Shown here in pieces: positions 1 to 64,000 of a stretch of 64,000 bases of DNA. The stretch is from Candidatus Latescibacterota bacterium (GTDB taxonomy: Bacteria > JAAXHH01), in the NCBI GenBank assembly GCA_022821085.1, contig JAJEEG010000007.1, positions 22,916 to 86,915 of the forward strand. The letters are read 5' to 3'. The stretch's first letter is position 1, and every line of letters starts with the position of its first letter. The notes under the pieces were generated by a model that saw nothing but the letters and a program-made list of their open reading frames with translations, searched no databases and was not told the origin of the DNA. The position numbers were made by a program, and so were the translations under genes.

Positions 1-846
1 GCCCAGCGGCAGGGCGCCCACGTCGCCCATGAAGACCTGGGCGGGATAGGCGTTGTACCAGAGAAACCCCATGCAGGCGCCGAAGACCCCGGCGCAGATC
101 ACCGTCAGCTCGCCGCTGCCCGGCAGGAAGGTGAACTGCAGGTAGCCCGAGTAGATCGCGTTTCCGATGACGTAGGCGAACACCCCGTACACGACCACCG
201 TAAACGAGACCGGCACAATGGACAGTCCGTCCAGGCCGTCGGCGAAATTCACCGCGTTGGCGATGGCCACGATGACGAAGGCGATGAAGGGCAGGTACCA
301 CCAGCCCAGGTCGAGGACGGGGTCTTTCACGAAGGGGAGATAGAGTTCGGAGGCGATTTCGGCCGACACGGGCGACAGGCCGGGCAGCAGGAAGACCAGG
401 CCGAAACCGAGGCCGAAGACCGCCTGGAAGAAGAGCTTGGTGGCCTGGGACAGCCCACGGTCGCTGTCCCGGTGCCGGACCTTCCGGTAGTCGTCGATGA
501 ATCCGAACAGGGAGAACCAGATCAGGGCGCACAGGAAGACCAGGGTGAAGCGGTTGAAAAGGTCGCTCCACAGCAGCACGCTGGCGAAGATGGCCGCGAC
601 GATCAGCAGGCCGCCCATGAGCGGCGTGCCGGCCTTCGAGGCGGAGGAAAGCGCGCCGTGCGACCGGGGATTGTCCCGCACGTGGTTCACGTACAGCAGG
701 CGGATGATACGCTGGCCGAAAAGCAACGTGACGCCGAACCCCGTCAGCGCCGCGCAGATCGCGCGGAAACTCAGGTACTGGAAGAGGCGCAGAAACGACA
801 GCGCGTCGACGGTATCGAAGAGATAAGTGACGAGGTGATAGATCAT
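1..846 (-). CDS. mraY: phospho-N-acetylmuramoyl-pentapeptide transferase MraY (N-terminal part; C-terminus runs off the window start)
   Basis: My own reverse-strand translation from ATG at 846 gives MIYHLVTYLFDTVDALSFLRLFQYLSFR...FIDDYRKV...ANAVNFADGLDGL...WYNAYPAQVFMGDVGALPLG. It is multi-TM with MraY signature motifs. It is absent from the ORF track because it is edge-truncated. Confidence 0.9.
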   Translation of the reverse strand, partial: MIYHLVTYLFDTVDALSFLRLFQYLSFRAICAALTGFGVTLLFGQRIIRLLYVNHVRDNPRSHGALSSASKAGTPLMGGLLIVAAIFASVLLWSDLFNRFTLVFLCALIWFSLFGFIDDYRKVRHRDSDRGLSQATKLFFQAVFGLGFGLVFLLPGLSPVSAEIASELYLPFVKDPVLDLGWWYLPFIAFVIVAIANAVNFADGLDGLSIVPVSFTVVVYGVFAYVIGNAIYSGYLQFTFLPGSGELTVICAGVFGACMGFLWYNAYPAQVFMGDVGALPLG

Positions 847-853
847 GGGGCGC

Positions 854-3136
854 TCACGAGTTTTCCTGTTGTTGGCGGATCATGCCGGTCAGCCGGTTCA
901 GCGTCCGCTTGATCGGAAAGTCCGGATCGAAGTGGTTCGATGTGACCAGGATACCGTCGAGCTCTTCGCGCAGTCCGTCCAGGTCGACGATCATCCTCCG
1001 CCCGACCAGGTCGGCAAGGGCGTCGATGACGGCCTGTCGCACCTTCCCGTTCGGGTCCTGGTAGAATGGCCTGAGCCATTCGGTGACGGTGCCGTCGCCC
1101 ATCCGGCCCAGGGCGCATATGGCTGCGGACCGGATCTCGAAGGACGATTCCCGCAAAAGGCCGCTTAGTCCGTTCAGTACCGCCGCGTCCCTCTCTCCAT
1201 CAGCGTCCACCGTTTCCGGACCTTGGGCGAGGTCGGCAAAAGCCAGGGCCGCGGCGGACCGCACTTCGTAATAGGGATCCGCCAGCAGGTCCAGCAGCAC
1301 GGCGCGCACCGGTGCATCGTACACGCCGAGCCGGCCGATCGCCGTCACGGCGTTGCGGCGGATGAAGCCGACCTGCCGGTAGTCGCCGCCGAGGAGTCGC
1401 TGGAAGAAGGGCGCCGGCGTCCGGTCTCGCAGCAGTGCGAGGAGGAAGGGCAGGCGGTCGTGGTAGCCAAGCAGGCCGGCCAGCTTCACGCCCTCGTTCC
1501 GGATGGGCCACCGCCCGTCCTTGAGGAATCCGTCGACACGGTACTTGAGGTAGTCTTCGCCCACGGACTCGATGAAGGCCTCGTCGCGTCCTTCCGCGAA
1601 ACGCCGGACCAGTGCAAAGGGGGAGAGCGCGGAGACCGGCGGCCGGTCTGGGTTGCCTGGGTTGACTGGGTTGCCTGGGTCGCCCGGGTTGCCTGGGTTG
1701 CCTGGGTCGCCCGGGCCGCCTTGTCGGTCGGGTTGTCCGTTGGAACGAACGTGGTCCGCCGGCCGGTCTGAGTGGTCCGGGTGGTCCAGGCTGTCCGCGT
1801 GAGCCGGGCTGTCCGGGCTGTCCGCCAGCATCTGGTCCAGCTGGTCGACGATCCGGTCCAGTCCTCCGCGGTCGAAGGTCTCACGGGCCCGGCTGCTCAT
1901 GGCGGCGTGGCCGGACGGGTCGTCCAGGATTTCGAGGACCAGGCGGGCCAGACGCGCTCCGTCGACCTCGCCGATGGTCTGGCCGTCCTCCACGGAAATC
2001 GATTCGTACACGACGCGGGCCGCGCCCCTCGATTCGAGCGTCCTGGCGTTCATGGCCTGGTGGTCGCCGGGCGCGTAGGGCAGCGGCACAAGGATGGAGG
2101 GGATCCCGCAGATGCCGATCTCGGTGACGACGCCGGCGCTGGCCCTGCCGATGACCAGGTCGCTGGCGGCGTAGAGCGTTTCGATTTCGTGGGAGTAATC
2201 CGACTGGTGGTATCTCGACAGTCGTTCGTCGTCGAGTTCGAGCCGTTCCAGGCGATTGCGGGTGTCGGCCTCGGCGTCGTAATCCGGACTTCGTGTCTGG
2301 CCGATGACGTGGATGACGTGGATGTCCGGCCGGGACAGCAACCCGGGCAGCGCGTCGACCACGGCCCGGTTGATGGACCGGGCGCCTGACGAAGCGCCGA
2401 AGGCGAATACGACCTTCGCGTCGGCCGGCAGACCCTGCGAGACCCGTGCGGCGTCCCTGGAAATGGCGCCGATCTCCCGCCGTACCGGGTAGCCCGCCCA
2501 CGTCGTCTTTTCTGGCGGGAAATACCGCAGCGACGCTTCGAAGGAAACCCCGATGCGGTCCGCGATGCGGCCAGCGAGCCGGTTGACTTTGCCGGGCACG
2601 ACGTTCTGCTCGTGGACGAAACATCTACAGGCGCCCGAGAGACGGAGCGATTTGAGTATCCAGTGGGCCAGGAGGACCGGGCTGCTGGCGTAGCCGCCCG
2701 TGGCCACGATCATGCGGGGCCGGCGTCTCAACAGATGAAACAGGCTCTGGAGGACGCCGAAGCCGGTGCTGATTGCGAAGCGCAGGAGCGCGAACGGCCG
2801 CCTGCCCGACGGCAGCCCGCGGGCATGGACCAGGTGGATCGGATAGCCCCGCTTCGGCACGAGGGAGGCTTCCATTCTGCCCCGCGCACCGACGTACACG
2901 ATGCGGGCTTCGGGGTTCCGATTCCGCACCTCGTCGGCGATGGCCAGCCCGGGATAGACGTGGCCGCCCGTGCCGCCCCCGGTGAACAGGTAGGTCAATG
3001 GACGCGAACCGGTCTCCGCCTTTGGCGTTGCCGCAGCGACCTCCGTCTTCCGCGTTTGCGCGGTTACCTCCGGATTCACCTCATCCGGTGGTCGTTCCGC
3101 ATCCTGTTTCGAGGTGATCTGAGACATGGCGGGCAT
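854..3136 (-). CDS. murG: MurG-like glycosyltransferase fused to a C-terminal HEAT-repeat domain
   Basis: ORF track 854..3187 (777 aa). The N-half has the MurG G-loop FTGGGTGGHVYPGLAIADE and a GT28-like C-domain. A Gly/Asn/Pro linker follows. The last ~260 aa carry HEAT/PBS-lyase-like repeats (YYEVRSAAALAFADL, SFEIRSAAICALGRMGD, NGKVRQAVIDALADL). The start is ambiguous (TTG 3187, ATG 3136, ATG 3127); I chose 3136. Confidence 0.8.
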   Translation of the reverse strand: MPAMSQITSKQDAERPPDEVNPEVTAQTRKTEVAAATPKAETGSRPLTYLFTGGGTGGHVYPGLAIADEVRNRNPEARIVYVGARGRMEASLVPKRGYPIHLVHARGLPSGRRPFALLRFAISTGFGVLQSLFHLLRRRPRMIVATGGYASSPVLLAHWILKSLRLSGACRCFVHEQNVVPGKVNRLAGRIADRIGVSFEASLRYFPPEKTTWAGYPVRREIGAISRDAARVSQGLPADAKVVFAFGASSGARSINRAVVDALPGLLSRPDIHVIHVIGQTRSPDYDAEADTRNRLERLELDDERLSRYHQSDYSHEIETLYAASDLVIGRASAGVVTEIGICGIPSILVPLPYAPGDHQAMNARTLESRGAARVVYESISVEDGQTIGEVDGARLARLVLEILDDPSGHAAMSSRARETFDRGGLDRIVDQLDQMLADSPDSPAHADSLDHPDHSDRPADHVRSNGQPDRQGGPGDPGNPGNPGDPGNPVNPGNPDRPPVSALSPFALVRRFAEGRDEAFIESVGEDYLKYRVDGFLKDGRWPIRNEGVKLAGLLGYHDRLPFLLALLRDRTPAPFFQRLLGGDYRQVGFIRRNAVTAIGRLGVYDAPVRAVLLDLLADPYYEVRSAAALAFADLAQGPETVDADGERDAAVLNGLSGLLRESSFEIRSAAICALGRMGDGTVTEWLRPFYQDPNGKVRQAVIDALADLVGRRMIVDLDGLREELDGILVTSNHFDPDFPIKRTLNRLTGMIRQQQENS
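1649..1714. repeat. in-frame 9/18-nt tandem repeat (gggttgcctgggtcgccc-like units) encoding the GNPGDPGNPGNPGDPGNPVNPGNP linker of the MurG fusion
   Basis: Direct reading: ggttgcctgggttgactgggttgcctgggtcgcccgggttgcctgggttgcctgggtcgcccggg. Confidence 0.8.
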
Positions 3137-3592
3137 TCCGCTATCGGCAACGCTGGCACCCGGGAGTGACGCGACGACCTGTACCAAATGGACGTTGGTT
3201 GGTCACTTCGGTTCCGGAATGCGTACGATTAGAATCGAGGTCACCGCCACGACACAAAGCGCCAGAGGCCGCTTTATGTGGGGTAAAGGGGAATGTAGGG
3301 GAATGCGGGGTACTGTCAAGCCGTATTGTGACTTCATCAGACCGATCGGGCGGAGGCGTCTTTCCCGTCGCAGCATGCGTCGGAACTGCGAATAACGATG
3401 GATGTCGCGGATCCGGTTTAGCCAGTCGGAAATTACGCTACGAGGTTCTGCGCTCAGGTTTTGACTATACATTAATAAGGGGCAGGATTCGGTGGGGGAC
3501 AGGACCCGGAGAGAGACACGACCCGGAATCGGTTTAGCGTGGATCGTGGATTTAGATCGACATAAATATGTTTAGTAGATATGTTTTTACGC

Positions 3593-3841
3593 ATGCGTAC
3601 AACGATTCACATCGACGACAGCCTGTTAGCGGAATTAAAGGGCATCGCGGCACGTACCGGCAGGACGCTGACCGCCGTCATAAACGACGCGCTGCGAGAC
3701 TCCCTGTCACGCCGCCGCAACGCGAAACGGCCCCCGGTCAAACTGCAGGTGTTCCACGGGACAGGGATCATGCCCGGGGTTGATCTGAGCGATTCGGACT
3801 CTCTGCTCGAAATCATGGAGAAGCACGAGGGTCCTTCCTGA
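3593..3841 (+). CDS. vapB: VapB-family type II antitoxin (ribbon-helix-helix)
   Basis: ORF 3581..3841. MRTTIHIDDSLLAELKGIAARTGRTLTAVINDALRDSL is a typical VapB N-terminus. I prefer ATG 3593 over 3581. Confidence 0.75.
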   Translation: MRTTIHIDDSLLAELKGIAARTGRTLTAVINDALRDSLSRRRNAKRPPVKLQVFHGTGIMPGVDLSDSDSLLEIMEKHEGPS

Positions 3842-3842
3842 C

Positions 3843-3947
3843 GTGAACGTCCTTGTGGGGCGGACCGCAACGATGTATTGAATCACGCTCGACCGGGACT
3901 TCGCGCGCTTCGACGGACTTCGATGGAGCCGCCCACCGTCCGCGTAA
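3843..3947 (+). pseudogene. VapC (PIN) toxin remnant with a large internal deletion
   Basis: Directly after the vapB stop the sequence reads GTG-NVLVGRTATMY-stop, then in the same frame ITLDRDFARFDGLRWSRPPSA-stop. The N-terminal (D)VNVLV motif and the C-terminal T.D.DF.RF.GL motif of VapC are present, but only about 35 codons remain of roughly 130. Confidence 0.6.
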
Positions 3948-3980
3948 ACCACGGAGCAATAATCCACGGAGCCTGAAACC

Positions 3981-4400
3981 ATGTCCGATCTCAAGACCCG
4001 GCCCACCGGCGCGAGCGTCGAAGCCTTCATTGACGCGGTGGAACACCCGCGCAGGCGCGAGGACGCGCGTACATTACTGGAGCTCATGCATCGGGTGACG
4101 GGCGAAGAACCCGTGATGTGGGGACCGTCGATCGTGGGGTACGGAAGCTACCACTACCGGTACGCGAGCGGACAGGAAGCCGACTGGCCCGTCGTGGGGT
4201 TCTCGCCGCGCAAACAGAACCTGTCGATTTACATCATGACCGGATTCGAAGCGTCCGACGCGTTGCTTTCCCGGCTGGGAAAGCACAAGACCGGCAAGTC
4301 CTGCCTGTACGTCAACAAGCTGGCCGACGTGGACCTGGAGGTGCTGGAAACTCTGGTGCGTGCGTCGGTCACGGAGATGAAAAGAATGTATCCGGAATGA
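3981..4400 (+). CDS. DUF1801 (YdhG-like) domain protein
   Basis: 139-aa ORF. VEAFIDAVEHPRRREDARTLLELM...WGPSIVGYGSYHYRYASGQEADWPVVGFSPRKQNLSIY is typical of the DUF1801 family. Confidence 0.7.
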   Translation: MSDLKTRPTGASVEAFIDAVEHPRRREDARTLLELMHRVTGEEPVMWGPSIVGYGSYHYRYASGQEADWPVVGFSPRKQNLSIYIMTGFEASDALLSRLGKHKTGKSCLYVNKLADVDLEVLETLVRASVTEMKRMYPE

Positions 4401-4534
4401 CTGGAAAGACGGCTCGGAATCCCCGAAGAGGTGATCCGGAATCCCCGGCGCGCCTTCCGTTCAGGGCAGGTTCCGCCGGGTAACGTATCACGTAAGGAAG
4501 GCCCTGTTAAGTTCACTGCAATGACCGAGTATAC

Positions 4535-4563
4535 TTGACAGATTTTGGTTTTGGGGTTATAAT
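4535..4563 (+). promoter_or_regulatory. consensus sigma70-type promoter (TTGACA-17 nt-TATAAT)
   Basis: TTGACA at 4535-4540 and TATAAT at 4558-4563 with an exact 17-nt spacer, about 75 nt upstream of the 4639 start codon. Confidence 0.5.
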
Positions 4564-4638
4564 TGTGGACGATCTGAAATCTATATATGCCGTGAATCAA
4601 GGTGGTTCAACGGTGAAACTCTTAAACGGAGGAATCCA

Positions 4639-5808
4639 ATGCGAGGAATATTCGTACTGCTGACCATGGCCCTGGTCATGGGATGCGCAACCGAGCCTGC
4701 GAACTTCGAGGAGCTCGTAGAGCGGTTGGACGCCACGGAGCAGGAAATCCGCGCCAAGCAGGAAGAGATCCAGACGACGATAGCGACGTTCAACGAATCG
4801 AATCCCGACCGGCAGGTCGATGCGGAGTCGTTGACCAACATGGCGCTGAATCCTGACCACGAAGCCGTGTTGAATGAAATGCTGGCTGGCGAGGAAGACG
4901 TATCGTACCGCGGTCTCGTGCAGGAGATCATCGATACCCGGGGCGAGGTCGCGGAACTGCAGCAGCAGATGCAGGATCTTCGAGACGATTTGCCGGCGCC
5001 CTACACGGTTGAGCGCGGCGACTCCCACATCCAGGTCGCCCTGCAATACCTCATGGAGAATCACGGCCTTTCGACAGCCGAAGCCCGTGACGTGGTCGAG
5101 CAGACCGCGCTGGTGGAGGACCTGAACGTCGGCAACCAGATCTGGCTGCTCTACACGGACGGCATCCTCGGCACGTACGTGACGCAGGGCACGGCGGACA
5201 TGTCGCCGGGCCGCGCGCAGCGCATCGCCAGGGCGCGCATCAACCGCACCATCGCGACGCTGACCGACGAGCGCGACGCGGCCGAAGCCCGGGCGGCTTT
5301 CATCGCCGATTCTCTGGGCCAGGTCAAGGACATGCTCGAGGAGCGGATCGTTTTCCTGCGCAGCGAAGAAGAACGCCTCAACGGCCAGATCGCGATGCTG
5401 TCCGACGCCCGCGACGAGGCGCTGGCCCAGCGGGACATGGAGGAGCAGGCGAAGCTTGCGGCCGAGATGAAGCTGAACTCCATTTTCTACGCGGTCAATA
5501 CCATGGATCACTGGAAAGACTCGATGGTCATCAAGGATCCGTTCTTCGGCGGCCCCCGCGTGGAATCCCTCTCCGGAGTGGACTTCGCCCAGTCCCAGGA
5601 CCTGCGTGAAGGCACGGTACTCACGATCGAACGCTCGGCCTTCCCGTCGCTGGACAGCATCAAGAAGGTGGACGTGTTCCCGCGCACCTTCAGGGACGGC
5701 CAGGACTACGTCGTCGCATTCCATCCCTCGGGCGACCGGGTATCCATCGAACTGCTCGTGCCGGATAACTTCGCCGGCCAGAACGTGCTTTTCGCCCTGA
5801 GAGACTAA
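4639..5808 (+). CDS. coiled-coil lipoprotein, function unknown (possible LysM-like segment)
   Basis: 389 aa. The signal peptide and lipobox read MRGIFVLLTMALVMGC. There are long charged heptad-like stretches. YTVERGDSHIQVAL...NVGNQIWLLY is LysM-like. Confidence 0.7.
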   Translation: MRGIFVLLTMALVMGCATEPANFEELVERLDATEQEIRAKQEEIQTTIATFNESNPDRQVDAESLTNMALNPDHEAVLNEMLAGEEDVSYRGLVQEIIDTRGEVAELQQQMQDLRDDLPAPYTVERGDSHIQVALQYLMENHGLSTAEARDVVEQTALVEDLNVGNQIWLLYTDGILGTYVTQGTADMSPGRAQRIARARINRTIATLTDERDAAEARAAFIADSLGQVKDMLEERIVFLRSEEERLNGQIAMLSDARDEALAQRDMEEQAKLAAEMKLNSIFYAVNTMDHWKDSMVIKDPFFGGPRVESLSGVDFAQSQDLREGTVLTIERSAFPSLDSIKKVDVFPRTFRDGQDYVVAFHPSGDRVSIELLVPDNFAGQNVLFALRD

Positions 5809-5857
5809 CGACCAGATTCCCATCGAACAACTTGAATCATCTATACGCAACGCAGAA

Positions 5858-5897
5858 ACGAAGGCGGGGGGCAGGCAGTCAGGCAACCCGCCTTCGT
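5858..5897 (+). terminator. perfect 11-bp stem hairpin between the lipoprotein gene and secDF
   Basis: acgaaggcggg (5858-5868) pairs with cccgccttcgt (5887-5897). There is no strong U-tract, so it may be a terminator or attenuator hairpin. Confidence 0.4.
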
Positions 5898-5917
5898 CTG
5901 CTTAGGAGCCGGGTTGC

Positions 5918-8608
5918 ATGCAGTGGAAACAGGTACGTATCGTTCTTATTCTCGTTGTAATCTTCACCGCGCTTTGGTACGTCTATCCTTCCGTCAGAAC
6001 TTCTGACTACTGGCAGTATTCTCCCTTACAGACCGCCCTTACCCCGGAACAGATCGAAGCGATCGATGCGGATCCGCTGCTGACCGAGGCGGACCGGACG
6101 CAGCTCAAGGATCTGAACCTGACCAAGGCCGAACGCGACCGGCTTCAGGACCAGTCCATCCGCCAGGGGCTCGACCTCCAGGGCGGCGTGCACATCAAGC
6201 TCGAGGTGGACAAGTCCAACCTGCCGAAAGAGGAAGCCGTAGACGTCGTGGAACGGGCCATGCAGGTCATCTCGAACCGCGTCAACGAATTCGGCGTCAC
6301 CGAACCGATCATCCAGCAGGAGGGCGAAGACCGCATCATCGTCGAGTTGCCGGGACTCAGGGACATCGACCGGGCCATGACGCTGATCAACCAGACCGCC
6401 CAGCTGGAGTTCAGGCTGCTGCGCGAGGGCAGCGAGCTTCGTTCGGTCGTCGAGCGCATCGACGCCCTGCTGGCGGCCCGCGATACCACGAGCGTCCCGG
6501 CGGATACGAGCGCCCTGATTCCCGAAGCGAACGTCACGGCGGAACGCAACCCCTTTCTGTCGCTGATCGACCTCTCCGACAACGAGATCATCGTACCGGC
6601 GAGCAATACCGCCCGCGTAGACGAAATCCTGGCCCAGCCCCAGGTGCAGAACTTCATTCCGGCCGGCGCGGAGATCCGGGCCGGCGTGATGCGGACGACG
6701 GCCAGCGGACAGCGCGTCAGGTCCTATTACTACATGAACGCCCAGCCGGAACTGACCGGCGCCGTACTGGCGGACGCCTTCCCGCAGACCGGGTCAGGCT
6801 CCGACATCGGCAGCATGGGCGTGGCGTCGGTCGGCTTCACGACCACGGACGACGGCGCCAGGACCTTCTCCCGCGTTACGGGGAACAACATCGGCCGGCG
6901 CCTGGCGATCGTGCTGGACGGCCGGGTGTTCTCCGCGCCGGTCATCCAGGGACGCATCCCCAACGGCCGGGGCGAGATCACCGGCATCAACTCGCTGGAG
7001 GAGGCCAGGGACCTCTCCATCGTGTTGCGCGCCGGCGCCCTGCCCGCGCCCATGGAGATCATCAGCAAGTACGTCGTGGGACCGTCCCTGGGCGAGGACG
7101 CCATCAACTCCGGCAAGTGGGCTTCGATCCTGGGCCTCATCGCCGTCATGATCTTCATGGCGGTGTATTACCGGACGGCCGGCTTCATCGCCAATTTCGC
7201 CCTGATCCTGAACCTCCTCTTCCTGCTGGCCGTCCTCGGCGCCTTCCAGGCGACGCTGACGCTGCCCGGCATCGCGGGGATCATATTGACCATGGGCATG
7301 TCGGTGGACGCCAACATCCTCATCTTCGAACGGATCAAGGAAGAACTCAGGGCCGGAGGGAAGACGATCCGGCAGTCCGTGGACAGCGGCTACGGGAACG
7401 CGCTCCGCACCATCGTGGACGCCAATATCACCACCCTGATCACCGCCTTCGCCCTGTACGAATTCGGGACCGGCCCCATCAAGGGATTCGCCGTGACGCT
7501 GGGATTCGGCATCCTGATCAGCATGTTCACGGCCATCTTCATCACGCGGTCCCTCTTCGACGCCCTCATCGACCGGTGGCAGCTCGCCCAGGTCAGCATC
7601 GGCCGGACAGACCCCTTCGGGCGCCTGTTCTTCGGATTCATGCGGTTCGGCAAAGCGGCCTTCGTCATCACCTGGTGCGTGATCGTGGTCGGCCTGGGGA
7701 CCATCGTCGTACGCGGCGGGGTGAACTGGGGCGTGGATTTTCAAAGCGGGTCATTAATCGAGATGCAGTTCGATCCCCCGGTGCAGGTACAGGATATTCG
7801 CGGCGCCCTGGGTAACGTCACCATCGAGGACCAGGCCGTCGACCTGAGCCAGAGCGAGATCAAGGTGATCGGCGAGGAGGACAATATCCTGATCCGGGCG
7901 GCCGCCAGCGACTGGAACGAGCAGCAGATCGCATCGGCCGTGAAAACGACGCTCCGGGAACAGTTCCCCGAGAACCTCAGGGGCACTGAAGACGACTGGC
8001 TGCGACAGGAATACAACGTCAGCCCGAAAATCGGCAAGGAACTCACGGTCGACGCCATGGGCGCCGTGGGGGCCTCCATCATCGGCATCGTCCTCTACAT
8101 CACCATCCGGTTCCGGCAGGTCAACGGGTTCCGGTTCGGGATCGGGACGATCGTCGCGCTGATCCACGACGTGCTCATCGTGCTGGCCATGCTCACCCTC
8201 GTGGGCGAGGAGCTCACCATGGCGGTCGTGGCGGCCCTGCTTACCGTCGTGGGGTATTCGACGAATGACACCATCGTGGTATACGACCGCATCAGGGAAA
8301 GCCTGGGCCGAACCCGGACGGAAGGGTTTTCGGGCGTGGTGGACCGCAGCATCAACGAATGCCTGAACCGGACCATGATGACGTCGCTCACCGTACTGCT
8401 GGTCCTGGTCTTCCTGCTGGCCGGCAGCACGTCGACCAACTGGGGATTCGCCCTGGCGCTGACCTTCGGCGTCGTCACCGGAACCTATTCCTCGATTTTC
8501 ATCGCCAGTCCCATCGTGGTCTGGTGGCAGAACTGGATAGCGAAGAAGCGCGAGGAAATCCGACGCGCCCGGAAATCACCGCGGTCGAAAGTCGCCCGCG
8601 CCGGCTAG
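5918..8608 (+). CDS. secDF: protein translocase subunit SecDF (fused)
   Basis: 896 aa. It has an N-terminal TM helix, a large periplasmic domain and two 6-TM blocks with SecD/SecF motifs (GLDLQGG, GPSLG, MSVDANILIFERIKEE, YSTNDTIVVYDRIRE). Confidence 0.92.
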   Translation: MQWKQVRIVLILVVIFTALWYVYPSVRTSDYWQYSPLQTALTPEQIEAIDADPLLTEADRTQLKDLNLTKAERDRLQDQSIRQGLDLQGGVHIKLEVDKSNLPKEEAVDVVERAMQVISNRVNEFGVTEPIIQQEGEDRIIVELPGLRDIDRAMTLINQTAQLEFRLLREGSELRSVVERIDALLAARDTTSVPADTSALIPEANVTAERNPFLSLIDLSDNEIIVPASNTARVDEILAQPQVQNFIPAGAEIRAGVMRTTASGQRVRSYYYMNAQPELTGAVLADAFPQTGSGSDIGSMGVASVGFTTTDDGARTFSRVTGNNIGRRLAIVLDGRVFSAPVIQGRIPNGRGEITGINSLEEARDLSIVLRAGALPAPMEIISKYVVGPSLGEDAINSGKWASILGLIAVMIFMAVYYRTAGFIANFALILNLLFLLAVLGAFQATLTLPGIAGIILTMGMSVDANILIFERIKEELRAGGKTIRQSVDSGYGNALRTIVDANITTLITAFALYEFGTGPIKGFAVTLGFGILISMFTAIFITRSLFDALIDRWQLAQVSIGRTDPFGRLFFGFMRFGKAAFVITWCVIVVGLGTIVVRGGVNWGVDFQSGSLIEMQFDPPVQVQDIRGALGNVTIEDQAVDLSQSEIKVIGEEDNILIRAAASDWNEQQIASAVKTTLREQFPENLRGTEDDWLRQEYNVSPKIGKELTVDAMGAVGASIIGIVLYITIRFRQVNGFRFGIGTIVALIHDVLIVLAMLTLVGEELTMAVVAALLTVVGYSTNDTIVVYDRIRESLGRTRTEGFSGVVDRSINECLNRTMMTSLTVLLVLVFLLAGSTSTNWGFALALTFGVVTGTYSSIFIASPIVVWWQNWIAKKREEIRRARKSPRSKVARAG

Positions 8609-8613
8609 CGCAA

Positions 8614-8651
8614 CCCCGCGCCGATCAGCGTCGCCCCGCGCCGGTCAGCGT
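8614..8651. repeat. two tandem ~19-nt direct repeats (ccccgcgccgRtcagcgt) downstream of secDF
   Basis: Direct reading of the 8611-8655 intergenic spacer. Confidence 0.5.
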
Positions 8652-8653
8652 AA

Positions 8654-11625
<2,972 letters not shown>

Positions 11626-11673
11626 TGTGTCCGTGTACCGGACGTGAAACCATCTCGGAGAGGGCGTGACCAT

Positions 11674-12699
11674 ATGAACAAGTACCGGGCAGGCTTCATC
11701 GGTTGCGGCGGCATCGCCACCGCCCACGCGAACGGATACCGCCACGCCGGTAACGCCGAGATCGAACTGGTCGCCGGATCGGACATCAACCCGGAAGGGG
11801 AGAAGGCACAGCATCTCGCCCGGGAACACGGCATCCGGCTGTACGCGGACCACCGCGAAATGCTGGAGCGGGAGCAGCTCGACCTGGTGAGCGTATGCAC
11901 CTGGCCCCGCGGACACTGCGAAGCCACGATCGCGGCGGCGGAAAGCGGTGCGAAGGGCATCCTGTGCGAGAAGCCCATGGCCGTCTCCCTGGACGAGGCC
12001 GACCGGATGATCGAGGCCTGCGAGCAAGCCGGCGCCGCCCTCGCCATCGGCCACGCCCACCGTTTTTCGCCCCAGGCCGTTCAGGCGCGCGCATGGGTCC
12101 AGGCCGGGGAAATCGGAGAGGTCGCCATGATCTGGGGCCACTGCACCCTGGACCTGATGAACAACGGCACGCACGTCATCGACCTGATCAGCTACCTGAA
12201 CGGCGACAGCCCGCCCCGGTGGGTCATGGGCCAGATCGACCGCCGCAACCAGATCGAAGGTCGGCGCAACCATCCGGACATGCCGGCCGAAGACATGGCG
12301 ATCGGGCGGGTCGGCTACGAAAACGGCGTCGTGGGCTTCGTCGAACTGGGCGAACGGGCGAGCCAGTCCTTCTCCTTCCGGATCATCGGCTCCGACGGTG
12401 TCATTGAAGTAAACAGTCCCGACGGACCTCCGCTTAAAATGCTGTCCAGCTACCGTTCGGACGGATGGCACGTGCCACAACTGGAAGAAACTTATTCCAA
12501 TGTCTGCGGCGAGCTGGAGGAACTGGTCTCCACCGTGGAAGGCCGCGCCGCCCACCGGTCCGAGGCGAAGATCGCCCGCGCGGCCCTGGAGACCATCATG
12601 GGCATCTTCGAGTCCTCCGCACGGCGTCGCGTCCTGGAATTTCCCATCGACGTCGGCGATTTCGTCCTGGAACGCATGGTCAGGGAAGGCATGGTGTAA
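11674..12699 (+). CDS. Gfo/Idh/MocA family oxidoreductase
   Basis: ORF 11644..12699. The Rossmann N-terminus is [19 protein letters not shown] and the EKP motif is [18 protein letters not shown] 11674 is preferred. Confidence 0.85.
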
Positions 12700-12701
12700 T
12701 T

Positions 12702-14873
12702 TTGAACGCAGCGCACGACAACGAACAGCAGGAAGAACAGCAGGCCGGACAGCAGGCCAACCGCCTGGCCCACGAAACCAGCCCCTACCTCATTCAGCAC
12801 GCCCACAATCCCGTGGACTGGTATCCGTGGGGTGAAGAGGCCCTGGAGAAAGCCCGGTCGGAAGACAAGCCCGTGATGCTGTCCATCGGCTACTCGGCGT
12901 GCCACTGGTGCCACGTCATGGCCCACGAATCCTTCGAGAACGAGGAGACGGCGGAGCTCATGAACCGGCACTTCGTCAACGTCAAGGTGGACCGGGAGGA
13001 ACGGCCCGACCTGGACGAGATCTACATGAATGCCGTCACCGCCATGACGGGCAGCGGCGGCTGGCCCATGACCGTCTTCCTCACGCCCGGCCTGAAACCC
13101 TTCTACGGGGGCACCTATTTCCCTCCGGACGACCGGTACGGCCGGCCCGGGTTTCCCCGCATCCTCGAGGCGATAGCCCAGTTCTACCGGGAACGCCGGT
13201 CCGAAGCCGAGGAACAGGGCGACAAGCTTAAAGAGCGCCTCGTCGAACTGGCCGGGTTCACCTCAAGCAACGAGACCCTGGAAACGGGCCTGCTCGACAA
13301 GGCTTACGCCGGGATCGCCGCTTCCTATGACGCCACCAACGGCGGTTTCGGAACGCAGCCCAAGTTCCCCCCGTCCATGACGCTCTCCTTCCTGCTGCGC
13401 GAGCACCTCAGGTCCGGGCGGCAGACGGCCCTCGACATGGCTGCCCAATCCCTGGCGAAGATGGGCAACGGCGGGATCTACGACCACCTGGGCGGCGGGT
13501 TCCACCGGTATTCCGTCGACGCGAAGTGGCTGATCCCCCACTTCGAGAAGATGCTGTACGACAACGCGCTGCTCCTGGGGACGTACTCCGAGGCTTTCCA
13601 GGCCACGGGGGAACCCCTGTTCCGCAAGGTCGTTTCCGAAACGGCGTCGTACGTGATCGGAGAGATGCTGCAGCCCGGCGGGGGATTCTACGCGACGCAG
13701 GACGCGGACAGCGAGGGCGAGGAAGGCCGGTTCTTCGTGTGGACGCCGGACGAGATCAAGGCGGTCCTGGGGGACGAGAAGGGCCGCCTGTTCGCCCGTT
13801 ACTACGGCGTGGAGGAAGGGGGCAACTTCGAACACGGGACCAGCGTCCTGCACGTGGACGTCGGCCTGGAGCCCCTGGCCGCCCACCTGCAGGTGGCGCC
13901 GGACGAGTTGCGGGCGATCGTGTCCGAAGGCCGCCGGACCCTCTTCGATCACCGCGAAAAACGCGTGCACCCCGGACGGGACGAGAAGATCATGACGGAC
14001 TGGAACGGGCTGATGATCGGCAGCCTGGCCCGGGCGAGCCGCGTTTTCGGCGAACCGGCCTGGCTCGACGCGGCGGCGGATTCGATGGGGTTCGTCCTGG
14101 ACGCGCTGCACGAGGACGGCCGGCTCATGCATACGTTCAAGGACGGCCGCGCGCGGTTCAACGGCTACCTGGACGACTACGCTTTCACGGTTTCCGCCCT
14201 GCTCGACCTTTACGAGGCGACCTTCGACCCGGCCTGGTTCGCCCACGCCGAGGCACTCATGGAAACGACGATCGAGCGGTTCTGGGATCCGGAAGACGGA
14301 GGATTCTTCTTCACCAGCGACGACCACGAGACGCTCATCGTCCGGTCCAAGAACCCCTACGACAACGCGATTCCATCGGGCAATGCCGTGAGCGTGCAGA
14401 ACCTGCTACGGCTGGCCGCGTTTACCGGCAGGAACGATTACCGGGACCGGGCCGGTCAGACCCTCTCCCTCTTCACGGACTACATGGGCGCGGCGCCCGG
14501 GGGCTTCGGCCAGTTGCTGTGCGGACTCTCCTGGTATCTCGACAAGCCCGTCGAGATCGCCCTGGTCGGCGCCAGGGAGGATGATACCACGCGGGCCATG
14601 CTGGACCTGATCGACGGCACGTTCCTGCCGAACAAGGTAGTGGCCCTGTACGATCCGACCGGGGACGGCGGCCAAGTCGGCGGCCGTGCCGGGGCAGGCG
14701 GCCGTGTCGATGGCCAAGTCGGCGGCCGTGCGCCGGACCGCATCCCGCTTCTTGCCAACCGTCCACAGATCGACGGCGCGACCACGGCCTACGTCTGCGA
14801 GCAGTTCGTGTGCCGGCAGCCCGTGACCACGGTGGATGGGCTGGCCGAACTGCTTTCAATCAATCCCCAGTAA
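12702..14873 (+). CDS. yyaL: thioredoxin-domain protein YyaL (DUF255 / SSP411-like, six-hairpin glycosidase-like C-domain)
   Basis: [54 protein letters not shown] is the family N-terminus. The ORF-track start at 12465 overlaps the upstream gene. I prefer the in-frame TTG at 12702, immediately after the upstream stop. Confidence 0.85.
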
Positions 14874-15794
14874 CCGGGCGACAGCGCCCTTTCCCGCGGC
14901 TTGCTCGCGGGTGTAGTGCGCGGGCATCTGGCTGTCGGACCAGCGCCCGGCATTCTGCAATTCGACCAGGGTTGCGCCGCGCTGCGCGAGTTCCTGAGCG
15001 GTTCCGATGCGAAGGCTGTGCCCACTCACGCCCTTGATGCCGACCAGCTCCGCAGAGGCCTTGATGGCCAGCCGGGCGCCATCCACCGTCAGCCGGGCAT
15101 CGCTCATCCGGTCGCCTTTGAGCATCCGTCGAATGAGGGGCCCCTCCGTGTAGCCGGCTCTCTGCTGCAACTGCTGGATCGTTTCGACGGTCCGGGTGGT
15201 CAGAAAAAGGCTGGCGCCCTTTCCTTCCTGGTCCGTCTTGCTTCGGACCAATAGGAGTCGTCCACTCCCGTCAAACTCGGTGGTGATGTGTTCGCAATCG
15301 ATGGCGACGGCTTCTCCGATCCTCAACAAGGCATCGCTCATCACGCGAAACAGCGCGGCGTCCCTCAGTCCGGCCAGGGTGTCGGTGGCGACTGCGTTCT
15401 GTACCATGATCTTGACCGTCTCGCGAGTCAATCCCGTAACCTGGCCGCGGCCCCGGTTTCGACCTTCGCGACGGATCCCGGCCAGCGTCCGGTTCGTTAA
15501 CGGCCCCACGCTCGACGGGCGTCGATCCAGCTTCTCCCAGAAACGGACGGCCTGCACCACTACTGTTACGGTAGCGGGTGCCAGTCCCCTGGTATACAGG
15601 TGTGCGAGGTAGCCCGCAAGCGTAGTGTCGGTCAACGGCTGCCCATCCAGGTGCTGGAACAACTTGCGCAATGCATCGCCATACGCCTTTGCCGTGTTCG
15701 GCGCGATGCTGGCTTCCAGTAATCGCGCGACATCGACGGACGTTCCATTGGTCCTGTGGTCGAGGGTATGCTGTAAGGAAATGTTACGCTGCAT
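14856..15794 (-). CDS. Cre-like tyrosine site-specific recombinase
   Basis: ORF 14856..15824. From my memory of Cre, [16 protein letters not shown] resembles [26 protein letters not shown] resembles LLRIAEIARI, and [41 protein letters not shown] resembles SGHSARVGAARDMARAGVSIPEIMQAGGWTNVNIVMNYIRN. A GGAGA SD lies 7 nt before ATG 15794. The 3' end overlaps yyaL by 18 nt, convergently. Confidence 0.85.
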
Positions 15795-16570
15795 CGTACT
15801 ATCTCCACACAAGAGGTCCGACACGCTCTCACGGGGTAGAGATCGCTGTTACCCTTTATTCGGACGAGACAGGTAGGAAACCAGCTACTATCTCCTGCCG
15901 TTATCTGAAATGTTTGTTTTTGTGATATAAATGGAGTGGTTCAACAAATACCGGATGGCTGGGTTTGTAGGATCAGTCCCGCGGTGCCGACGGGCAAGGA
16001 CGGCTTTACCCGGGAACGGATTCGAAAGAGGGCAGTGCTTAAATACCGGGAACGTAAGCCATTTAAGCCGGTCCCCAATTCGCCGGTCTCCATCTTGCCG
16101 TTTCGTGGTCTTTTCATTGGTAAGGTACGCTTGGTTCGGGAGCCGGTCAACTACTAAGTGATCATTTATGTTTTTTATGTGATTTTACTCCGTATATATA
16201 TGATTAGATTGAGCTATAAGTCAAGAAAAAACTTCTTTTTTTATCATTTTCTGTGAGTTCCCTACCTGATCCGGACCCCGTTAAAACCTGGCAATGCGCC
16301 ACATATTGTCGGTCCTGCATCATCATTTTCCCATTCCTGACTTACCCTATCCTGCCCTGATGTAACCGGTCCTGGCTGACGTACTCGATCCTGCCTGACG
16401 TACTCGTCCCACCTTGCGACCAGATCCTTCCTGTGTATCCGGTACAGACCACAAATACCCTTCTGTACCCGAAATATTCGATCATACACCATCACAAAAC
16501 AGTGCGCGGGATCCAAATGCAAGCGAAAAATCAGACGGGGAGCCAGCCGCCTTCTGACGCTCGGTCTATT

Positions 16571-16754
16571 CATATTTAACTGAAAAAGTGCCCGATACGG
16601 TCTGAAATTCGACCAGTCTTGAACTCTGATTTGCAGTCTTGAGCCAAGTAATCTAAGTCAACCGACCTTAATTCGCGGGAAAGGAGGCGATATAGGCAAG
16701 TCTCGTGTTTTCGTCATTCCTTTAAGTAAGTGTTTCCATAAACGGGAGAACACA
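16571..16754 (+). promoter_or_regulatory. conserved upstream/leader block of collagen-like paralog 1
   Basis: The block starts with catatttaactgaaaaagtgcccgatac and ends with aattcgcgggaaaggaggcgatataggcaag...gtgtttccataaacgGGGAGaacacaATG. It is shared with blocks at 20472, 24291 and 26498. I could not place the TSS or -10/-35 boxes. Confidence 0.55.
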
Positions 16755-18155
16755 ATGCATTACCTCATAATTGCTGTATTGGCCTTCGCGCTTTCCGTGT
16801 TGGGATGCGAGGGCAAAACAGGCCCCGCAGGTCCGACTGGTCCGTCCGGCGCCGCAGGCCCGGCAGGTCCGGCTGGCCCGCAGGGTTCGACTGGCCCGGC
16901 AGGTCCAGCTGGTCCCCAGGGTCCGGCTGGTGCTGACGGTGCCGATGGTGCACCCGGTCCGCAGGGTGAGCCCGGTCCGGCAGGTCCGCAAGGCGAGAAG
17001 GGTGAACCGGGTGAGGATGGTGCACCTGGCACCGGAGTCGATCCAGGTACTGTCCAAGGGATCGTTAACGAAGTCGTCGCTGGCGGCATCCTGGCTGACG
17101 TGCACCACATCCTCTTGCTGAAGGACGGTGAAACAGACCCTGAAAAAGGCACTGTTATACCTGTTGCTGGTGAAGATGAGATCCAAGGCGTGAACGTTGG
17201 CCTGCTTGCAGGTAGTTCAACAACCTTTGCGGCCAAGGTCGCGAGCGTCAGCAAACAGCCGATTCCCTCTACGTTTACGTGGTCATCCGACGATGAGACG
17301 ACAGCCTCGGTGGATAACGGTACGATTACGGGTAATAGAAAAGGAGAGGCGACGGTAACCATGTCCGTCGATGGCCGTGGGATAGAAGTGGCATTCAATG
17401 TTACCGTACACGATGTCGTCAAGGGTATCGTAGCTTCGACTGGCGAGGATACCAGGCTTGCAGTGGGCGATGATATAACAGTCAATGCCGTCGCCTACGA
17501 CAAAGCCCAGGACGATATGCCGGGCGTCGATGGGGTCGTTGTTCCTGATGTAACCTTCACCTGGATGAGTTCCAATGTAGCCGTTGCAACAGTGGATGAA
17601 GACGGTGTGGTGACCGGTGTTGGTGCCGGAAGTGCTGAAATCACGGCACATGTAGGCGACGTCGCGAGCAACAAGATCGAAGTCACCGTATTCTCGATTC
17701 AGGGTATCGAACGCAGGCTGATACCGACTCTCCCCATTGCGGCGACGTATTTGGCTGTTGATGATTCGACTGCGGTTGATCCAACCGCTGACCCGGTGGT
17801 CTATCAGCCGGTATCCGCTATTACGATGGTGCCGACCAGTTTTAACATTACGGTGAATATCCAGGAGAAAGACCAGAATGGAGACTGGGCGAACCTCGAT
17901 TCCGGTGCTACAGGTTCGACGGTTACATTCATGAGTTTGGACACGGAGGTGATTGCATTCACCGGCGGTAGTTTTACTACAGCTAGCACTACTGCGGGTC
18001 CTGCGCACAGCGTATCAATAGGATCGGATCCTGCTGCTGGCCACGCTGTAGTAGGTCGGGGCACCGCCAGAGTGGAGATCTCTTCCAAGTATGCCCCCAC
18101 GATTTATATCGAGGTGGACATAACACTTCCTGCAAACTCCAAGGCGGGCAGTTGA
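16755..18155 (+). CDS. collagen-like triple-helix repeat lipoprotein with Big_2 domains (paralog 1 of 5)
   Basis: 466 aa. Lipoprotein signal [18 protein letters not shown], then 25 uninterrupted G-X-Y triplets, then Big_2-like segments ([31 protein letters not shown]; [32 protein letters not shown]). Confidence 0.9.
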
Positions 18156-18158
18156 CAT

Positions 18159-18428
18159 CGGGATAATCCGGGTCCCGTAGACAGGGCGCTGACAGAGTCC
18201 TGTGGCTTTGATGGGGTGCCTTCCCGGGCATCCCATCGGACCAAGTTCCGAGTGACCCCCGGAAGTTATCCCGACAGGGCAAGCAACACATCAGCATCCG
18301 CCCTGCATTTGTCTCGGTCATTTCGTTACAACTTCCCGTTCGCCCTGAGTAGGAGCCACAGGCCACTGAAAAGGGCGATCGGTTCCGAAAACAGGAAAAG
18401 CCCCACTGCAGTTAACGGGGCTTTTCTG
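18159..18428 (+). ncRNA. conserved structured 3'-UTR element, copy 1 (unclassified)
   Basis: It starts 4 nt after the stop codon. Helices seen: cgggataa/ttatcccg, tccggg/cccgga, variable hairpin GATGGGGTGCC-ttcccg-GGCATCCCATC, cagggcg/cgccctg, ccgttcgccct/agggcgatcgg. It ends in a terminator. Five copies are present in the window. Confidence 0.6.
18394..18428 (+). terminator. intrinsic terminator of paralog 1
   Basis: ggaaaagcccc-actgcagttaac-ggggcttttctg: GC-rich stem followed by a U-tract. Confidence 0.8.
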
Positions 18429-18527
18429 TATCCAGTGATACAGGTGAGAGCTCCACTATATCGCTCTCACTGGTTCTCGGCGGTATCCGACACCTTTTAG
18501 AAGTGTTTCCATAAACGGGAGAACACA

Positions 18528-19940
18528 ATGCATTACCTCATAATTGCTGTATTGGCCTTCGCGCTTTCCGTGTTGGGATGCGAGGGCAAGACCGGTCCCG
18601 CAGGACCGACGGGTCCTTCCGGCGCCGCTGGCCCGGCGGGTCCGGCTGGACCGCAGGGTTCGACTGGCCCGGCAGGCCCGGCAGGTCCCCAGGGTCCGGC
18701 TGGCGCTGATGGTGCCGATGGTGCTCCTGGTCCGCAGGGTGAGACCGGTCCGGCAGGTCCGCAAGGCGAGAAGGGTGAACCGGGTGAGGATGGTGCACCT
18801 GGCACCGGAGTCGATCCAGGTACTGTCCAGGGTATCGTTAACGAGGTCGTCGCTGGCGGCATCCTGGCTGACGTACACCACATCCTCTTGCTGAAGGACG
18901 GTGAAACAGACCCTGAAAAAGGCACTGTTATACCTGTTGCGGGTGAAGATGAGATCCAAGGCGTGGACGTTGGTCTGCTTGCAGGTAGTTCAACAACCTT
19001 TGCAGCCAAGGTCGCGAGCGTTAGCAAACAGCCGATTCCCTCTACGTTTACGTGGTCATCCGACGATGAGACGACAGCCTCGGTGGATAACGGTACGATT
19101 ACGGGTAATAGAAAGGGAGAGGCGACGGTAACCATGTCCGTCGATGGCCGTGGGATAGAAGTGGCATTCAACGTTACCGTACACGATGTCGTCAAGGGTA
19201 TCATAGCTTCGACTGGCGAGGATACCAGGCTTGCAGTGGGCGATGAGATAACGGTCAGTGCCGTCGCCTACGACAAAGCCCAGGACGATATGCCGGGCGT
19301 CGATGGGGTCGTTGTTCCTGATGTAACCTTCACCTGGATGAGTTCCAATGTAGCCGTTGCAACAGTGGATGAAGACGGCGTGGTGACCGGTGTTGGTGCC
19401 GGAAGTGCTGAAATCACGGCACATGTAGGCGACGTCGCGAGCAACAAGATCGAAGTCACCGTATTCTCGATTCAGGGTATCGAACGCAGGTTGATACCGA
19501 CGCTCCCCATTGCGGCGACGTATTTGGCTGTTGATGATTCGACTGCGGTTGATCCAACCGCTGACCCGGTGGTCTATCAGCCGGTATCCGCTATTACGAT
19601 GGTACCGGATTCCTTTATCATTTCGGTGATAATCCACGAGAAAAATCCAGATGGCGACTGGGTTCGATACAATGGACTCACCCGATTGGCTGGAGAGGCG
19701 ACTTTTACGAGTTTGGACCCGCATGTGCTTGCTTTTGTCGGTGGTAGTTTTACTACATCCTCCAATAATTCTGGAATAGGTTTCTCAGCAGTAATAGGGG
19801 CGGATCCTTCGGTGTCTTCACTCCATGGTGTGGTAGTGGGCCGGGGCACCGCTATAGTGGAGATCTCATACACGCATGGCCCTACAATCTATATCGAGGT
19901 GGACATTACACTTCCTGCTAACTCCAAGGCGGGCAGTTAG
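18528..19940 (+). CDS. collagen-like triple-helix repeat lipoprotein with Big_2 domains (paralog 2 of 5)
   Basis: 470 aa. It has the same signal peptide and 25 G-X-Y triplets. It is near-identical to paralog 1 for about 360 aa, then has a divergent ~100-aa segment, then the identical end [19 protein letters not shown]. Only about 30 nt of the conserved leader (gtgtttccataaacgggagaacaca) lies upstream. Confidence 0.9.
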
Positions 19941-19943
19941 CAT

Positions 19944-20211
19944 CGGGATAATCCGGGTCCCGTAGACAGGGCGCTGACAGAGTCCTGTGGCTTTGGTGGG
20001 GTGCCTTCCCGGGCATCCCATCGGACCAAGTTCCGAGTGACCCCCGGAAGTTATCACGACAAGGCAAGCAACACATCAGCATCCGCCCTGCATTTGTCTC
20101 GGTCATTTCGTTACAACTTCCCGTTCGCCCTGAGTAGGAGCTTCGGCCACTGAAAAGGGCGATCGGTTCCGAAAACTGGAAAAGCCCCGTTGCTGGTACG
20201 GGGCTTTTCTG
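19944..20211 (+). ncRNA. conserved structured 3'-UTR element, copy 2
   Basis: Same architecture as copy 1. The outer helix carries one mismatch (ttatcacg). Confidence 0.6.
20178..20211 (+). terminator. intrinsic terminator of paralog 2
   Basis: ggaaaagccccg-ttgctggta-cggggcttttctg. Confidence 0.8.
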
Positions 20212-20471
20212 CGTTTGACGATTTAATGTTGGTCCATCCGTCTCCCTCGCTTATCCCCTTACCAATTTTACGTTCCAGTCGTACCCGCTCCTATCTGACG
20301 TATTCAGTTCATACCTGTAATACCCCGATCTCTTACCGGTCGTACCTCGAGCTCCTTCTACGTACCCGACCAGACCTGACGTATCCGATTCACACTCCCA
20401 GCAAGAAACAGTGCGCGACACCCTATTCCGTCGGCCTTCCGACGAGCCAGCCTCCGCTCCCTGCTGCTCAG

Positions 20472-20657
20472 CATAATCATATTTAACTGAAAAAGTGCCC
20501 GATACGACCCTGAAACACGGTGGTTTGATCCGAAATCAGCAACTTTGGATGGCAATTTAGTCAACCGATCAATTCGCGGGAAAGGAGGCGATATAGGTCA
20601 GTTTGGGTCTTCGTCATTCCTTTTAGTAAGTAGTGTTTCCATAAACGGGAGAACACA
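20472..20657 (+). promoter_or_regulatory. conserved upstream/leader block of paralog 3
   Basis: cataatcatatttaactgaaaaagtgcccgatac...caattcgcgggaaaggaggcgatatagg...gtgtttccataaacgggagaacacaATG. Confidence 0.55.
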
Positions 20658-22058
20658 ATGCATTACCTCATAATCGCTGTATTGGCTCTCGGTTTGTCCC
20701 TCATGGGATGCGAGGGCAAGACAGGCCCCGCAGGTCCGACTGGTCCGTCCGGCGCCGCTGGCCCGGCAGGTCCGGCTGGCCCGCAGGGTTCGACTGGTCC
20801 GGCAGGTCCGGCTGGTCCCCAGGGTCCGGCTGGTGCTGATGGTGCCGCTGGTCCGGCAGGTCCGCAAGGTGAGAAGGGTGACACCGGTGAGACTGGCCCG
20901 GCGGGTCCCAAGGGTGATCCTGGTGACTCAGGTATCCCAACGGATATTCCGGGGAACATCCTGGCAACCGTTCATCATATCATTATAGGCCACATCGATG
21001 AAGATGGTGAAAAGGCTGGGAAGGTTACCTATTGGGCACCGAATTTCGTCCCGGCTGAAGGTACAGACGCCCTGTCCTATAACCTGGGCGTTGGTGATAT
21101 GGTTCAACTTGCTATCAAAGCTGGATCACAGGATGAAGAAGCGTTACCTGTTGAGTTCGCATACTCATCCGATGATGAAGTCAACGTAACGGTAAGCGAT
21201 GGCGGTTTGATCGAAGCCAAGAGATCGGGTGAAGCCACAATTACGGTTACGGCGGTTGGACGTGGAATAGCCATCGATATAGCCGTTAACGTGCTTTCCA
21301 GCGCTGATCACGTTGTTATAATGGGACCTGGTGGAGCCAATACCTCCAAAACTGCAAGTGGAGCCATCACCATACCGGAAGGCAGTTCCATTACGCTCAC
21401 AGCGGAAGCTAGAAAGAAAGATGGTTCGAAAATCAACGGTGCTTCCTTCTCGTGGGCTTCTAGTAATGATGCTATAGCTTCAGTTGATGATGGCGCGGTT
21501 ACGGCCAACGGGACAGGTACGGCTTCAATCACTGCCAGTTCGGGCGGCAAGACCAGTAAGGCTGTGAAAGTCACCGTTACGGCTGGTGGGATTAACGAGT
21601 TTGAAATCCAGTTGATTAATCCTATCGCCCAGGCCTACACAGTCAAACGACAAAGTTACGATGATGAAGAAGAAGCTGATGATTACAAGCTGCCTGACAA
21701 CACGATGGTTGTAAAACCTGTCAATTCAGCTGATCCTCCTGTCGTTGCGCCTCTGGTATACAGGTTCAGGCTGTGGGATCTGATAAATCGGAATGCAACC
21801 ACTGGATTGCCAACTGCAGAGGGTGACCAGGCAGGTAATTTTTCGCTGTCAGCCAATACTGACATCGTTGACCTGACTGGCATTGTAGTAGCTGCAGGAA
21901 CCGATACAGGTGCTTATTCGTTTACGGTACCCCCATCCGCCATTAGCAAGTTTGGCACTACGCAAATCGTTATTAGCCTTCCTGGAGCTTCTTCTCGATC
22001 CGTGAGTATTACCATATCTCCGGCAAGCGAGGATTCGACAGTTCCACAACAGTCGTAA
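20658..22058 (+). CDS. collagen-like triple-helix repeat lipoprotein with Big_2 domains (paralog 3 of 5)
   Basis: 466 aa. Signal [18 protein letters not shown], 24 G-X-Y triplets, Big_2-like segments ([32 protein letters not shown]; [31 protein letters not shown]) and a unique C-terminus. Confidence 0.9.
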
Positions 22059-22061
22059 CCT

Positions 22062-22330
22062 CGGGATAATCCGGGTCCCGTAGACAGGGCGCTGACAGAG
22101 TCCTGCGGTGCAGGCAGGGAAGGGTTCCCACCTTTCCCTGCCACACCAAGTTCCGAGTGACCCCCGGAGGTATCCCGACAGGGCAAGCAACACATCTGCA
22201 TCCGCCCTGCATTTGTCTCGGTCATTTCGTTACAACTTCCCGTTCGCCCTGAGTAGGAGCTTCGGCCACTGAAAAGGGCGATCGGATCTGAAAACAGGAA
22301 AAGCCCCGTTGCTGGTACGGGGCTTTTCTG
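22062..22330 (+). ncRNA. conserved structured 3'-UTR element, copy 3
   Basis: The conserved flanks match the other copies. The variable hairpin is replaced by GGCAGGGAAGG-gttccca-CCTTTCCCTGCC, a different sequence with the same stem-loop. Confidence 0.6.
22297..22330 (+). terminator. intrinsic terminator of paralog 3
   Basis: ggaaaagccccg-ttgctggta-cggggcttttctg. Confidence 0.8.
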
Positions 22331-22444
22331 CGTTCAACGGATTTTGGTAGCTGATGTCGCTGATGTAGCGGGTGTTACTGCTGTAGCGGGTATAGCGGGA
22401 CCTTGTAATCTCGACTATGACCGAGCAAGTGGGAATTCCCGCCC

Positions 22445-24019
22445 TCACTCATCCGCAAGCGGCCGAGAGATGACGCAGGCGTTGATGCCCCCGATCCCCA
22501 TGGACAGCTTGCCGGCGATCCCATCGGGAAGCGGGCAGGACGCGTCGTAGACGAACCGGTTGTGCAGGCTGCCGATTTCCGGGTTCACCTCGTCGCGGGA
22601 CAGGGGCGTGGGATATAGGGCGCCCCGTTCGTAACCGAGGTATTGCGCCGTCAGTTCCCATCCTCCGCCGGCGCTCATGCCGTGGCCGAAGGTGCCTTTC
22701 CGGGCGGTGACCGTCACGGAGCCGGGCACCATCTCGAGCAGGTTCTCCATTTCCAGGAAATCCCCGGGCGTCGCCGTGGCGTGCAGGTCCCACGAGGCGA
22801 TGTCTTCGGGGGAAACGCGGGCGTCCGCGATGGCCTGGCCGACCGCCAGCTGCGGGCCTTCCTTCGACGGCGTGATGATATGGTCGGCGTCGGAGCTGAC
22901 GCCAACGGCCAGGGGTTCCATGCCAACCGGGCTGAACCCCTTTTCCGTCATGTATTCGTAGTCCCCGATGATCCACAGCACGGAGCCGCCCGAGACGTGG
23001 GTGCCGCGCAGCCCGGTCAGGGGCTTGGACACGGCGCCGTCCGCGGCGGAGACGCGGGCGCGGTAGAAGGCGCCCACCAGCAGGGACGTGGGCGGCGGGT
23101 CCGTGGCGCCGACGACGACGGCCTTCGCCTCGCCGCGCCGGATGGCGTCCATGCCGAGTTTGAGGCACACGCCGAAGGTGGAGCAGGCGGCCACGGGCGC
23201 CAGGGACAGCCCGTTGATCTGCCCCATCATGGTGACCTGCGACGCGGGCGTGTTGTGGATATTCCAGATCAGGTCGGCCGAGACGCATTCCCACGGCGGT
23301 TCAGGCGCACCCCAGTCATCCTGCAGCTGTTGCTTGCGGCGCTGCTTCTCGCGGATGAGCTTCAGCTTGCCCGATTCGACGGTGCCCTCGACGTTCATCC
23401 CCTCGATCCTGGCGAGGGTCTCCAGGTAGGATCTCAGCTCTTCAGACTGGGAAGTCCAGTAGGCGTTCCAGGCTTCTTCGGCCTGGTCGCGCTTCGCGGA
23501 AGGAGCGGTCTCCGGATGGGGCGGCATGGCTTCGTCCACGCCTTCGTCGTCGTGCCGGGTAAGGTACGCGCGAAGCCGGGCGTTCCGTTCGGCCGATCCC
23601 CAGAACCGATCCCACGCCCGCTGCGCCCGGTACAGCTCCATGCTGATCCGGCTGATCGTCGGGATATTGCCCACGCCGGTGCCGATGTACACGTGGGCGG
23701 CCGTCCCCAGTGCCTGGAGTTCCTTTTCCAAACCCGGATTCTGCTCCAGCGCCTGGATGAAGGCTCCGACGGCATGCAGCGTGGTGGGGTCCATCTTGTC
23801 GACCAGGCGGGGGTACCGGTTCGACGGGAACCGGGCGTCGATCCATGCCCGGTAGTCCCCGAAGTCGAAGTCGGGTTCGCCGACCAGGAAGTTGTTGGGG
23901 CCGAACCCTTCAAAAGGCGCCAGCCAGCTTTCCGACCCTTCCAGGTTGCGGGCAAAGGCTGCCATGTTGGGCGAACGGGGCGCCACGATACCCCACCCGA
24001 ATATGCCGATTCTGCGCAA
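22445..24019 (-). CDS. beta-ketoacyl synthase (KAS I/II-like, thiolase fold) with a large charged insertion
   Basis: 524 aa. MRRIGIFGWGIVAP is the N-terminus. The active-site Cys context is VAACSTFG, and His contexts are LHATATPGD and KGTFGHGMSAGG. A helical insertion of about 140 aa is present. I saw no ACP or other fatty-acid synthesis genes nearby. Confidence 0.75.
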   Translation of the reverse strand: MRRIGIFGWGIVAPRSPNMAAFARNLEGSESWLAPFEGFGPNNFLVGEPDFDFGDYRAWIDARFPSNRYPRLVDKMDPTTLHAVGAFIQALEQNPGLEKELQALGTAAHVYIGTGVGNIPTISRISMELYRAQRAWDRFWGSAERNARLRAYLTRHDDEGVDEAMPPHPETAPSAKRDQAEEAWNAYWTSQSEELRSYLETLARIEGMNVEGTVESGKLKLIREKQRRKQQLQDDWGAPEPPWECVSADLIWNIHNTPASQVTMMGQINGLSLAPVAACSTFGVCLKLGMDAIRRGEAKAVVVGATDPPPTSLLVGAFYRARVSAADGAVSKPLTGLRGTHVSGGSVLWIIGDYEYMTEKGFSPVGMEPLAVGVSSDADHIITPSKEGPQLAVGQAIADARVSPEDIASWDLHATATPGDFLEMENLLEMVPGSVTVTARKGTFGHGMSAGGGWELTAQYLGYERGALYPTPLSRDEVNPEIGSLHNRFVYDASCPLPDGIAGKLSMGIGGINACVISRPLADE

Positions 24020-24290
24020 AGCAAGCCTCGCTATATCCTAAGGAAATCTCCGATTCTTCAAGGGATTCTCCCATTCTTCCTAGTCTCAACAGCCCCGTCA
24101 ATATACGCCGCGCGCGGGGTGGACTCAAGCCCAAACACCCTGCGGCTGGAATCGATGGGTAGGGACAACCTCGATCATCTGTCGGGCCACAGTAGGCTCA
24201 CCGCTGGTCTATCCACGCTTCTATCTCCCTTCCGACTCCTGGTTTTTCTCCCGCCTGACGTCCCTGCTCAGGTCCGACTATAAAGCTCAA

Positions 24291-24481
24291 CATAATCATA
24301 TTTAAGGGGAAAAGTACGCGATACGACCCTGAATTTCGGTGGTTTTGAACCGTAACCAGCAGTCCTGATTCTGGGAATTCAAGTCAGCCGATCAATTCGC
24401 GGGAAAGGAGGCGATATAGGCAAGTTTGGGTCTTCGTCATTCCTTCTAGTTAGTAAGTGTTTCCATAAACGGGAGAACACA
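24291..24481 (+). promoter_or_regulatory. conserved upstream/leader block of paralog 4
   Basis: cataatcatatttaaggggaaaagtacgcgatac...caattcgcgggaaaggaggcgatataggcaag...gtgtttccataaacgggagaacacaATG. Confidence 0.55.
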
Positions 24482-25963
24482 ATGCATTACCTCATAATTG
24501 CTGTATTGACTCTCGGTTTGTCCCTGTTGGGATGCGAGGGTAAGACAGGCCCCGCAGGTCCGACTGGTCCTTCCGGCGCCGCTGGCCCGGCAGGTCCGGC
24601 TGGCCCGCAGGGTTCGACGGGTCCGGCAGGCCCGGCAGGCCCCCAGGGTCCGGCTGGTGCTGACGGTGCCGATGGTGCTGCAGGCCCGGCTGGTCCCGCA
24701 GGTCCCCAGGGTGAGACTGGTCCGGCAGGTCCGCAGGGTGAGCAGGGTGAGCCAGGTGAAGCAGCTACACTTCCTCCTGGTTTAAGCCCGGATGAGATTC
24801 TCGGAATCCTCTCAGCAGACCATGTTGCTGCTATGGTTGTTGAACACTCCTCCGAAGCCTATGGTGGTTTGGCCGAGCTGACACCGGCAAGAATAGGGGA
24901 CGGTACGAGCATCCTTCTCAGAGTAGGCCAGGAAGCTACGGTCAAAGCTGTTGTCCGCACACAGGATGGCGCCATAGTTGAAGGTGCTGATCTGGTTTGG
25001 TCTATCGACGAGGAAGAGGAGAATATCTCGGTTGAAGATGGGGTTATCACTGCGCTTGCATCAAATTACAATATAGATGATGCCAAGTACAGTGCATCGA
25101 TGGTAAGCTTCAAGTCAGCTTCCCATCTCGTTGCCGGTGAGTTGTCGGTCATGGTTTCCAATGCGGTTGCCAAGGTCAAACTCAGCCAGGATAGTCTGAT
25201 CCCGTTGGCCATCAGTGAAACCACAATGATTACTGCCAGTGCGCTTGATGGTGATGATAAGCCGGTGCCTGATCTGGGTATGATGGGCAATTACGACTGG
25301 TCCAGCGATTCGGGTTCTGCCGGTGTTGCCGCTGATAAGCACGCTTCAGGCGAGATGAAAGGCAAGTTTATCGGTAAGGCCGGCAGTCAGGCAACGATTA
25401 CTGGAAAGAGCAGTGGCGACGCTTCCATTACCGCCGCTATCGAAGGTGCGTCGGCTTCCGTCGATGTCGCCGTTTCCGGTTCTAGCATCACCCGTACCAT
25501 TATCTACACCGACCCTGATACCCGTACTTTCACGTGGGACCGCGACCCGGCGGCTTCGGCGGCGTGGGAGGACGCAACCATAACTACCACCTTTGATGTC
25601 GAGTTGTACAATGCGATTTCTGACGCGCAAATCTCCAACTTCGATAATAGTGCTTTAACTCTCAATGTCAGTGGTAATAAGGCTTCGACAGTTGGGTTGC
25701 TAGCTACCACACCTAACGCCGCTGCAAATGGTGTAGTAACAGTGCAGGTTGCAGTTGCGAATTTTGACGCTGGGGACGCCTCCGCAACCCCAGCCGTACC
25801 ACCAGCTGGGACCGCCCTGGCCAACGCTACCACTCAACCGGCCGGCATTCACGAGACAGATGCCGGTTCCATGAGTTACATCGTAGAACTGAAGGTGAAT
25901 GGCGCGGTATCCAAGCGTATTCATTTCACGATAGCGTATGGTGCGGCACCACCGGCCGAGTAA
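24482..25963 (+). CDS. collagen-like triple-helix repeat lipoprotein with Ig-like domains (paralog 4 of 5)
   Basis: 493 aa. Signal [18 protein letters not shown], 25 G-X-Y triplets, Big_2-like segments ([22 protein letters not shown]; [15 protein letters not shown]...[15 protein letters not shown]) and a unique C-terminus. Confidence 0.9.
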
Positions 25964-25966
25964 CCT

Positions 25967-26235
25967 CGGGATAATCCGGGTCCCGTAGACAGGGCGCTGA
26001 CAGAGTCCTGTGGCACGTGGGGGAGGGGTGCCAACCCTTCCCCTATAAGCCAAGTTCCGAGTGACCCCCGGAGTTATCCCGACAGGGCAAGCAACATGTC
26101 AGCATCCGCCCTGCATTTGTCTCGGTCATTTCGTTACAACTTCCCGTTCGCCCTGAGTAGGAGCTTCGGCCACTGAAAAGGGCGATCGGTACCGAAGATA
26201 AGAAAAGCCCCGTTGAAGCATACGGGGCTTTTCTG
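25967..26235 (+). ncRNA. conserved structured 3'-UTR element, copy 4
   Basis: The conserved flanks are present. The variable hairpin is GGGGAGGG-gtgccaa-CCCTTCCCC. Confidence 0.6.
26202..26235 (+). terminator. intrinsic terminator of paralog 4
   Basis: gaaaagccccg-ttgaagcata-cggggcttttctg. Confidence 0.8.
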
Positions 26236-26497
26236 TGTTTAACGATATAATAGTTGGACCACCCGTCTCCCTCGCCAATCCCCTTACCAATTCTACGTAC
26301 CTGTCGTACCCGCTCCTACCTGATGTATCCGATTCATACCTGTAATACCCCGATCTCTTACCCGTCTTACCTCGCGATCCAACTGAATTACCCCATCCTA
26401 CCTGACGTATCCGATTCACACTCCCAGCACGTAACACTGCGTAACACCCGATTTCATCCGCCTTTGAACACACCAGCCGCCACGCCCTGAAGTTCCG

Positions 26498-26664
26498 CAT
26501 AATCATATTTAACTGAAAAAGTGCCCGATAAGACCTGAAATACGAGCAGTCTTGAGCCTGTTAATTCAAGTCAACCGATCAATTCGCGGGAAAGGAGGCG
26601 ATATAGGCAAGTTTCGTGTTTTCGTCATTCCTTTTAGTAGTGTTTCCATAAACGGGAGAACACA
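26498..26664 (+). promoter_or_regulatory. conserved upstream/leader block of paralog 5
   Basis: cataatcatatttaactgaaaaagtgcccgata...caattcgcgggaaaggaggcgatataggcaag...gtgtttccataaacgggagaacacaATG. Confidence 0.55.
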
Positions 26665-28134
26665 ATGCATTACCTCATAATTGCTGTATTGACTCTCGGT
26701 TTGTCCCTGTTGGGATGCGAGGGTAAGACAGGCCCCGCAGGTCCGGCTGGTCCGTCCGGCGCCGCCGGCCAGGCAGGTCCGGCTGGCCCGCAGGGTTCGA
26801 CGGGTCCGGCAGGTCCGGCTGGCCCGGCAGGTGCTGATGGTGCTGACGGTGCTGACGGTGCTCAGGGCCCGGCAGGTCCGGCAGGCCCAGCTGGCCCGGC
26901 AGGTGCTGATGGTGCGCAAGGTCCTCCAGGTCCGCAAGGTGAGAAGGGTGACACCGGTGAGCAGGGTCCGCAAGGTGAGAAGGGTGACACCGGTGAGCAG
27001 GGTCCGCAAGGTGAGAAGGGTGACACCGGCGAGCAGGGTCCTGTAGGTCCAGGTCTACCGATCGAGGGAATTGATCCCATCGAGCTGGCCCAGGCGGACC
27101 ACATCGCCTACTTGGTACATGATCCTTCTGACGATCCGCCGGAGGAAAAATCGGAAGCGCCGATCGATATCGTCTTAAGGGTCGGTGAAGAACGCAATGT
27201 CAAGGCTGCCGTCCGTGCACAGAGTGGCAAGATCCTTGAGAGCATTCCGGTAATGATTGGGATCCACAAGGATGAAAACGATGCCATCACCTTCGAAGAC
27301 GGCGTGCTAACCGCCGTCGGGGCCGGGTCAGCCGTTGTCAGGGCTGTGTCGGATTTGTCCGGGCTTGCTGGTGATATAAATGTCATGGTGACCAAGCCAA
27401 TCGCCAAGGTCGCTTTCATGGTCGGTGACCCTGCCGTTGCATTGAGCGAACCAGTCGTATTGGCCGTGAGCCAGACACATGACCAGGTGATAACCGCCGT
27501 GGCCCAAGATGAAGACGGCAAGGCAATTGCGCCGCGTTCCAACTGGTCCTGGGATTCCGGAACCGTAGCCTCCGTGGAGCAACAGAAGGATGCGGACGAC
27601 GCGCTCCTGATGATGGGTGCTGTCGTCAAGATCACCGGGGCGAGTGGCGGCGACGGCACGGTTATGGCGACGGCCGAAGGCGTGAGCGGCAGTATCGACG
27701 TGAGCGTGACCGGCCAGACCAAGACCGTTTTCATTAGAGCTTCGACCTCAAGTAACGGCAACACCTTTGTTTGGGATCGAGGTAGAGACTCTGACACCAG
27801 CACCCCAGCAATCGACGTAGCTTGGAATTACGCCAATACTCAATTCCAGGTGTTCCTGTACGACATCGTTTCCAATGAGAGGGTCATCGGTACGGTCAAT
27901 GTAGTATCAGAAACCGCTACTGTTGCTGCGGTCGATGCTGGTTCAGTAACCACGACACTCGCTGGAGTGGCAGCCCCACTTGTCACGGTTACACCCCTTC
28001 CTACTGACCCTGGTCAAACAGACCCGGCTACTTCCAATGCAGGAACAAAAACGTCGGTCGTTAAATTGACCGCTACCGGCGCCGATCCTGTTAACATCCT
28101 GTTCACTGTTAGGATCGTGAATGCGCCAGAATAA
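26665..28134 (+). CDS. collagen-like triple-helix repeat lipoprotein with Ig-like domains (paralog 5 of 5)
   Basis: 489 aa. It has the same signal peptide and about 37 G-X-Y triplets, including [12 protein letters not shown] three times. Ig-like segments include [16 protein letters not shown] and [28 protein letters not shown]. Confidence 0.9.
26938..27045. repeat. 36-nt tandem repeat x3 inside the collagen tract of paralog 5
   Basis: ggtgagaagggtgacaccggtgagcagggtccgcaa occurs three times (the third copy has 3 substitutions), encoding [12 protein letters not shown]. Confidence 0.85.
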
Positions 28135-28137
28135 CCT

Positions 28138-28405
28138 CGGGAAAATCCGGGTCCCGTAGACAGGGCGCTGACAGAGTCCTGTGGCTTTGGTGGGGTGCCT
28201 TCCCGGGCACCCCATCGGACCAAGTTTCGAGTGACCCCCGGAGTTATCCCGACAGGGCAAGCAACACATCAGCATCCGCCCTGCATTTGTCTCGGTCATT
28301 TCGTTACAACTTCCCGTTCGCCCTGAGTAGGAGCCTCCGGCCACTGAAAAGGGCGATCGGTCCCGAAAAAAAGGAAAGCCCCGTTGCATCTACGGGGCTT
28401 TTCTG
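28138..28405 (+). ncRNA. conserved structured 3'-UTR element, copy 5
   Basis: The variable hairpin is GGTGGGGTGCC-ttcccg-GGCACCCCATC. Relative to copy 1, the G-U pair at position 7 becomes G-C and the A-U pair at position 2 becomes G-U. Confidence 0.6.
28373..28405 (+). terminator. intrinsic terminator of paralog 5
   Basis: ggaaagccccg-ttgcatcta-cggggcttttctg. Confidence 0.8.
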
Positions 28406-28500
28406 TATCCAAATATTTTGACAGCCATCCTGTCGGTGTTGTCATTTGCAGCCCTCGCCCAGGGTGCAGGAGGCTTTTCCAAGTAACTCGAACTATCCAG

Positions 28501-28949
28501 ATGGTGTTCCTATCTAATACTTCCCCTTTTTTCATTGCTTTCATTGGCTGCGAAGGTGCCGATGTGATCGTAGCCAACTTGCAAAGCCTGCTTGGCGATG
28601 AAGCAGCCGTACAGGTGGTCGCGGGGATCCAGAACCAATTCGTAACGGCTTGGTTCCAGCTGAACATCGACGGCAGTTACACCAACAGCGACGGTCAGAC
28701 CGGCCGTGGACCGCAATCGAAGACGACAGCAACGCTATCACATTGACCATCGGGGACGATCCACCCATGACGATGGGCTACCTGGTGACCGAAGGCCAGC
28801 TGACACTGATCATCTCGCTCGATACGGTAAATTCGGTCATCAGTGGAAACATGAGCCTGCTTGCGGTCAACGACGCGGTAATCATGGGCTTGGACGATCT
28901 GCGGATACACTACAATCGGCTCCCGCCATTGGACCAGGCAATGGAGTAG
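28501..28949 (+). pseudogene. small lipoprotein-like gene, apparently frameshifted near 28700
   Basis: MVFLSNTSPFFIAFIGCEGADV... has the same GCEG lipobox context as the paralog family and lies in the frame of ORF 28384..28746. The reading continues sensibly in the frame of ORF 28650..28949 (WTAIEDDSNAITLTIGDDPP...). A 1-nt shift around ...SDGQTG(28695-28705) links the two frames. Confidence 0.35.
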
Positions 28950-29221
28950 CTGATGTTCATTTGGATTTAATGATGTAAGGGACAGGACCACCCCGAAATT
29001 TAACGGCCGGTTTCATAGCCCGGTGGCTAGTTTCAGCACCGGGTTATGAAGGATAAACTCCGGCGAAGCGGCGTATCGAATCCACATCGTAAACCAGTCT
29101 TCTTAAGACTGCCGGCTATGAGCGTTTTACCAATGCGTACCACTTTTGCGATTTCATAAACACAAAGACTAAGTGACACCGGTCGCGTTACACACCTGAC
29201 ACCGAGGAGATACCGTATATA

Positions 29222-32200
29222 ATGGTTTCCTTCTTCCAAAAACACAGCAGTCGTGGGATCTTCCGACGCATTGCCGCATCACTCCCTAAACCAGGTGCTG
29301 ACGCGCTAACGGATCGCTGGCACGCCGTGTTGCTCGTTTTCCTGTCCCTATCCCTGTTTTTTCCGCTGGTGTTTGCCTGCGGTAGGGACAATCCCACACA
29401 GTCTCGTTCGGCGACCGCGTTCCGCATCGTGGTTACACCGGAGACGGCAGACCTATCCTCCACCGGTGAAACGTTACGTCTCAGCGCCCGAGTACTGGAC
29501 AAAAGCGACCGGGAGGTTCCCGCATCCCCGGTTTCCTGGCGCAGCAGCGACGATCAGGTGGTTTCAGTGAGTGCCGACGGCCTGGTCACCGCGGTCGGCG
29601 AGGGCAGCGCTATCGTAATCGCCATGGCCGGACAGAAGACGGCCCAGGCGCGGGTGACGGTGTCGGATCCCGTGCGGCGGACGTTGACTGCCCTGTACAA
29701 AACCACGGGCGGCGAGAACTGGAAGAATAGCGTAAACTGGTTGAGCGACGAGCCCGTTCATCAATGGTACGGTGTGTCGACGGTCTCGTCCTCGAGCACG
29801 CCAGAGGTGCGAGCCCGAGCCAGCGTGGCCGGCGTGGCACTGAATTTGCCTGACAACGGCCTTACCGGTCCGATCCCGCCTGAGTTGGGCGAAATGGTCT
29901 TCCTTCGAGTGCTGGATCTTTCCGACAACGGTCATACCGGTACTATTCCTCCTGAACTGGGCAACCTGGTCCGGCTCGAAGTGCTGGACCTGTCCAACAA
30001 TGCTTTGACCGGATCCGTCCCGTCTGAACTGGGTGACCTGCCGGTCCTGAAGTCACTCCTGCTACACGGCAACACCGGGATGTTCGGTCCCCTGCCTGAC
30101 TCGTTCGTCCGGCTTACGGGCCTGGAAACCCTGGAACTGACGGGCACGGGTCTGTGCGCGCCTTCGGACGCGGGATTCCAAAGGTGGCTTGCCGGGATCG
30201 CGACCCGGCGGGGCGTACAGACTTGCGGATCGGGGACGGACCAGGACCGGCAGACACTGATCGCCCTGTACGAGGCGACGGACGGACCGAACTGGTCGAA
30301 CAATGCCAACTGGCTGAGCCAGGCGCCACTGGACCGCTGGTACGGCGTCTCGGCGACATCATCCGGCCGCGTGCGCAACCTGCATCTTGCGAACAACGGG
30401 TTGTCCGGTCCAATTCCGACCGCGCTGGGCAATCTCACCGCGCTGGTGTCTCTGGATCTCTCGGACAACCGGTTGACGGGCGTCATCCCGCCGGCCCTGT
30501 TTACCCTGGCCAATCTCCAGACGCTGGACCTGTCCGGAAACCTGTTCAACCAATCTGAATCGGACGACCGCGACGCCCTGGTGGCGCTGTACAATGCCAC
30601 CGACGGCCCGAACTGGGTGTACAGTACGAACTGGCTAAGCCAGGCACCGCTGGGAGATTGGTACGGGGTAACAACCGACGATACGGGCAGGGTGACGCAT
30701 CTTCAGCTGTATACAGTAAATGGCGAGGAGCGCGTCGACGACGTCGCCGGCAAGACCAGCAACGGGCTGTCCGGCAACCTTCCCCCGGAACTGGGCAACC
30801 TGGGCAGCCTGCAGCGTCTGTCTCTCAACTATAATTCATTGACGGGTCCCATTCCACCAGAGCTGGGAAACCTGAGTAACCTGCGACGCCTGGACCTTGA
30901 CGTCAACCAGTTGTCGGGCAATATCCCTTCCGAACTGAGCCGCTTGAGTAATCTGGAAAGCCTGGACCTTCGCCGCAACCAGTTAACCGGTCCCGTTCCC
31001 TCCTGGCTGGGTAACCTGAGCAACCTGAAGAACTGGTTGGACCTTGGATACAATCAACTGACAGGTCCCATTCCTTCGGAATTGGGCCGCCTGAGTAATC
31101 TGACATTCCTGGCACTCCGCGGTAATCAGTTGTCCGGCAATATCCCTCCGGAACTGGGCCGCATGAGAGATTTGGAAAGCTTGTATCTCCAAAATAACAT
31201 GTTGTCAGGCGCATTACCCTCGTCGCTGAGTAGTCTCACCAACCTGCAATTCCTGTGGCTGGGCAACACGCAGTTGTGTGCGCCGACAGACGCTGTGTTC
31301 CAGGCATGGCTCGCCGGGATACCGTACACAAGTGGCGTCGTGAACTGCGGTCTGGTGGGGCCGGAGCCGGGAAACGACCGGGCCGCCCTGGTGGCGCTGT
31401 ACAATGCCACCGATGGCCCGAACTGGGTGTATAGCACGAACTGGCTGAGCAATGCGCCGCTGGGAGATTGGTACGGGGTAACAACCGACGATACGGGCAG
31501 GGTGACGCATCTTCAGCTTTACACCGTAAATGGCGAGGAGCGCGTCGACGATGTTGCGGGCAAGGCCAGCAACGGCCTGTCCGGCAACCTCCCACCTGAA
31601 CTGGGTAACCTGGGCAGCCTTCAGCGCCTGTCTCTCAACTACAACGCGTTGACAGGCCCCATTCCGCCGGAACTGGGCAACCTGGCGAACCTGCGACGCC
31701 TGGACCTTGACGTCAACCAGTTGTCGGGCAATATCCCTTCCGAACTGAGCCGACTGAGTAATCTGGAAAGTCTGGACCTTAGCCGCAACCAATTAACCGG
31801 TCCTGTTCCCTCCTGGCTGGGAAATCTGAGCAACCTGACGAATTGGTTGGTCCTTGCTGACAACAAACTGACCGGTCCCATTCCTTCCGAACTGGGCAAC
31901 CTGAGCAAACTTCTAAGCCTGAACGTTGCTGGCAACCAGTTGTCCGGCGCGTTGCCCTCTTCGCTGGGTAACCTCACCTACTTGCGATGGCTGCGGCTGA
32001 GCAACAACGAGTTGACTGGCGCGTTACCTCCGTCGCTGAGTAATCTCACCAACCTGCAATACCTATATCTAGACAACACGCAGTTGTGTGCGCCGACAGA
32101 CACCGTGTTCCAGGCATGGCTCGGTGGGATTCCAAACAAAAGTAGCGTTGTGAACTGCGGCCTGGTGGGGCCGGAGCCGTCGAACGATCGCGCCGCCCTT

Positions 32201-35200
32201 GTGGCGCTGTACAACGCCACCGACGGCCCGAACTGGACGAACAATACGAACTGGCTGACCGATAAGCCGATCGGAGAGTGGTACGGAGTAGACACCAATG
32301 CAACGGGTCGGGTGACCCGTTTGGACTTGAGGAACAACGCACTGTCGGGTTCGATCTCTTCCGAACTGGGTCAATTGAATCAACTGAGTAGGCTGTGGCT
32401 TGGAGACAACATGCTATCGGGCTCGATCCCACCAGAATTGGGCAATCTGAGCAACCTTCATGGCCTGTATCTTTATAATAACATGATAACCGGTTCTATT
32501 CCGTCCGAACTGGGCCAGTTGAAGAACCTGCTTGACCTGTGGTTATGGTCCAATCGATTAACTGGCTCTATTCCGTCTGAACTGGGTCAGTTAAACAGAC
32601 TGGTAAAACTGATTCTCAGCTACAACAGACTTGCAGGTAGGATTCCGTCCGGACTGGGTAACCTGACGAACCTGGAATGGCTCGAACTCGAGGACAATCA
32701 GTTGTCCGGCAATATCCCCTCATCGCTGGGCAACCTGAGCAATCTGGAGCGCATGGAGCTCAACGACAATACCGCTCTTTCTGGAATCCTGCCCGGCACA
32801 CTCTCTGGTCTCGGCAATCTGAACAAACTGAATCTTCAAGGGACGGGTCTGTGCGCGCCGACTGACACTGCATTTCAAGCATGGCTAAGTGGAATTTCTG
32901 ATAAACAGGGCGTAGTGAACTGTACCTCGCCGCCCCCACCGCCGGGCGACCCGGACCGTGACGTCCTGGTGGCGCTGTACAACGCTACGGACGGCCCGAA
33001 CTGGACGAGAAACAACAACTGGCTGAGTGACAGACCGATAGGAGAGTGGTATGGCGTGTCCACTAACGCGGATGGGCGGGTGGATAGTCTGAGTCTTTTC
33101 CTAAACGGGTTGTCAGGAGGCATCCCTCCAGCACTGGGCAACTTGAGCAATCTGACGTACTTGCAGCTCCAAGTCAACGCGTTGACCGGCAGAATCCCTT
33201 CGTCACTGGGTAACCTGAGCAATCTCGACAGGCTGATTCTCAACGACAATCAGTTGTCCGGCAGTATCCCTTCATCACTGGGCAACCTGAGCAATCTACA
33301 AGAGTTGAGTCTCAACAACAACTCGTTGTCCGGCAACCTTCCTGCGACGTTGGGCAACCTGAGCAATCTGAACTGGCTTATTCTCAACGAGAACGCGTTG
33401 TCTGGCAGTATTCCTTCGTCCCTGGGCAACCTGAGCAATCTGCGAGAACTGCGGCTTAACGACAATCAGATGTCCGGCAGCCTTCCTACAACCCTGGGCA
33501 ACCTGAGTAATCTGCGAGAATTGTGGCTTTACAATAACACCGCTCTTTCTGGTTCCCTGCCCGGTACACTTGCCGGTCTCGGTCGCCTCAACGAACTGCG
33601 GCTTCAAGGCACCGGTCTGTGCGCGCCGACTGACACTGCATTTCAAGCGTGGCTCAGCGGGATTCCGGTGAAATCGGGGGTTGTTGACTGTACTGTCATT
33701 TCAGGATCGGACGACCGCGACGTCTTGGTAGCACTGTACAACGCCACAGATGGCCCGAACTGGGTGAGAAACGACAACTGGCTAAGTGACAGACCGATCG
33801 GAGAGTGGTTTGGCGTGTCCACCAACGCTGCAGGTAGGGTGACGCGTCTCAGGTTATACACAATATCCGACGATGATACATACACCACCAACGGTTTGAC
33901 TGGCAGCATCCCACCGGTGCTGGGTAATCTGAGCTATCTGCAAGATCTGCGGCTTCACACCAACAAGTTGTCAGGCAGTATCCCGCCGGAGTTGGGCAAC
34001 CTGCACAATCTGACTCGGCTCGATCTTGGAGACAATCAGTTGTCAGGCAGTATACCGCCGGAGTTGGGCAACCTGAGCAGCCTGACATATCTTGGGCTTT
34101 ACTTCAATCAGTTGTCAGGCAGTATACCTTCGCAACTGGGTAACCTGACCAGCCTGACTGATCTTTCCCTTCGCGCCAACACTGGACTGTCAGGTCCTCT
34201 GCCCGACACTTTCACAGATCTTGAGAATCTCAACAACCTGGCTGTGGATGGCACGGGGTTGTGCGCGCCTACAGACACCGCATTTCAGTCGTGGCTCGGG
34301 AGGATCCAGGGAAGAGTGGTAGGCGTCAGTAACTGCGATTCGTCGCCCCCGGACGACCCGGACCGCGATGTCCTGGTGGCGCTTTACAATGCCACCGACG
34401 GCCCGAACTGGGCGAACAATACGAACTGGCTGAGTGATTCGCCAATCGGAGAGTGGAACGGCGTGACCACCGACGACACCGGACGGGTGACACATCTCTG
34501 GTTATCTGGGGAGATTGACGACGCTGGTACAGTAGTCAGTCGAGGTGGGTTATCTGGCAGAATTCCATCGTCCCTGGGTGATCTGACTAAGCTTCAATAC
34601 CTGGGCCTTCCTGGCAACGCATTATCGGGAAACATTCCATCGGCCCTGGGCAACCTGGAAAATTTACGTAGTCTGCAACTTTGGGACAACCAGTTGTCGG
34701 GCGCGATCCCGTCCGGCCTAGGCAACCTGAACAATCTTGTTTGGTTGCAACTCAGCGACAACAGTTTATCTGGTCCAATCCCGCCCGCCCTGGGCAACCT
34801 GAGCAACCTGACGAACTTGCAGCTTCAAGACAACGCGTTGACAGGCAACATTCCATCGGCCCTGGGCAATCTGACTAACCTGCGTACTATGGGTCTTTAC
34901 CGTAACCAGTTGTCAGGTACAGTTTCGTCGGAACTGGGCAACCTGAGCAATCTGCAAAGTCTGTGGTTGCACCAGAATGCTGCCTTGTCCGGTCCCCTGC
35001 CCGACTCATTCACTGATCTCGATGAACTTCGAAGCCTGAATCTGGATGGCACAGATTTGTGTGCGCCTTCAAATGATGTTTTCCAAACCTGGCTACAGGG
35101 GATCGGAAACAAGAGTGGCGTTGTGGACTGCGAACCAGACCCACCTGGTCCGCCTGGCCTCCGTGGCATGCCTGGCCCTCGTGGCCTGCCAGGCCCGCCA

Positions 35201-35986
35201 GGTCTTCAGGGCCCACCCGGTCCTCAGGGCCCTGAAGGCCCGCCAGGTGAACCTGGCCCACCTGGTCCGCCTGGCTATCGTGGCGATACTGGCCCACCTG
35301 GTCCTCAGGGCCCACCTGGTCCTCAGGGCCCAGCAGGCCCGCCAGGCTCGTCTAGTCGGGTGGTAGTACCAGAGATTTCTTCGGACGCCGCGTTCCAGGA
35401 TTGGCTCGAAGCGCTTTTCAAGGAGCGAGGCATCGTGACTTGCGGCGAGCCTGGTCCTCCTGGGCCACAAGGTCCGCGCGGGCCTCGTGGCCTACCTGGC
35501 CCTCGTGGCCCTCGCGGCCCGGCTGGTCCGAGGGGGGCAGCGGGTTCAAAGGGTGAGCCTGGTCCGCATGGTCGTCAGGGCCCAGATGGTCCTGATGGCC
35601 CTGAAGGCCCGCCTGGGTCTGAAGGCCCTCAAGGCCCTCCAGGTCCTCCAGGACCGTCAGCAAGGGTGATAGCATCAGAGGAAGGATGGGCATCGGACGC
35701 CGCGTTACAGGCGTGGCTTGAGGCGTTTTTCCAGGACAGTGGCGTCGTGAACTGCGGTGAACCTGGCCCGCAAGGTCCTCCGGGCCCTCCAGGTCCTCCT
35801 GGTCCTCAGGGTGTACCCGGTCCTCCTGGTCCTCCTGGTCCGGCTGGGCCTCAAGGTCCTCCTGGTGAACCTGGCCCGGAGGGTCCGGCTGGGCCTCAAG
35901 GTCCTCCTGGTGAACCTGGTCCACAGGGTCCGCAGGGTGAACCCGGACCACCAGGCCCTCCTGGACCACCTGGTGATTCTGGATAA
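29222..35986 (+). CDS. giant surface lipoprotein: Big_2 domain, eight plant-type LRR modules and three C-terminal collagen-like tracts
   Basis: 2254 aa. The signal and lipobox read ...[11 protein letters not shown]. The Big_2 segment is [25 protein letters not shown]...[21 protein letters not shown]. There are eight modules. Each has an N-cap ([31 protein letters not shown]), 24-residue LRRs (L..L.L..N.LSG.IP..LGNLSNL) and, except module 2, a C-cap ([26 protein letters not shown]). G-X-Y tracts lie from about 35141 to the end. Confidence 0.9.
30565..32190. repeat. two tandem 810-nt LRR modules (modules 3 and 4), nearly identical over their first ~530 nt
   Basis: By eye, 30565-31090 versus 31375-31900 align with only scattered substitutions. 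Both encode [87 protein letters not shown]. Confidence 0.8.
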
Positions 35987-36081
35987 TAGGGGTTGCCAAA
36001 CGAAAATCATGCAGGACGAACTGATCAAAATGGCACTGTCTGCTGCCACCGGAGCCAGAACATTAAACAAGGAGTGAAGTA

Positions 36082-36693
36082 TTGAACCTCAAGACACTGC
36101 CGTATGCTGCCGTTTGCTGTCTTACACTGCTCGTTGTGTTCGCCGCGTGCGGTTCGGATGGCAAGCCCGTAACGACTGCGCCAACCGAGCCTGAGTCGCC
36201 TACACAGCCTGCTCCCCCAACGCCGGAACCTCCCCCGGATACCCCTTTCTCAGATTTGGAGCAGCGCATCGTGGCAGGCATCAACGCGCAGAGGATGCTA
36301 GGTGGCACGTGTGGCGGGGATGCCTTCGATCCTACGACCCCGGTTGCCTGGAACAATGATCTGGCCGAAGCCGCGAGGGTGCACATGGAGGACAATCTGG
36401 CGAACGACCTGTCCGCCGACCCCCATACCGGGTCGAACGGTTCGAGCGTCGGGGACCGGGTGACGGCCGCAAGCCCGGCCACGGCATGGCTCGTCGTAGG
36501 CGAGAATCTAGCCTACAACCGGGGGTCGCCGCGTAACGATATACCGGAGATCTGGGCAAAGGGATGGCACGAGTCGCCGGTCCACTGCCGGAACCAGCTC
36601 AATCCCGTGTTCAACCGGGTCGGGGTAAGTGTCGGCGTGAGGAATGCGCTGTTCGTTGGTGTAGTCGTCTTCGGCCAGAAAGCGGGTTCATAA
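36082..36693 (+). CDS. CAP/SCP/PR-1-like (YkwD-type) domain lipoprotein
   Basis: 203 aa with a TTG start. The lipobox reads LLVVFAACGS and is followed by a Pro/Thr-rich linker. IVAGINAQRM...VAWNNDLAEAARVHMEDN...GENLAY...WHESPVHCRNQLNPVFNRVGVSV fits the CAP domain. Confidence 0.7.
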   Translation: MNLKTLPYAAVCCLTLLVVFAACGSDGKPVTTAPTEPESPTQPAPPTPEPPPDTPFSDLEQRIVAGINAQRMLGGTCGGDAFDPTTPVAWNNDLAEAARVHMEDNLANDLSADPHTGSNGSSVGDRVTAASPATAWLVVGENLAYNRGSPRNDIPEIWAKGWHESPVHCRNQLNPVFNRVGVSVGVRNALFVGVVVFGQKAGS

Positions 36694-36710
36694 TCCGTCG
36701 GCTCATTCCC

Positions 36711-36740
36711 TTGACCCTCCCCGAGCCGCGCGCGTATAAT
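36711..36740 (+). promoter_or_regulatory. sigma70-like promoter (TTGACC-18 nt-TATAAT)
   Basis: TTGACC at 36711-36716 and TATAAT at 36735-36740. Downstream, the 5' region carries four tandem ccatcgRtW units (36796-36830) before the 36841 start. Confidence 0.45.
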
Positions 36741-36840
36741 CCGGGATGACGAGACGACCGGTCTTCCGGTCCGCCTATGGAACAGAACCTGACCATCGGA
36801 TCCATCGATTCCATCGGTACCATCGGTTCGCACACGCCTG

Positions 36841-37569
36841 TTGATCATCCCGGAGTCCGCCATTCCCTCGCGTACCCTGTTCATCGGCGACATTCACGGC
36901 TGTGCCCGTGAATTCGAACAACTGCTTTCCAAACTGGAGTTCCAGCACGACACGGATCTCCTGTACCTGACAGGCGACGCTTTCAGCCGGGGCCCCGACC
37001 CCGCAGGCGTATGGAAGCTGATCCGGGATACGGACGCGAGGATGATCCTCGGCAACCACGACTACCGCCTGGCGGACCGGCTTCGACAGCTCCTTTCCGG
37101 TGCCGCGGTACCCACCCGAAGCCCCGGTACCCTTCAGACCCTGGAAGCCCTCGCACCGTGCGCCGACGCCCTGATCCCCTGGCTGGAGTCGCTTCCCCTC
37201 TGGATCGACGAGCCCGATTTCCTCCTGGTCCACGCGGGCATCAACCCCAAAAAAGGCTTTCACGACACGACCGCGGAAGAGTTCCTCGTCATCCGTACCT
37301 GGCCGCCCGTCGAAGGCATCGTGGGACCCCGATGGCACGACGCGTACGATCCATCCGGCAAGCTGATCATATTCGGCCACGACGCTCCCGGCGGCCTCGT
37401 CATCAAGCGCCGGGACGACGGCTCCCCCTACGTGATCGGCCTGGACTCGGGATGTATCTATGGCGGGCAGCTGAGCGGGTACGTGCTGGAGGAAGACCGG
37501 TTGGTGCAGGTTGAATCCAGCCACCCCCGGAGCACACGACCGGATGCAGGACCCTCAACGCTGTCTTGA
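36841..37569 (+). CDS. metallophosphoesterase (ApaH/PrpE-like Ser/Thr phosphatase or diadenosine tetraphosphatase family)
   Basis: 242 aa. It has the motifs LFIGDIHGC, LTGDAFSRGPD, GNHD, VHAG and GHD. Confidence 0.8.
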   Translation: MIIPESAIPSRTLFIGDIHGCAREFEQLLSKLEFQHDTDLLYLTGDAFSRGPDPAGVWKLIRDTDARMILGNHDYRLADRLRQLLSGAAVPTRSPGTLQTLEALAPCADALIPWLESLPLWIDEPDFLLVHAGINPKKGFHDTTAEEFLVIRTWPPVEGIVGPRWHDAYDPSGKLIIFGHDAPGGLVIKRRDDGSPYVIGLDSGCIYGGQLSGYVLEEDRLVQVESSHPRSTRPDAGPSTLS

Positions 37570-37724
37570 TCCGTGCCCGGATGACGCACGCCCCCCTATT
37601 TGCCTTCGAAAGTTTTTATTCTACGAGATTAAGTGAAAGTCCCCTGACTAACCTTATATAGCCACCTTGTTCGGGAATATGCACCAGGTTCGGGGAGGAA
37701 ATATTAAGGAGATAGGCTGAGATC

Positions 37725-37877
37725 ATGTCGACCGAATGCACAAACCACGAAGGACGGATCGGACGCCTGGAAGTCAACAATGATCAGATAGGCAAGCGCC
37801 TGTCCCGGATAGAGACGGTAGTCATCGGCCAGTTGGTCATGACCGTCGCAATCCTCATAAAATCGTTTATCTCGTAA
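37725..37877 (+). CDS. small XhlA-like protein (coiled-coil followed by a C-terminal TM helix)
   Basis: My own translation gives MSTECTNHEGRIGRLEVNNDQIGKRLSRIETVVIGQLVMTVAILIKSFIS (50 aa, below the ORF-track cutoff). It lies in an AT-richer pocket. The AAGGAG SD is rather distant. Confidence 0.4.
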   Translation: MSTECTNHEGRIGRLEVNNDQIGKRLSRIETVVIGQLVMTVAILIKSFIS

Positions 37878-37923
37878 TCCAATACTAAGGTACACACCAA
37901 AAGAACTGAAAAGGGGAATTCAA

Positions 37924-38139
37924 ATGGAATCGATACCTTCGTGGTTGCCAGCGGTTGCTGCCATACTATTGATCGCTGTTATCGGGGCTGTAGGAAAACT
38001 GTGCCTTTGGATGGGGAAGAGAGAGGCAATAGAAAGTGGAATCTTAACGACGCTTGAAGACATCAAGGAAGATATCCGTACGATCCGGATTGCGATTTCG
38101 GACCTAGTAACCGGCAACGATTCCAACCCCGGTCAATGA
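37924..38139 (+). CDS. small membrane protein (N-terminal TM helix plus amphipathic helix)
   Basis: 71 aa: MESIPSWLPAVAAILLIAVIGAVGKLCLWMGKREAIESGILTTLEDIKEDIRTIRIAISDLV. An AGGGGA SD lies 8 nt upstream. Confidence 0.45.
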   Translation: MESIPSWLPAVAAILLIAVIGAVGKLCLWMGKREAIESGILTTLEDIKEDIRTIRIAISDLVTGNDSNPGQ

Positions 38140-38196
38140 GATTCAGGAACCACTGGCACCGCGGAAATATGGCGTAATGTTTTGGGAGGGAATGAA

Positions 38197-38481
38197 ATGT
38201 CCGAGTCAGGTTGGTGGCAGCGCCACGGCGCGGTCTTCACATCGATAATCACCCTTATTTCAATACTGACGTATTTGCACGTTTCATTAGGTGCCATAAG
38301 GGATGAATTGAGAAGTGAAACGGGTAGCTTGAGAACCGAAATGGGTAGCTTGAGAACCGAAATCAAAGCGGAAATCAAAGATCTGCGGGCATCGCTGGAC
38401 CGGGTGGAGACAAAGGTAGATGAGGTCAGGGGATACTTGAGATTCAACACATCCGCACCACTGGACGGACCACCCCCATAG
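38197..38481 (+). CDS. small membrane protein (N-terminal TM helix plus coiled-coil)
   Basis: ORF 38182..38481. A GGGAGGG SD precedes ATG 38197. The TM helix is AVFTSIITLISILTYLHVSLGAI. The heptad region contains an in-frame 21-nt duplication (gggtagcttgagaaccgaaat x2, giving GSLRTEM/GSLRTEI). Confidence 0.45.
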   Translation: MSESGWWQRHGAVFTSIITLISILTYLHVSLGAIRDELRSETGSLRTEMGSLRTEIKAEIKDLRASLDRVETKVDEVRGYLRFNTSAPLDGPPP

Positions 38482-38544
38482 GAGCAGATACAGACCATGC
38501 CGGCCGAAGCTACAGCCTGCCGGCATCGTTCAAGCGTTCAGGCA

Positions 38545-39639
38545 TCAGACGTGCCAGATGTACAGATCCCGGTTTGACAGCGGGAGATCTACCCATGCGC
38601 CTCCGCGCCGGTGGCTTTCGGCGACGGCGATGCAGGCTTCCGTGATGTGGTGTGCGATCTCGACGTGTCCCAGGCTTTGATCGCCTGATTCGTACGCGCG
38701 GACGAGGTCTTCCATGCAGGAAACTACAGTGCTCTTCGGCGTAACGAATTCGAACGGCGTCTCCTCCCAGGCGCTTCGTCCTTTGCGATCGTCCCGCCCA
38801 TCGATCGGCGCCCGCCGCAACGACGCGCCGGCCCCGTTGTTCAGTGACCGGATGGCGCCTTCGGTCCCGATGATCTCGTACTCCCATCCCGCCGCGGGGA
38901 TCGACCATGCGCGGACACCGTTCTCGAATTCGAGTTCGTACGTCGCGATCGGATCGTAGGGGATGTGGTCGCCTTCGATGACGTAGTCCCGGGGGTCGAT
39001 CTCGCCGCGCACGGAACGGATGACTGGATCGCCGATCAGCCAGGAGAGCGTGTCGATGGAATGGATGTGACCGTGCATCAGGGATGACCGCGCGTAGTGG
39101 ATGGCCGCGCTGGGTTCGCCCACGTCGCCCCGCAGGACCGCGTCCCGCACCACGCCGTACCGGTCGTCGAACCTGCGCAGCACGCCCGTGTTGAACACCG
39201 TTCCGTTCTTCAGGACGGCGTCGTGGATGTCGTCGGCCGCTGCCATGGAACTGGCCATGGCCTTCTCCACGTAAAGCATGGGCACGCCCATTTCCGCCAG
39301 CGCGACGGCCAGCTCGGCATGGGAATCGCCGCGGAATGACGCGTCCGGCGCCTCACGGGCTGGTTTCTGCAGTCCCGATGCGGTGGTGCATACGGCAACC
39401 ATATCGGGGCGCTCCTTCTGCACCATGTCCCGGAAATCCTCGTACAGCGCGTGGACGCCCCAGCGCCTGGCAAAGTCCTCCCTGCGTTCGGAGCGCAGGT
39501 CGCAGCCGGCGGCGATCTCCAGCCGTTCGCTCGCTTGGCAGGCCGCCGCGACAGAATAGGGCAGAGGCGTATGTCCCTCGTCGTCGATCGTACTGCCCAT
39601 GCGCCCCAGGCCGATGATCCCTACGCGATAGGTTTTCAT
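38545..39639 (-). CDS. Gfo/Idh/MocA family oxidoreductase
   Basis: 364 aa. The N-terminus is MKTYRVGIIGLGRMGS and the EKA motif is YVEKAMASSMAAADDI. Confidence 0.85.
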   Translation of the reverse strand: MKTYRVGIIGLGRMGSTIDDEGHTPLPYSVAAACQASERLEIAAGCDLRSERREDFARRWGVHALYEDFRDMVQKERPDMVAVCTTASGLQKPAREAPDASFRGDSHAELAVALAEMGVPMLYVEKAMASSMAAADDIHDAVLKNGTVFNTGVLRRFDDRYGVVRDAVLRGDVGEPSAAIHYARSSLMHGHIHSIDTLSWLIGDPVIRSVRGEIDPRDYVIEGDHIPYDPIATYELEFENGVRAWSIPAAGWEYEIIGTEGAIRSLNNGAGASLRRAPIDGRDDRKGRSAWEETPFEFVTPKSTVVSCMEDLVRAYESGDQSLGHVEIAHHITEACIAVAESHRRGGAWVDLPLSNRDLYIWHV

Positions 39640-39691
39640 GGTTTCCGTCGGGCATTCTGGCGTTCGAAACCCGCTCGTTTCCTCCTGACTG

Positions 39692-40072
39692 TCAGCACTT
39701 CATCTTATCGGCATGACTGTGTGGTTGAGAAATGACGAGGAATACGAGATCTTCCTCTCCAGGGTTTTCCAACCGGTGTGGTGTTTTGGGGGGCACATGA
39801 ATGGCGCTACCTTCCGGCACCCTGTACGTCTCCTCCCCGAGTTGAACAGAGGCAACTCCTTGCAACACATAGAATAACTGCTGCGCTTCGCTGTGATAGT
39901 GCATCTCTTCCACGCCTCCTTTTGGAACCCTTTCTTTAATTACGCTCAGGGAAGCCGTATTCAAAAGGTGCCATCCATCACAGTGCTTGCCCCATTTATA
40001 ATGTGCCGCATTACCTGGATTGATAACCATAATGGTCCTGAAAGAATACCTATTGCGATACGATAGGTTCAA
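39692..40072 (-). CDS. cupin domain protein
   Basis: 126 aa. The cupin motifs are MHYHSEAQQLFYVLQG and GSAIHVPPKTPHRLEN. An internal ATG at 40030 is an alternative start. Confidence 0.75.
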   Translation of the reverse strand: MNLSYRNRYSFRTIMVINPGNAAHYKWGKHCDGWHLLNTASLSVIKERVPKGGVEEMHYHSEAQQLFYVLQGVASVQLGEETYRVPEGSAIHVPPKTPHRLENPGEEDLVFLVISQPHSHADKMKC

Positions 40073-40347
40073 GCAGCCTGCGCCATCGCCGGACGTCTTT
40101 CAGTCAAACCCGCCAGACGCTCTTGATTGAAGATAGAACGGGACCGGAGACAGGGCAAAAACAATCTCCTCCCTTCCGGACCATCATGGCGCCGGCGAGG
40201 GCCGTCGAAAGCGCCGGCGAAGCGCCGTTGAAGCGTCTGCGAATTGTATTGACAGGCCGGTGGTGTCGGTTTAGCATGGCCTTACCTCATTCCCCCCTTT
40301 AAAACGCGTGTCACTATCAAAGCTTAAGCAACCTCAGGAGACGGATC

Positions 40348-41733
40348 ATGGCGTCGCTACCCACCACGAACAAGGGCTGGCTCGAACTCGGCAACCAGTA
40401 CCTCTTGAGACATCCGATGCGGACCGCGCCGCTGGTTCCCGAACGCGGTGACGGGCTCTACATGTGGGACGTGGAAGGCCGGCGTTTCATCGATTTCCAA
40501 TCGGGTCAATTGTGCGTAACCCTGGGCCATTCCCACCCGGAATACGTGAAGGCCCTCTGCGACCAGGCCCATAAGATCATCCAGGTGGGAACGACCTTCA
40601 TCGCGCCGTCGGAGGTGCTGCTGGCCAAGAAGATGGCCGAAATCGCGCCGGACCCGCTGCAGAAGTCCTTCTTTGCCTGTACGGGATCCGAATCCAACGA
40701 GATGGCCCTGCGCCTCGTGCGGAAGTACACGGACCGCTTCGAGGTGATCGCCCTCATGCGCGGCTACCACGGCCAGTCCTACGGCAGCGCGTCCATCACC
40801 GGCCGGGGCGGCATGCTTCGGGAAGGTTACGGCCCCATGCCCACGGGCGCCTCGTTCATCCCGACGCCCTACGAATACCGCTGCCAGTTCTGCCGGGACG
40901 AAGCCTGCTGCAACCTGGGATGCGCGGACGCGGCGGAGAACGTGATCGACTCGTCCACCTCCGGACGGCCCGCGGCCTTCTTCTTCGAACCGCTCATGAG
41001 CGCGGCGGGGCAGATCGTGCCCTCCAAGGAGTGGATCCAGCGGATCGTGGAAATCTGCCGCGAACGGGACATCCTGACCGTCGCGGACGAGGCCCTGACG
41101 TGCTTCGGCCGGACGGGCAAGTGGTTCGCCTTCGAGCACTTCGATTTCGTGCCCGACATCGTGACCTGCTCAAAGGGACTGGGAGGCGCCGTGCCCCTAT
41201 GCGCGGTCATGACCAGCGCGGAGATCGCGGACGCCGCGGTGGCCAAGGGATTCATGCCCTTCTCGTCCCACGCCGGGGACCCGCTCCTCTGCGAGACCGG
41301 ACTGGCCAATATCGAAATCGTCGATCGCGAGAACCTGGTGGAAAACGCCCGGGTCGTGGGCAACTACTTCATGGACCGGCTCAAGGTCATGGAGGAAACC
41401 TACGAGATCGTGGGCGAGGCACGCGGCCTGGGCCTTTGCCTGGGGCTCGAACTGGTGACGGACAAGCAGAGCCGGGAGCCCAATTTCGAAGGCGCCGCCA
41501 TGGTGACGGAGTACTGCTACGAGAACGGGCTGTGGCTGCCCATCGTGCCCCGGATGCTCAACAAGGATCCGCTCAGCCTGCGTTTCATGGAGCTGTCGGG
41601 TTCCCAGGTCCTGCGGTTCATGCCGCCGATCACCATCACCGAAGCCCAGATCGACGAATCCCTCGAGATCATCGAGGCCGGTGTGCGCATCGCCGAAGAA
41701 AGAACGGCGCGCGTGGCGCCGGCGGCGGTGTAG
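40348..41733 (+). CDS. class-III (omega) aminotransferase, PLP-dependent
   Basis: 461 aa. GSESNEMALRLVRKY, FFFEPLMSAAGQIVPSKEW, ADEALTCFGRTGKWFAFEH and the CSKGLGG context (PLP lysine) are typical of the family. Confidence 0.85.
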   Translation: MASLPTTNKGWLELGNQYLLRHPMRTAPLVPERGDGLYMWDVEGRRFIDFQSGQLCVTLGHSHPEYVKALCDQAHKIIQVGTTFIAPSEVLLAKKMAEIAPDPLQKSFFACTGSESNEMALRLVRKYTDRFEVIALMRGYHGQSYGSASITGRGGMLREGYGPMPTGASFIPTPYEYRCQFCRDEACCNLGCADAAENVIDSSTSGRPAAFFFEPLMSAAGQIVPSKEWIQRIVEICRERDILTVADEALTCFGRTGKWFAFEHFDFVPDIVTCSKGLGGAVPLCAVMTSAEIADAAVAKGFMPFSSHAGDPLLCETGLANIEIVDRENLVENARVVGNYFMDRLKVMEETYEIVGEARGLGLCLGLELVTDKQSREPNFEGAAMVTEYCYENGLWLPIVPRMLNKDPLSLRFMELSGSQVLRFMPPITITEAQIDESLEIIEAGVRIAEERTARVAPAAV

Positions 41734-41755
41734 GCGTCGCTGCAGCCGACTGCCC

Positions 41756-43360
41756 TCAGGACAGGCGCACGAAGATGTACCAGAGCCCGATGGAGATGTA
41801 GGTCGCGGTGATGGCGACCATGATGATCCGGGTGAGGGGATGGGGTTTGGTCCACGCGGGGAAGGCCCGGGGAACGAGCACGTAGTTCAGGTAGATCAGT
41901 CCGGGACAGAAGAGCCCCATGGCCAGGAAGGCGATGACGCCCCGTATGATGAGCAGGTCCCCCGGCTGCGCCAGGGGCAGCGTGATCGTCGTCAGCAGCG
42001 TGAAGACCACGACGAAACCATAGTATAGCGTGCGGAAGTGGTACCGCCGCGCCCGTTTCACGTTGGCGTAGATGAAGTCGGCCTGCATGCGGGCGAATCC
42101 GTCGGTGGACTGCAGCCAGGCATCGCACAGAAACGCCGCGGCGACGATCAGGAAGAGGACCTTGCCGATGGCGCCCCAGCTGACCTCGAAGAAGGCGGAC
42201 TGCACCACCGCGATTTCCCAGCCCTCGGGAACGATGCCCTGCGGCTTCAGCAGGGCCCACGCCAGCCAGCACATGATGATGGTCGTAACCAGGTTCAGCG
42301 CGACGCCGAGGCCCGACTCGAGCTTCAGGTACCGCATGAACTTCCCGTAGTTTATCCGGTTGGCCTCGTTGTCCTCGAAGGCGTAACCCGTGGCCGAGAT
42401 GGCCTCCGGCGCGGTCCGCAGAGGGCTGGTGATACGCCCGATATAGGCCGACATGCCCACGCCCTTGTCCCGCATCCAGTAGGAGAGGAAGAGCTGGCCG
42501 AAGCCGCCGGCGCCGGCGAAGACGATGGCGGTGAGCACGGTGGACAGGTCCGCCGGGTCCCAGTTGGCGGGCCGGTGGTAGCCGGGCGTGAGCAGGACGC
42601 CGAAGAATTCGCCCGCCACATCCAGGACCGGCCGCTGGAAGACGGCGAAGGCGATCCCCACCATGGTGATGACGACCACGGCCATGGTGAGCCGTTCCAC
42701 GATCAGGTAGACCACCCGGCCCATGAACAGGGCGACCAGGTAGATGCCGATGGTCAGATAGGCCCAGAAGAGCGACTGGCCGCGGACCGTCCATCCATAG
42801 GGGAACCCGGTGAGCTCCGCCAGGGCGCCGCCGCCCGCCGACGCGTAGGCGCCGAACCAGATGTTCTCGAGGAAGACCCCGACCCAGATGGCCGACACGT
42901 ACCACTTCCCTACGCGGCTGAAGCCGGTCAGGGCCGTCTCGCCCGTCATGATCGTGTACCGGGCGATCTCCACGTTGACCCAGAACTGCATCAGGGCGGC
43001 CGGGATGAGCAGGCCGATGAAGGCCGCGCCGTACTTGGCGGTCAGGTAGGGCCACCAGATGAGCTCGCCGCTACCCTGGGCCAGCCCGGCCCAGACGATA
43101 CCGGGACCGACGTACTTCAGCATGCCGGCGAAGGTGGGCACGGCGGCCAGCTTCAGGGGCGAAAGCTTGCCGAGGGGGCGGGTGGTTTCGGAGGCGGGTC
43201 CTGCGGGCATGAAGTGGGATCCGAGAATTGGCATTGCTATACCGACTATGGCATATAGTCCGATCAACGCCGAAGACGAACGATCAGTCAAAAAACAGGG
43301 AAAGTTGAAGGATCCGGTCGAACCGGCATAGTACACGGGGGTGCGAGATAGTTCAAGCAC
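41756..43360 (-). CDS. Nramp-family (MntH-like) membrane transporter
   Basis: 534-aa maximal ORF. GPGIVWAGLAQGSGELIWWPY is Nramp-like and about 11 TM segments are apparent. The true start may be ATG 43234 or 43210. Confidence 0.7.
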   Translation of the reverse strand: MLELSRTPVYYAGSTGSFNFPCFLTDRSSSALIGLYAIVGIAMPILGSHFMPAGPASETTRPLGKLSPLKLAAVPTFAGMLKYVGPGIVWAGLAQGSGELIWWPYLTAKYGAAFIGLLIPAALMQFWVNVEIARYTIMTGETALTGFSRVGKWYVSAIWVGVFLENIWFGAYASAGGGALAELTGFPYGWTVRGQSLFWAYLTIGIYLVALFMGRVVYLIVERLTMAVVVITMVGIAFAVFQRPVLDVAGEFFGVLLTPGYHRPANWDPADLSTVLTAIVFAGAGGFGQLFLSYWMRDKGVGMSAYIGRITSPLRTAPEAISATGYAFEDNEANRINYGKFMRYLKLESGLGVALNLVTTIIMCWLAWALLKPQGIVPEGWEIAVVQSAFFEVSWGAIGKVLFLIVAAAFLCDAWLQSTDGFARMQADFIYANVKRARRYHFRTLYYGFVVVFTLLTTITLPLAQPGDLLIIRGVIAFLAMGLFCPGLIYLNYVLVPRAFPAWTKPHPLTRIIMVAITATYISIGLWYIFVRLS

Positions 43361-43499
43361 AAAAAGGAAAACATACTTGCCTGATTCTACAGGTTTCTCA
43401 AGGCCGGTTTCGCAGCCGGCCGCCGGACGAATGTAAAGCTGTAAATCCGTTGACTACCAACCAGTGCCCTGATAGCTTCCAGTTGAAGGAGATCATAAT

Positions 43500-43715
43500 A
43501 TGAACGAAAGAAAACCACATAGCTCCAACGATGAAGTAATGGTCGAAATCTACTACAAAGACAACAGTATCAAGAACCGGTTGGCCAGACTTGAAGCGTC
43601 AGATGATCACATCAGATACCTGATCGAAAGTAACGCAACCTATTTTCGGTGGATCATCGGCATTATTCTAGCTGCCTATATTTCTATTATGATCAAACTG
43701 GTTTTTATTCCATGA
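43500..43715 (+). CDS. small XhlA-like protein (coiled-coil followed by a C-terminal TM helix)
   Basis: 71 aa: NRLARLEASDDHIRYLIESNATYFRWIIGIILAAYISIMIKLVF. An AAGGAG SD lies 8 nt upstream. It sits in an AT-richer pocket. Confidence 0.5.
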   Translation: MNERKPHSSNDEVMVEIYYKDNSIKNRLARLEASDDHIRYLIESNATYFRWIIGIILAAYISIMIKLVFIP

Positions 43716-43725
43716 GGGATGGGTT

Positions 43726-43929
43726 ATGTCGAAGAAGAAAGGAAGGATTCTTGACGTAGACGTCGGCGAGCGTCTCAAAAGTGCGTTAATGGATGTTTTA
43801 AGCGACGAAGAGATCGTCGCATTGCGTATGGAAGTTGACGTTGAAGTCAAGAGTGGATATACCGATAAAGCGTGGTACGCTTGGAAGAGCCCGGTCCGTA
43901 CCCAAAGTGTCTCCTCCGGAAGCATATAG
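43726..43929 (+). CDS. hypothetical small protein
   Basis: 67-aa ORF with a GAGGGA SD 7 nt upstream, directly after the 43500 gene. I recognised no family. Confidence 0.3.
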   Translation: MSKKKGRILDVDVGERLKSALMDVLSDEEIVALRMEVDVEVKSGYTDKAWYAWKSPVRTQSVSSGSI

Positions 43930-43976
43930 CGAAACAACTTGCTCGCAACGCGACACACCCTGAAAGAGACTATGCC

Positions 43977-44825
43977 ATGATGGACTTCCCCATCGTAGAC
44001 ACCCACGTTCATCTCTGGGACCCGAATCACCTGAGGTACAGCTGGCTGGACGATATCCCCCTGCTGAACCAGCGGTACCTGCTGGAGGAATACCGGCAGG
44101 CCTGCGGAGCGGTCCAGGTGGAGCAGATGGTCTTCGTGCAATGCGAATGCGACGCCGGCCAGCACGTGCAGGAAGCGGAATGGGTTTCCGGACTTGCCCG
44201 GCAGGACGGCCGGATCCGCGGGATCGTGGCCAACGCGCCACTCGAGAGGGGCGGGGCAATCAACGCCGACCTCGAGGCGCTTGCCCGGATTCCCCTGGTC
44301 AAGGGCATCCGGCGCCTGCTGCAACCTGAATCCGTTGATTTCTGCCTGCAGCCCGGGTTCATCGAAGGCGTTCGCCTGCTGCCGTCCCACGGGCTGTCCT
44401 TCGACATCTGCATCTTCCACCCGCAGCTGGCGAACGTGATCGAGTTCGTCCGGCAGTGTCCCGACGTCTCCTTCATCCTGGACCATATCGGAAAGCCCGA
44501 CATCAAGAACCAGGTCTTCGACCCCTGGAAAGATGAACTGAGGATCCTGGCTGAAATGCCCAACGTATGCTGCAAGGTGTCGGGTCTGGTCACCGAGGCG
44601 GACATGGAACGGTGGACGCCCGAGGACCTGAAGCCCTATATCGACCACGTGATCGATTGTTTCGGCATCGACCGGGTCATGTACGGCGGGGACTGGCCGG
44701 TCGCCTTCCAGGCCACCGAGTATCCGCGCTGGGTGGAGACCCTGTCCTGGGCGACCGGCGGACTCTCGGACGCGGAACGGCGCAAGCTGTTCCGGGACAA
44801 CGCCATCTCCTTCTACCGGCTGTAA
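43977..44825 (+). CDS. amidohydrolase-2 family (TIM-barrel metal-dependent hydrolase)
   Basis: ORF 43872..44825. MMDFPIVDTHVHLWDP... is the classic HxH start. The end reads ...DRVMYGGDWP...NAISFYRL. ATG 43977 is preferred. Confidence 0.85.
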   Translation: MMDFPIVDTHVHLWDPNHLRYSWLDDIPLLNQRYLLEEYRQACGAVQVEQMVFVQCECDAGQHVQEAEWVSGLARQDGRIRGIVANAPLERGGAINADLEALARIPLVKGIRRLLQPESVDFCLQPGFIEGVRLLPSHGLSFDICIFHPQLANVIEFVRQCPDVSFILDHIGKPDIKNQVFDPWKDELRILAEMPNVCCKVSGLVTEADMERWTPEDLKPYIDHVIDCFGIDRVMYGGDWPVAFQATEYPRWVETLSWATGGLSDAERRKLFRDNAISFYRL

Positions 44826-44877
44826 CGGCCTCTGCCCATATGCGTCAGCAGCGCAGCAGCCCCGCCCGTCACGCAAT

Positions 44878-44928
44878 GTACCTCGCTGCCCGTACGTACC
44901 TCGCTGTCCGTACGTACCTCGCTGTCCG
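44878..44928. repeat. 18-nt tandem repeat, about 2.8 copies (gtacctcgctgYccgtac), intergenic
   Basis: Direct reading: tgtacctcgctgcccgtac gtacctcgctgtccgtac gtacctcgctgtccg. Confidence 0.8.
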
Positions 44929-44934
44929 AATTCC

Positions 44935-45771
44935 ATGACCCTCGCCGACCTGCGTAAAAAACTCCTGCCCGATGGCCCGGCGCTGGATATCCACGTACAT
45001 CCCCTGAACTGTTTCGGTTCCTATGGGGTTTCCTCTCCGGTCGAGGATGCGGATAGGCTTGTCGCCACCGCCCGCCGCTCCGGCGTGACCCGGATGTGCG
45101 TGTTCTCCCTGTACGAGACCACCCCCTACGAACCCACACCCGACCAGTGCCGGCAGGCCAACGATTACGTGCTGCGGATGCGCGACGCGGAGCCGGAGGC
45201 GATCCTGCCCTTCTGCTATGTCACGCCCGCGTTTCCGGACGAAGCCGTCGCCGAAATCGAGCGTTGCGTGGGCGGCCAGGCAATGGCCGGGGTCAAGCTC
45301 TGGGTGGCACGGAAGGCGACCGATCCCGGCCTCGACCCGATCATGGAAGCGGCCGTCGCGAAGGACGTCCCGGTGCTGCAGCACGCCTGGCTGAAGACCA
45401 CCGGTAACTTGCCCGGTGAGTCCACGCCCTTCGACGTGGCCGATCTCGCCCGCCGACATCCCCGGTCGAGGATCATCATGGCCCATCTCAACGGCGTGGG
45501 CTACCGCGGCATCGAAGCGATCGCCGACTTGCCGAACGTGGTCGTGGATACATCGGGCGGCGATCCGGAAAGCGGCATGGTCGAAGCGGCCGTCAGCAGG
45601 CTTGGCGCCCACCGGGTCGTCTACGGCTCGGACGCGCCCATCCGGCACTTCGGCGTCACGATGAACAAGGTCCTGGGCGCGGACATTATGGACATCGACA
45701 AACGCGCGATCCTGTGGGACAACGCGTTGCGGATATTGAAGTTGATCGGAAAATCGGGAGATTCGCTGTGA
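44935..45771 (+). CDS. amidohydrolase family protein
   Basis: 278 aa. DIHVHPL... is the HxH-like start, followed by ...IIMAHLNG...VVYGSDAP. Confidence 0.75.
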   Translation: MTLADLRKKLLPDGPALDIHVHPLNCFGSYGVSSPVEDADRLVATARRSGVTRMCVFSLYETTPYEPTPDQCRQANDYVLRMRDAEPEAILPFCYVTPAFPDEAVAEIERCVGGQAMAGVKLWVARKATDPGLDPIMEAAVAKDVPVLQHAWLKTTGNLPGESTPFDVADLARRHPRSRIIMAHLNGVGYRGIEAIADLPNVVVDTSGGDPESGMVEAAVSRLGAHRVVYGSDAPIRHFGVTMNKVLGADIMDIDKRAILWDNALRILKLIGKSGDSL

Positions 45772-46526
45772 TCATTGACGTCAACGCCTGGACCGGACCG
45801 TGGCCAGCATTGGTCAACGTGCCGCACGACGTCGCTTCGGTACGGGCCTCACTGCGCGAATACGGTGTCGAACGCATCTTCATGGCGCCGCTTGCGGCCG
45901 CGTGGAGCGCCAACCCGCATCTCTGCAACCCGGTCGTCTATGAAGCGGCGTCCGAGTTCGAGGATATCAGCCCCGTACCGGTCATCGACCCGACGTTGCC
46001 GACCTGGCCTGAAGAGCTGGAGAAGGCGGCGAGACATCGTGCCGTCCGCATGATCAAGCTGCTGCCGGGTTATGGAGGGTATGACCTGGCCGCGGCGGAT
46101 GAACTGTTCGAAGAGGCGGTACGGGCGAACCTGGCCGCGATGGTCCAGATCCGTATTGATGACCCGCGGCGGCATCATCCACTGGCGATGGTGCCCGATG
46201 TGCCGGCCAGGGACGTGGTGGAAGCAGCGAAGCATCATCCCGACCTGAAACTGGTCATCGGCGGGGCGAGTGCGGCTGCTTTGAGAGAATGCGCGGCGCA
46301 AGTCCGCGAACTGCCCGGTCTTTATGCGGATACTTCCCAGGTAGACGGGGTGGACGGCGTGAAGATGCTGGTGGAGAAAGGCCTTGGAAACAAACTGCTC
46401 TTCGGATCCCACGCCCCGGTCTTCATGCCGGCGGCGGCCATGGCGCGGGTGCTAAACGATCTTTCGGATGATAAGGCAATGCAGGTTTTCAGCGATAATT
46501 CCAAGGGGCTGCTTGGGCTGCCTTGA
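45768..46526 (+). CDS. amidohydrolase-related protein
   Basis: ORF 45714..46526. GTG 45768 overlaps the upstream stop (GTGA). The protein reads VIIDVNAWTGPWP...LLFGSHAPVF. Confidence 0.65.
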   Translation: MIIDVNAWTGPWPALVNVPHDVASVRASLREYGVERIFMAPLAAAWSANPHLCNPVVYEAASEFEDISPVPVIDPTLPTWPEELEKAARHRAVRMIKLLPGYGGYDLAAADELFEEAVRANLAAMVQIRIDDPRRHHPLAMVPDVPARDVVEAAKHHPDLKLVIGGASAAALRECAAQVRELPGLYADTSQVDGVDGVKMLVEKGLGNKLLFGSHAPVFMPAAAMARVLNDLSDDKAMQVFSDNSKGLLGLP

Positions 46527-46738
46527 AGAAACCAGTAGATTCTCCAGATGGAAATTCCAGTACGCACGATTGGCAAACAACATCATGATGGATTGACTGC
46601 TTCAGCGTGTTGAGACCAATTGAAACGTTCTTAACTATTCCCAAATAAAGGATTTGGCACTTAATTAGGTGACATCTGATACGGTGATATTCGAATAACC
46701 TGTCGACAGACGCTTAATCCAGTCGACAATACACTACC

Positions 46739-46765
46739 TTTGACACATGCTTTCTCCCAATAATA
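46739..46765 (+). promoter_or_regulatory. possible promoter of the ATPase-PIN-ligase operon
   Basis: TTGACA lies at 46739-46744, followed by TAATAC 15 nt downstream (or ATACAT at 17 nt). A GGGAGGG SD at 46791-46797 precedes ATG 46805. Confidence 0.3.
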
Positions 46766-46804
46766 CATGTGATGAGGAAGTAACACATTTGGGAGGGTAT
46801 ACCC

Positions 46805-48208
46805 ATGTTTAACAGGCTACGAATTCAGAACTTCAAGGGCTGGAAGGACACCGGCAATATACGTATGGCTCCAATATCCCTGTTCTTCGGAGCAAACAGC
46901 TCGGGAAAGTCAAGCATCGGCCAATTTCTGATGATGTTGAAGCAAACGGTTGATTCACCAGACAGAAAGGCGGTTTTCAATCCAGGGGGCAGAAATGCTG
47001 CAGTACAGCTGGGCTCCTATCAGGAAATGGTCTATCGCCGTGACCCAAAATCCAAGATCGAATTCGAATACAGTTGGTCAATTTCGGAACAACTGAGGTT
47101 CAGAGATCCTTTGTCAGGCCAGGTGTATTCCGGTGACGGTCTTTTTTTCTGTGCCAAGGCTGGCTTGAGCGATGACGATCAACAGACCTTGCTGCTCGAC
47201 CACCTGAAATATGAACTGATGCAAGATAACCAAGCTACCGTGACAATCGGAATGGAGCGCAGATCCAACACCAAGTCTGAATATAGAGTTGAATTCACAA
47301 AACATACACTGAAACGTAAGCGGGGACGTGGTTGGTCGCCAGGCGCGCCGGTTAGATTCTATGGATTCCCTGATGAGGTCGTGGCTTACTACCAAAACGC
47401 GGAGTTTGTTCAGACCCTTAACCTGCAGCATGAGCAACTGTTCAGATCACTCTACTATCTCGGACCGCTGCGCACCAAGGCGGAACGATTGTATTCCTGG
47501 CCTGGCGTAGAACCTGAGAGCGTTGGCTATGACGGAGAGAATACCGTTGCGGCAATCCTTGCGGCACGTAACCGCAAAATCGGTCTGGGATATAGACAGA
47601 GGGTAAAACCTTTCGAGGAAGTCATAGCCCAGAAGCTCAAAGAAATGGGATTGATTGAGGAGTTCAAAGTCAATCAGATTTCCGATCAACGACAGGATTA
47701 CGAGGTTAAAGTTCGCACTAAGGGCTCAATTGACTGGGTCGATCTACCGGATGTAGGCTTTGGTATTTCTCAAGTATTGCCGGTGTTGGTGCAGTGTTTC
47801 TATGCACCGGCAGGCTCAATCATCCTTATGGAACAGCCCGAGATACATCTACATCCAAACGCGCAAACGGCGCTGGCTGACGTGATGATTGACGTCATAA
47901 ACTCTAAAGAAAATGGGAAGGACAGGAATATCCAGTTGGTAATCGAGACTCATTCGGAACATTTCCTTCGTCGCCTGCAGCGTCGCATCGCTGAGGACAC
48001 AGTTCCAAAGTCGAAAGTATCGGCCTACTTCGCCAATATCAGCAAGACGCCTGCAACCCTGGATCCGCTGCAATTCGACTCCTTTGGCAACATCCTCAAT
48101 TGGCCGGAAAACTTTTTCGGCGCCGAGATGGACGACATCACCGAACATGCCATGGCGGCAATGACGAAGCGAATGCGAGAAGCCGACAATGCAGAGGTTT
48201 CCCAATGA
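46805..48208 (+). CDS. ABC/AAA-type ATPase (AAA_21-like with DUF3696-like C-terminus)
   Basis: 467 aa. The N-terminus is MFNRLRIQNFKGWKD. Walker A is FGANSSGKSSIGQ, Walker B and after is IILMEQPEIHLHP, and the H-loop context is VIETHSEHFLRRL. The C-terminal end reads ...LNWPENFFG. Confidence 0.8.
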   Translation: MFNRLRIQNFKGWKDTGNIRMAPISLFFGANSSGKSSIGQFLMMLKQTVDSPDRKAVFNPGGRNAAVQLGSYQEMVYRRDPKSKIEFEYSWSISEQLRFRDPLSGQVYSGDGLFFCAKAGLSDDDQQTLLLDHLKYELMQDNQATVTIGMERRSNTKSEYRVEFTKHTLKRKRGRGWSPGAPVRFYGFPDEVVAYYQNAEFVQTLNLQHEQLFRSLYYLGPLRTKAERLYSWPGVEPESVGYDGENTVAAILAARNRKIGLGYRQRVKPFEEVIAQKLKEMGLIEEFKVNQISDQRQDYEVKVRTKGSIDWVDLPDVGFGISQVLPVLVQCFYAPAGSIILMEQPEIHLHPNAQTALADVMIDVINSKENGKDRNIQLVIETHSEHFLRRLQRRIAEDTVPKSKVSAYFANISKTPATLDPLQFDSFGNILNWPENFFGAEMDDITEHAMAAMTKRMREADNAEVSQ

Positions 48209-48735
48209 GCCTGCCGATGAAGTGCCTGGTAGACACCAATGTGCCAAAGACCGCCAATCTTGCAACACAGCCAGACCCACAATCCGACGTGCCTGATTCG
48301 TGTGTGGTGGCATGTATCGAAGCAATCAGGCACGTTATCGACAAGCGCAGCCTGATCATCGACGCAGGTGATGAGATCTTCGATGAATATCGCCGGCAGT
48401 TATCAATGAGGGGGCAACCCGGTGTAGGAGATCGTTTTATGAAGTGGGTTCATGACAACCGATGGAGCCTGCATGCGTCGCAAAGAGTAAGCATCACCAG
48501 GAATAACGATTCCTATGAAGAGTTTCCGGTGCACGAGGGATTGGATCAATTCGACAAGTCGGACCGGAAGTTTGTCGCAGCGTCCAATGCCCACCCCGAT
48601 AAACCGCCCATTTTGCAGGCGACCGACACCAAGTGGTGGGGATGGAAGGACGCGCTAGCGGAGGTCGGCATAGACGTCGATTTCATTTGTCGTTCGTACG
48701 TTATATCCAAGCAAACTGAGATGGCGGACACATGA
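48205..48735 (+). CDS. PIN-like nuclease domain protein (predicted)
   Basis: In-frame ATG 48205 within ORF 48100..48735 overlaps the ATPase stop (ATGA). The protein reads MSLPMKCLVDTNVP...IIDAGDEIFDEY...FDKSDRKFVAASNA...ILQATDTKWW. The acidic residues are spaced as in a PIN fold. Confidence 0.5.
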   Translation: MSLPMKCLVDTNVPKTANLATQPDPQSDVPDSCVVACIEAIRHVIDKRSLIIDAGDEIFDEYRRQLSMRGQPGVGDRFMKWVHDNRWSLHASQRVSITRNNDSYEEFPVHEGLDQFDKSDRKFVAASNAHPDKPPILQATDTKWWGWKDALAEVGIDVDFICRSYVISKQTEMADT

Positions 48736-49448
48736 AGGACGGTTTCGTCAAGTTTCCATCGACGCCTCATCTTGCGACACTGCCGGGAGCTGACCTCAGA
48801 AGCGATAAGGTGCTGACAGAAACTGAACGCGATGCATTCTTGAAGAATGAGCTTCTTGTCGAAGAAAAGGTGGACGGAGCCAATCTGGGGATTTCTTTTG
48901 ATTCAGAGGGGAATTTACGGGTCCAGAACCGGGGTGAGTATTTACGTCTTCCGGGTTCAGACTCAGGCCAGTGGAAAAAACTGGGAGATTGGTTAGTTAA
49001 TCGAATTGATACATTGTTTGAATCCCTGACCGATCGTTACATCCTTTTTGGCGAATGGTGTTATGCCCAGCACTTGATTTACTACGAACGCTTGCCCGAT
49101 TGGTTCCTTGGATATGATATTTACGATAAACTGTCCGGGCGTTTCCTTTCTTCACATCGGCGTAATCAAATTTGCGGGAAGATACGCATCACCCGTGTTC
49201 CAGTCATTGCTCGCGGGCGTTTTCTTCTTCCGGACCTCGTGAAACTCCTAACGCGATCACAACTTACCGATCACCCTGCAGAAGGTCTCTACCTTCGATA
49301 CGATCAGGACAAATGGCTTGAGCAACGGGCCAAGTTGGTTCGTCCGGAGTTTATACGATCAATCGAGAAGCATTGGTCGCGAACACCCATCAGGCCTAAC
49401 CGCTTGCTCCTCGAGATAGACAACGCGTCGGGATTGCTGGGTGTTTGA
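48732..49448 (+). CDS. ATP-dependent RNA ligase family protein (nucleotidyltransferase KxDG)
   Basis: 238 aa. ATG overlaps the upstream stop (ATGA). Motif I is EEKVDGANLGI. ILFGEWCYAQH, AEGLYLRYD and RAKLVRPEF correspond to ligase motifs III-V. Confidence 0.75.
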   Translation: MKDGFVKFPSTPHLATLPGADLRSDKVLTETERDAFLKNELLVEEKVDGANLGISFDSEGNLRVQNRGEYLRLPGSDSGQWKKLGDWLVNRIDTLFESLTDRYILFGEWCYAQHLIYYERLPDWFLGYDIYDKLSGRFLSSHRRNQICGKIRITRVPVIARGRFLLPDLVKLLTRSQLTDHPAEGLYLRYDQDKWLEQRAKLVRPEFIRSIEKHWSRTPIRPNRLLLEIDNASGLLGV

Positions 49449-49501
49449 TCCGGCGAATTGAACTCAAATGCTTCCAAGGTGCCTCCTGAGTAACACTCAC
49501 C

Positions 49502-50170
49502 TCAGTTCCCCAGTACGGTCCGGATCCATTGGCCGATCTGTTCGATTTCCTGCGGACACACCTCGTGGGCCATGGGATACGCGTGGTATTCGGGAACCAT
49601 GCCCAATCGCCTGAGGGATTCGGCGGCGTCGCGGGCCAGGGATTCATTCAGCATCGGGTCCATCGATCCGTGGCAGACCAATACGGGAAGCCCGGATTGA
49701 GCCGGATGCACGACGACGCTGTCGGCCGTGGGAAAGTAGGTGGACAGGGCGATGATGCCTCCGAGCCGGTACTGGCACGACAGCCCGGCTTCGAAACTGA
49801 CCGCGCCACCCTGGGAGAAGCCCGCCAGCAGGATCCGTTCGCTCGGTACGCCCCGATCGATCTCCCGTCGCAACAACGCCTGCACTTTGCCGGCGGAAGC
49901 GCGTAGCCCGGCCGCGTCGATACGACGGGCATCGCCCAGTTCCATGATGTCGTACCATGCGGGCATAACCATCCCCTGGTTGATCGTCACCGGGATGGAT
50001 GGCGCCGACGGAAAAACGAAGCGGACCGCGTAGACCGCCGGCAGCCCCAGTTGCGGAACAATCGGCACGAAATCGCCTCCGTCCGCCCCCAGACCATGAA
50101 GCCAGATGATGGATGCGTCGACCTCGGCCGAATTGTTGGATACACGTTCAATAACGGGGAGATCGGTCAT
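49502..50170 (-). CDS. phospholipase/carboxylesterase family alpha/beta hydrolase
   Basis: ORF 49502..50371. MTDLPV... at 50170 overlaps the higA stop. The protein has IIWLHGLGADGGDF, the nucleophile elbow GFSQGG, and CHGSMDPML...MAHEV. Confidence 0.85.
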   Translation of the reverse strand: MTDLPVIERVSNNSAEVDASIIWLHGLGADGGDFVPIVPQLGLPAVYAVRFVFPSAPSIPVTINQGMVMPAWYDIMELGDARRIDAAGLRASAGKVQALLRREIDRGVPSERILLAGFSQGGAVSFEAGLSCQYRLGGIIALSTYFPTADSVVVHPAQSGLPVLVCHGSMDPMLNESLARDAAESLRRLGMVPEYHAYPMAHEVCPQEIEQIGQWIRTVLGN

Positions 50171-50418
50171 GTGGCCTGCGCCTGTGCGACGTCGTAAGCC
50201 GCCTGCAGACGTATCCATGTCTCTGTGGTCGAGCCAAAAGCCTTTGCCAGTCGGACCGCCATGTCGCCGGAAATCCGCGAACGGCAATTCACCAGATTGG
50301 AAAGCGCCTGACGGCTGACGCCCAACACCTTCGCGCCTTCGGTCACACTGAGGTCGAGTGGTTCCAGGCATGAAACGCGCACCACCTTGCCGGGATGTGG
50401 TGGGTTCTTCATCTGCAT
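50167..50418 (-). CDS. higA: HigA-family antitoxin (XRE helix-turn-helix)
   Basis: ORF 50167..50490. MQMKNPPHPGKVVRVSCLEPLDLSVTEGAKVLGVSRQALSNLVNCRSRISGDMAVRLAKAFGSTTETWIRLQAAYD is typical of HigA. ATG 50418 is preferred. Confidence 0.8.
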   Translation of the reverse strand: MQMKNPPHPGKVVRVSCLEPLDLSVTEGAKVLGVSRQALSNLVNCRSRISGDMAVRLAKAFGSTTETWIRLQAAYDVAQAQAT

Positions 50419-50516
50419 CGTGGTCCTTCTTTCTCTTCTATCTTTCACCAAATATCGAACTGGTAGTAGACATGATTTTGCAGTTATCACAACAGGTCTG
50501 ACTTGTAAGGGTCAGG

Positions 50517-50617
50517 CTATTCTTCAAAATGATCGGAATGAGAATCTGTTCGGACTAAATACAGTTTGTCTCCTTAACATCCTTCGTAAACCGCGATGTA
50601 CGTACAGGGGTCAGCAT
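50517..50617 (-). pseudogene. RelE/YafQ-type toxin remnant (internal deletion plus frameshift)
   Basis: My own reverse-strand translation gives ATG(50617) MLTPVRTSRFTKDVKETNCI-stop, then, shifted by one frame, VRTDSHSDHFEE-stop. The N-terminal ..F.KDVK and C-terminal RTGSHSDLF-like motifs of the family are retained, but only about 100 nt remain. Confidence 0.5.
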
Positions 50618-50725
50618 TTAAATGTCGAGATCTCGGAATAAGTCCTCGGCATTTTCAAAACGCTGACCCTTGCCTTCTTCCAGCTCTTTCGTTGCCTTGA
50701 TGGTTGCAGGGCGAGGTACACGGAT
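50618..50725 (-). pseudogene. RelB/DinJ-type antitoxin C-terminal remnant
   Basis: The tail of ORF 50618..50974 reads IRVPRPATIKATKELEEGKGQRFENAEDLFRDLDI-stop. Its TAA is directly followed by the ATG of the toxin remnant. The N-terminal part is missing, and the upstream sequence belongs to the PP-loop gene. Confidence 0.4.
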
Positions 50726-50757
50726 CGCGCTAGGCGATCGTTGCTCGTCTGCCAAGC

Positions 50758-51798
50758 CTAAATCCGCCACGTCTCCAGCACAGACTCCTCGACCGGGGAA
50801 GGTTCGAGGATGCGCTCGGCATCTGCGTAGCGGCAGGTCACCGGCGTACCGGGATCGGCCTTCGATCCCGCGTACCGCACGGTCATGCCCGCGATCTGCC
50901 GAAGGTCGTCGTCGGTGGGATGGCCTTCGACCAGGGTGGTCGGCCCCGTGACGTCCTTCGTTTCCAATCTCCACCGGCCCGGAGTGTAGCGCTCCAGGAA
51001 CTTGTTCTCCCCTTCCTCTCTGCCCATCACCACTTTCACATCGGGTTTGACGCGGAAGTGGCGGCCGATCTTGAGGAGCATCACGTCGTCCATGGTCAGA
51101 TTCTCCTTGCCCTCGTGATCGAAGAAGTCGAGGATGCGACGGCCGAAATTCTCATCGGTCAGGTAGCAGCAGCCCCCCGCGGGCGAAGGATAGTCCTCGA
51201 TGCCGTACTCCTCGGCCAGTTCCATCTGCTTCTGGCGGGAACGCCCCTGAATATCACCCAGTTTCTCACGGTCCACCCACCCCTCCTGTTCCGGTACGGT
51301 GGGCGGCAGGCGCTTCGCGGAAAGGGGCCGCAGCAGCAGGCCGTCCAGTTCGGCGTCACGGTCGATGACGTTCATGGGCTGGCGGCGCTGGGACATGGGC
51401 CGCTGGCCGAGGACCTCGCCGGTGAACATGAACTGGGCGCCGATCTCGTCCATGTACTGCCGGGCGCGGCGGAACATGAAGATGCGGCAGTCGATACATG
51501 GATTCACGGTTTTACCGTAACCGTACTTCGGATCGGTCAGGACTTTCAGGTAGTCCGGACCGGAGATGTCGATCATCTCGACGGGCAGGTCCAGCTTGGC
51601 GCCGGCCTGCAGGGCCTCGTTGCGCACCGGTTTCTTGCGCTTCCGCGTCTTGGACCTGCGGTTGTGCTCGACCACGCAGAAGCCGGTGTAGAAGGTGAGC
51701 CCCTGTATTTCGATGCCCTGCCTCATCAGCATGGCGGCCGCGATCGTGCTGTCCAGTCCGCCGGACAGCAATCCGACTGCTTTCACGGGTTTGGACAT
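50758..51798 (-). CDS. PP-loop ATP pyrophosphatase (ThiI/MnmA-like tRNA sulfurtransferase family)
   Basis: ORF 50758..51948. ATG 51798 has a GGGGGA SD. The PP-loop is MSKPVKAVGLLSGGLDSTIAA, the Cys motif is NPCIDCRIFMF, and FTGEVLGQRPMSQ follows. Confidence 0.7.
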   Translation of the reverse strand: MSKPVKAVGLLSGGLDSTIAAAMLMRQGIEIQGLTFYTGFCVVEHNRRSKTRKRKKPVRNEALQAGAKLDLPVEMIDISGPDYLKVLTDPKYGYGKTVNPCIDCRIFMFRRARQYMDEIGAQFMFTGEVLGQRPMSQRRQPMNVIDRDAELDGLLLRPLSAKRLPPTVPEQEGWVDREKLGDIQGRSRQKQMELAEEYGIEDYPSPAGGCCYLTDENFGRRILDFFDHEGKENLTMDDVMLLKIGRHFRVKPDVKVVMGREEGENKFLERYTPGRWRLETKDVTGPTTLVEGHPTDDDLRQIAGMTVRYAGSKADPGTPVTCRYADAERILEPSPVEESVLETWRI

Positions 51799-51811
51799 GG
51801 TCGCTTCCCCC

Positions 51812-52888
51812 TTATACCCCGATCGACGCCCGCAGCGTTTCCGCCACCCGGCGGAAAGCTTCCGTCTGCTGCGAGTCAGGTTCCTGCCGGACGATGGGGG
51901 TACCCTGGTCACCCGCCTGGCAGACCGCCGGATCGATGGGCAATGCACCGACGAAGGGCACGCCCAGCGCCTCGCTGGCCCGCTTTCCTCCGCCTGTCGT
52001 GAAGATATCCGTGCGCTCGCCGCAGTGGGGACAGTTGAAATAGCTCATGTTCTCGATGATGCCGAGTATGGGCACGTTGACCTGCTGGAACATGGCCACG
52101 CCGCGCCGCGCGTCGATGAGGGCCACGTCCTGCGGCGTCGTCACCACCAGGCCGCCGGTCAGCGGCACGGACTGGGTCAGCGTCAGGTGCGCGTCTCCCG
52201 TGCCCGGCGGCATGTCGATGACCAGGCAGTCCAGCTCTCCCCACAGGACGTCGCGCAAGAGCTGCTGCACGGCCTGGTGGACCATGGGGCCCCGCCAGGT
52301 GACCGACTGGTCTTCCGGGATCAGGAATCCGAAGGACATCATCTTTATGTCATGGGCGATCATGGGCAGGATCTTCTGTCCCACCACGCCGGGCTGGTCC
52401 TTGACGCCCATCATGGTCGGGATGCTGGGGCCGTAGATGTCGGCGTCGAGCAGGCCCACGCTCGCGCCGTCGTCGGCCAGGGCCACCGACAGGTTCACCG
52501 AGACCGTGGACTTGCCCACGCCGCCCTTGCCACTGGCCACCGCCACGATGGTCTTCACCCCAGGCAGTTCGATCTTGCCGGGCTGCCCGGCCTGCCCGTG
52601 CTGGCCCGCGGCGGGTCCCTGGGCCGTGGCCGATTGGCCCGGCGGCGGTCCGGTGATCTGCACGTCCTGCACACCGGGCATGCGCTCCACGGCTTCCTTC
52701 GCCGTCATCGTGATCTGGCGCCGGGTGGATTCGTCCTGCGTGGAAAAGGCCAGGCTGAAGGCCACGTGACCACCGGAGGCCTGCACGTTCTTCACCAGGC
52801 CGAAGGAGACGATGTCGCGGTCGAATCCCGGGTACATGATCTGCTTCAACCGGTCCACCACGTCCCGCATGTTCACTTCATGGGCCAT
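51812..52888 (-). CDS. apbC: Mrp/ApbC/NBP35-family Fe-S cluster carrier ATPase
   Basis: ORF 51812..52957. ATG 52888 (MAHEVNMRDVV) is preferred. The N-terminal domain is DUF59-like. The deviant Walker A is VASGKGGVGKST and the CxxC motif is CPHCGE. Confidence 0.88.
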   Translation of the reverse strand: MAHEVNMRDVVDRLKQIMYPGFDRDIVSFGLVKNVQASGGHVAFSLAFSTQDESTRRQITMTAKEAVERMPGVQDVQITGPPPGQSATAQGPAAGQHGQAGQPGKIELPGVKTIVAVASGKGGVGKSTVSVNLSVALADDGASVGLLDADIYGPSIPTMMGVKDQPGVVGQKILPMIAHDIKMMSFGFLIPEDQSVTWRGPMVHQAVQQLLRDVLWGELDCLVIDMPPGTGDAHLTLTQSVPLTGGLVVTTPQDVALIDARRGVAMFQQVNVPILGIIENMSYFNCPHCGERTDIFTTGGGKRASEALGVPFVGALPIDPAVCQAGDQGTPIVRQEPDSQQTEAFRRVAETLRASIGV

Positions 52889-53057
52889 CTTTTGCTCCTG
52901 CTCCTGATTCTGCTCGGCGGCACTGCGCCGCGCAAACGCCGCATTTCCTTCCGGCAACCACCGGTGGCCGGACAGGCAACCACCGATGGTCGAACAAGCA
53001 ACCTGCCGATGGTCGAATCTCGTTGCGCAAAATACATTCCGGGACGCGCCATTGCAA

Positions 53058-53291
53058 TCATTTTACCTTTCTCACGTACAGCTTGTATTCTTCATCTTCC
53101 TCGATGGTGTCGAGCAGGGCGTGCCCGTTACTCGCACACCAGGCCGGCATGTCCTCCAGGATCTGGGGATCGTCGGCCAGCACTTCCAGCACTTCCCCTA
53201 CGGCGATCTCTCGGATGGCCGACGCGGTCTTCATGATCGGCACGGGACAGAGCAGGCCGAAAGTGTCGAGGGTCAAGACCGGCTGGATCAC
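53058..53291 (-). CDS. tusA: TusA/SirA-family sulfurtransferase
   Basis: 77 aa with the CPxP motif LDTFGLLCPVPIMK. Confidence 0.85.
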   Translation of the reverse strand: MIQPVLTLDTFGLLCPVPIMKTASAIREIAVGEVLEVLADDPQILEDMPAWCASNGHALLDTIEEDEEYKLYVRKVK

Positions 53292-53372
53292 GGTTCGTCG
53301 AGCCTCCCATTTCCATACTGCGTCGGTCGTCCGCGCGGTGGCGTCGGTCGTCTGTACTGCCGCGCCCGCCTC

Positions 53373-54524
53373 CTATACCGTCACGCCGGCGATGGCGCGC
53401 AGTTCTCCCACGACTTCGGTGAGCGCGTCCAGTGCCTCGCCGACCTCGGCTTCCTCGGTGTCCGGGCCGGCGGTGATCAGCAGCGAGCACCGGGCTTCGG
53501 CCGCCGTCCGGCCCAGGGCCAGCAGCACGTGGGAGGGCTTGGCCGCGTGGGCGGCGCACGAGGAACCGACAGAAACGGCGATGCCCCGGGCGTCGAGCAT
53601 CAGGACCGCGGATTCGCCGTCGGCCTCGGGTATCCACAGGTTGATGTGACCCGGCAGGCGCAGATCGGGATGCCCATTGATGGAGGCATCCGGCAGGCGG
53701 TCCCTCAAACCACGCAACAGCGATTCGTCCAGCCGCCTCAAGCGGTCGATCCGGCCGGGCAACTCATCCACCGCCAACTCCGCCGCCCGGCCGAAACCCA
53801 CGATCGCCGGGATGTTCTCATGTCCGCCGCGCCGGCCGTCTTCCTGAACGCCTCCTTCCACCTGGGGACGCAGCCGGGTGCCGGCCTTCACGTAGAGGGC
53901 TCCGGCGCCTGGCGGGCCGTTCAGGGACCGGGCGGAAAGGGACAAGGCGTCCACGTTCAGCTCGTGAACGTCGACGGTCAGGCGCCCCATGGCAGCCACG
54001 GCATCGGTGTGGACGGCCGCACCGTTCCGGTGGGCGATCTCGGCGATTTCGCGCACGGGCTGGATCGTGCCGGTCTCATCGTTGGCGCACATGACGGAAA
54101 CGAGTACGGTATCGTCCCGCAGGACCCGCGCGACCTGGTCGGGCTGCACGATGCCGTCCCCGCCGGCAGGGACCTCCGTGAGGGTAAACCCCTGGCGCTC
54201 CAGCGACTTCGCGGCATACAGCACGGCGTGATGCTCGATACTCGAAACGACGATGTGCCGCCCGCGTTTCGTGCTCGCCTGCGCAATCCCCTTGACGGCC
54301 AGGTTGTCCGCTTCGGTGCCACTCGCCGTGAATATGATCTCGCCGGGATCGGCGCCGATCAGTCCCGATATCCGGCCGCGCGCCGTGTCCAGTGCGTTGC
54401 GCGCCGCTGCACCGGCCCGGTGAAGGCTCGACGGATTGCCGGCGAATTCGCTGAGACAGGGCACCATTTCTTCGATGACACGGGGGTCAACCGGTGGCGC
54501 CGCGCCGTGGTCCAGGTTGATCAT
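53373..54524 (-). CDS. cysteine desulfurase (NifS/IscS, class-V aminotransferase)
   Basis: 383 aa. It has MINLDHGAAPP, FTASGTEADNLAVKG, SIEHHAV and the active-site Cys context VSVGSSCAA. Confidence 0.9.
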   Translation of the reverse strand: MINLDHGAAPPVDPRVIEEMVPCLSEFAGNPSSLHRAGAAARNALDTARGRISGLIGADPGEIIFTASGTEADNLAVKGIAQASTKRGRHIVVSSIEHHAVLYAAKSLERQGFTLTEVPAGGDGIVQPDQVARVLRDDTVLVSVMCANDETGTIQPVREIAEIAHRNGAAVHTDAVAAMGRLTVDVHELNVDALSLSARSLNGPPGAGALYVKAGTRLRPQVEGGVQEDGRRGGHENIPAIVGFGRAAELAVDELPGRIDRLRRLDESLLRGLRDRLPDASINGHPDLRLPGHINLWIPEADGESAVLMLDARGIAVSVGSSCAAHAAKPSHVLLALGRTAAEARCSLLITAGPDTEEAEVGEALDALTEVVGELRAIAGVTV

Positions 54525-54539
54525 GGCAGGGACCGGTTA

Positions 54540-54953
54540 TCAGGTATTGCGTTCCACCCATTCCCGCTCCCCGTCGGGCCGGATCTCCTTCTTCCAGACG
54601 GGCACGATCTGCTTGACGCGGTCGATCGCGTAGGAACAGGCCTCGAATGCGTTTTTCCGGTGGGGGGTCGCCACGGAGATGAGGATGCTGATCTCCCCGA
54701 TTTCGAGCGTGCCGACGCGATGTATCATGGCGACGTCTTCGATGCCCCATTTCTCGCGTATTTCCTCGCCCACTTCCCGCATCTTGGCTTCGGCCATCTC
54801 GGCGTAGGCCTCGTATTCCAGCCGCAGGGTCCGCCGTCCGTCCGAGTGGTCCCGCACGGTACCGGCGAAGGTGACCACCGCCCCGTGGTGCGGCTTGAGG
54901 GACCATTCGAAGAGGGCATCCGGCTTTATATATTCGCTCGTAATCTTGTACAC
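54540..54953 (-). CDS. moaE: molybdopterin synthase catalytic subunit MoaE
   Basis: 137 aa. HGAVVTFAGTVRD, LEYEAYAEMAE, IGEISILISVATPHRKNAFEAC and VPVWKKE fit MoaE. Confidence 0.85.
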   Translation of the reverse strand: MYKITSEYIKPDALFEWSLKPHHGAVVTFAGTVRDHSDGRRTLRLEYEAYAEMAEAKMREVGEEIREKWGIEDVAMIHRVGTLEIGEISILISVATPHRKNAFEACSYAIDRVKQIVPVWKKEIRPDGEREWVERNT

Positions 54954-54971
54954 GCGCTTTAAACTGCCTCT

Positions 54972-55232
54972 TTATGGAGGATCAGCGCCGCCCCCGCTCA
55001 CCGGCGGAATGCACGCCAGTTCGTCTCCATCTGCCAGCACGGACTGCCGGTCGGCGTATTCGCGGTTCACGGCCAGCATCACGCTCCGGTCGTAACTCGC
55101 CAGGGCGGGATAGGAATCGACAAGCTCCGCAAAGGCCTCGCCCACGGTGGTCCCCGCCGGGAGATCTACCGCAACCGACGCCGCGCCTACCGCGTCCTTG
55201 CATCCTGCGAAACATTTGACGATGATCCGCAT
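54972..55232 (-). CDS. moaD: MoaD/ThiS-family sulfur-carrier protein with residues after the di-Gly
   Basis: 86 aa with a beta-grasp-like sequence. It ends ...DELACIPPVSGG-GADPP, so five residues follow the usual C-terminal GG. Confidence 0.75.
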   Translation of the reverse strand: MRIIVKCFAGCKDAVGAASVAVDLPAGTTVGEAFAELVDSYPALASYDRSVMLAVNREYADRQSVLADGDELACIPPVSGGGADPP

Positions 55233-55372
55233 GGCGGTCCTTTGCAGGCGTCAGTCGTAGTCGGGAAAACCGTTACAGGATAAGGCAAAAACGCCCGAAT
55301 GTCAAGCGGGGCGCGTGTTCAGGATCGGGATGACTCGCTGTCCGGGAAACACGTGAAACGGAGTGTAGACGA

Positions 55373-55505
55373 GGTATCGACACCGGGTGCAGGGGCGATC
55401 TTGACGGAGTGGAATGGGCAGCCGGGCAGGAGCGATCTTGACGGAGTGGAATCGATACCGGGTGCAGGGGCGATCTATGACGGAGTGGAATGGGCAGCCG
55501 GGCAG
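55373..55505. repeat. complex interleaved direct repeats (three copies of gcgatctWtgacggagtggaat, two each of atcgaYaccgggtgcagg and gggcagccgggcag)
   Basis: Direct reading of the 55373-55505 intergenic region upstream of moaD. Confidence 0.75.
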
Positions 55506-55540
55506 CTTCCGGGAAAGGGCAACCGGGCGGCTACCTGAAA

Positions 55541-55630
55541 TTCCGCCGGGAAACCGGACATCCCGTCGGTAAACCGGACATCCCGCCGGGAAACCCGACA
55601 TCCCGCCGGGAAACCCGACATTCCGCCGGG
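55541..55630. repeat. 20-nt tandem repeat, about 4.5 copies (tcccgccgggaaacccgaca)
   Basis: ttccgccgggaaaccggaca tcccgtcggtaaaccggaca tcccgccgggaaacccgaca tcccgccgggaaacccgaca ttccgccggg. The units abut with no spacers. Confidence 0.85.
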
Positions 55631-55632
55631 TC

Positions 55633-55749
55633 CTAATCCAACTTTCTTACCCGGTAAAAACAGACTGCGGTCAGGCCCGTGATCACGGTCCATGCGAGGA
55701 TGAGAAAGACCCATCCGCCCGTGGTCAACTCGGTGGCTTGTTGTTCCAT
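55633..55749 (-). CDS. possible 38-aa single-TM small protein
   Basis: My own translation gives MEQQATELTTGGWVFLILAWTVITGLTAVCFYRVRKLD. It is below the ORF-track cutoff and I am not confident of any family. Confidence 0.3.
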   Translation of the reverse strand: MEQQATELTTGGWVFLILAWTVITGLTAVCFYRVRKLD

Positions 55750-55996
55750 GGGAAGCAGGCTCCAGGTTTCGTTTTCATCATCGGGGCCGAAGACGCTCGT
55801 GCGAAGGCGACCGCGCGATCATGGCGCGCAAGATTACGCTAATCCTGCCGGCGGGCCGTGTCAAGTCTTTTGCCGGCGGGCTTCCCGGCTTGGAACGCGG
55901 CTTCCCGGCATGGAACGCAAGGTATCCTTCGGTCGTCCTTCCGACGTATCAACAGGTATTGCGAGCGTCGCTTCCCAGGTATATTTTCGTTAATCT

Positions 55997-58900
55997 ATGA
56001 AACGCATTTTCACGATTTTACTCAGCCTCGTGCTGGCATCCGCGTGGACCTTCGCCACACAGGCGCAGGTAGAAGGCCCAGCGATCCGGCTCGAAAGCGC
56101 ACGGCTGCACGTCGTCACTTTCGAAGAGGTTGACGAAATCGCCCGCGGGCTAAGCAAACCACCGCTGCGTACGCTCTCCGATACGCCCTGGACATTCGGC
56201 GGCCGGACCGTCATCTATCCCGATCTCCAGCTCGTGGCTTACATCGACGAGGAAAGCGGACTCGGCCGGCGCGTGCCGCTGGTCCTTTCCTTCGACCAGT
56301 ATTACCGGCTGCGCAGCGCAGCCCAGTTCAGGAAACTGTGGCGGACGTCCGTGGTGTCCTACGTCTTCGAAACCCAAACGCGACTCAGCGAGGAAGGGCT
56401 GCTGACCCTTGATGTGCCGGTGAACCTGCCAACGTTTCTGGGCGGCGGCTCGCCCGTAATCCGGATTCTCGGAAACCAGCGCATCGAGATGGACATGGCC
56501 AGCGAATGGACCGAAGGCAGCGCGAGCACGGCGACGAACCGGTTTTCCCGCGCGCCCAACGTGTCCATGAAGCAGAACCAGGAATTTACCGTGACGGGGA
56601 ACATCGGCGAGAAGATCGAGGTGAACATCAAGCAGAACAGCGAAGCGTTCACCGATCTGGACAACAACCTCGCCATCCGCTACCAGGATGTCTTCGACGA
56701 TGGACGGGAAGGAAACGGCATCTTGAAGAGTTTCGAAGCGGGCAATGTTTCTCTCGAGCTGAAGAACACGGAGTTCACGGGCTACACGCAGCAGCACACC
56801 GGACTGTTCGGAATCAAGACGACGGGCCAACTCGGCGGCTTCCACCTGACCGCGATTGCCAGCCAGGAGAAAGGGGAAGGGGAATCCGCCACGTTCCAGG
56901 CGGGCTCGCAGGGTTCCAGCCGGACGATCAGGGACCTCGACTTCAGGCGCAGGACCTACTATTTCATCGACGAACGGTATCGCCGGAACTTTTCGCGCAG
57001 GGACGTAAACGGTTCCCACATCGCGGCGGAGGACTCTGTCCGGTTGATCCAGGTCTACGTGGCGGGGCAGGTGACCCTCACCAACCAGGCCAGGCTGGTC
57101 AATGCCAGCGCCTTCCCGGAGCCCCCGGTGTACGATGCTGACGGCGTGCTCATCCACGGCTCCGAGGAGGGTGAATTCATTGAAGGAAAGTTCAGATACC
57201 TGGAGTCCGACGAGTTTTACGTAAACGAACAATTCGGCTACATCGCACTGAATACGCCTTTGCAGGAAGACGACATGCTCGCGGTGTACTATGAGACCGT
57301 GAGCCTGGACGGAGAAGTCATAAAGTACGGCCGCCTCGACGGCGACGTCCCGCTGCTGCGCCTGCTCAAGCGCCAGCAGGAAAGGCCTCCCGATGTGCAG
57401 GACGATCCCTCCCAGTGGGGTACCTGGCAGTACGAATGGCGAAACGTGTATTACCTGGGCCAGACGGATATCGATCCGAACAACTTCGACCTGAGGATCT
57501 ACCGTATCGAGTCCGAAGGCGAACACAGCGAGATCGACGAGAACGGAACGCCCTACGTCCAGCTGCTGGGACTCGACCGCAGGGGAGTGGACGCCCACTC
57601 CGAGCCCGACCGGCGTGTCGATATCGACTACTCGCTGATCAATTTCGAGCGGGGCGAACTGATCTTCCCCGACCAGTATCCCTTCGCGCCGATGCTGACC
57701 CGGAACTCCGCCGGACAACTGGCCTATCCGGATACCCAGGAGGAAGGCCTTCCTGACGAAACGCCCGGGATATACAACCTTTCGAACGAGCAGATCATCA
57801 CCGAGCACAACAGGCTGCACAAGTATTTCCTGGAGGTCGAATACCGAAACCAGTTGTCCCAGTATGCGCTCGGTCGGACCAACATCATCGAGGGGAGTGA
57901 AATCGTCCGGTTGAACGGCCAGCAACTGCAGCGGGGTACGGACTACATCATTCTGTACGAGGTCGGACAGATACGCTTCACGAATGAGGAAGCCCTGACC
58001 CCGGATGCCGACGTGACCGTCCAGTTTCAGTTCGCACCGTTCTTCAAGCCCGTGTCGAACACCCTGCTCGGGCTGCAGGGCGAATACCAGTTCAGCGAAC
58101 GGTCCTGGATTAAGGGCACCCTCTTGTACCGGTCCGACAAGTCCCTGGAACAGAAATCACGGATCGGCCGCGAAACCGGGCGCTACATGATGTGGGGGAT
58201 CGATGCGCGCCTGGAATTCGAACCGGACTTTATGACTTCCTTCATGGATTTCATCTCCCCCGCGGACCTCGGGGACGAGGCGTCCTCGCTGATCATCGAG
58301 GCCGAGCTGGCCCAGAGCGTGCCCAACCCCAATATACTGGGCGACGGGTTCATCGACGATTTTGAAGGAAGCAAGGAGGAAACCGACCTGGGCGTGCGCC
58401 GCAGCGGCTGGCGGCCGTCCAGTCCGCCCGATCGGCACACGCACGGCCAGCGGGGCCGGTTGATCTGGTACAATCCCCTGGAGCAGGTCGACGTCCGTCA
58501 GATCTATCCAACGCGCGAGGTCACGGGCCGCGACCAGCTGCAGCATGTGCTGATCATGGAGTTCGATCCCACGGAACCCGACCTGCGCTGGGGCGGTATT
58601 CACGCGGATTCTACCTTCAACGCGCCGGGGCAGCCAAACGGGCCGGATGACCTGCTGAACCGTTGGGCCGGGTTGATGCATCCGCTGGCCGGTGGCTACG
58701 TCGACCAGACGCGCAGCCGTTTCATCGAGTTGTGGGTGAATGGAAACCGTGGCGAACTGCACGTCGACCTCGGGGTGATCAGCGAGGACGTCAACGACGA
58801 CGGTCGGCTGGATACGGAAGATGACCGAAGCGACGGTTTCGGAAACAATCTCCTGGAACCCGAAGAAGATATCGGGCTGGACGGCCTGCGGGACGAGGAC

Positions 58901-61900
58901 GAGACCGGTTTCGATGCGGTGACGAATCCGGACCCGCACGGGGACAACTTCGCCTTCGAAGGCACGCAGGGCGGCAACGTGCCGGTCGACCTGGTCGACT
59001 ACAGCAGGATCAACGGACCGGAAGTCAATGCCAGCGATCCGGACCAGAACCGGCGTCCCGATACCGAAGACCTCGATTACTCCGGATTCCTCGATGTGCA
59101 GAACGATTTCTTCAAATTCGTCGTGAATCTGAGTCCGGACCACGAAGACACGATGTTCGTAGCCGGCGGCGACCGGGAGCGATCCAACTGGGAGAACCCG
59201 GACAGCTGGCGCCTGTACCGCATTCCGCTGGACACCGGACTTTCCGGTGCCGAACCGGCCGGCCCGGATCCGACCGGACCGAATCCGCCGGAGGGTGACG
59301 CGGGTGGGCAGGGCAGTGTGGACGCGGAAACGATGGCGGGGGGTTCCTTAACGTCAAACCGGGCGTACGACGGTTCGGTGGGCATGCCGAGATTCGACCG
59401 GATCGAAACGGTCCGGCTTTGGATCACGATGGTGAACGAACCGGTTAAAATGCGCATCGCCTCCATCAACATCGTGGGCAACCAGTGGCAGGAAGACTTT
59501 CAAGGGGCCATCACCGATTCCAGCGGATTCCCTGTACCGGCCGAAAAGCTGGCGGAATACGAAGAAACTTTCGATGTCGCCGTGAAGAATACCTACGACA
59601 ACCCGGGTGATTACACTACGCCACCCGGCGCGATCATCGAATACGATCGGGTAACCGGTCTCCAGGTCAAGGAACAGTCGCTTATCCTCACCTACACCAA
59701 CCTGCAGCCTCACCACAGCGCCGAGGCCTACCGTACCCTGTTTTCCTTCCAGGACTATACGTTGTACAACACCTTGAGACTGTACATCCACGGTTCGGAT
59801 CATTTCGAAGGAGGCCGGTCGCCCGAGTTTTTTATACGATTCGGCAGCGGTGAATACGACTATTACGAATACAGAACCCGCGTGGTCCCGGGCTGGGACG
59901 ATGCGAATCATCTCAGGGTCGTTTTCGACGACCTGACGATTCTGAAAAGCGAAACGGAAGCCGCGCGGGTGACGGCGACGACGGCGGATACCACCTATTC
60001 GGTCATGCTGAGCGACGGGAAGGAACGTCCTGTGCGTTTCAGGGAGGGGCCGCCGGGCACCGGGATCACACTGGCCATCGCAGAGTTGGAAGGGAACAAG
60101 CAGTACAGGGTACTCGGCGCACCCGCGCTGGCCCGGGTCCGCCATATCACGGTCGGGATCTACAACCCTTACGATACCGAACTCGAGGGAGGCGAACTCT
60201 GGCTGGACGAACTGAGGGCCGGTGACGTCCGGCGCGACCGGGGCCTGGCCGGCCGCTTGAAAATAGACGCCGAATTCGCCGACGTGTTCTCGCTGTTCGG
60301 GACCGTCAGAAGCGTGGGCAGCCACTTCCGCCGGATAGGCGGTGAAGAAGCGGGGAGCAGGTCTACCGTTATGAACTTCTCCACCCTGTTGAACCTGGGA
60401 AACATGCTGCCGGAAAACTGGGGGCTGTCCGTTCCGGTGCGCCTTCGCTGGAGGAACGACCACAGGCTGCCCCGGTTGCAGGTCGGCTCCGACATCGTCC
60501 TGCTGAACAGCGAACAGCGCGAAGCACAGCGCACAGAGAACACCGACCGGTCCTTCTCGACTTCAATCTCCAAGCGGACCGGTTCCACGAATCCCTTCGT
60601 CGCCTGGACCCTGGAACGCATCCGGTTCGACTACACGTCGACCAACTATTTCCGGCACTCCGTTTCCAGGATCGATACGACCGGGGCCTACCGGGCAAGG
60701 CTTCAGTACAACCTTACCCCGCGTTCGAGGATCCAGTGGCCGATTCTCGGCTGGATGCCGCTGCCGGATTTCATTTCAGGACTGGCGTTCAACCCGCTCC
60801 CCGTTCGACTGGAGTTGTTCTCGGAGATAAACCGCGACAGGCGGATCTATCTCAACAGGCCGGGGAGAACCGTCTTAGTGGGAGATGCCAGTGAAACCCC
60901 TTCGGTCATTTCGGACCGGAGCGAACGCTTCACCCGGTATCTGAATCGGAATATCCGCGCGATCATGGAACCTTTCAGGTCTTTGAGAATGAACTACAAC
61001 CTTGCCGTTTCCAACGACATGAAGTCCGATTCCACCGTGTCCTTTACCAGCCTGGAATTCGGGCCGGAAACCAGCTTTCGCCAGAACCTGGGCCTCGACT
61101 ACCGGCCCGAAATCACCACCTGGTTCAGGCCTTCCTACAATTTTACCACGTCATACGCGGAAAACAGAAATCCCCAGCTTCAACTTGTCGGCGCATCTCC
61201 GGAAGCGAGGACCATTACGTTCAACAACCAGCAGGGCGTGCGTACCAACGTCAACATGGCCAGGATGATATCGAACGTTTTCGGGAACGCTTCGAGGAGA
61301 TCGGAACCGGGAGATTCCGGATGGTTCAGGCGTAACGTGGCAGACCGGTTTGTCACCGTCTTGAGCAATCTCTCGCCGGTCACCCTCAATTTCACGGTCA
61401 GCCGCAATCAGAACTTCTTCAACGCGGTCTCCCGCCCGACCCTGCGGGAGCGCATGGGACTTTCGGACTACTTTTCCGTACCATTCGATACCCTGGGGAC
61501 CGGTGGCGGGGTTACCGGCATCCAGCGCAACCAGGAATCGGAAGCGAACCGTTCGTCCTTCAACGTCGGAACGGGAATCCGTTTCATGGGAGCATCCTTT
61601 TCCATCCGGCCCACGTGGGTATCGACCCGTAATCGATCCACGAACCTGAACCGGAAGCAGCGCAATACCACGTGGCCGGAAATGAACCTGCGCTGGAGTC
61701 CCAATCCCAGGAGCATGGGCGAATTCGGCCGGCTGTTTCGCCGGATCGAATTGTCCAGCGGTTTCTCGAGACGCAACAGCAAGAGTACCGACCTGAAGCA
61801 ACAGGACCTGGCGGTCGCGCAGGGCGCCGCGACGGGTGATTCGGACCCCGGCGAATCCGGCATCACCCGCACGACCACGACGACCCTGTCTCCACTGTTC

Positions 61901-62326
61901 GGTTTCGTCTTCGACCTGAACGCGGGCCTGGTGCTGAGAGGCAATTTCACTACGACGGACGGACTGACCCAGTTCGGGCGGAACGCGACCGATCAGAAAC
62001 TTCAGACCAGGTCTATCACCGTCGCCGTCGACTACCGGCTCAGGCCCGGTGTCCGGATCTTCGGGAGGAGAACAAGCGGGGACATCAACGCCCGGCTCCA
62101 ATTCACCCGGAATTCCAACAGGACGCTGATCTCCCGGATAGGCGGCGATTTCCAGGCCAATAACGGTCAGAATCAGAACCGGTTCTCGGTTACGACGGAC
62201 TACCGGTTCAGCAGGTACGTCCGCGGCGGCGTGACGCTTGAACTGACGAATACGCTGAACGTGATTACCCAGCAGAAGCGGCTTCGCAGAGGCGGCGGGT
62301 TGTGGACCGAGTTCGTCTTCAACTGA
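55997..62326 (+). CDS. sprA: SprA-like giant outer-membrane protein (type IX secretion translocon family)
   Basis: 2109 aa with signal peptide MKRIFTILLSLVLASAWTFATQAQ. It is beta-rich throughout and has acidic Ca-binding-like stretches (DVNDDGRLDTEDDRSDGFGNNLLEPEEDIGLDGLRDEDE). Segments such as HTGLFGIKTTGQLGGFHLTAIASQEKGE and the C-terminal beta-barrel-like end match my recollection of SprA (TIGR04189). Confidence 0.55.
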   Translation: MKRIFTILLSLVLASAWTFATQAQVEGPAIRLESARLHVVTFEEVDEIARGLSKPPLRTLSDTPWTFGGRTVIYPDLQLVAYIDEESGLGRRVPLVLSFDQYYRLRSAAQFRKLWRTSVVSYVFETQTRLSEEGLLTLDVPVNLPTFLGGGSPVIRILGNQRIEMDMASEWTEGSASTATNRFSRAPNVSMKQNQEFTVTGNIGEKIEVNIKQNSEAFTDLDNNLAIRYQDVFDDGREGNGILKSFEAGNVSLELKNTEFTGYTQQHTGLFGIKTTGQLGGFHLTAIASQEKGEGESATFQAGSQGSSRTIRDLDFRRRTYYFIDERYRRNFSRRDVNGSHIAAEDSVRLIQVYVAGQVTLTNQARLVNASAFPEPPVYDADGVLIHGSEEGEFIEGKFRYLESDEFYVNEQFGYIALNTPLQEDDMLAVYYETVSLDGEVIKYGRLDGDVPLLRLLKRQQERPPDVQDDPSQWGTWQYEWRNVYYLGQTDIDPNNFDLRIYRIESEGEHSEIDENGTPYVQLLGLDRRGVDAHSEPDRRVDIDYSLINFERGELIFPDQYPFAPMLTRNSAGQLAYPDTQEEGLPDETPGIYNLSNEQIITEHNRLHKYFLEVEYRNQLSQYALGRTNIIEGSEIVRLNGQQLQRGTDYIILYEVGQIRFTNEEALTPDADVTVQFQFAPFFKPVSNTLLGLQGEYQFSERSWIKGTLLYRSDKSLEQKSRIGRETGRYMMWGIDARLEFEPDFMTSFMDFISPADLGDEASSLIIEAELAQSVPNPNILGDGFIDDFEGSKEETDLGVRRSGWRPSSPPDRHTHGQRGRLIWYNPLEQVDVRQIYPTREVTGRDQLQHVLIMEFDPTEPDLRWGGIHADSTFNAPGQPNGPDDLLNRWAGLMHPLAGGYVDQTRSRFIELWVNGNRGELHVDLGVISEDVNDDGRLDTEDDRSDGFGNNLLEPEEDIGLDGLRDEDETGFDAVTNPDPHGDNFAFEGTQGGNVPVDLVDYSRINGPEVNASDPDQNRRPDTEDLDYSGFLDVQNDFFKFVVNLSPDHEDTMFVAGGDRERSNWENPDSWRLYRIPLDTGLSGAEPAGPDPTGPNPPEGDAGGQGSVDAETMAGGSLTSNRAYDGSVGMPRFDRIETVRLWITMVNEPVKMRIASINIVGNQWQEDFQGAITDSSGFPVPAEKLAEYEETFDVAVKNTYDNPGDYTTPPGAIIEYDRVTGLQVKEQSLILTYTNLQPHHSAEAYRTLFSFQDYTLYNTLRLYIHGSDHFEGGRSPEFFIRFGSGEYDYYEYRTRVVPGWDDANHLRVVFDDLTILKSETEAARVTATTADTTYSVMLSDGKERPVRFREGPPGTGITLAIAELEGNKQYRVLGAPALARVRHITVGIYNPYDTELEGGELWLDELRAGDVRRDRGLAGRLKIDAEFADVFSLFGTVRSVGSHFRRIGGEEAGSRSTVMNFSTLLNLGNMLPENWGLSVPVRLRWRNDHRLPRLQVGSDIVLLNSEQREAQRTENTDRSFSTSISKRTGSTNPFVAWTLERIRFDYTSTNYFRHSVSRIDTTGAYRARLQYNLTPRSRIQWPILGWMPLPDFISGLAFNPLPVRLELFSEINRDRRIYLNRPGRTVLVGDASETPSVISDRSERFTRYLNRNIRAIMEPFRSLRMNYNLAVSNDMKSDSTVSFTSLEFGPETSFRQNLGLDYRPEITTWFRPSYNFTTSYAENRNPQLQLVGASPEARTITFNNQQGVRTNVNMARMISNVFGNASRRSEPGDSGWFRRNVADRFVTVLSNLSPVTLNFTVSRNQNFFNAVSRPTLRERMGLSDYFSVPFDTLGTGGGVTGIQRNQESEANRSSFNVGTGIRFMGASFSIRPTWVSTRNRSTNLNRKQRNTTWPEMNLRWSPNPRSMGEFGRLFRRIELSSGFSRRNSKSTDLKQQDLAVAQGAATGDSDPGESGITRTTTTTLSPLFGFVFDLNAGLVLRGNFTTTDGLTQFGRNATDQKLQTRSITVAVDYRLRPGVRIFGRRTSGDINARLQFTRNSNRTLISRIGGDFQANNGQNQNRFSVTTDYRFSRYVRGGVTLELTNTLNVITQQKRLRRGGGLWTEFVFN

Positions 62327-62434
62327 TTGACCCCGTTTGACCCGAGGGCGATCATGAAGTCGGCAACAACGTACCAGTAATTATAAGGTACCGGTAATAA
62401 AAGTTATCGATTTATCAAAGGCAGCGGTCGAACT

Positions 62435-62950
62435 ATGACTAAAGGGGAGATACAGGCCGTCATCTTCGTCGCGGCCAGCATGCTGGCCGGTGCCGTTATT
62501 CTGCTGGTGAAACAGTACGATTCGGATTTCCTGCCCGATCTGGGACCGGCTCCGGCCCTCGGACGGCTGAACGCAGGTAACGAGACGGCATCCGCCACAG
62601 CTAACGAGGACGATTCGAACGCACGTCGCCCGTCCACCAGGGCGGACTCGGGACGTCCGACTGAAACGCAACACGCGGGACGCCCAGGCGCAACGCGGGA
62701 ATTGAGACGCTCGGTTGACGAGGCCGCTGCGAAATCCGCCTCTTCCACCGGCAACCTGCTGGTTCCGGTAAATACAGCCCCAGCGTCCGAACTTCAGAAA
62801 CTGCCGGGGATCGGTCCGAAACTGGCGGAGGCGATCATCGAATACCGGACACAGTCAGGACCCTTCGTGCAGGTCGAGCAGCTGCTCGAAGTGAAGGGGA
62901 TCGGTCCCGCCAAACTCGGCCGCATACGACCCCTGGTGAAGCTGAAGTGA
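62435..62950 (+). CDS. comEA: ComEA-family helix-hairpin-helix DNA-binding protein
   Basis: 171 aa with an N-terminal TM helix. The C-terminal part is VNTAPASELQKLPGIGPKLAEAIIEYRTQSGPFVQVEQLLEVKGIGPAKL. Confidence 0.85.
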   Translation: MTKGEIQAVIFVAASMLAGAVILLVKQYDSDFLPDLGPAPALGRLNAGNETASATANEDDSNARRPSTRADSGRPTETQHAGRPGATRELRRSVDEAAAKSASSTGNLLVPVNTAPASELQKLPGIGPKLAEAIIEYRTQSGPFVQVEQLLEVKGIGPAKLGRIRPLVKLK

Positions 62951-63130
62951 ATGTAGGGCCGCGCCTGGTCGCGCCTGGACGCGCCCGGCCGGAACCATGC
63001 GCCGACGTGTCGGAAAGCCCCGAAAACAGCCGGAAAACCGGGTTTCTCCAACGGCCTTTTTTGTTGACATGCACCCCCTGCAAATCTATTTTCGATGTGG
63101 TCCGAACGGTAATGGCCGGAGGTGGGGATC

Positions 63131-63769
63131 ATGTTGCGGATCGGCACAGGAATCGCCAGGGGCCGTCGGCTGAAGTCCGTAACCGGCGCCGTTCGTCCCA
63201 CCGGCAGCCGTGTACGCGGATCGCTGTTCGATATCCTGGCGGTACGAATCGTCGACGAAACGGTGCTGGACCTGTGCGCCGGCACAGGAAGCCTGGGCAT
63301 TGAAGCGCTGAGCCGCGGTGCGCGCTGCTGCCTGTTCGTCGACCGCGACCGGCGCGCCGTCCGCACGATAAGAGACAATCTCGACCGTTGTGGGTTTCGC
63401 GGAACCGGCAGGATCTGGATGACAGACGCCGTACGGAGTCTCGATTACCTCGCCGACCATGCCTGCGCCGTAGACATCGTGCTCGCCGATCCGCCCTATG
63501 GCGATCCGGTTGCGCGGGAAATCGTCCGGACCGCCGGCGAACGAAACGTAATTGCTCCCGGCGGCCTGCTCGTCCTTGAGCATCACAAAGACGATCATCC
63601 GGAATCCTGCGAAGGTCTCGACCTGGTGCGCAGCCGAACGATCGGTGACACGGCGCTGTCTTTCTTTCGGCCCGGCGGGCCCGATCAGCCCGTTCCGGCG
63701 GCAGCCGTGAACCGTCCGGAAGTCCTGCCCATCGATCTTCCACCTCCTTCATCGAGAACCCGGCGATGA
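63131..63769 (+). CDS. rsmD: 16S rRNA (guanine966-N2)-methyltransferase RsmD
   Basis: ORF 63122..63769. It has MLRIGTGIARGRRL, RPTGSRVRGSLFDIL, DLCAGTGSLGIEALSRGA and the DPPY motif (VLADPPY). A C-terminal tail of about 30 aa is atypical. Confidence 0.85.
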   Translation: MLRIGTGIARGRRLKSVTGAVRPTGSRVRGSLFDILAVRIVDETVLDLCAGTGSLGIEALSRGARCCLFVDRDRRAVRTIRDNLDRCGFRGTGRIWMTDAVRSLDYLADHACAVDIVLADPPYGDPVAREIVRTAGERNVIAPGGLLVLEHHKDDHPESCEGLDLVRSRTIGDTALSFFRPGGPDQPVPAAAVNRPEVLPIDLPPPSSRTRR

Positions 63770-64000
63770 AAGTTGCGGTGTACCCCGGCACTTTCGATCC
63801 TGTGACCAACGGACATCTGGACGTGCTGAGGCAGGCGCTGACCGTGTTCGACCGTATGGTGGTGGCCGTTGCGACCAACCTGGAAAAGCGCCCGGTGTTT
63901 TCGGTTGAGGAACGGGTGGACCTGTTCCGGCAGGCCGTGGACGGCTGGACGGGGGTCGAGGTGATGTCGTCTGACGGACTGACGGTCGAACTGGCCGGAA
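63766..64000 (+). CDS. coaD: phosphopantetheine adenylyltransferase CoaD (N-terminal part; runs off the window end)
   Basis: My own translation from ATG 63766, which overlaps the rsmD stop, gives MKVAVYPGTFDPVTNGHLDVLRQALTVFDRMVVAVATNLEKRPVFSVEERVDLF.... Confidence 0.9.
   Translation, partial: MKVAVYPGTFDPVTNGHLDVLRQALTVFDRMVVAVATNLEKRPVFSVEERVDLFRQAVDGWTGVEVMSSDGLTVELAG

Follow-up and report, generated by a model that had tools for sequence, protein, structure and literature searches.

Nested site-specific DNA inversion as the probable basis of surface variation at a collagen-like lipoprotein array beside a Cre-like recombinase

The window analysed here, a stretch of 64,000 nucleotides of contig JAJEEG010000007.1 from a Candidatus Latescibacterota bacterium, carries a gene for a Cre-like tyrosine recombinase (rec) that is divergent from an array of five genes (g1 to g5) for collagen/Ig-like lipoproteins (Table 1). 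All five open reading frames were confirmed on the + strand, in agreement with the original prediction, as was the 5' leader and signal peptide that they were said to share: the 26 nt directly before the ATG, AGTGTTTCCATAAACGGGAGAACACA, are identical in the five genes, the 20-mer ATGCATTACCTCATAATTGC occurs five times (with at most one mismatch allowed) against 0 expected by chance, and the signal peptide ends in (S)(V/L)(L/M)GC and so has a lipobox, which is the N-terminal anchor of the family. The array had been taken as contiguous, but a beta-ketoacyl-synthase-like (KAS) gene on the opposite strand separates g3 from g4, and this gene is a conserved anchor within the array. Profile searches, which had been proposed as a check, placed Collagen (PF01391) above its cutoff in all five genes, Big_2 in g1, g2 and g3, and Phage_integrase in the recombinase.

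Table 1. Features of the locus, in window coordinates.
Feature	Position	Strand	Comment
Cre-like tyrosine recombinase (rec)	14856-15794 (ATG, 312 aa); to 15824 (GTG, 322 aa)	-	PF00589
IRL (rec-side half-site + inverted core)	16176-16206	-	core TAATCATATATA at 16195-16206, then TACGGAGTAAAATCAC
P-flank	16207-16240	-	A/T-rich tract and -35-like TTGACT (16219-16224, -); faces rec in this assembly
Invertible segment S	16207-16566	.	~360-370 bp between inverted core and site 1 core; three ~20-nt CTGAC(G/T)TA-type repeats at 16337-16395
Site 1 core	16567-16578	+	TATTCATATTTA; upstream of g1
Putative conserved 5' UTR of g1	16579-16754	+	motifs D6 and D7, then 26-nt leader with ribosome-binding site
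g1	16755-18155	+	466 aa; lipoprotein, collagen stalk, Big_2 Ig-like domains
3' structured element, copy 1	18152-18440	+	bidirectional-looking terminator
g2	18528-19940	+	recent tandem duplicate of g1, C-terminus diverged; lacks upstream site and 5' UTR block
3' structured element, copy 2	19937-20225	+	
Site 3 core	20474-20485	+	TAATCATATTTA; upstream of g3
g3	20658-22058	+	466 aa; collagen/Ig-like lipoprotein
3' structured element, copy 3	22055-22344	+	
KAS-like gene	22445-24019	-	between g3 and g4; 94-97% aa identity in relatives
Site 4 core	24293-24304	+	TAATCATATTTA; upstream of g4; metagenome contigs end at 24301
g4	24482-25963	+	493 aa; collagen stalk, then string of Ig-like beta-sandwich domains
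3' structured element, copy 4	25959-26249	+	
Site 5 core	26500-26511	+	TAATCATATTTA; upstream of g5
g5	26665-28134	+	489 aa; collagen/Ig-like lipoprotein, 38 GXY triplets
3' structured element, copy 5	28131-28419	+	

A G-X-Y tract is present in every family gene; counting the GCE triplet, it has 26 triplets in g1 to g4 and 38 in g5 (24 to 37 in the original prediction). In amino acids, g1 and g2 are 89% identical, and all other pairs have 31-40% overall identity, with the likeness concentrated at the N-terminus. The lower G+C of the variable cores was also borne out (0.49-0.56, against 0.63-0.67 in yyaL, the recombinase and the KAS gene). The full-length equivalog models of NCBIfam for SclA, SclB and Lcl scored 35-55 bits against cutoffs of 325-500 and covered the GXY region alone. 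An AF2 model of g4 (pLDDT 76) had as its best Foldseek matches the S-layer proteins SbsC, EA1 and SbsB and the adhesins FdeC, LigA and invasin. A conserved upstream region of ~200 nt is found at g1, g3, g4 and g5 and is absent at g2; the 5' UTR block of g1 likewise recurs before g3, g4 and g5. Some solitary members of the family are not near the recombinase, and their upstream region differs.

The shared 3' UTR of ~270 nt was recovered in five copies of ~270-290 nt, each beginning at the stop codon and closing with an intrinsic terminator. Sixty-three of its nucleotides are invariant across the five copies, and it folds as a long, imperfect hairpin, the tip of which varies but is always paired. 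The block is a structured RNA, as yet unclassified, in which a hairpin covaries strongly; a search of Rfam 15 returned no match at gathering thresholds and none at E <= 1. Copies within one genome have derived features in common, which points to concerted evolution. A solitary family gene that lies far away from recombinase genes of any kind also has the element at its 3' end.

The recombinase matches Phage_integrase (46.2 bits, cutoff 27.1), and its best match in the PDB is Cre (E 1e-9). Its motifs LLRIGE, RSKTD, GHSLRIG, GRW and HYTRE align with the catalytic R, K, HxxR, W and Y of Cre, which we take to be R173, K201, H289/R292, W315 and Y324, and in this alignment the catalytic residues of Cre type are intact. 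The gene was also considered as a XerC/XerD dimer resolvase and rejected as such (XerD 45 bits against 330, XerC 39.5 against 335), and no gene-orientation or skew switch was found at the locus. Its position beside the array, with a 3' end that overlaps the DUF255/YyaL-type gene ending at 14873, is as originally predicted. Relatives of rec at 77-93% identity are present in 19 species genomes. A separate integrative element is not indicated: phage or integrative-element genes do not flank the gene here, and it is syntenic across species. Nor were arrays seen apart from it: rec adjoins the array wherever the array side is covered, in the window and 10 loci with usable upstream flank (11 genomes), and every array seen adjoins rec, though single members occur elsewhere. 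In two further loci, L018 and L024, the first family gene is reached at the contig end. L030 keeps rec and yyaL, with no site or array nearby. The relatives at 77-79% identity, in large Latescibacterota genomes, adjoin simple segments flanked by inverted repeats (IRs) of 15-27 nt that are 107-364 bp apart; here the -35 lies within the segment and the -10 within the IR (TTGACA-17-TATAAT in L032, TTGACA-17-TATAGT in L031), opposite a divergent secreted-protein gene.

A divergent recombinase, a co-oriented array and a conserved element after each gene, with its long hairpin and paired variable tip, recall an integron, in which rec would be the integrase and the 3' block an attC-type folded site delimiting mobile cassettes. 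We regard this reading as scarcely plausible. No IntI-specific model matched at E <= 0.01, and NF040815 ('XerA/integron integrase') reached 49 bits against 220. Moreover, the "cassettes" are paralogues that bring conserved 5' regions of their own, the solitary gene mentioned above carries the same 3' element, and it is at the 5' cores that junctions are exchanged, with none of the observed exchanges in the 3' element.

These cores are copies of a 12-bp sequence, TAWTCATATWTA, in direct orientation upstream of g1, g3, g4 and g5 and in one inverted copy beside rec. The inverted copy had been missed in the original prediction. No dyad-symmetric binding arms could be clearly defined around the core. 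The half-site on the rec side (in IRL) adjoins rec in all genomes and the flank on its opposite side alternates. One of these flanks, the P-flank, is present once in the window and once in each of 10 genomes. Together with a gene-side core it makes TTGACT-16-CATATT, which is formed at no other place, and on the rec side it makes TTGACT-16-CATATA. TTGACT/CATATT would be a working promoter by its resemblance to a consensus that is E. coli-type, in a phylum whose promoters are uncharacterised; in a promoter scan, the rec-facing version went unflagged.

Comparison of the locus in related genomes, also proposed at the outset, revealed reciprocal junction exchange at this one 12-bp core. Both flanks are collinear around the region that corresponds to window 16194-16587, which is itself inverted in L020 and L022, and partly in L024; six other genomes have it in the orientation of the window. 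In the window, L018, L021, L023, L025, L026, L028, L029 and L034, the P-flank adjoins the rec-side half, and in L020, L022, L024, L035/L010 and L042 it adjoins a gene-side half; at the loci of the latter group that cover the rec side (L020, L022, L024 and L035), the rec-side half bears the reciprocal non-P flank. P faces rec in nine of 14 sequences. It faces gene 1 in the three genomes with an inverted ~370-bp segment. In OZ241920.1, three whole genes beside rec are inverted, the P-flank stands before the fourth gene and an S-like segment is bounded by two inverted site copies, the arrangement predicted as the product of inversion between IRL and site 4. The fifth sequence is a short metagenome contig in which P faces a family gene, the contig not giving its array position. 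The gene-facing states are scattered on a neighbour-joining tree of rec and yyaL, which implies at least four independent events. At the level of sequence, this comparison establishes the sites, the reciprocal exchange of junctions, the single P-flank and the nesting of the inversions.

Contigs from one sample (metagenome ERZ23491428, run SRR16351690; two assemblers) break at two of these places. Those with an identical rec end at 16206. Those with an identical KAS gene stop at 24301, and do so in the ENA scaffold as well as in the k=31 Logan contig; the next scaffold overlaps by 55 nt. Down to a length of 13 nt, the terminal k-mers at the ends each occur once in the window. The breaks coincide exactly with the inverted core and site 4; sites 3 and 5 are unbroken. 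Such graph breaks bear indirectly on frequent, rec-dependent switching within clones; like the differences between genomes, they could instead reflect fixed differences between co-existing strains.

A static paralogous family would be an alternative to switching. In it, tandem duplication would have built the array, gene conversion or purifying selection on a regulatory RNA would have kept the ends alike, diversifying selection would act on the cores, and the inversions would be rare fixed RecA events with rec as an unrelated neighbour. The plain tandem duplication of g1 and g2, the concerted evolution of 3' elements within genomes, the solitary members elsewhere and the retention of rec without any array in L030 all fit such a history. 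We nevertheless consider it unlikely: the inverted repeats, imperfect and just ~12-21 bp long, are too short for efficient RecA recombination, and at least four independent inversions fall at exactly one core with clean reciprocal junctions. Two cores also coincide with contig ends in one sample, and distant relatives of rec have IR-flanked promoter segments of their own.

The original prediction had proposed yet another course, namely that co-oriented blocks (direct sites or the long 5' and 3' homologies) recombine to give deletion, circular excision and re-insertion, or duplication, so that gene content varies and not expression state. Species do differ in how many family genes lie between rec and the KAS gene (0 to 4), and L024 and L028 each have a site core that runs straight into a terminator, the remnant expected from gene deletion; four direct sites would also permit excision if the enzyme accepts them. 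Deletion and duplication do occur on an evolutionary scale, but nothing marks them as the programmed outcome. As the mechanism of variation, however, we judge excision very unlikely: all observed junction exchanges are inversions that use the one inverted site, the junction of the g1/g2 duplication lies away from any site, copy number changes only between species and no circular or empty-site junction was seen among the junctions compared. The argument that co-orientation precludes inversion fails because one site copy is inverted beside rec, and inversion is the outcome observed between genomes.

We think it probable that nested, site-specific inversion of DNA operates at this locus and produces shufflon-like phase and antigenic variation with one-at-a-time expression, as in Mycoplasma vpma/vsa. 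Recombination-driven surface variation, with rec and the gene family as a single functional locus, was the core of the original prediction and is supported by the adjacency of rec and array, the reciprocal junctions, the single P-flank per genome and the contig ends at cores, while deletion or excision as its mechanism is not. Because of this adjacency, we take rec to be the likely catalyst. Its substrates would be the single inverted site (core 16195-16206) and, as partner, any one of the four sites in direct orientation (those of g1, g3, g4 and g5), with a crossover within or beside TCATAT(W)TA. Having no site, g2 stands outside this set of four. In the arrangement of the window, the P-flank abuts the rec-side half-site and points at rec. 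Inversion with site n would bring it to the half-site of gene n, completing a sigma-70-like promoter, and would flip genes 1 to n-1 passively, plus the KAS gene if n >= 4 (that is, in events between IRL and site 4 or site 5). The inversions would be nested, comprising the ~370-bp segment alone or the segment with one or more whole genes. Since a strong terminator follows each gene, at most one collagen-stalk Ig-like surface lipoprotein would be transcribed from P at a time, and the genes without P would presumably be silent. In the commonest consensus state, with P facing rec, no family gene would be P-driven, and for this reason the family genes may have promoters other than P.

A bolder reading, which we offer tentatively and rate somewhat short of even, is that a Cre-like recombinase of phage type was domesticated in one lineage of sponge and coral symbionts, where it serves as a self-coupled invertase. 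One split promoter would toggle between rec and a menu of trimeric collagen-stalked Ig-like lipoproteins, giving true one-at-a-time antigenic variation in an animal symbiont that is uncultivated and non-pathogenic, and a new structured RNA domain of ~270 nt on the 3' end of every family mRNA might, for example, mark, stabilise or localise the chosen transcript. If the system is active, the symbionts would have on their surface a single kind of collagen-like Ig-domain fibre at any one time, chosen from several, which would bear on their escape from being eaten by sponge cells, or from phages. Pathogens and gut commensals such as Mycoplasma, Bacteroides and Campylobacter are well known for programmed DNA inversions that vary their surface; for sponge symbionts and for Gemmatimonadota/Latescibacterota, our literature searches found no report of such switching. 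The predicted junctions are explicit, and existing long-read sponge metagenomes can serve to look for them. The locus contributes an RNA element as well, the strongly covarying and unclassified 3' block, and the system has potential as a tool: its Cre-like invertase is compact, its core site is short and defined, and its promoter is of split design.

The closest parallels are the vpma (M. agalactiae), vsp (M. bovis) and vsa (M. pulmonis) loci, in which a recombinase (Xer1, Mbr and HvsR, respectively) lies beside a lipoprotein family and switching proceeds by inversion at 5'-region sites, with a single promoter and a terminator for each gene (PMC2268961). Our locus resembles them in the tyrosine recombinase adjoining the surface lipoprotein family, the conserved 5' UTR and signal peptide with variable bodies, the 5'-region sites (absent at g2), inversion, and a terminator per gene; the single P-flank would be the counterpart of their one promoter. 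It differs in its host, a different phylum known here from sponge- and coral-associated MAGs labelled Gemmatimonadota or Latescibacterota, and in a recombinase whose closest solved structure is Cre. In addition, the putative promoter is split, with the -35 on inverted DNA and the -10 in the core, and would alternate between the recombinase gene and its targets; in the resting state all genes are co-oriented, and a single inverted site would serve every switch; the array encloses a housekeeping-type gene; and the cargo consists of collagen-stalk Ig-like proteins, each gene with a structured 3' element.

In E. coli fimS (FimB/FimE) and the phase-variable lipoprotein and S-layer loci of Bacteroides, an IR-flanked segment of ~100-400 bp with an adjacent tyrosine recombinase lies upstream of a surface-structure gene, an organisation that exactly matches the surroundings of the rec relatives in L031, L032 and L036 as well as segment S. 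Unlike in these, the switch in the lineage of the window would not be limited to two states, since further genes are also preceded by direct sites, and its promoter would be completed across the crossover point and not lie wholly inside the segment. Nested DNA inversion was reportedly described by Dworkin and Blaser in 1997 for the sap locus of Campylobacter fetus. There, one promoter on an invertible segment flips alone or with one or more flanking paralogous surface-protein genes that have conserved 5' ends, which brings alternative homologues to expression, in a RecA-dependent process with homologies of ~600 bp. The arrangement of OZ241920.1 is a nested product of the sap kind, but exchange here takes place at a 12-bp core beside a dedicated tyrosine recombinase. 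As to the cargo, Scl1/Scl2, BclA and Lcl also present a variable globular part at the cell surface on a G-X-Y region, whereas the present family is anchored by its lipobox and not by LPXTG or an exosporium, scores far below the cutoffs and has a string of Ig-like domains as its distal part. Finally, the R64 shufflon likewise combines one tyrosine recombinase (Rci) and several sites into multiple inversion states of a surface-adhesin locus; Rci shuffles 3' coding segments of a single gene, pilV, whereas here whole genes would be swapped relative to a promoter half.

Comparison of the window with related genomes supports, as the original prediction had proposed, a recombinase-driven variation of surface proteins, but the exchanges that separate the genomes appear to be nested inversions rather than the deletions or excisions that it had foreseen. 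The gene order around the Cre-like tyrosine recombinase gene (rec) is conserved: rec, yyaL (a DUF255/YyaL-type gene), an oxidoreductase, a DDAH-like gene and ligA are kept in all genomes of ~3.8-3.9 Mb, with 83-95% protein identity. Between rec and the beta-ketoacyl-synthase-like gene used as an anchor (KAS), there are 0-4 collagen-like/Ig-like lipoprotein genes per genome, the bodies of which are only 30-73% identical. In the spacer between rec and the first of these genes (g1), a stretch matching window 16194-16587 is inverted in two loci (L020 and L022), and partly in a third (L024), with flanks that are collinear with their orthologues; the window's own orientation was found in six other genomes.

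The boundaries of the inversion are an imperfect inverted repeat with a 12-bp core, TAWTCATATWTA, which is present once in inverted orientation and in direct orientation upstream of g1, g3, g4 and g5 (sites 1, 3, 4 and 5; see the table). A different 12-nt inverted repeat (15870-15881 and 16257-16268) was rejected as the switch boundary, because the comparative inversions end elsewhere. One flank of the core, the P-flank (AAAAAAAGAAGTTTTTTC-TTGACT-TATAGCTCAATC), occurs only once in the window, and likewise once in each of ten genomes. It is joined to the rec-side half-site (ATATACGGAGTAAAATCAC...) in 9 of 14 sequences and to the gene-side half-site (TTA(A/T)GGGGAAAAGT..., running on into the 5' UTR and ATG) in 5 of 14, and all four gene-facing loci that cover the rec side carry the reciprocal "non-P" flank on the rec-side half. 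These junction pairs with reciprocal flanks indicate a conservative and reciprocal exchange within or next to TCATAT(W)TA, the product expected of a tyrosine recombinase whose overlap region spans 6-8 bp. Furthermore, the gene-facing states are scattered on the rec+yyaL tree, which implies at least four independent inversion events. OZ241920.1 has the first three genes beside rec inverted as one block and two more in the usual orientation; the P-flank lies before the fourth gene, and a segment like the ~360-bp invertible segment of the window lies between two inverted copies of the site at the divergent junction. As read from its sequence, this arrangement is the exact product expected if the inverted site recombines with the fourth direct site.

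Two other observations concern the DNA around the sites. Degenerate ~20-nt tandem repeats, CTGAC(G/T)TAYCC..CCTGCC, fill the DNA upstream of them; a regulator or the recombinase may use these repeats as accessory binding sites. In two related loci, the switch core runs straight into a terminator (TAATCATATTTAAAGGGAAAAGCCCCG...), as if a gene had been lost by deletion between GGGAAAAG microhomologies and had left this scar.

Coordinates of the features in the window and in related loci (L numbers)
Feature	Position	Strand or remark
rec	14856-15794	-
g1-g5	starts 16755, 18528, 20658, 24482, 26665	+; ORF calling
KAS	22445-24019	-
Inverted core	16195-16206	single inverted copy
Direct cores	16567, 20474, 24293, 26500	upstream of g1, g3, g4, g5
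Comparative inversion boundaries	16194-16214; 16559-16587	
Leader inverted repeat	16729-16754 and equivalents	5/5 genes
3' element copies	18152-18440, 19937-20225, 22055-22344, 25959-26249, 28131-28419	~270-290 nt each
CTGAC(G/T)TAYCC-type repeats	16337-16395, 20228-20509, 26253-26535; L035 800-1100, 9230-9500	
Core-terminator fusions	L024 455-500; L028 9399-9450	
Simple IR-flanked segments	L031 9713-9919; L032 9744-9904; L036 9538-9947	beside rec relatives
rec relative without core	L030 9300-10957	beside yyaL
rec relative without inverted repeat	L033 3748-8570	large genome
Solitary family members	L001 4709-6136; L009 6914-7966	L001: OZ241920.1 at ~2.2 Mb
LRR/collagen protein	29222-35986	2254 aa
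Low-G+C island	46805-49448	
SprA_N protein	55997-62326	2109 aa

We infer that the P-flank, when joined to a gene-side core, would form TTGACT-16 nt-CATATT, a good sigma-70-type promoter behind an A/T tract. A conserved -35 at the proper distance is missing from the non-P flanks, and the rec-facing P-flank reads TTGACT-16-CATATA, an arrangement left unflagged by a sigma-70 scan of the region. A strong terminator stands at the end of every family gene, so only the gene joined to the P-flank should be transcribed from it. Independent support for this reading comes from more distant relatives of rec (77-79% identity) in Latescibacterota genomes of 5.7-7.3 Mb, which have a simple segment flanked by inverted repeats (IRs) immediately upstream, opposite a divergent gene for a secreted protein. 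Their IRs measure 15-27 nt and lie 107-364 bp apart, with the -35 within the segment and the -10 within the IR (a perfect TTGACA-17-TATAAT in L032, TTGACA-17-TATAGT in L031). Set beside these segments, the window lineage seems to have a simple inverton elaborated for multiple targets. Two loci have a different appearance. In L030, rec (79% identity) lies beside yyaL with no core, P-flank or family gene nearby, and the gene in the place of the array is presumably adenosylhomocysteinase-like and of housekeeping type, judging by eye from its N-terminal sequence. In L033, from one large genome, no inverted repeat is detectable upstream of the rec relative, which adjoins genes that we take, by eye from their N-terminal sequences, to be type I-E CRISPR-Cas.

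Heterogeneity within one sample was examined in metagenome ERZ23491428 and the Logan assembly of SRR16351690. Exact-protein look-ups gave 0 matches for the full-length GTG-start recombinase, g1 and g4; those with the ATG-start recombinase, g3, g5 and KAS returned contigs that all come from one metagenome sample and its sequencing run, KAS adding a contig from a second, independent assembler. A scan of metagenomes for the P-flank pattern found a single contig. Contigs whose rec is 100% identical stop at window 16206 and those whose KAS gene is identical stop at 24301, which are the last bases common to the alternative junctions predicted for inversion between the inverted site (with its rec-side half-site, 16176-16206) and site 4; the adjoining scaffold overlaps by 55 nt. 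Down to a length of 13 nt, the terminal k-mers at the contig ends have a single position in the window, so local repetition fails to account for the breaks, and sites 3 and 5, which are as repetitive, lie unbroken inside contigs. This pattern points, indirectly, to a subpopulation with the g4-facing arrangement; the breaks could also reflect co-existing strains with fixed differences.

The recombinase matches PF00589 and has Cre as its closest solved relative, and an alignment with Cre shows the full set of catalytic residues (R, K, HxxR, W and Y). In HMM searches, it is below the cutoffs of the XerC, XerD and integron-integrase models; an Xer-type dimer resolvase with an adjacent dif was dismissed on scores far under cutoff and the lack of a strand or skew switch. 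Relatives with 77-93% identity come from 19 MAGs at species level, with Gemmatimonadota, Latescibacterota or simply "bacterium" as their label, and the record names point to sponge and coral metagenomes as the source of several of them. Relatives of ~60% identity have prophage-like surroundings with RadC, SSB and terminase, and the rec family is therefore probably phage-derived. The window copy could itself have been the integrase of a resident prophage, a reading we rejected because conserved housekeeping genes flank it in all small-genome relatives; rather, this copy appears to be fixed in the chromosome.

The description of the genes and the recombinase in the original prediction was largely borne out. 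The five co-oriented genes share an identical leader of 26 nt (their start region occurs five times, with none expected by chance) and encode proteins that open with a lipobox signal peptide, MHYLIIAVL...GC, and continue with 26-38 G-X-Y triplets. All five proteins score above the Pfam Collagen cutoff; Big_2 Ig-like domains are found in g1-g3 and Phage_integrase in rec. The cores differ as predicted: g1 and g2 are 89% identical and the remaining pairs 31-40%, with the likeness mostly at the N-terminus, and the G+C of the variable cores is 0.49-0.56 vs 0.63-0.67 in neighbouring genes. The notion of a tandem array with conserved 5' regions holds for the five genes but needs qualification, as the conserved KAS gene splits the array and g2 lacks the ~200-nt upstream block common to g1, g3, g4 and g5. 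In an AlphaFold model (pLDDT 76), the g4 body takes the form of a row of beta-sandwich domains, with the S-layer proteins SbsC, EA1 and SbsB and the adhesins FdeC, LigA and invasin as best structural matches. Together, the lipobox, G-X-Y tract, Ig-like domains and these matches identify the products as lipid-anchored, collagen-stalked, Ig-domain surface proteins. Among 5.8 billion proteins, only 21 are relatives of the g4-type body.

Within the leader, an imperfect inverted repeat, GTGTTTCC-ATAAAC-GGGAGAACAC, surrounds the ribosome-binding site and may be a translational control hairpin; as a recombination site it was discarded, 0 junctions mapping there. At the other end of each gene, the predicted shared block of ~270 nt runs from the stop codon to a terminator of bidirectional appearance. 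Folding predictions give this 3' element a high degree of structure, at -115 kcal/mol for the five copies in the window. Among 58 copies found in the loci with nhmmer, 35 distinct ones were aligned and show long invariant stretches, compensatory pairs in other helices, and one arm with 32 different sequences from at least six unrelated stem families, which folds throughout as a 12-17-bp hairpin (z about -3 to -7, except one copy at -0.9). With no Rfam match at gathering thresholds or E <= 1, it is a candidate for an unclassified structured RNA, whose role might, at a guess, be mRNA stabilisation or otherwise post-transcriptional. A Cys-rich small ORF on its minus strand (MTETNAGRM...) is broken by a 1-nt indel between copies, arguing against coding, and an integron attC was rejected on the lack of an IntI match and the position of the recombination junctions at the 5' cores. 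A solitary family gene with a different upstream region, 430 kb from rec, has the element behind it as well, which makes the element a hallmark of the gene family and not of the switch.

Solitary family members with the 3' element were seen outside the array in two loci; the one in L001 has an upstream region unrelated to those of the array genes, without a switch core. Directly beyond the array, a large protein combines N-terminal Big_2, dozens of leucine-rich repeats (LRR) and C-terminal collagen repeats, again with no switch core upstream of its gene; large LRR proteins also lie near phage-borne rec relatives (L040 and L041). Elsewhere in the window, a possible defence island of low G+C (0.49-0.53) carries the genes for an AAA_15/AbiEii-like ATPase with DUF3696 and for a protein with an RNA ligase domain. 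A protein with a SprA_N domain (type IX secretion translocon-like) bears on the possible export route of the organism's large surface proteins.

The sap locus of Campylobacter fetus undergoes nested promoter inversions, and the window locus resembles it in this respect, its promoter being putative. The Mycoplasma loci vpma, vsp and vsa have an adjacent tyrosine recombinase, lipoprotein paralogues with conserved 5' regions that contain the sites, one promoter and a terminator behind each gene (PMC2268961). The logic of the window locus is the same with regard to recombinase, paralogues, sites, (putative) promoter and terminators. Our literature searches found no such system described in sponge symbionts. 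Compared with the Mycoplasma and sap loci, the window locus differs in its host lineage, in its Cre-like enzyme and in the use of a single inverted site for a co-oriented array. It also differs in a putative promoter that is split across the crossover point and alternates between rec and the targets, and in its embedded housekeeping-type gene, its collagen/Ig cargo and its 3' RNA element.

What the first reader, a model, noticed from the sequence alone, without database searches (positions are those of the whole stretch)
29222..35986. 2254-aa chimeric lipoprotein combining a Big_2 domain, eight plant-type LRR modules and three collagen tracts
Seen in sequence:
- A lipobox N-terminus is followed by one Big_2 domain.
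- Eight LRR modules follow. Their N-cap ([11 protein letters not shown]....[13 protein letters not shown]) and 24-residue repeats (L..L.L..N.LSG.IP..LGNLSNL) look like plant LRR-RLK ectodomains. All but module 2 are closed by a Cys-containing cap ([23 protein letters not shown]).
- About 280 C-terminal residues are dominated by GPP-rich G-X-Y repeats.

Established knowledge: plant-specific-type LRRs and collagen repeats both occur in bacteria, mostly as host-interaction or eukaryote-like proteins.

Inference: fusing an LRR recognition array to a collagen stalk on a lipoprotein anchor suggests a trimeric, stalked adhesin or receptor. I am not aware of this architecture having been characterised.
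Basis: partly seen in the sequence, partly recalled or inferred. Interest (0 to 1): 0.7.

Follow-up and report, generated by a model that had tools for sequence, protein, structure and literature searches.

The report
LRR lipoprotein with a collagen tail
A marine symbiont-type bacterium encodes a real 2254-residue surface lipoprotein of eight plant-style leucine-rich-repeat modules; that module array is common in metagenomes, but its C-terminal tail of three collagen segments was found in no other protein I could search, and its function is untested.

Summary
ORF 29222-35986 (+) encodes a lipobox, one Big_2 domain, eight capped LRR modules and three G-X-Y tracts of 23, 24 and 25 triplets.

The LRRs are plant-type by sequence and by fold. 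Plant receptor-kinase ectodomains are the top PDB hits, and an AF2 model of one module has pLDDT 91.

The capped multi-module LRR lipoprotein is not new. 4432 scored proteins match at E<=1e-10, and 117 of the top 120 carry at least two N-caps. The closest relative (53% identity) ends right after its last cap.

The collagen tail is the new part. No LRR+collagen protein appeared in three word-index searches, an exhaustive phmmer of 1.84 billion representatives, 177 fetched loci or the literature.

The tail looks native:
- The two linkers between tracts are degenerate C-caps (23 bits against a cap HMM; best of 1000 shuffles 7.2).
- Linker GC3 matches the rest of the gene.
- No repeat sits at the junction.
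- A separately deposited assembly of the same sample carries the same 2254-aa gene.

Best reading (inferred): an extracytoplasmic multivalent LRR binding protein, trimerised by its C-terminal collagen, involved in host or matrix interaction. This is a new variant of known kinds, of moderate interest.

The parts
29222..35986 (+). Complete ORF, 2254 aa plus stop
   Evidence: A GAGGAG Shine-Dalgarno-like motif lies 12-17 nt upstream of the ATG. The same 2254-aa gene is called on ENA ERZ23491428 scaffold_9.
29222..29380 (+). Signal peptide with lipobox (LVFA|C53). The N-region [16 protein letters not shown] is homologous to that of P0001.
   Evidence: Pattern match. The Cys and the following [10 protein letters not shown] are conserved in P0001. 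36 of the top 120 homologs carry a lipobox-like pattern when T is allowed at -1, and many of these are followed by C-G-[KR]-D-[SN]-P-T.
29462..29662 (+). Big_2 (bacterial Ig-like) domain, aa 81-147
   Evidence: Pfam PF02368, E 1.8e-8.
29669..30241 (+). LRR module 1 (N-cap, at least 4 repeats, two-Cys C-cap)
30242..30562 (+). LRR module 2 (N-cap, about 3 repeats, no C-cap)
30563..31357 (+). LRR module 3. Nt 30709-30877 differ between two assemblies.
   Evidence: Stretches of modules 3 and 4 are 82-93% identical in DNA at an 810-nt offset.
31373..32167 (+). LRR module 4
32183..32932 (+). LRR module 5 (7 regular repeats)
32951..33700 (+). LRR module 6 (7 regular repeats)
33710..34345 (+). LRR module 7
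34358..35140 (+). LRR module 8; its C-cap runs directly into collagen
   Evidence: AF2 pLDDT 91.4 and pTM 0.88, with the cap helix at model residues 243-250. Foldseek top hits are plant LRR-RLKs.
35147..35353 (+). Collagen tract 1 (23 G-X-Y triplets; contains RGD at aa 2020-2022)
35354..35443 (+). Linker 1: a degenerate C-cap (..[22 protein letters not shown]) with a single Cys2074 at position -1 of tract 2
   Evidence: 23.3 bits against an HMM of the 7 full caps; the best of 1000 shuffles is 7.2. GC3 is 0.63. A helix is predicted, at low confidence.
35444..35659 (+). Collagen tract 2 (24 triplets; the most charged, 27% D/E/K/R)
35660..35755 (+). Linker 2: a degenerate C-cap (..[23 protein letters not shown]) with a single Cys2178
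   Evidence: 23.7 bits. A 21-nt exact match joins 35738-35758 to the module 3 cap at 31331-31351. GC3 is 0.66.
35756..35983 (+). Collagen tract 3 (25 triplets) and the C-terminus ...GPPGDSG. There is no anchor or sorting domain.
   Evidence: The last 31 codons are independently joined to the downstream gene in Logan contig SRR16351690_73746.
16755..28134 (+). Context: tandem array of five paralogous lipoproteins, each built as lipobox, collagen, then Ig-like head
36082..36693 (+). Context: CAP/SCP-domain lipoprotein 95 nt downstream

Best explanation
The gene encodes an extracytoplasmic, N-terminally lipid-anchored protein of a bacterium whose closest relatives are sponge and coral MAGs labelled Latescibacterota or Gemmatimonadota.

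After one Ig-like spacer, each chain carries eight separately capped plant-type LRR solenoids. Their variable concave faces are the ligand-binding units.

At the end away from the anchor, three collagen-like segments of about 20 nm each zip three chains into a homotrimer. Each segment is preceded by a cap or cap-derived amphipathic helix ending in a Cys. I propose this element nucleates and registers the triple helix, and that the two unpaired Cys form inter-chain disulfides.

The result would be a bundle of up to 24 LRR modules that binds by avidity. The likely targets are host-cell or matrix components or other cells. The triple helix itself may also be presented to a collagen-rich host matrix.

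Shown: the domains, their order, the plant-type fold, the cap-derived linkers, the Cys arithmetic, and the absence of the tail in relatives.

Inferred: lipidation, surface exposure, trimerisation, disulfides and ligands.
For: - Domains and order.
- Plant-type LRR fold.
- Variability concentrated at concave-face positions.
- Lipobox conserved in relatives, together with a shared post-Cys motif.
- Collagen tracts are uninterrupted, 23-25 triplets long and 50-68% Pro at X/Y. From established collagen chemistry, this favours a stable triple helix without hydroxylation.
- Each tract follows a cap or degenerate cap. The cap region is helical in the confident model.
- Of 17 Cys, 1 is in the lipobox, 14 pair within caps, and 2 are lone Cys at position -1 of tracts 2 and 3.
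- The same locus carries five more collagen-bearing lipoproteins and a CAP-domain lipoprotein, so the region is a surface-protein island.
- LRR eukaryote-like repeat proteins are enriched in sponge-associated MAGs, with Latescibacterota among the lineages encoding a high proportion of them, and are linked to host association (PMC8163846; PMC12993501).
- The nearest LigA relatives are MAGs that I take to be from coral and sponges, judging by isolate names.
Against: - No expression, localisation or binding data exist.
- The host of the sample (SAMN22237343) is unknown to me.
- With the ATG start, the lipobox Cys is at position 53, beyond the usual 15-35 window. P0001 has T at position -1.
- No recognised trimerisation domain is present. 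The tail-only AF2 model is uninformative (pLDDT 48.6).
- One Cys per chain per level cannot make a complete cystine knot.
- With the anchor at one end and the trimer knot at the other, the topology has no characterised precedent.
- The tail is seen in one population only, so it could be a recent and functionally neutral addition.
Confidence: 0.45

Rival explanations
1. The collagen tail acts mainly as a mimic or ligand rather than an oligomerisation device. It imitates or intercalates with host collagen, or engages host collagen or RGD receptors, while the LRR array has a separate role. This reading can coexist with trimerisation.
For: - The composition is GPP-rich and animal-like, unlike the Ala-rich tracts of the five neighbouring lipoproteins.
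- An RGD sits inside tract 1 at aa 2020.
- Sponge mesohyl is collagen-rich, and no collagenase genes were identified in the sponge MAGs surveyed (PMC8163846).
- From my own knowledge, Scl1 of Streptococcus binds integrins through its collagen region.
Against: - A single RGD in 2254 residues is about what chance gives (my estimate is roughly 0.5 expected).
- No GxxGER-type integrin motif is present.
- The host is unknown.
- There are no binding data.
Confidence: 0.2
2. The protein is a structural component of a cell coat or biofilm matrix. Together with the five collagen-stalked lipoproteins, it would build a fibrous nap or mediate bacterium-bacterium cohesion, with no specific host target.
For: - It clusters with five lipoproteins built as lipobox, collagen, then Ig-like head.
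- A relative genome also has a collagen lipoprotein about 9 kb upstream of its LRR giant.
- Homologous LRR arrays are fused to many different extracellular domains, including SLH, dockerin, FN3, proteases and T9SS CTDs (Pfam lists).
- From my own knowledge, BclA-type collagen naps are known in Bacillus.
Against: - LRR solenoids with hypervariable concave faces are typical of specific ligand binding.
- There is no evidence of co-expression.
- About 1.1 kb of non-coding sequence, with a terminator-like hairpin, separates the array from this gene.
Confidence: 0.15
3. The protein is not lipid-anchored. It is either cleaved by signal peptidase I (VFA|C) and released, or it remains periplasmic.
For: - The Cys is at position 53.
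- V-F-A is also an AXA-like signal peptidase I site.
- P0001 has T at position -1.
- No surface-export system can be assigned. No T9SS CTD is present.
Against: - The Cys and the following G-[KR]-D-[SN]-P-T motif are conserved across many homologs from different MAGs.
- By standard dimensions, a chain of about 100 nm when extended cannot fit in a periplasm.
Confidence: 0.12
4. The LRR-collagen junction is an assembly artefact, or the tail is a recent non-functional read-through.
For: - The tail was not found in any other genome.
- Short-read assemblies of this sample break in and around the locus.
- The two assemblies disagree over 27 nt in module 3.
- Both full assemblies probably derive from the same sample.
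Against: - The linkers inside the tail are homologous to this gene's own C-caps, including a 21-nt exact match.
- Linker GC3 is 0.63-0.66, against 0.625 for the caps. Low GC3 is confined to the G-X-Y tracts, as in the other collagen genes.
- No repeated k-mer of 21 nt or more lies between 34955 and 35291.
- The ORF stays open for 279 further codons.
- ENA scaffold_9 has an identical junction.
- A Logan contig joins the tail end to the downstream gene.
Confidence: 0.06

Closest known systems
Uncharacterised multi-module capped LRR giant (lipo)proteins of marine and host-associated MAGs, for example P0001 on OX638340.1
   Same: - Same lipobox plus [10 protein letters not shown], Big_2 domain, N-cap, 24-residue repeats and two-Cys C-cap.
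- 53% identity over 86% of the query.
- 117 of the top 120 homologs have at least 2 N-caps, with a median of 6.
   Different: P0001 and the paralogs or orthologs in L164 and L165 have no collagen; P0001 stops right after its last cap (GVVNCQ*). None of the listed homologs carries PF01391.
Plant LRR receptor-kinase and receptor-like protein ectodomains (RGFR1/At4g26540, GSO1, MIK2, FLS2, HAESA/HSL1, PGIP)
   Same: - The 24-residue plant-specific LRR consensus.
- A superhelical solenoid with an N-terminal helix cap and a Cys-containing C-cap.
- Best sequence and fold matches.
   Different: - No transmembrane helix or kinase.
- The N-cap has no Cys pair and does not hit LRRNT_2.
- Many short capped solenoids on a string, rather than one long solenoid.
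- A bacterial lipobox.
Bacterial collagen-like surface proteins (Streptococcus Scl1/Scl2, Legionella Lcl, Bacillus BclA)
   Same: Uninterrupted G-X-Y tracts on an exported protein, with a non-collagen element directly N-terminal of each tract, as the V domain is in Scl (Scl organisation from my own knowledge).
   Different: - All NCBIfam scores are far below cut-off: SclB 91 against 325, Lcl 77 against 500, SclA 55 against 400.
- No LPXTG anchor and no V or C1q-like domain.
- The collagen is at the end away from the anchor.
- Pro content is much higher than in typical bacterial collagens (own knowledge).
- The tract is split in three by cap-derived linkers.
Animal 'defence collagens' (collectins, ficolins, C1q) and lamprey VLRB; a functional analogy only, from my own knowledge
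   Same: Recognition domains made multivalent by a collagen or Cys-rich oligomerising segment. VLRB also uses capped LRR modules.
   Different: - No homology is claimed.
- In those proteins the collagen is N-terminal of the recognition heads. Here it is C-terminal, and the chain is also lipid-anchored at its N-terminus.
Xanthomonas LRR type III effectors XopAE, XopAC and XopL, and Leptospira LRR proteins (LIC_11051, LIC11098)
   Same: They are bacterial proteins with plant-type LRRs. They give partial NCBIfam and PDB hits.
   Different: - Scores are below cut-off: 408 against 600, 315 against 450, 175 against 500, and 253 against 1000.
- Those proteins are single-array effectors or adhesins without caps of this type, collagen or a lipobox of this kind.

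Membership tests
Plant-specific (PS) class of LRR | 24-residue repeat LxxLxxLxLxxNxL(S/T)GxIPxxLGx | tested here: met
   42 repeats were found; 30 of 41 spacings are exactly 24 residues. The consensus over 31 of them is sNLxxLxLxxNqL(S/T)[10 protein letters not shown].
Plant-specific (PS) class of LRR | Closest solved structures are plant LRR ectodomains | tested here: met
   phmmer against PDB gives At4g26540 at 7e-157, then GSO1, MIK2 and FLS2. Foldseek gives TMq 0.76-0.81 to MIK2, FLS2 and HSL1.
Plant LRR-RLK/RLP | LRRNT_2 N-cap with a Cys pair, plus a transmembrane helix with or without a kinase | tested here: not met
   No PF08263 and no kinase hit. The N-caps contain no Cys.
Bacterial collagen-like proteins (Pfam Collagen PF01391) | Long uninterrupted G-X-Y scoring above the Pfam gathering score | tested here: met
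   114.5 bits against 27.2. Tracts of 23, 24 and 25 triplets.
Bacterial collagen-like proteins | Formation of a triple helix or trimer | not testable with these tools
   Only monomer prediction is available, and the tail model has pLDDT 48.6.
Scl1/Scl2, Lcl equivalogs | NCBIfam equivalog score above cut-off, and an LPXTG anchor for Scl | tested here: not met
   Scores are 91 against 325, 55 against 400 and 77 against 500. The C-terminus is ...GPPGDSG, with no sorting motif.
Bacterial lipoprotein | Lipobox pattern [LIVMFWSTAG]2-[LIVMFYSTAGCQ]-[AGS]-C after an uncharged h-region | tested here: met
   [11 protein letters not shown] matches. The Cys is conserved in P0001 and in 36 of 120 homologs when T is allowed at position -1.
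Bacterial lipoprotein | Cys within residues 15-35 of the precursor (PROSITE rule) | tested here: not met
   The Cys is at position 53 from the ATG. An in-frame GTG at 29327 would put it at 18, but would remove the basic n-region that is homologous to P0001.
Bacterial lipoprotein | Actual lipidation and localisation | not testable with these tools
   This needs palmitate labelling, globomycin treatment or surface shaving.
T9SS cargo | C-terminal sorting domain (PF18962 / TIGR04183) | tested here: not met
   It is absent from the Pfam and NCBIfam hits, although some homologs have it and a SprA-like gene lies at 55997-62326.
Xanthomonas XopAE/XopAC/XopL effectors | NCBIfam score above cut-off | tested here: not met
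   408 against 600, 315 against 450, and 175 against 500.
Eukaryote-like repeat proteins of sponge/coral symbionts (operational category) | An LRR-domain protein encoded by a host-associated symbiont | tested here: inconclusive
   The LRR part is met. Host association is inferred only from the nearest LigA relatives, at 90% identity: isolates Plut_88884 and SB0665_bin_8, which I read from their names as coral and sponge MAGs. The source of SAMN22237343 was not identified.

The most novel reading that the evidence does not exclude
A bacterium has independently built a molecule like a 'defence collagen' or VLR. It would be an LRR-based multivalent recognition protein, trimerised by collagen helices. 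Trimer nucleation and registration would come from a new element derived from an LRR C-cap that lost one Cys: an amphipathic helix plus a lone Cys directly before G-X-Y. The collagen tracts would have arisen in situ from the Pro-rich inter-module linker and then been duplicated.
Probability: 0.25. Interest if true: 0.65.

Novelty: new variant of a known kind. Interest (0 to 1): 0.45.

Why it matters
Eukaryote-like LRR proteins are among the genes most enriched in sponge and coral symbionts. How they are exported, displayed and used is still unclear; PMC8163846 notes that few lineages encode classical secretion systems.

This gene and its many relatives carry a conserved lipoprotein signal, which suggests a simple route to the cell envelope.

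The collagen tail adds a plausible way to make the LRR array multivalent, or to connect it to a collagenous host matrix.

If the cap-derived helix-Cys element really nucleates a triple helix, it would be a compact new trimerisation tag for recombinant bacterial collagens.

If none of this holds, the gene is still a clear example of modular shuffling in a very large, uncharacterised family of extracellular LRR proteins.

Tried and rejected
1. Looking for the architecture elsewhere. All of the following found nothing.
- The full-length search, the C-terminal 538-aa search and the 191-aa junction search returned either LRR proteins without collagen or collagen proteins without LRR.
- An exhaustive phmmer of aa 1925-2254 against 1.84 billion representatives gave a top 150 with no protein carrying both.
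- A six-frame scan of 177 fetched loci found none.
- A JGI metagenome scan with the linker motifs found none.
- A JGI metagenome scan with the exact 42-nt junction found none.

2. A genome scan with the C-terminal 355 aa returned only generic collagen genes. A single-sequence scan with the N-terminus was too strict and was wasted. The alignment-based scan worked.

3. Exact look-ups of the 2254-aa product and of a version started at the GTG both returned 'not on record'. The gene was then found indirectly, through its neighbour.

4. Recent copying of the tail from the five upstream collagen genes is rejected. DNA identity is only 66-77%, and Pro codon usage differs: CCT dominates in the tail and CCG in the upstream genes.

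5. Foreign origin of the whole tail, judged from its low GC3, is rejected. The low GC3 is confined to the G-X-Y tracts, and the linkers match the rest of the gene.

6. T9SS cargo, a Xanthomonas-type effector and an Scl/Lcl equivalog are all rejected on scores.

7. No Rfam family or tRNA was found in the window.

8. The sigma-70-like promoter hit that overlaps the ATG was given no weight. The count does not exceed the shuffles, and the consensus may not apply to this phylum.

9. The AF2 model of the tail as a single chain was uninformative.

10. Searching the paper library for the sample identifiers found nothing relevant.


Full report
**What is there.** The window holds one uninterrupted ORF at 29222-35986 (+) of 2254 codons. 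Pfam finds one Big_2 domain (aa 81-147), dense LRR matches and Collagen (PF01391, 114.5 bits against a 27.2 cut-off).

My own parse gives the following:
- Eight N-caps of the form L..LY..T.G..W....W....W.GV.
- Seven two-Cys C-caps of the form LCAP...FQ.WL......GVV.C. Module 2 lacks one.
- Three uninterrupted G-X-Y tracts of 23, 24 and 25 triplets at aa 1976-2044, 2075-2146 and 2179-2253.

A regex for the repeat core finds 42 repeats, nearly all spaced exactly 24 residues apart. Their consensus, computed over 31 of them, is sNLxxLxLxxNqL(S/T)[10 protein letters not shown]. Variation is concentrated in the concave-face x positions, at about 3 bits, against at most 0.6 bits at most scaffold positions.

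**The LRRs are plant-type.** A sequence search of module 6 against all PDB chains is led exclusively by plant receptor-kinase ectodomains: At4g26540 (listed in PDB as RGFR1) at 7e-157, then GSO1, MIK2, FLS2 and PEPR1.

An AF2 model of module 8, built with the other modules as its alignment, is confident (pLDDT 91.4, pTM 0.88). It shows an N-terminal helix cap, a regular strand and short-helix solenoid, and a C-cap helix. Foldseek places it with MIK2, FLS2 and HSL1/HAESA at TMq 0.76-0.81. The protein is not a member of the plant receptor family itself: it has no LRRNT_2 hit, no Cys in the N-cap, no transmembrane helix and no kinase.

**Source organism and context.** The window's LigA is 90% identical to LigA of MAGs labelled Candidatus Latescibacterota or Gemmatimonadetes (isolates Plut_88884 and SB0665_bin_8, among others). 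I read these isolate names as coral and sponge MAGs. The more distant hits fall in other phyla of the FCB group.

The same genome, or a near-identical population, is public as ENA ERZ23491428 (KELL22-1_SAMN22237343) and in the Logan assembly of SRR16351690. I could not find what the sample is.

The gene sits in a surface-protein island:
- Five tandem paralogous lipoproteins lie upstream, at 16755-28134. In each, a canonical lipobox (..LGC) is followed at once by 25-37 collagen triplets and then Ig-like heads.
- A CAP/SCP-domain lipoprotein lies 95 nt downstream.
- A tyrosine recombinase borders the island at 14856-15824.
- Island genes have GC3 of 0.44-0.68, against 0.85-0.88 for SecDF, LigA and the aminotransferase.

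**What is common and what is not.** The capped multi-module LRR design is very common. 4432 of the 8000 scored candidates match at E<=1e-10. Of the top 120 homologs, 117 have at least two N-caps (median six, maximum 16) and 91 have at least two Cys-caps.

These arrays are fused to many different extracellular domains: Big_2, PPC, FN3, Calx-beta, cadherin-like, subtilases, reprolysins, dockerin, SLH and T9SS CTD (Pfam lists). 36 of 120 start with a lipobox-like pattern (allowing T at -1), in many of them followed by a shared motif, C-G-[KR]-D-[SN]-P-T.

The closest relative is P0001, at 53% identity, on the 3.8-Mb MAG chromosome OX638340.1. It has the same signal, Big_2 and module types, but ends GVVNCQ* directly after its last cap. 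Two further relatives also lack collagen.

No protein with both LRR and collagen appeared in any of these searches:
- The full-length, C-terminal or junction searches.
- The top 150 of an exhaustive phmmer of aa 1925-2254 against 1.84 billion representatives, where a cap plus comparable collagen should have ranked high.
- 177 fetched loci.
- Two JGI metagenome scans.
- The paper library.

These searches list only top hits, so rare or short-collagen versions could have been missed.

**Is the tail real?** Five lines of evidence argue that it is native.

1. The two linkers between collagen tracts (..[22 protein letters not shown] and ..[23 protein letters not shown]) are homologous to this gene's own C-caps. 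They score 23.3 and 23.7 bits against an HMM of the seven full caps, while the best of 1000 shuffled linkers is 7.2. A 21-nt exact match also joins 35738-35758 to the module 3 cap.
2. The low GC3 of the tail (0.42) is confined to the G-X-Y tracts, as in the other collagen genes. The linkers have GC3 of 0.63-0.66, the same as the caps at 0.625.
3. No k-mer of 21 nt or more is repeated between 34955 and 35291, so there is no repeat at the junction through which a mis-join would arise.
4. ENA scaffold_9 (471 kb) is a separate assembly, because its ends fall inside the window. It carries the same 2254-aa gene. It differs only by 27 nt at 30709-30877, where module 3 carries the module-4 variants, changing three residues.
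5. A Logan contig is 100% identical to window 35890-46693. It joins the last 31 collagen codons to the downstream genes and starts exactly at a 38-nt internal repeat.

Caveats remain. The assemblies probably share reads, I could not inspect coverage, and residues 512, 539 and 552 are uncertain.

**How it most likely works.** What follows is inference unless a call is cited.

The N-terminus is a probable lipoprotein signal. The pattern is met and conserved, but with the ATG start the Cys is at position 53. By standard dimensions, eight solenoids plus about 62 nm of triple helix (0.286 nm per residue over 216 residues) cannot fit in a periplasm. The protein should therefore be surface-exposed or released. 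No T9SS CTD or other C-terminal sorting signal is present.

The LRR modules are the binding units. The collagen tracts are long, uninterrupted and 50-68% Pro at X/Y, which favours a stable triple helix without hydroxyproline.

Each tract is preceded by a cap or degenerate cap ending in Cys. In the confident model this region is an amphipathic helix packed on the solenoid. In the linkers there is no solenoid to pack against, so I propose the helices associate between chains and set the register.

The Cys arithmetic fits this idea: 17 Cys in total, of which 1 is in the lipobox, 14 are in caps and 2 are lone Cys at position -1 of tracts 2 and 3. The lone Cys are therefore candidates for inter-chain disulfides. 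The outcome would be a trimer presenting up to 24 LRR modules.

It is either a trimerising knot away from the membrane, a collagen mimic presented to the surroundings, or both.

LRR eukaryote-like proteins are enriched in sponge symbionts, with Latescibacterota among the lineages that encode a high proportion of them. Few lineages encode classical secretion systems for them (PMC8163846; PMC12993501). A conserved lipobox offers a simple answer for this family.

**Origin of the tail.** This part is speculative. The sequence after the last cap (EPDPPGPPG...) resembles the Pro-rich inter-module linkers ([13 protein letters not shown] and [11 protein letters not shown]). The later units are cap-derived linker plus collagen. 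This is compatible with in-situ expansion of a linker into G-P-P repeats, followed by duplication of [cap + collagen] units and loss of the first cap Cys. The module 3/4 pair (stretches 82-93% identical in DNA at an 810-nt offset) shows that the gene evolves by tandem duplication.

**Verdict.** The LRR giant belongs to a large, uncharacterised family, and the collagen tail is a new variant found nowhere else that I could search. Function and oligomeric state are inferred. Interest is moderate (0.45).

Noticed in passing
window 16755-18155, 18528-19940, 20658-22058, 24482-25963, 26665-28134 (+): A tandem array of five paralogous lipoproteins. All share a near-identical signal and lipobox ([12 protein letters not shown]). 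25-37 G-X-Y triplets begin right after the lipidated Cys, followed by Big_2/Ig-like domains and divergent C-terminal heads. Each gene is followed by a conserved 3' flank of about 280 nt. They look like constant-stalk, variable-head surface proteins. A relative genome has a similar protein ([12 protein letters not shown]...) with a different head (L163 705-1811).
   Followed up: partly
window 30709-30877: Two public assemblies of the same population differ here by 27 nt (T512A, S539A, S552A). The ENA scaffold carries the module-4 variants inside module 3, between two exact repeats of 62-65 nt. One of the two assemblies therefore mis-resolved the repeat.
   Followed up: yes
window 14856-15824 (-) and 16000-36700: A tyrosine recombinase borders a region of about 20 kb that is lower in GC. 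Its surface-protein genes have GC3 of 0.44-0.68, against 0.85-0.88 in housekeeping genes. This may be an acquired island or a set of relaxed or fast-evolving genes. All five paralogs face the same way, so simple inversion switching is unlikely.
   Followed up: partly
window 46805-48208, 48100-48735, 48732-49448 (+): A candidate anti-phage pair, HEC-03B (an AAA_15/DUF3696 ATPase, PADLOC E 1.3e-126) and HEC-03A (E 6e-29), is followed directly by an RNA ligase gene.
   Followed up: partly
N-termini of homologs P0018, P0032, P0034, P0036, P0039, P0049-P0052 and others: Many homologs from different MAGs share a lipobox with T at position -1 and a conserved post-Cys motif, C-G-[KR]-D-[SN]-P-T. This could be a lineage-specific lipoprotein sorting or export signal.
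   Followed up: no
window 35837-35874 and 35882-35919: A 38-nt exact direct repeat, 45 nt apart, lies inside collagen tract 3. It is an in-frame substrate for slippage that would gain or lose five triplets, and it is the point where the k=31 Logan assembly breaks.
   Followed up: yes
window 854-3187 (-): A 777-aa ORF in which a MurG-like glycosyltransferase (aa 67-397, below the equivalog cut-off) is fused to a C-terminal region with a weak HEAT/NblB-like match.
   Followed up: no
window 55997-62326 (+): A 2109-aa protein with a SprA_N match (the T9SS translocon family). This suggests the organism has type IX secretion, although the LRR-collagen protein lacks a T9SS C-terminal domain.
   Followed up: no
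window 22445-24019 (-): A GC-rich segment (64.5%) interrupts the collagen-lipoprotein array. It holds a 524-aa ORF with weak ketoacyl-synthase N- and C-terminal domain matches.
   Followed up: no
aa 960, 1215, 1471 and 1685 of the ORF (C-caps of modules 4-7): The caps contain D-T-[AV] at ...PTDTAFQ.... This fits the D-[ST]-[AILVMT] O-glycosylation motif known from Bacteroidota (own knowledge). The protein also has 45 N-x-S/T sequons. Whether this phylum glycosylates such sites is unknown.
   Followed up: no

Follow-up and report, generated by a model that had tools for sequence, protein, structure and literature searches.

The window analyzed here, a 64,000-nt stretch of a Candidatus Latescibacterota genome (GCA_022821085.1 JAJEEG010000007.1:22916-86915), harbors an operon of three overlapping ORFs at positions 46805-49448 that encode an ABC ATPase, a PIN-like protein, and an RNA ligase. 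Judged by homology, the first two genes are the ATPase and the PIN of the known anti-phage system HEC-03. The locus is read as an acquired HEC-03 member in the common three-gene form, in which the ATPase would release a PIN RNase and the ligase would reseal the breaks as an antidote; a probability of about 0.5 is assigned to this reading.

HEC-03 (Hma-embedded candidate 3) is a two-gene system of an ATPase and a PIN protein that is included in PADLOC-DB v2 (Payne et al. 2024, bioRxiv 10.1101/2024.01.29.577857). The Pseudomonas system (from P. cichorii) protects E. coli from phage, for which both genes are required, and HEC-03-expressing strains were plated without IPTG owing to apparent toxicity (Payne et al. 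2024, 10.1101/2024.01.29.577857). An earlier sequence-only reading of the window had taken the trio for a new configuration without a named system. This claim has to be withdrawn, as the ATPase and PIN are those of HEC-03, and operons that combine a PIN protein with a ligase, an ATPase, and HNH have already been proposed (PMC5499597).

Operon structure and acquisition

The ABC-type ATPase of the HEC-03 family (46805-48208, plus strand, 467 aa, with a C-terminal DUF3696 helix) was assigned by PADLOC and Pfam, and the putative PIN-like nuclease of the same family (48205-48735, plus strand, 176 aa from the ATG) by PADLOC. The ATP-dependent RNA ligase (48732-49448, plus strand, 238 aa), which consists of the nucleotidyltransferase domain only, was assigned by Pfam, Foldseek, and its motifs. 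All three ORFs were found where the sequence-only reading had placed them, and the ATGA overlaps from which it had deduced translational coupling are present at 48205-48208 (ATPase/PIN) and 48732-48735 (PIN/ligase). Since each member of the trio has hundreds to thousands of homologs, the three are considered real genes and not chance ORFs.

The ATPase gene is preceded by an AT-rich spacer (46527-46804, plus strand), which had been estimated at about 280 nt and measures 278 nt, with a G+C content of 0.41. Read from the sequence, it carries a perfect TTGACA at 46740-46745, the palindrome CTGTCGACAG at 46700-46709, the related CAGTCGACAA at 46720-46729, and the Shine-Dalgarno sequence GGGAGGG at 46791-46797, and it probably holds a promoter or operator. 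Promoter and terminator scans stayed at shuffle level, and their one promoter-like match at 46703-46730 is not above the shuffle expectation.

The G+C content of the trio is 0.50 compared to 0.63 in the amidohydrolase genes and 0.63 in the esterase gene, and at third codon positions it amounts to 0.50-0.62 in the trio versus 0.70-0.83 in the flanking genes. The low G+C relative to these flanks, which had been described by eye, is borne out by these values; the contrast backs the horizontal acquisition that had been suggested, and by its composition the operon is considered horizontally acquired. No insertion mechanism was found, because there are no tRNA genes within the window, no convincing direct or inverted repeats flanking the trio, no Rfam families in 43000-51000, and no promoter or terminator above shuffle level. 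In the syntenic relative L001 (~91% nucleotide identity), the trio is already located at the same site. The neighbors of the trio in the window are amidohydrolases and an esterase, which are metabolic genes; the surroundings are not a defense island, and the copy is not Hma-embedded.

The ATPase and the PIN-like protein

The pair is assigned to HEC-03 because of full-length PADLOC matches to both HEC-03 models. The ATPase matches PDLC04148 (E 1.3e-126, 421 bits) with residues 1-459 on model positions 1-455 of 458, and the PIN-like protein matches PDLC04147 (E 3.5e-29, 100 bits) with residues 5-165 on positions 1-154 of 159. The sequence-only reading, which had named PADLOC as a check, had proposed a candidate defense role, and this role is backed by the homology to HEC-03 as well as by the frequent Hma/BREX embedding of relatives.

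Pfam matches of the ATPase to AAA_15 (1.3e-24), AAA_21 (7.5e-19), and DUF3696 (4.1e-7) agree with the family first proposed for gene 1, and its Walker A (GANSSGKSS), Walker B (MEQPEIHLHP), and ETHSEH (H-loop) motifs are kept across 103 homologs. The protein is also matched by the PADLOC model for NsnB of Menshen (1.5e-57), and the matches of the AriA and GajA HMMs are weak and partial. The ATPase is presumed to act as sensor and scaffold.

The PIN-like protein begins with MSLPMKCLVDTNVP. Among 116 diverse relatives that share ~30-60% identity with the window protein, D10, D53, Y62, and D120 do not vary, whereas T11, N12, E61, D117, and D141 are nearly invariant, with E61, D117, and D141 kept in at least 90%. 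The acidic residues pointed out earlier in gene 2 can be defined as the conserved set D10, E61, D117/D120, and D141 in a member of the HEC-03 PIN family, in line with the D-E-D-D pattern of PIN active sites. Pfam gave no match for the window protein itself; 29 of the 116 relatives weakly match PIN_3 (best 5e-4), three match PIN, and other families are matched by at most two each. PDB profile searches with alignments of 35 and 116 PIN sequences yielded no match, and P0241, the top match of the PIN profile search, was rejected as a repeat-protein artifact. When the family was compared by hhalign to a three-sequence VapC alignment (from fetched loci), only the first strand with DTNV was aligned. 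PIN domain-like nucleases have an α/β/α Rossmann-like fold whose parallel sheet is five-stranded. The AlphaFold2 model of the window protein, built from 35 close homologs, is poor (pLDDT 46), and nine of its top 17 Foldseek matches are PIN or PIN-like proteins at E ~1, which is not significant. A VapC-like fold or structural similarity has been reported for the HEC-03 PIN homolog (Payne et al. 2024, bioRxiv 10.1101/2024.01.29.577857). Because its acidic residues vary little or not at all among the 116 relatives and 29 of these match PIN_3, the PIN-like protein is likely active, and it is presumed to be the RNase effector.

The RNA ligase

The third protein matches Pfam PF09414 (RNA_ligase) at 2e-30, with 106.6 bits compared to a cut-off of 27. 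The ligase motifs I, III, IIIa, IV, and V are all present, and EEKVDGAN (K46, the predicted AMP-accepting lysine), FGEW (E108), D129, EGLYLR (E184, G185, and R189), and K201 show complete or near-complete conservation in sets of 34 and 101 homologs. The earlier identification of gene 3 from KxDG, FGEW, and EGLYLR holds in view of the Pfam match and the conservation of these motifs in the 101 homologs. The structural model (pLDDT 67) finds Rnl3, T4 Rnl2, and Naegleria Rnl5 as top Foldseek matches (E 7e-6 to 5e-5, probability 1.0), with RNA ligases ranking above DNA ligases in the fold comparison. An OB or DNA-binding domain is absent. The invariance of motifs I-V in 101 sequences and the RNA ligase fold of the model make it likely that the enzyme is active.

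By sequence profile and fold, the closest solved relatives are the Rnl3 ligases, with matches that cover the catalytic domain only. Rnl3 is a four-domain homodimer of ~380 aa, whereas the window ligase lacks the dimerization and flanking domains. Membership in Rnl3 (Pab1020-type, TIGR01209) was rejected, since the window protein has 238 aa compared to ~380 and scores 14 bits compared to a TIGR01209 cut-off of 136.9; it is related to this family but not a member. The nucleotidyltransferase domain of T4 Rnl2 is not known to complete ligation on its own. Many members of the window ligase family carry the JGI name “ATP-dependent RNA circularization protein.” Rnl3 ligases circularize RNA, and at least one of them mainly adenylates its substrate (PMC12153264).

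Distribution and conservation of the trio

The three genes are translationally coupled, and comparison across genomes shows that they are inherited as a unit and stay together in many bacterial phyla. The survey took one genome per species and covered 149 related ATPase-PIN loci from two distant clades. In 129 of them (87%), the ligase gene comes immediately after the PIN gene, namely in 62 of 73 loci in the clade of the window and in 67 of 76 in the distant clade (35-40% PIN identity), and the ATPase gene lies directly upstream of the PIN gene in 148/149. When the search was seeded with the ligase, ATPase and PIN were found upstream in 63 of 68 loci. The other five have no intact ATPase-PIN pair (four with neither gene, one with an ATPase fragment only); one of these five ligases stands alone in a BREX locus, with a PglX-like methylase on one side and PglZ on the other. 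In total, 145 non-redundant colinear trios were found, which substantiates the co-occurrence across genomes that had been named as a check. The reading frames overlap or closely abut in relatives, and the matrices of pairwise identities for PIN and ligase correlate with r = 0.91, the same value as for ATPase and PIN (0 of 200 permutations reach 0.91). PIN adjacency, co-divergence, and overlapping start and stop codons show that the ligase belongs to the system as a genuine, conserved component.

Two-gene variants of ATPase and PIN exist, and the ligase is sporadically lost from intact pairs. The clade of the P. cichorii HEC-03 is small, and its sole sampled relative lacks the ligase; an exact-match search for the tested P. 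cichorii locus gave no match, and the clade is sampled via this one relative, the only one in the genome collection. In the distant clade, 10/67 loci have an HNH_2 gene as the fourth gene behind the ligase. An Acinetobacter soli plasmid had suggested that HNH takes the place of the ligase; as a general rule this was discarded, because the census has HNH after the ligase ten times and in its place in one locus.

Hma or BREX loci enclose about a quarter to a third of the relatives. A DNA methylase (N6_N4) is the upstream neighbor in 18/75 loci, and the downstream neighbor is a helicase in 19/75 (Helicase_C; SNF2-related domain in 14, ResIII in 18) and PglZ in 7/75. The trio also occurs on plasmids, and in Aeromonas it adjoins IS elements and a Hok/Gef gene. 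Cultured carriers of the family include an Aeromonas caviae plasmid, Serratia quinivorans, Halomonas sp. HK25, and Akkermansia glycaniphila.

Proposed mechanism and alternatives

By its homology, the system would defend against phage. The ATPase would keep the PIN nuclease inactive, probably through the DUF3696 helix as predicted for NsnB-NsnC of Menshen, and upon sensing of infection by the ATPase, the nuclease would be released or activated. The PIN protein would then cut an essential RNA, most likely tRNA or rRNA, which would bring translation to a stop. With less certainty than these preceding steps, the ligase would reseal the 3′-OH/5′-phosphate breaks. As a catalytic antidote it may mop up leaky cleavage, which would create an activation threshold, and it may permit the recovery of cells after an aborted infection; this would resemble DarTG, in which the lesion set by the toxin DarT is enzymatically reversed by its co-encoded partner DarG. 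Metal-dependent PIN nucleases leave 3′-OH and 5′-phosphate ends, and an ATP-dependent RNA ligase joins such ends without an end-healing enzyme. The antidote role is suggested because the ligase would join exactly the PIN-type ends and no end-healing enzyme is encoded in the operon. The dispensability of the ligase would likewise fit an accessory antidote, since two-gene variants exist and only two genes were cloned for the P. cichorii system. Precedents are the proposed neutralization of nucleases by a ligase (PMC5499597) and the co-occurrence of HARP with an Rnl3 ligase (PMC12153264).

Several points count against this reading. Repair by a ligase of the host would benefit the phage as well, unless the enzyme is out-competed or turned off during infection, and the target of HEC-03 could be DNA. 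Neither the structural model of gene 2 nor the PDB profile searches gave a significant PIN match. The evidence for defense comes from ligase-less HEC-03 only, whose PIN is 32% identical to the window PIN. The ligase consists of the nucleotidyltransferase domain only, and its circularizing or adenylating Rnl3 kin would also fit a co-effector. It is conceivable, though doubtful, that the ligase acts in this way and makes the RNA damage irreversible by circularizing or 5′-adenylating fragments or by resealing tRNA after nucleotide excision, which would defeat phage repair. The kinship to Rnl3 in sequence profile and fold and the JGI label of many family members speak for such a role, and so does the consideration that a repairing ligase seems at odds with abortive infection; RloC offers a precedent, as outlined in PMC2610378, in that the wobble nucleotide is excised and the damage resists repair. 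However, ligase-less two-gene systems protect against phage, so the kill needs no ligase, the enzyme lacks the dimerization and flanking domains of Rnl3 and falls short of it in length and TIGR01209 score, and the only published proposal, as summarized in PMC5499597, is neutralization. Rather unlikely is an obligate partnership of ligase and PIN in a cut-and-rejoin reaction that rewrites a specific RNA (by anticodon-loop excision and resealing, circularizing, or adenylating) and leaves a lesion that is invisible to or irreparable by phage RNA-repair.

Other readings concern the purpose, the substrate, or the composition of the operon. That it is not primarily anti-phage and spreads by mobility as a selfish toxin-antidote (addiction) unit or as a stress-responsive RNA cleavage and repair module is unlikely. 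The window trio stands alone among metabolic genes outside a defense island and has a foreign G+C signature, relatives occur on plasmids and in Aeromonas next to IS elements and Hok/Gef, and a toxin-antitoxin relationship has been considered for HARP and Rnl3, too (PMC12153264); the homology to a system with demonstrated anti-phage activity, the share of relatives in Hma/BREX loci, and the recurrence of ABC ATPase and nuclease pairs as a defense architecture (Payne et al. 2024) weigh against it. An action on DNA, in which the PIN protein nicks or cuts invader DNA like FEN-like members, the ligase seals host nicks, and the HNH DNase adds to this in four-gene variants, is improbable. The substrate of HEC-03 could be DNA, the PIN-like superfamily includes DNA nucleases (PMC5499597), and HNH_2 does follow the ligase in part of the distant clade. 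The weak Pfam matches of the family, however, are to the VapC-type PIN_3 and to PIN, which are RNases, Payne et al. 2024 found VapC-like structural similarity, and the ligase matches Pfam RNA_ligase, resembles RNA ligases before DNA ligases, and has no OB or DNA-binding domain. Finally, the few ligase-seeded loci without an intact pair, among them the ligase alone in a BREX locus, and the sporadic ligase loss from intact pairs would be expected of an independent neighbor, either a hitch-hiker or a separate single-gene defense that travels with HEC-03. This is highly improbable in view of the adjacency in two distant clades (87%, and 63/68 from the ligase side), the overlapping or abutting frames, and the co-divergence with PIN.

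Implications

HEC-03 is treated as two genes by defense annotation tools; 87% of the sampled pairs (two distant clades, one genome per species) carry a co-evolving, intact ligase, and the sole tested representative belongs to a small clade in which the single relative sampled has none. If the ligase reverses the PIN damage, HEC-03 would represent a widespread form of immunity that incorporates its own RNA repair, a tractable model of how abortive-infection systems limit self-harm or permit recovery, and a host-side mirror of the conflict between T4 Pnkp/Rnl1 and PrrC. If it instead fixes the damage in place, a new effector logic would emerge. Cut-and-rejoin would mean a host-encoded, repair-resistant RNA damage, and the predominant natural form of HEC-03 would work unlike the tested two-gene form. 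For the window's own genome, one acquired defense operon is an ordinary finding.

Comparison with known systems

HEC-03 shares both protein families with the pair in the window, in the same order, co-orientation, and coupling. Relatives of the window operon frequently sit within Hma or BREX, the setting in which HEC-03 was discovered, whereas the window copy is not. HEC-03 was defined and tested as two genes, whereas the window form has a third, an RNA ligase that has no model in PADLOC-DB. The tested P. cichorii PIN starts with VETNV, the window PIN with VDTNV, and the two are 32% identical.

Operons of PIN_3, ligase, ATPase, and HNH form a proposed conflict system in which the ligase neutralizes the nucleases (Burroughs & Aravind 2016, NAR 44:8525, per Matelska et al. 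2017, PMC5499597 Table 1). As summarized in PMC5499597, this system appears to have three of its four components, the PIN_3-like nuclease, the ligase, and the ATPase, in common with the window, and its ligase is termed “ATP-grasp.” It includes an HNH protein, whereas the window operon has none. “ATP-grasp” is presumably how that group designates the nucleotidyltransferase fold of the ligase. A literature link between the Burroughs-Aravind system, whose 2016 definition is known here via PMC5499597, and HEC-03 was not found.

NsnB of Menshen is a related ABC ATPase with a DUF3696 helix like the window ATPase, and it is predicted to use DUF3696 to hold on to the PIN-like domain of its partner (PMC12065111), which is a plausible model by analogy for the ATPase-PIN pairing here. 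Menshen possesses the ParB-DUF262 sensor NsnA and no ligase, whereas NsnA is absent from the window operon. In NsnC the PIN-like domain is catalytically dead and fused to a separate nuclease, whereas the window PIN is a standalone protein that retains the acidic residues and lacks a C-terminal effector. Membership in Menshen was rejected, as neither NsnA nor an NsnC-type protein is present and the neighbors are amidohydrolases and an esterase.

As described in outline, PARIS (AriA/AriB), P2 OLD, PrrC, and RloC combine an ABC ATPase sensor with a nuclease effector, similar to the window operon, and act on tRNA in abortive infection. Their effectors are Toprim or HEPN-like nucleases, whereas the window effector is a PIN protein. 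The ligase that opposes PrrC belongs to the phage (T4 Pnkp, Rnl1), whereas the window system carries its own. PARIS, Gabija, and OLD were excluded, because no trio protein has a Toprim domain and the AriA/GajA matches of the ATPase are partial. VapBC was excluded as well, because the gene upstream of PIN encodes a 467-aa ATPase and not a small DNA-binding VapB.

Bacterial RNA repair by RtcB/RtcA and Pnkp-Hen1-Rnl has been tied to ribotoxins, as far as outlined in PMC4411300 and PMC7790460. The enzymes of these pathways and of DarTG are unrelated to the trio, which has neither an end-healing kinase/phosphatase nor a Hen1 methylase. HARP, a PIN_5 protein-only RNase P, is genomically coupled with an Rnl3 ligase, and a toxin-antidote reading has been discussed (PMC12153264). 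HARP and Rnl3 differ from the trio in the PIN family, the full-length Rnl3, the absence of an ATPase, the mostly divergent gene arrangement, and a proposed role in RNA processing and not defense; as in the window, a PIN-like RNase is paired with an Rnl3-related ligase.

Operon layout and composition

The trio is encoded on the plus strand by three open reading frames, which code for an ABC ATPase (gene 1, 46805-48208, 467 aa), a PIN-family protein (gene 2, 48205-48735, 176 aa counting from the ATG at the overlap with the gene 1 stop codon), and an RNA ligase (gene 3, 48732-49448, 238 aa). All three lie where the sequence-only reading had placed them, and an ATGA overlap is seen at both gene junctions, in line with the translational coupling it had described. 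The AT-rich spacer of ~280 nt that it had noted before the operon measures 278 nt (46527-46804, G+C 0.41) and includes a good match to a Shine-Dalgarno sequence, GGGAGGG, 7 nt 5′ of the gene 1 ATG. The same spacer contains the perfect palindrome CTGTCGACAG at 46700-46709, with the related CAGTCGACAA at 46720-46729, and a perfect TTGACA follows at 46740-46745. This segment (46700-46745) may serve as operator and promoter; a regulator gene is absent from the operon.

The G+C content of the trio is 0.50, compared to 0.63 in the amidohydrolase genes upstream and the esterase gene downstream. At third codon positions, the values are 0.50-0.62 in the trio and 0.70-0.83 in these flanking genes. Both measures thus agree with the horizontal acquisition that had been suggested from the visibly lower G+C. 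The sequence motifs named in the sequence-only reading are likewise present and are conserved in ~100 homologs each.

The ATPase and PIN proteins

The gene 1 product matches AAA_15, AAA_21, and DUF3696 in Pfam. With the PADLOC models of HEC-03, full-length matches were obtained for both proteins, the gene 1 product matching the ATPase model (1.3e-126) and the gene 2 product the PIN model (3.5e-29). The earlier statement that no named system was known does not hold for the ATPase-PIN pair, which is the known and validated HEC-03. This system, from the set of “Hma-embedded candidates” described by Payne et al. 2024, is composed of an ABC ATPase and a PIN-domain protein described as VapC-like. 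Both genes were required for phage protection in E. coli, and IPTG was left out when expressing strains were plated, on account of apparent toxicity (Payne et al. 2024). PADLOC-DB (PDLC04147, PDLC04148) and the text of Payne et al. use the letters A and B in opposite ways: in that text A denotes the ATPase and B its PIN partner, but in the database the ATPase is matched by HEC-03B (458 positions) and the PIN protein by HEC-03A (159 positions).

The Pfam search with the gene 2 product of the window gave no match. Its AlphaFold2 model, built with 35 close homologs, is poor (pLDDT 46), and Foldseek mostly matched this model to PIN proteins, but with E ~1. A HMMER search of the whole protein library recovered 1281 relatives, and in an alignment of 116 diverse ones D10, D53, Y62, and D120 are invariant, while T11, N12, E61, D117, and D141 are conserved in at least 90%. 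PIN_3 was matched weakly by 29 of these 116 relatives and PIN by three, with every other family matched by at most two. On these alignments and profiles, gene 2 is concluded to encode a probable PIN-family protein with an intact acidic site.

The RNA ligase

Gene 3 encodes an ATP-dependent RNA ligase (Pfam RNA_ligase, 2e-30) that consists of the nucleotidyltransferase domain alone. Motifs I (K46), III (FGEW), IV (EGLYLR), and V (K201) are invariant in 101 homologs. The structural model is of moderate quality (pLDDT 67) and matched Rnl3, T4 Rnl2, and Naegleria Rnl5 before any DNA ligase. Rnl3 is also nearest in profile searches, but the score falls below the Rnl3 family cut-off, and the enzyme is thus a relative of Rnl3 from outside that family. 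Among the PADLOC-DB models, the ligase matched none of relevance. Its C-terminal tail (residues 214-238, 49371-49448) is modeled with low confidence and contains H214, W215, and N223, which are invariant in the 101 homologs; lying outside the nucleotidyltransferase core, the tail may serve in docking or in RNA binding.

Conservation of the trio

The ligase belongs to the ATPase-PIN system, as is shown by adjacency counted from both sides, recurrence in a distant clade, and co-divergence. Loci were collected with the PIN protein of the window, using one genome per species and non-redundant loci with room downstream. In this clade, the ATPase gene lies directly 5′ of the PIN gene in 73/73 loci and the ligase gene directly 3′ in 62/73. 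Seeding on the ligase instead, the ATPase and PIN genes are found upstream in 63 of the 68 loci with room upstream. Seeding on a PIN protein from a distant clade, only 35-40% identical to that of the window, the ligase is present in 67/76 loci. A metagenomic relative at 37% identity carries the same three genes according to precomputed Pfam labels. The pairwise-identity matrices of PIN and ligase correlate with r = 0.91 over 145 non-redundant colinear trios, a value reached by none of 200 label permutations; the ATPase and PIN matrices of these trios also give r = 0.91.

The hosts of these loci come from many phyla, namely Desulfobacterota, Pseudomonadota, Chlorobiota, Verrucomicrobiota (including Akkermansia glycaniphila), Synergistota, Nitrospirota, Acidobacteriota, Chloroflexota, Planctomycetota, Spirochaetota, and Cyanobacteria. 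On the Aeromonas caviae plasmid NZ_AP021928.1, at 88678-91306, RefSeq labels the three products as DUF3696 domain-containing protein, hypothetical protein, and RNA ligase family protein, the last being 41% identical to the ligase of the window. Further cultured carriers are Serratia quinivorans, Halomonas sp. HK25, and A. glycaniphila.

The ligase is absent from ~13% of the loci sampled here out of at least 540 of the PIN family. In 10/67 distant-clade loci (L171, L176, L180, L204, L237, and others), the ligase gene is followed by a fourth gene, which encodes an HNH_2 endonuclease. HNH lies directly 3′ of the PIN gene in one genome locus and on the Acinetobacter soli plasmid pAS843-2 (L167, 7526-8284); the plasmid locus lacks the ligase, and its ATPase gene seems to be divided between two ORFs. 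The source of the HEC-03 tested by experiment is Pseudomonas cichorii ATCC 10857 (Payne et al. 2024). Its PIN protein is 32% identical to that of the window, with VETNV instead of VDTNV at the N terminus, and the genome collection contains a single relative of the tested system, a two-gene locus (L248). The validated HEC-03 therefore represents a small clade that seems to be without the ligase, not the sampled clades in which the ligase predominates. In L248, the HEC-03 relative adjoins a three-gene cluster on the other strand (4593-8432). The products of this cluster are an SMC/ABC-like ATPase of 589 aa and two proteins of 158 and 344 aa, and by eye it resembles a Lamassu-type or ABC-3C-type system.

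Genomic context

Among relatives, the operon often lies within a larger defence system. An N6_N4 DNA methylase is the upstream neighbor in 18/75 related loci, and the downstream neighbor is a helicase in 19/75 (Helicase_C, with a SNF2-related domain in 14 and ResIII in 18); in 7/75 it is PglZ. Next to one two-gene relative, the following gene encodes a DUF499 ATPase, taken to be the Hma ATPase. A ligase of the same clade, 70% identical to that of the window, occurs as an orphan in a BREX locus (L082, 2511-8794), with a PglX-like methylase on one side, PglZ on the other, and no ATPase or PIN gene nearby.

In the window, the trio is isolated, with three amidohydrolase genes on one side and a carboxylesterase gene on the other. 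The genes scanned on either side are metabolic and not integrases, the window contains no tRNA genes, and no convincing repeats were found flanking the trio. In the syntenic relative L001 (~91% nucleotide identity), the trio occupies the same site, and its acquisition is therefore older than the split of the two genomes.

Several further features were observed nearby. A second low-G+C islet (43361-43929, G+C 0.44), kept at ~82% nucleotide identity in L001, contains two small ORFs (43500-43715, 71 aa; 43726-43929, 67 aa), neither with a Pfam match. A HigA-like HTH_3 gene on the minus strand (50167-50490) is an orphan without an intact toxin partner. The intergenic spot in L001 (7938-10638) that matches 50167-50757 of the window has other cargo, namely a PIN gene of VapC-like type with a small partner gene and a GIY-YIG-like ORF, which points to a hot spot where small mobile modules insert. 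In L001, 68 bp from the 3′ end of the third amidohydrolase gene (46405-46472 in the window) also recur, at 91% identity, downstream of the esterase gene (8151-8218); no second occurrence was found in the window. A very long plus-strand ORF (29222-35986, 2254 aa) lies ~11 kb upstream of the trio.

Proposed role of the ligase

By homology, we infer that the trio functions in defence and follows the sensor-effector logic of ABC-ATPase/nuclease pairs. In Menshen, the DUF3696 helix of the related ATPase NsnB is predicted to grip a PIN-like domain (PMC12065111). By analogy with this predicted grip, the ATPase of the trio could hold the PIN nuclease via its DUF3696 helix. Metal-dependent PIN nucleases leave 3′-OH and 5′-phosphate ends, and ATP-dependent RNA ligases join such ends without end-healing. 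No kinase or phosphatase is encoded in the trio. From this general enzymology, the ligase would naturally act on the PIN product.

In the best-supported reading, the ligase would act as a catalytic antidote, which buffers leaky PIN cleavage and permits recovery. This agrees with three points: the two-gene HEC-03 still defends, making the ligase dispensable for killing; the two-gene form is apparently toxic on induction; and neutralization of nucleases by a ligase has been proposed in print. In the main rival reading, the ligase would instead render the damage permanent through circularization, adenylation, or excise-and-seal. In its favor, the nearest solved relatives are circularizing Rnl3 enzymes, one of which mainly adenylates its substrate (PMC12153264), and a repairing ligase would seem to help the phage. 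Of the two readings, the antidote is the more probable, although the computed evidence is compatible with both.

Comparison with known systems

The intact acidic site of the gene 2 product differs from Menshen NsnC, whose PIN domains are inactive. Table 1 of Matelska et al. (PMC5499597), citing Burroughs & Aravind 2016, lists a proposed conflict system of PIN_3-type nuclease, ligase, ATPase, and HNH nuclease in which the RNA ligase would neutralize the nucleases. The four-gene variants with HNH match the description in this table, and the conflict system is probably of the same family as the trio. The main text of the HEC-03 paper does not mention a ligase, and in the searchable text of its supplement the term occurs only in Pfam domain tables. 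New here are the counts that make the ligase the norm in the clades sampled, the placement of the tested HEC-03 representative in a small clade whose one sampled relative lacks it, and the link between HEC-03 and the PIN/ligase/ATPase/HNH conflict-system descriptions.
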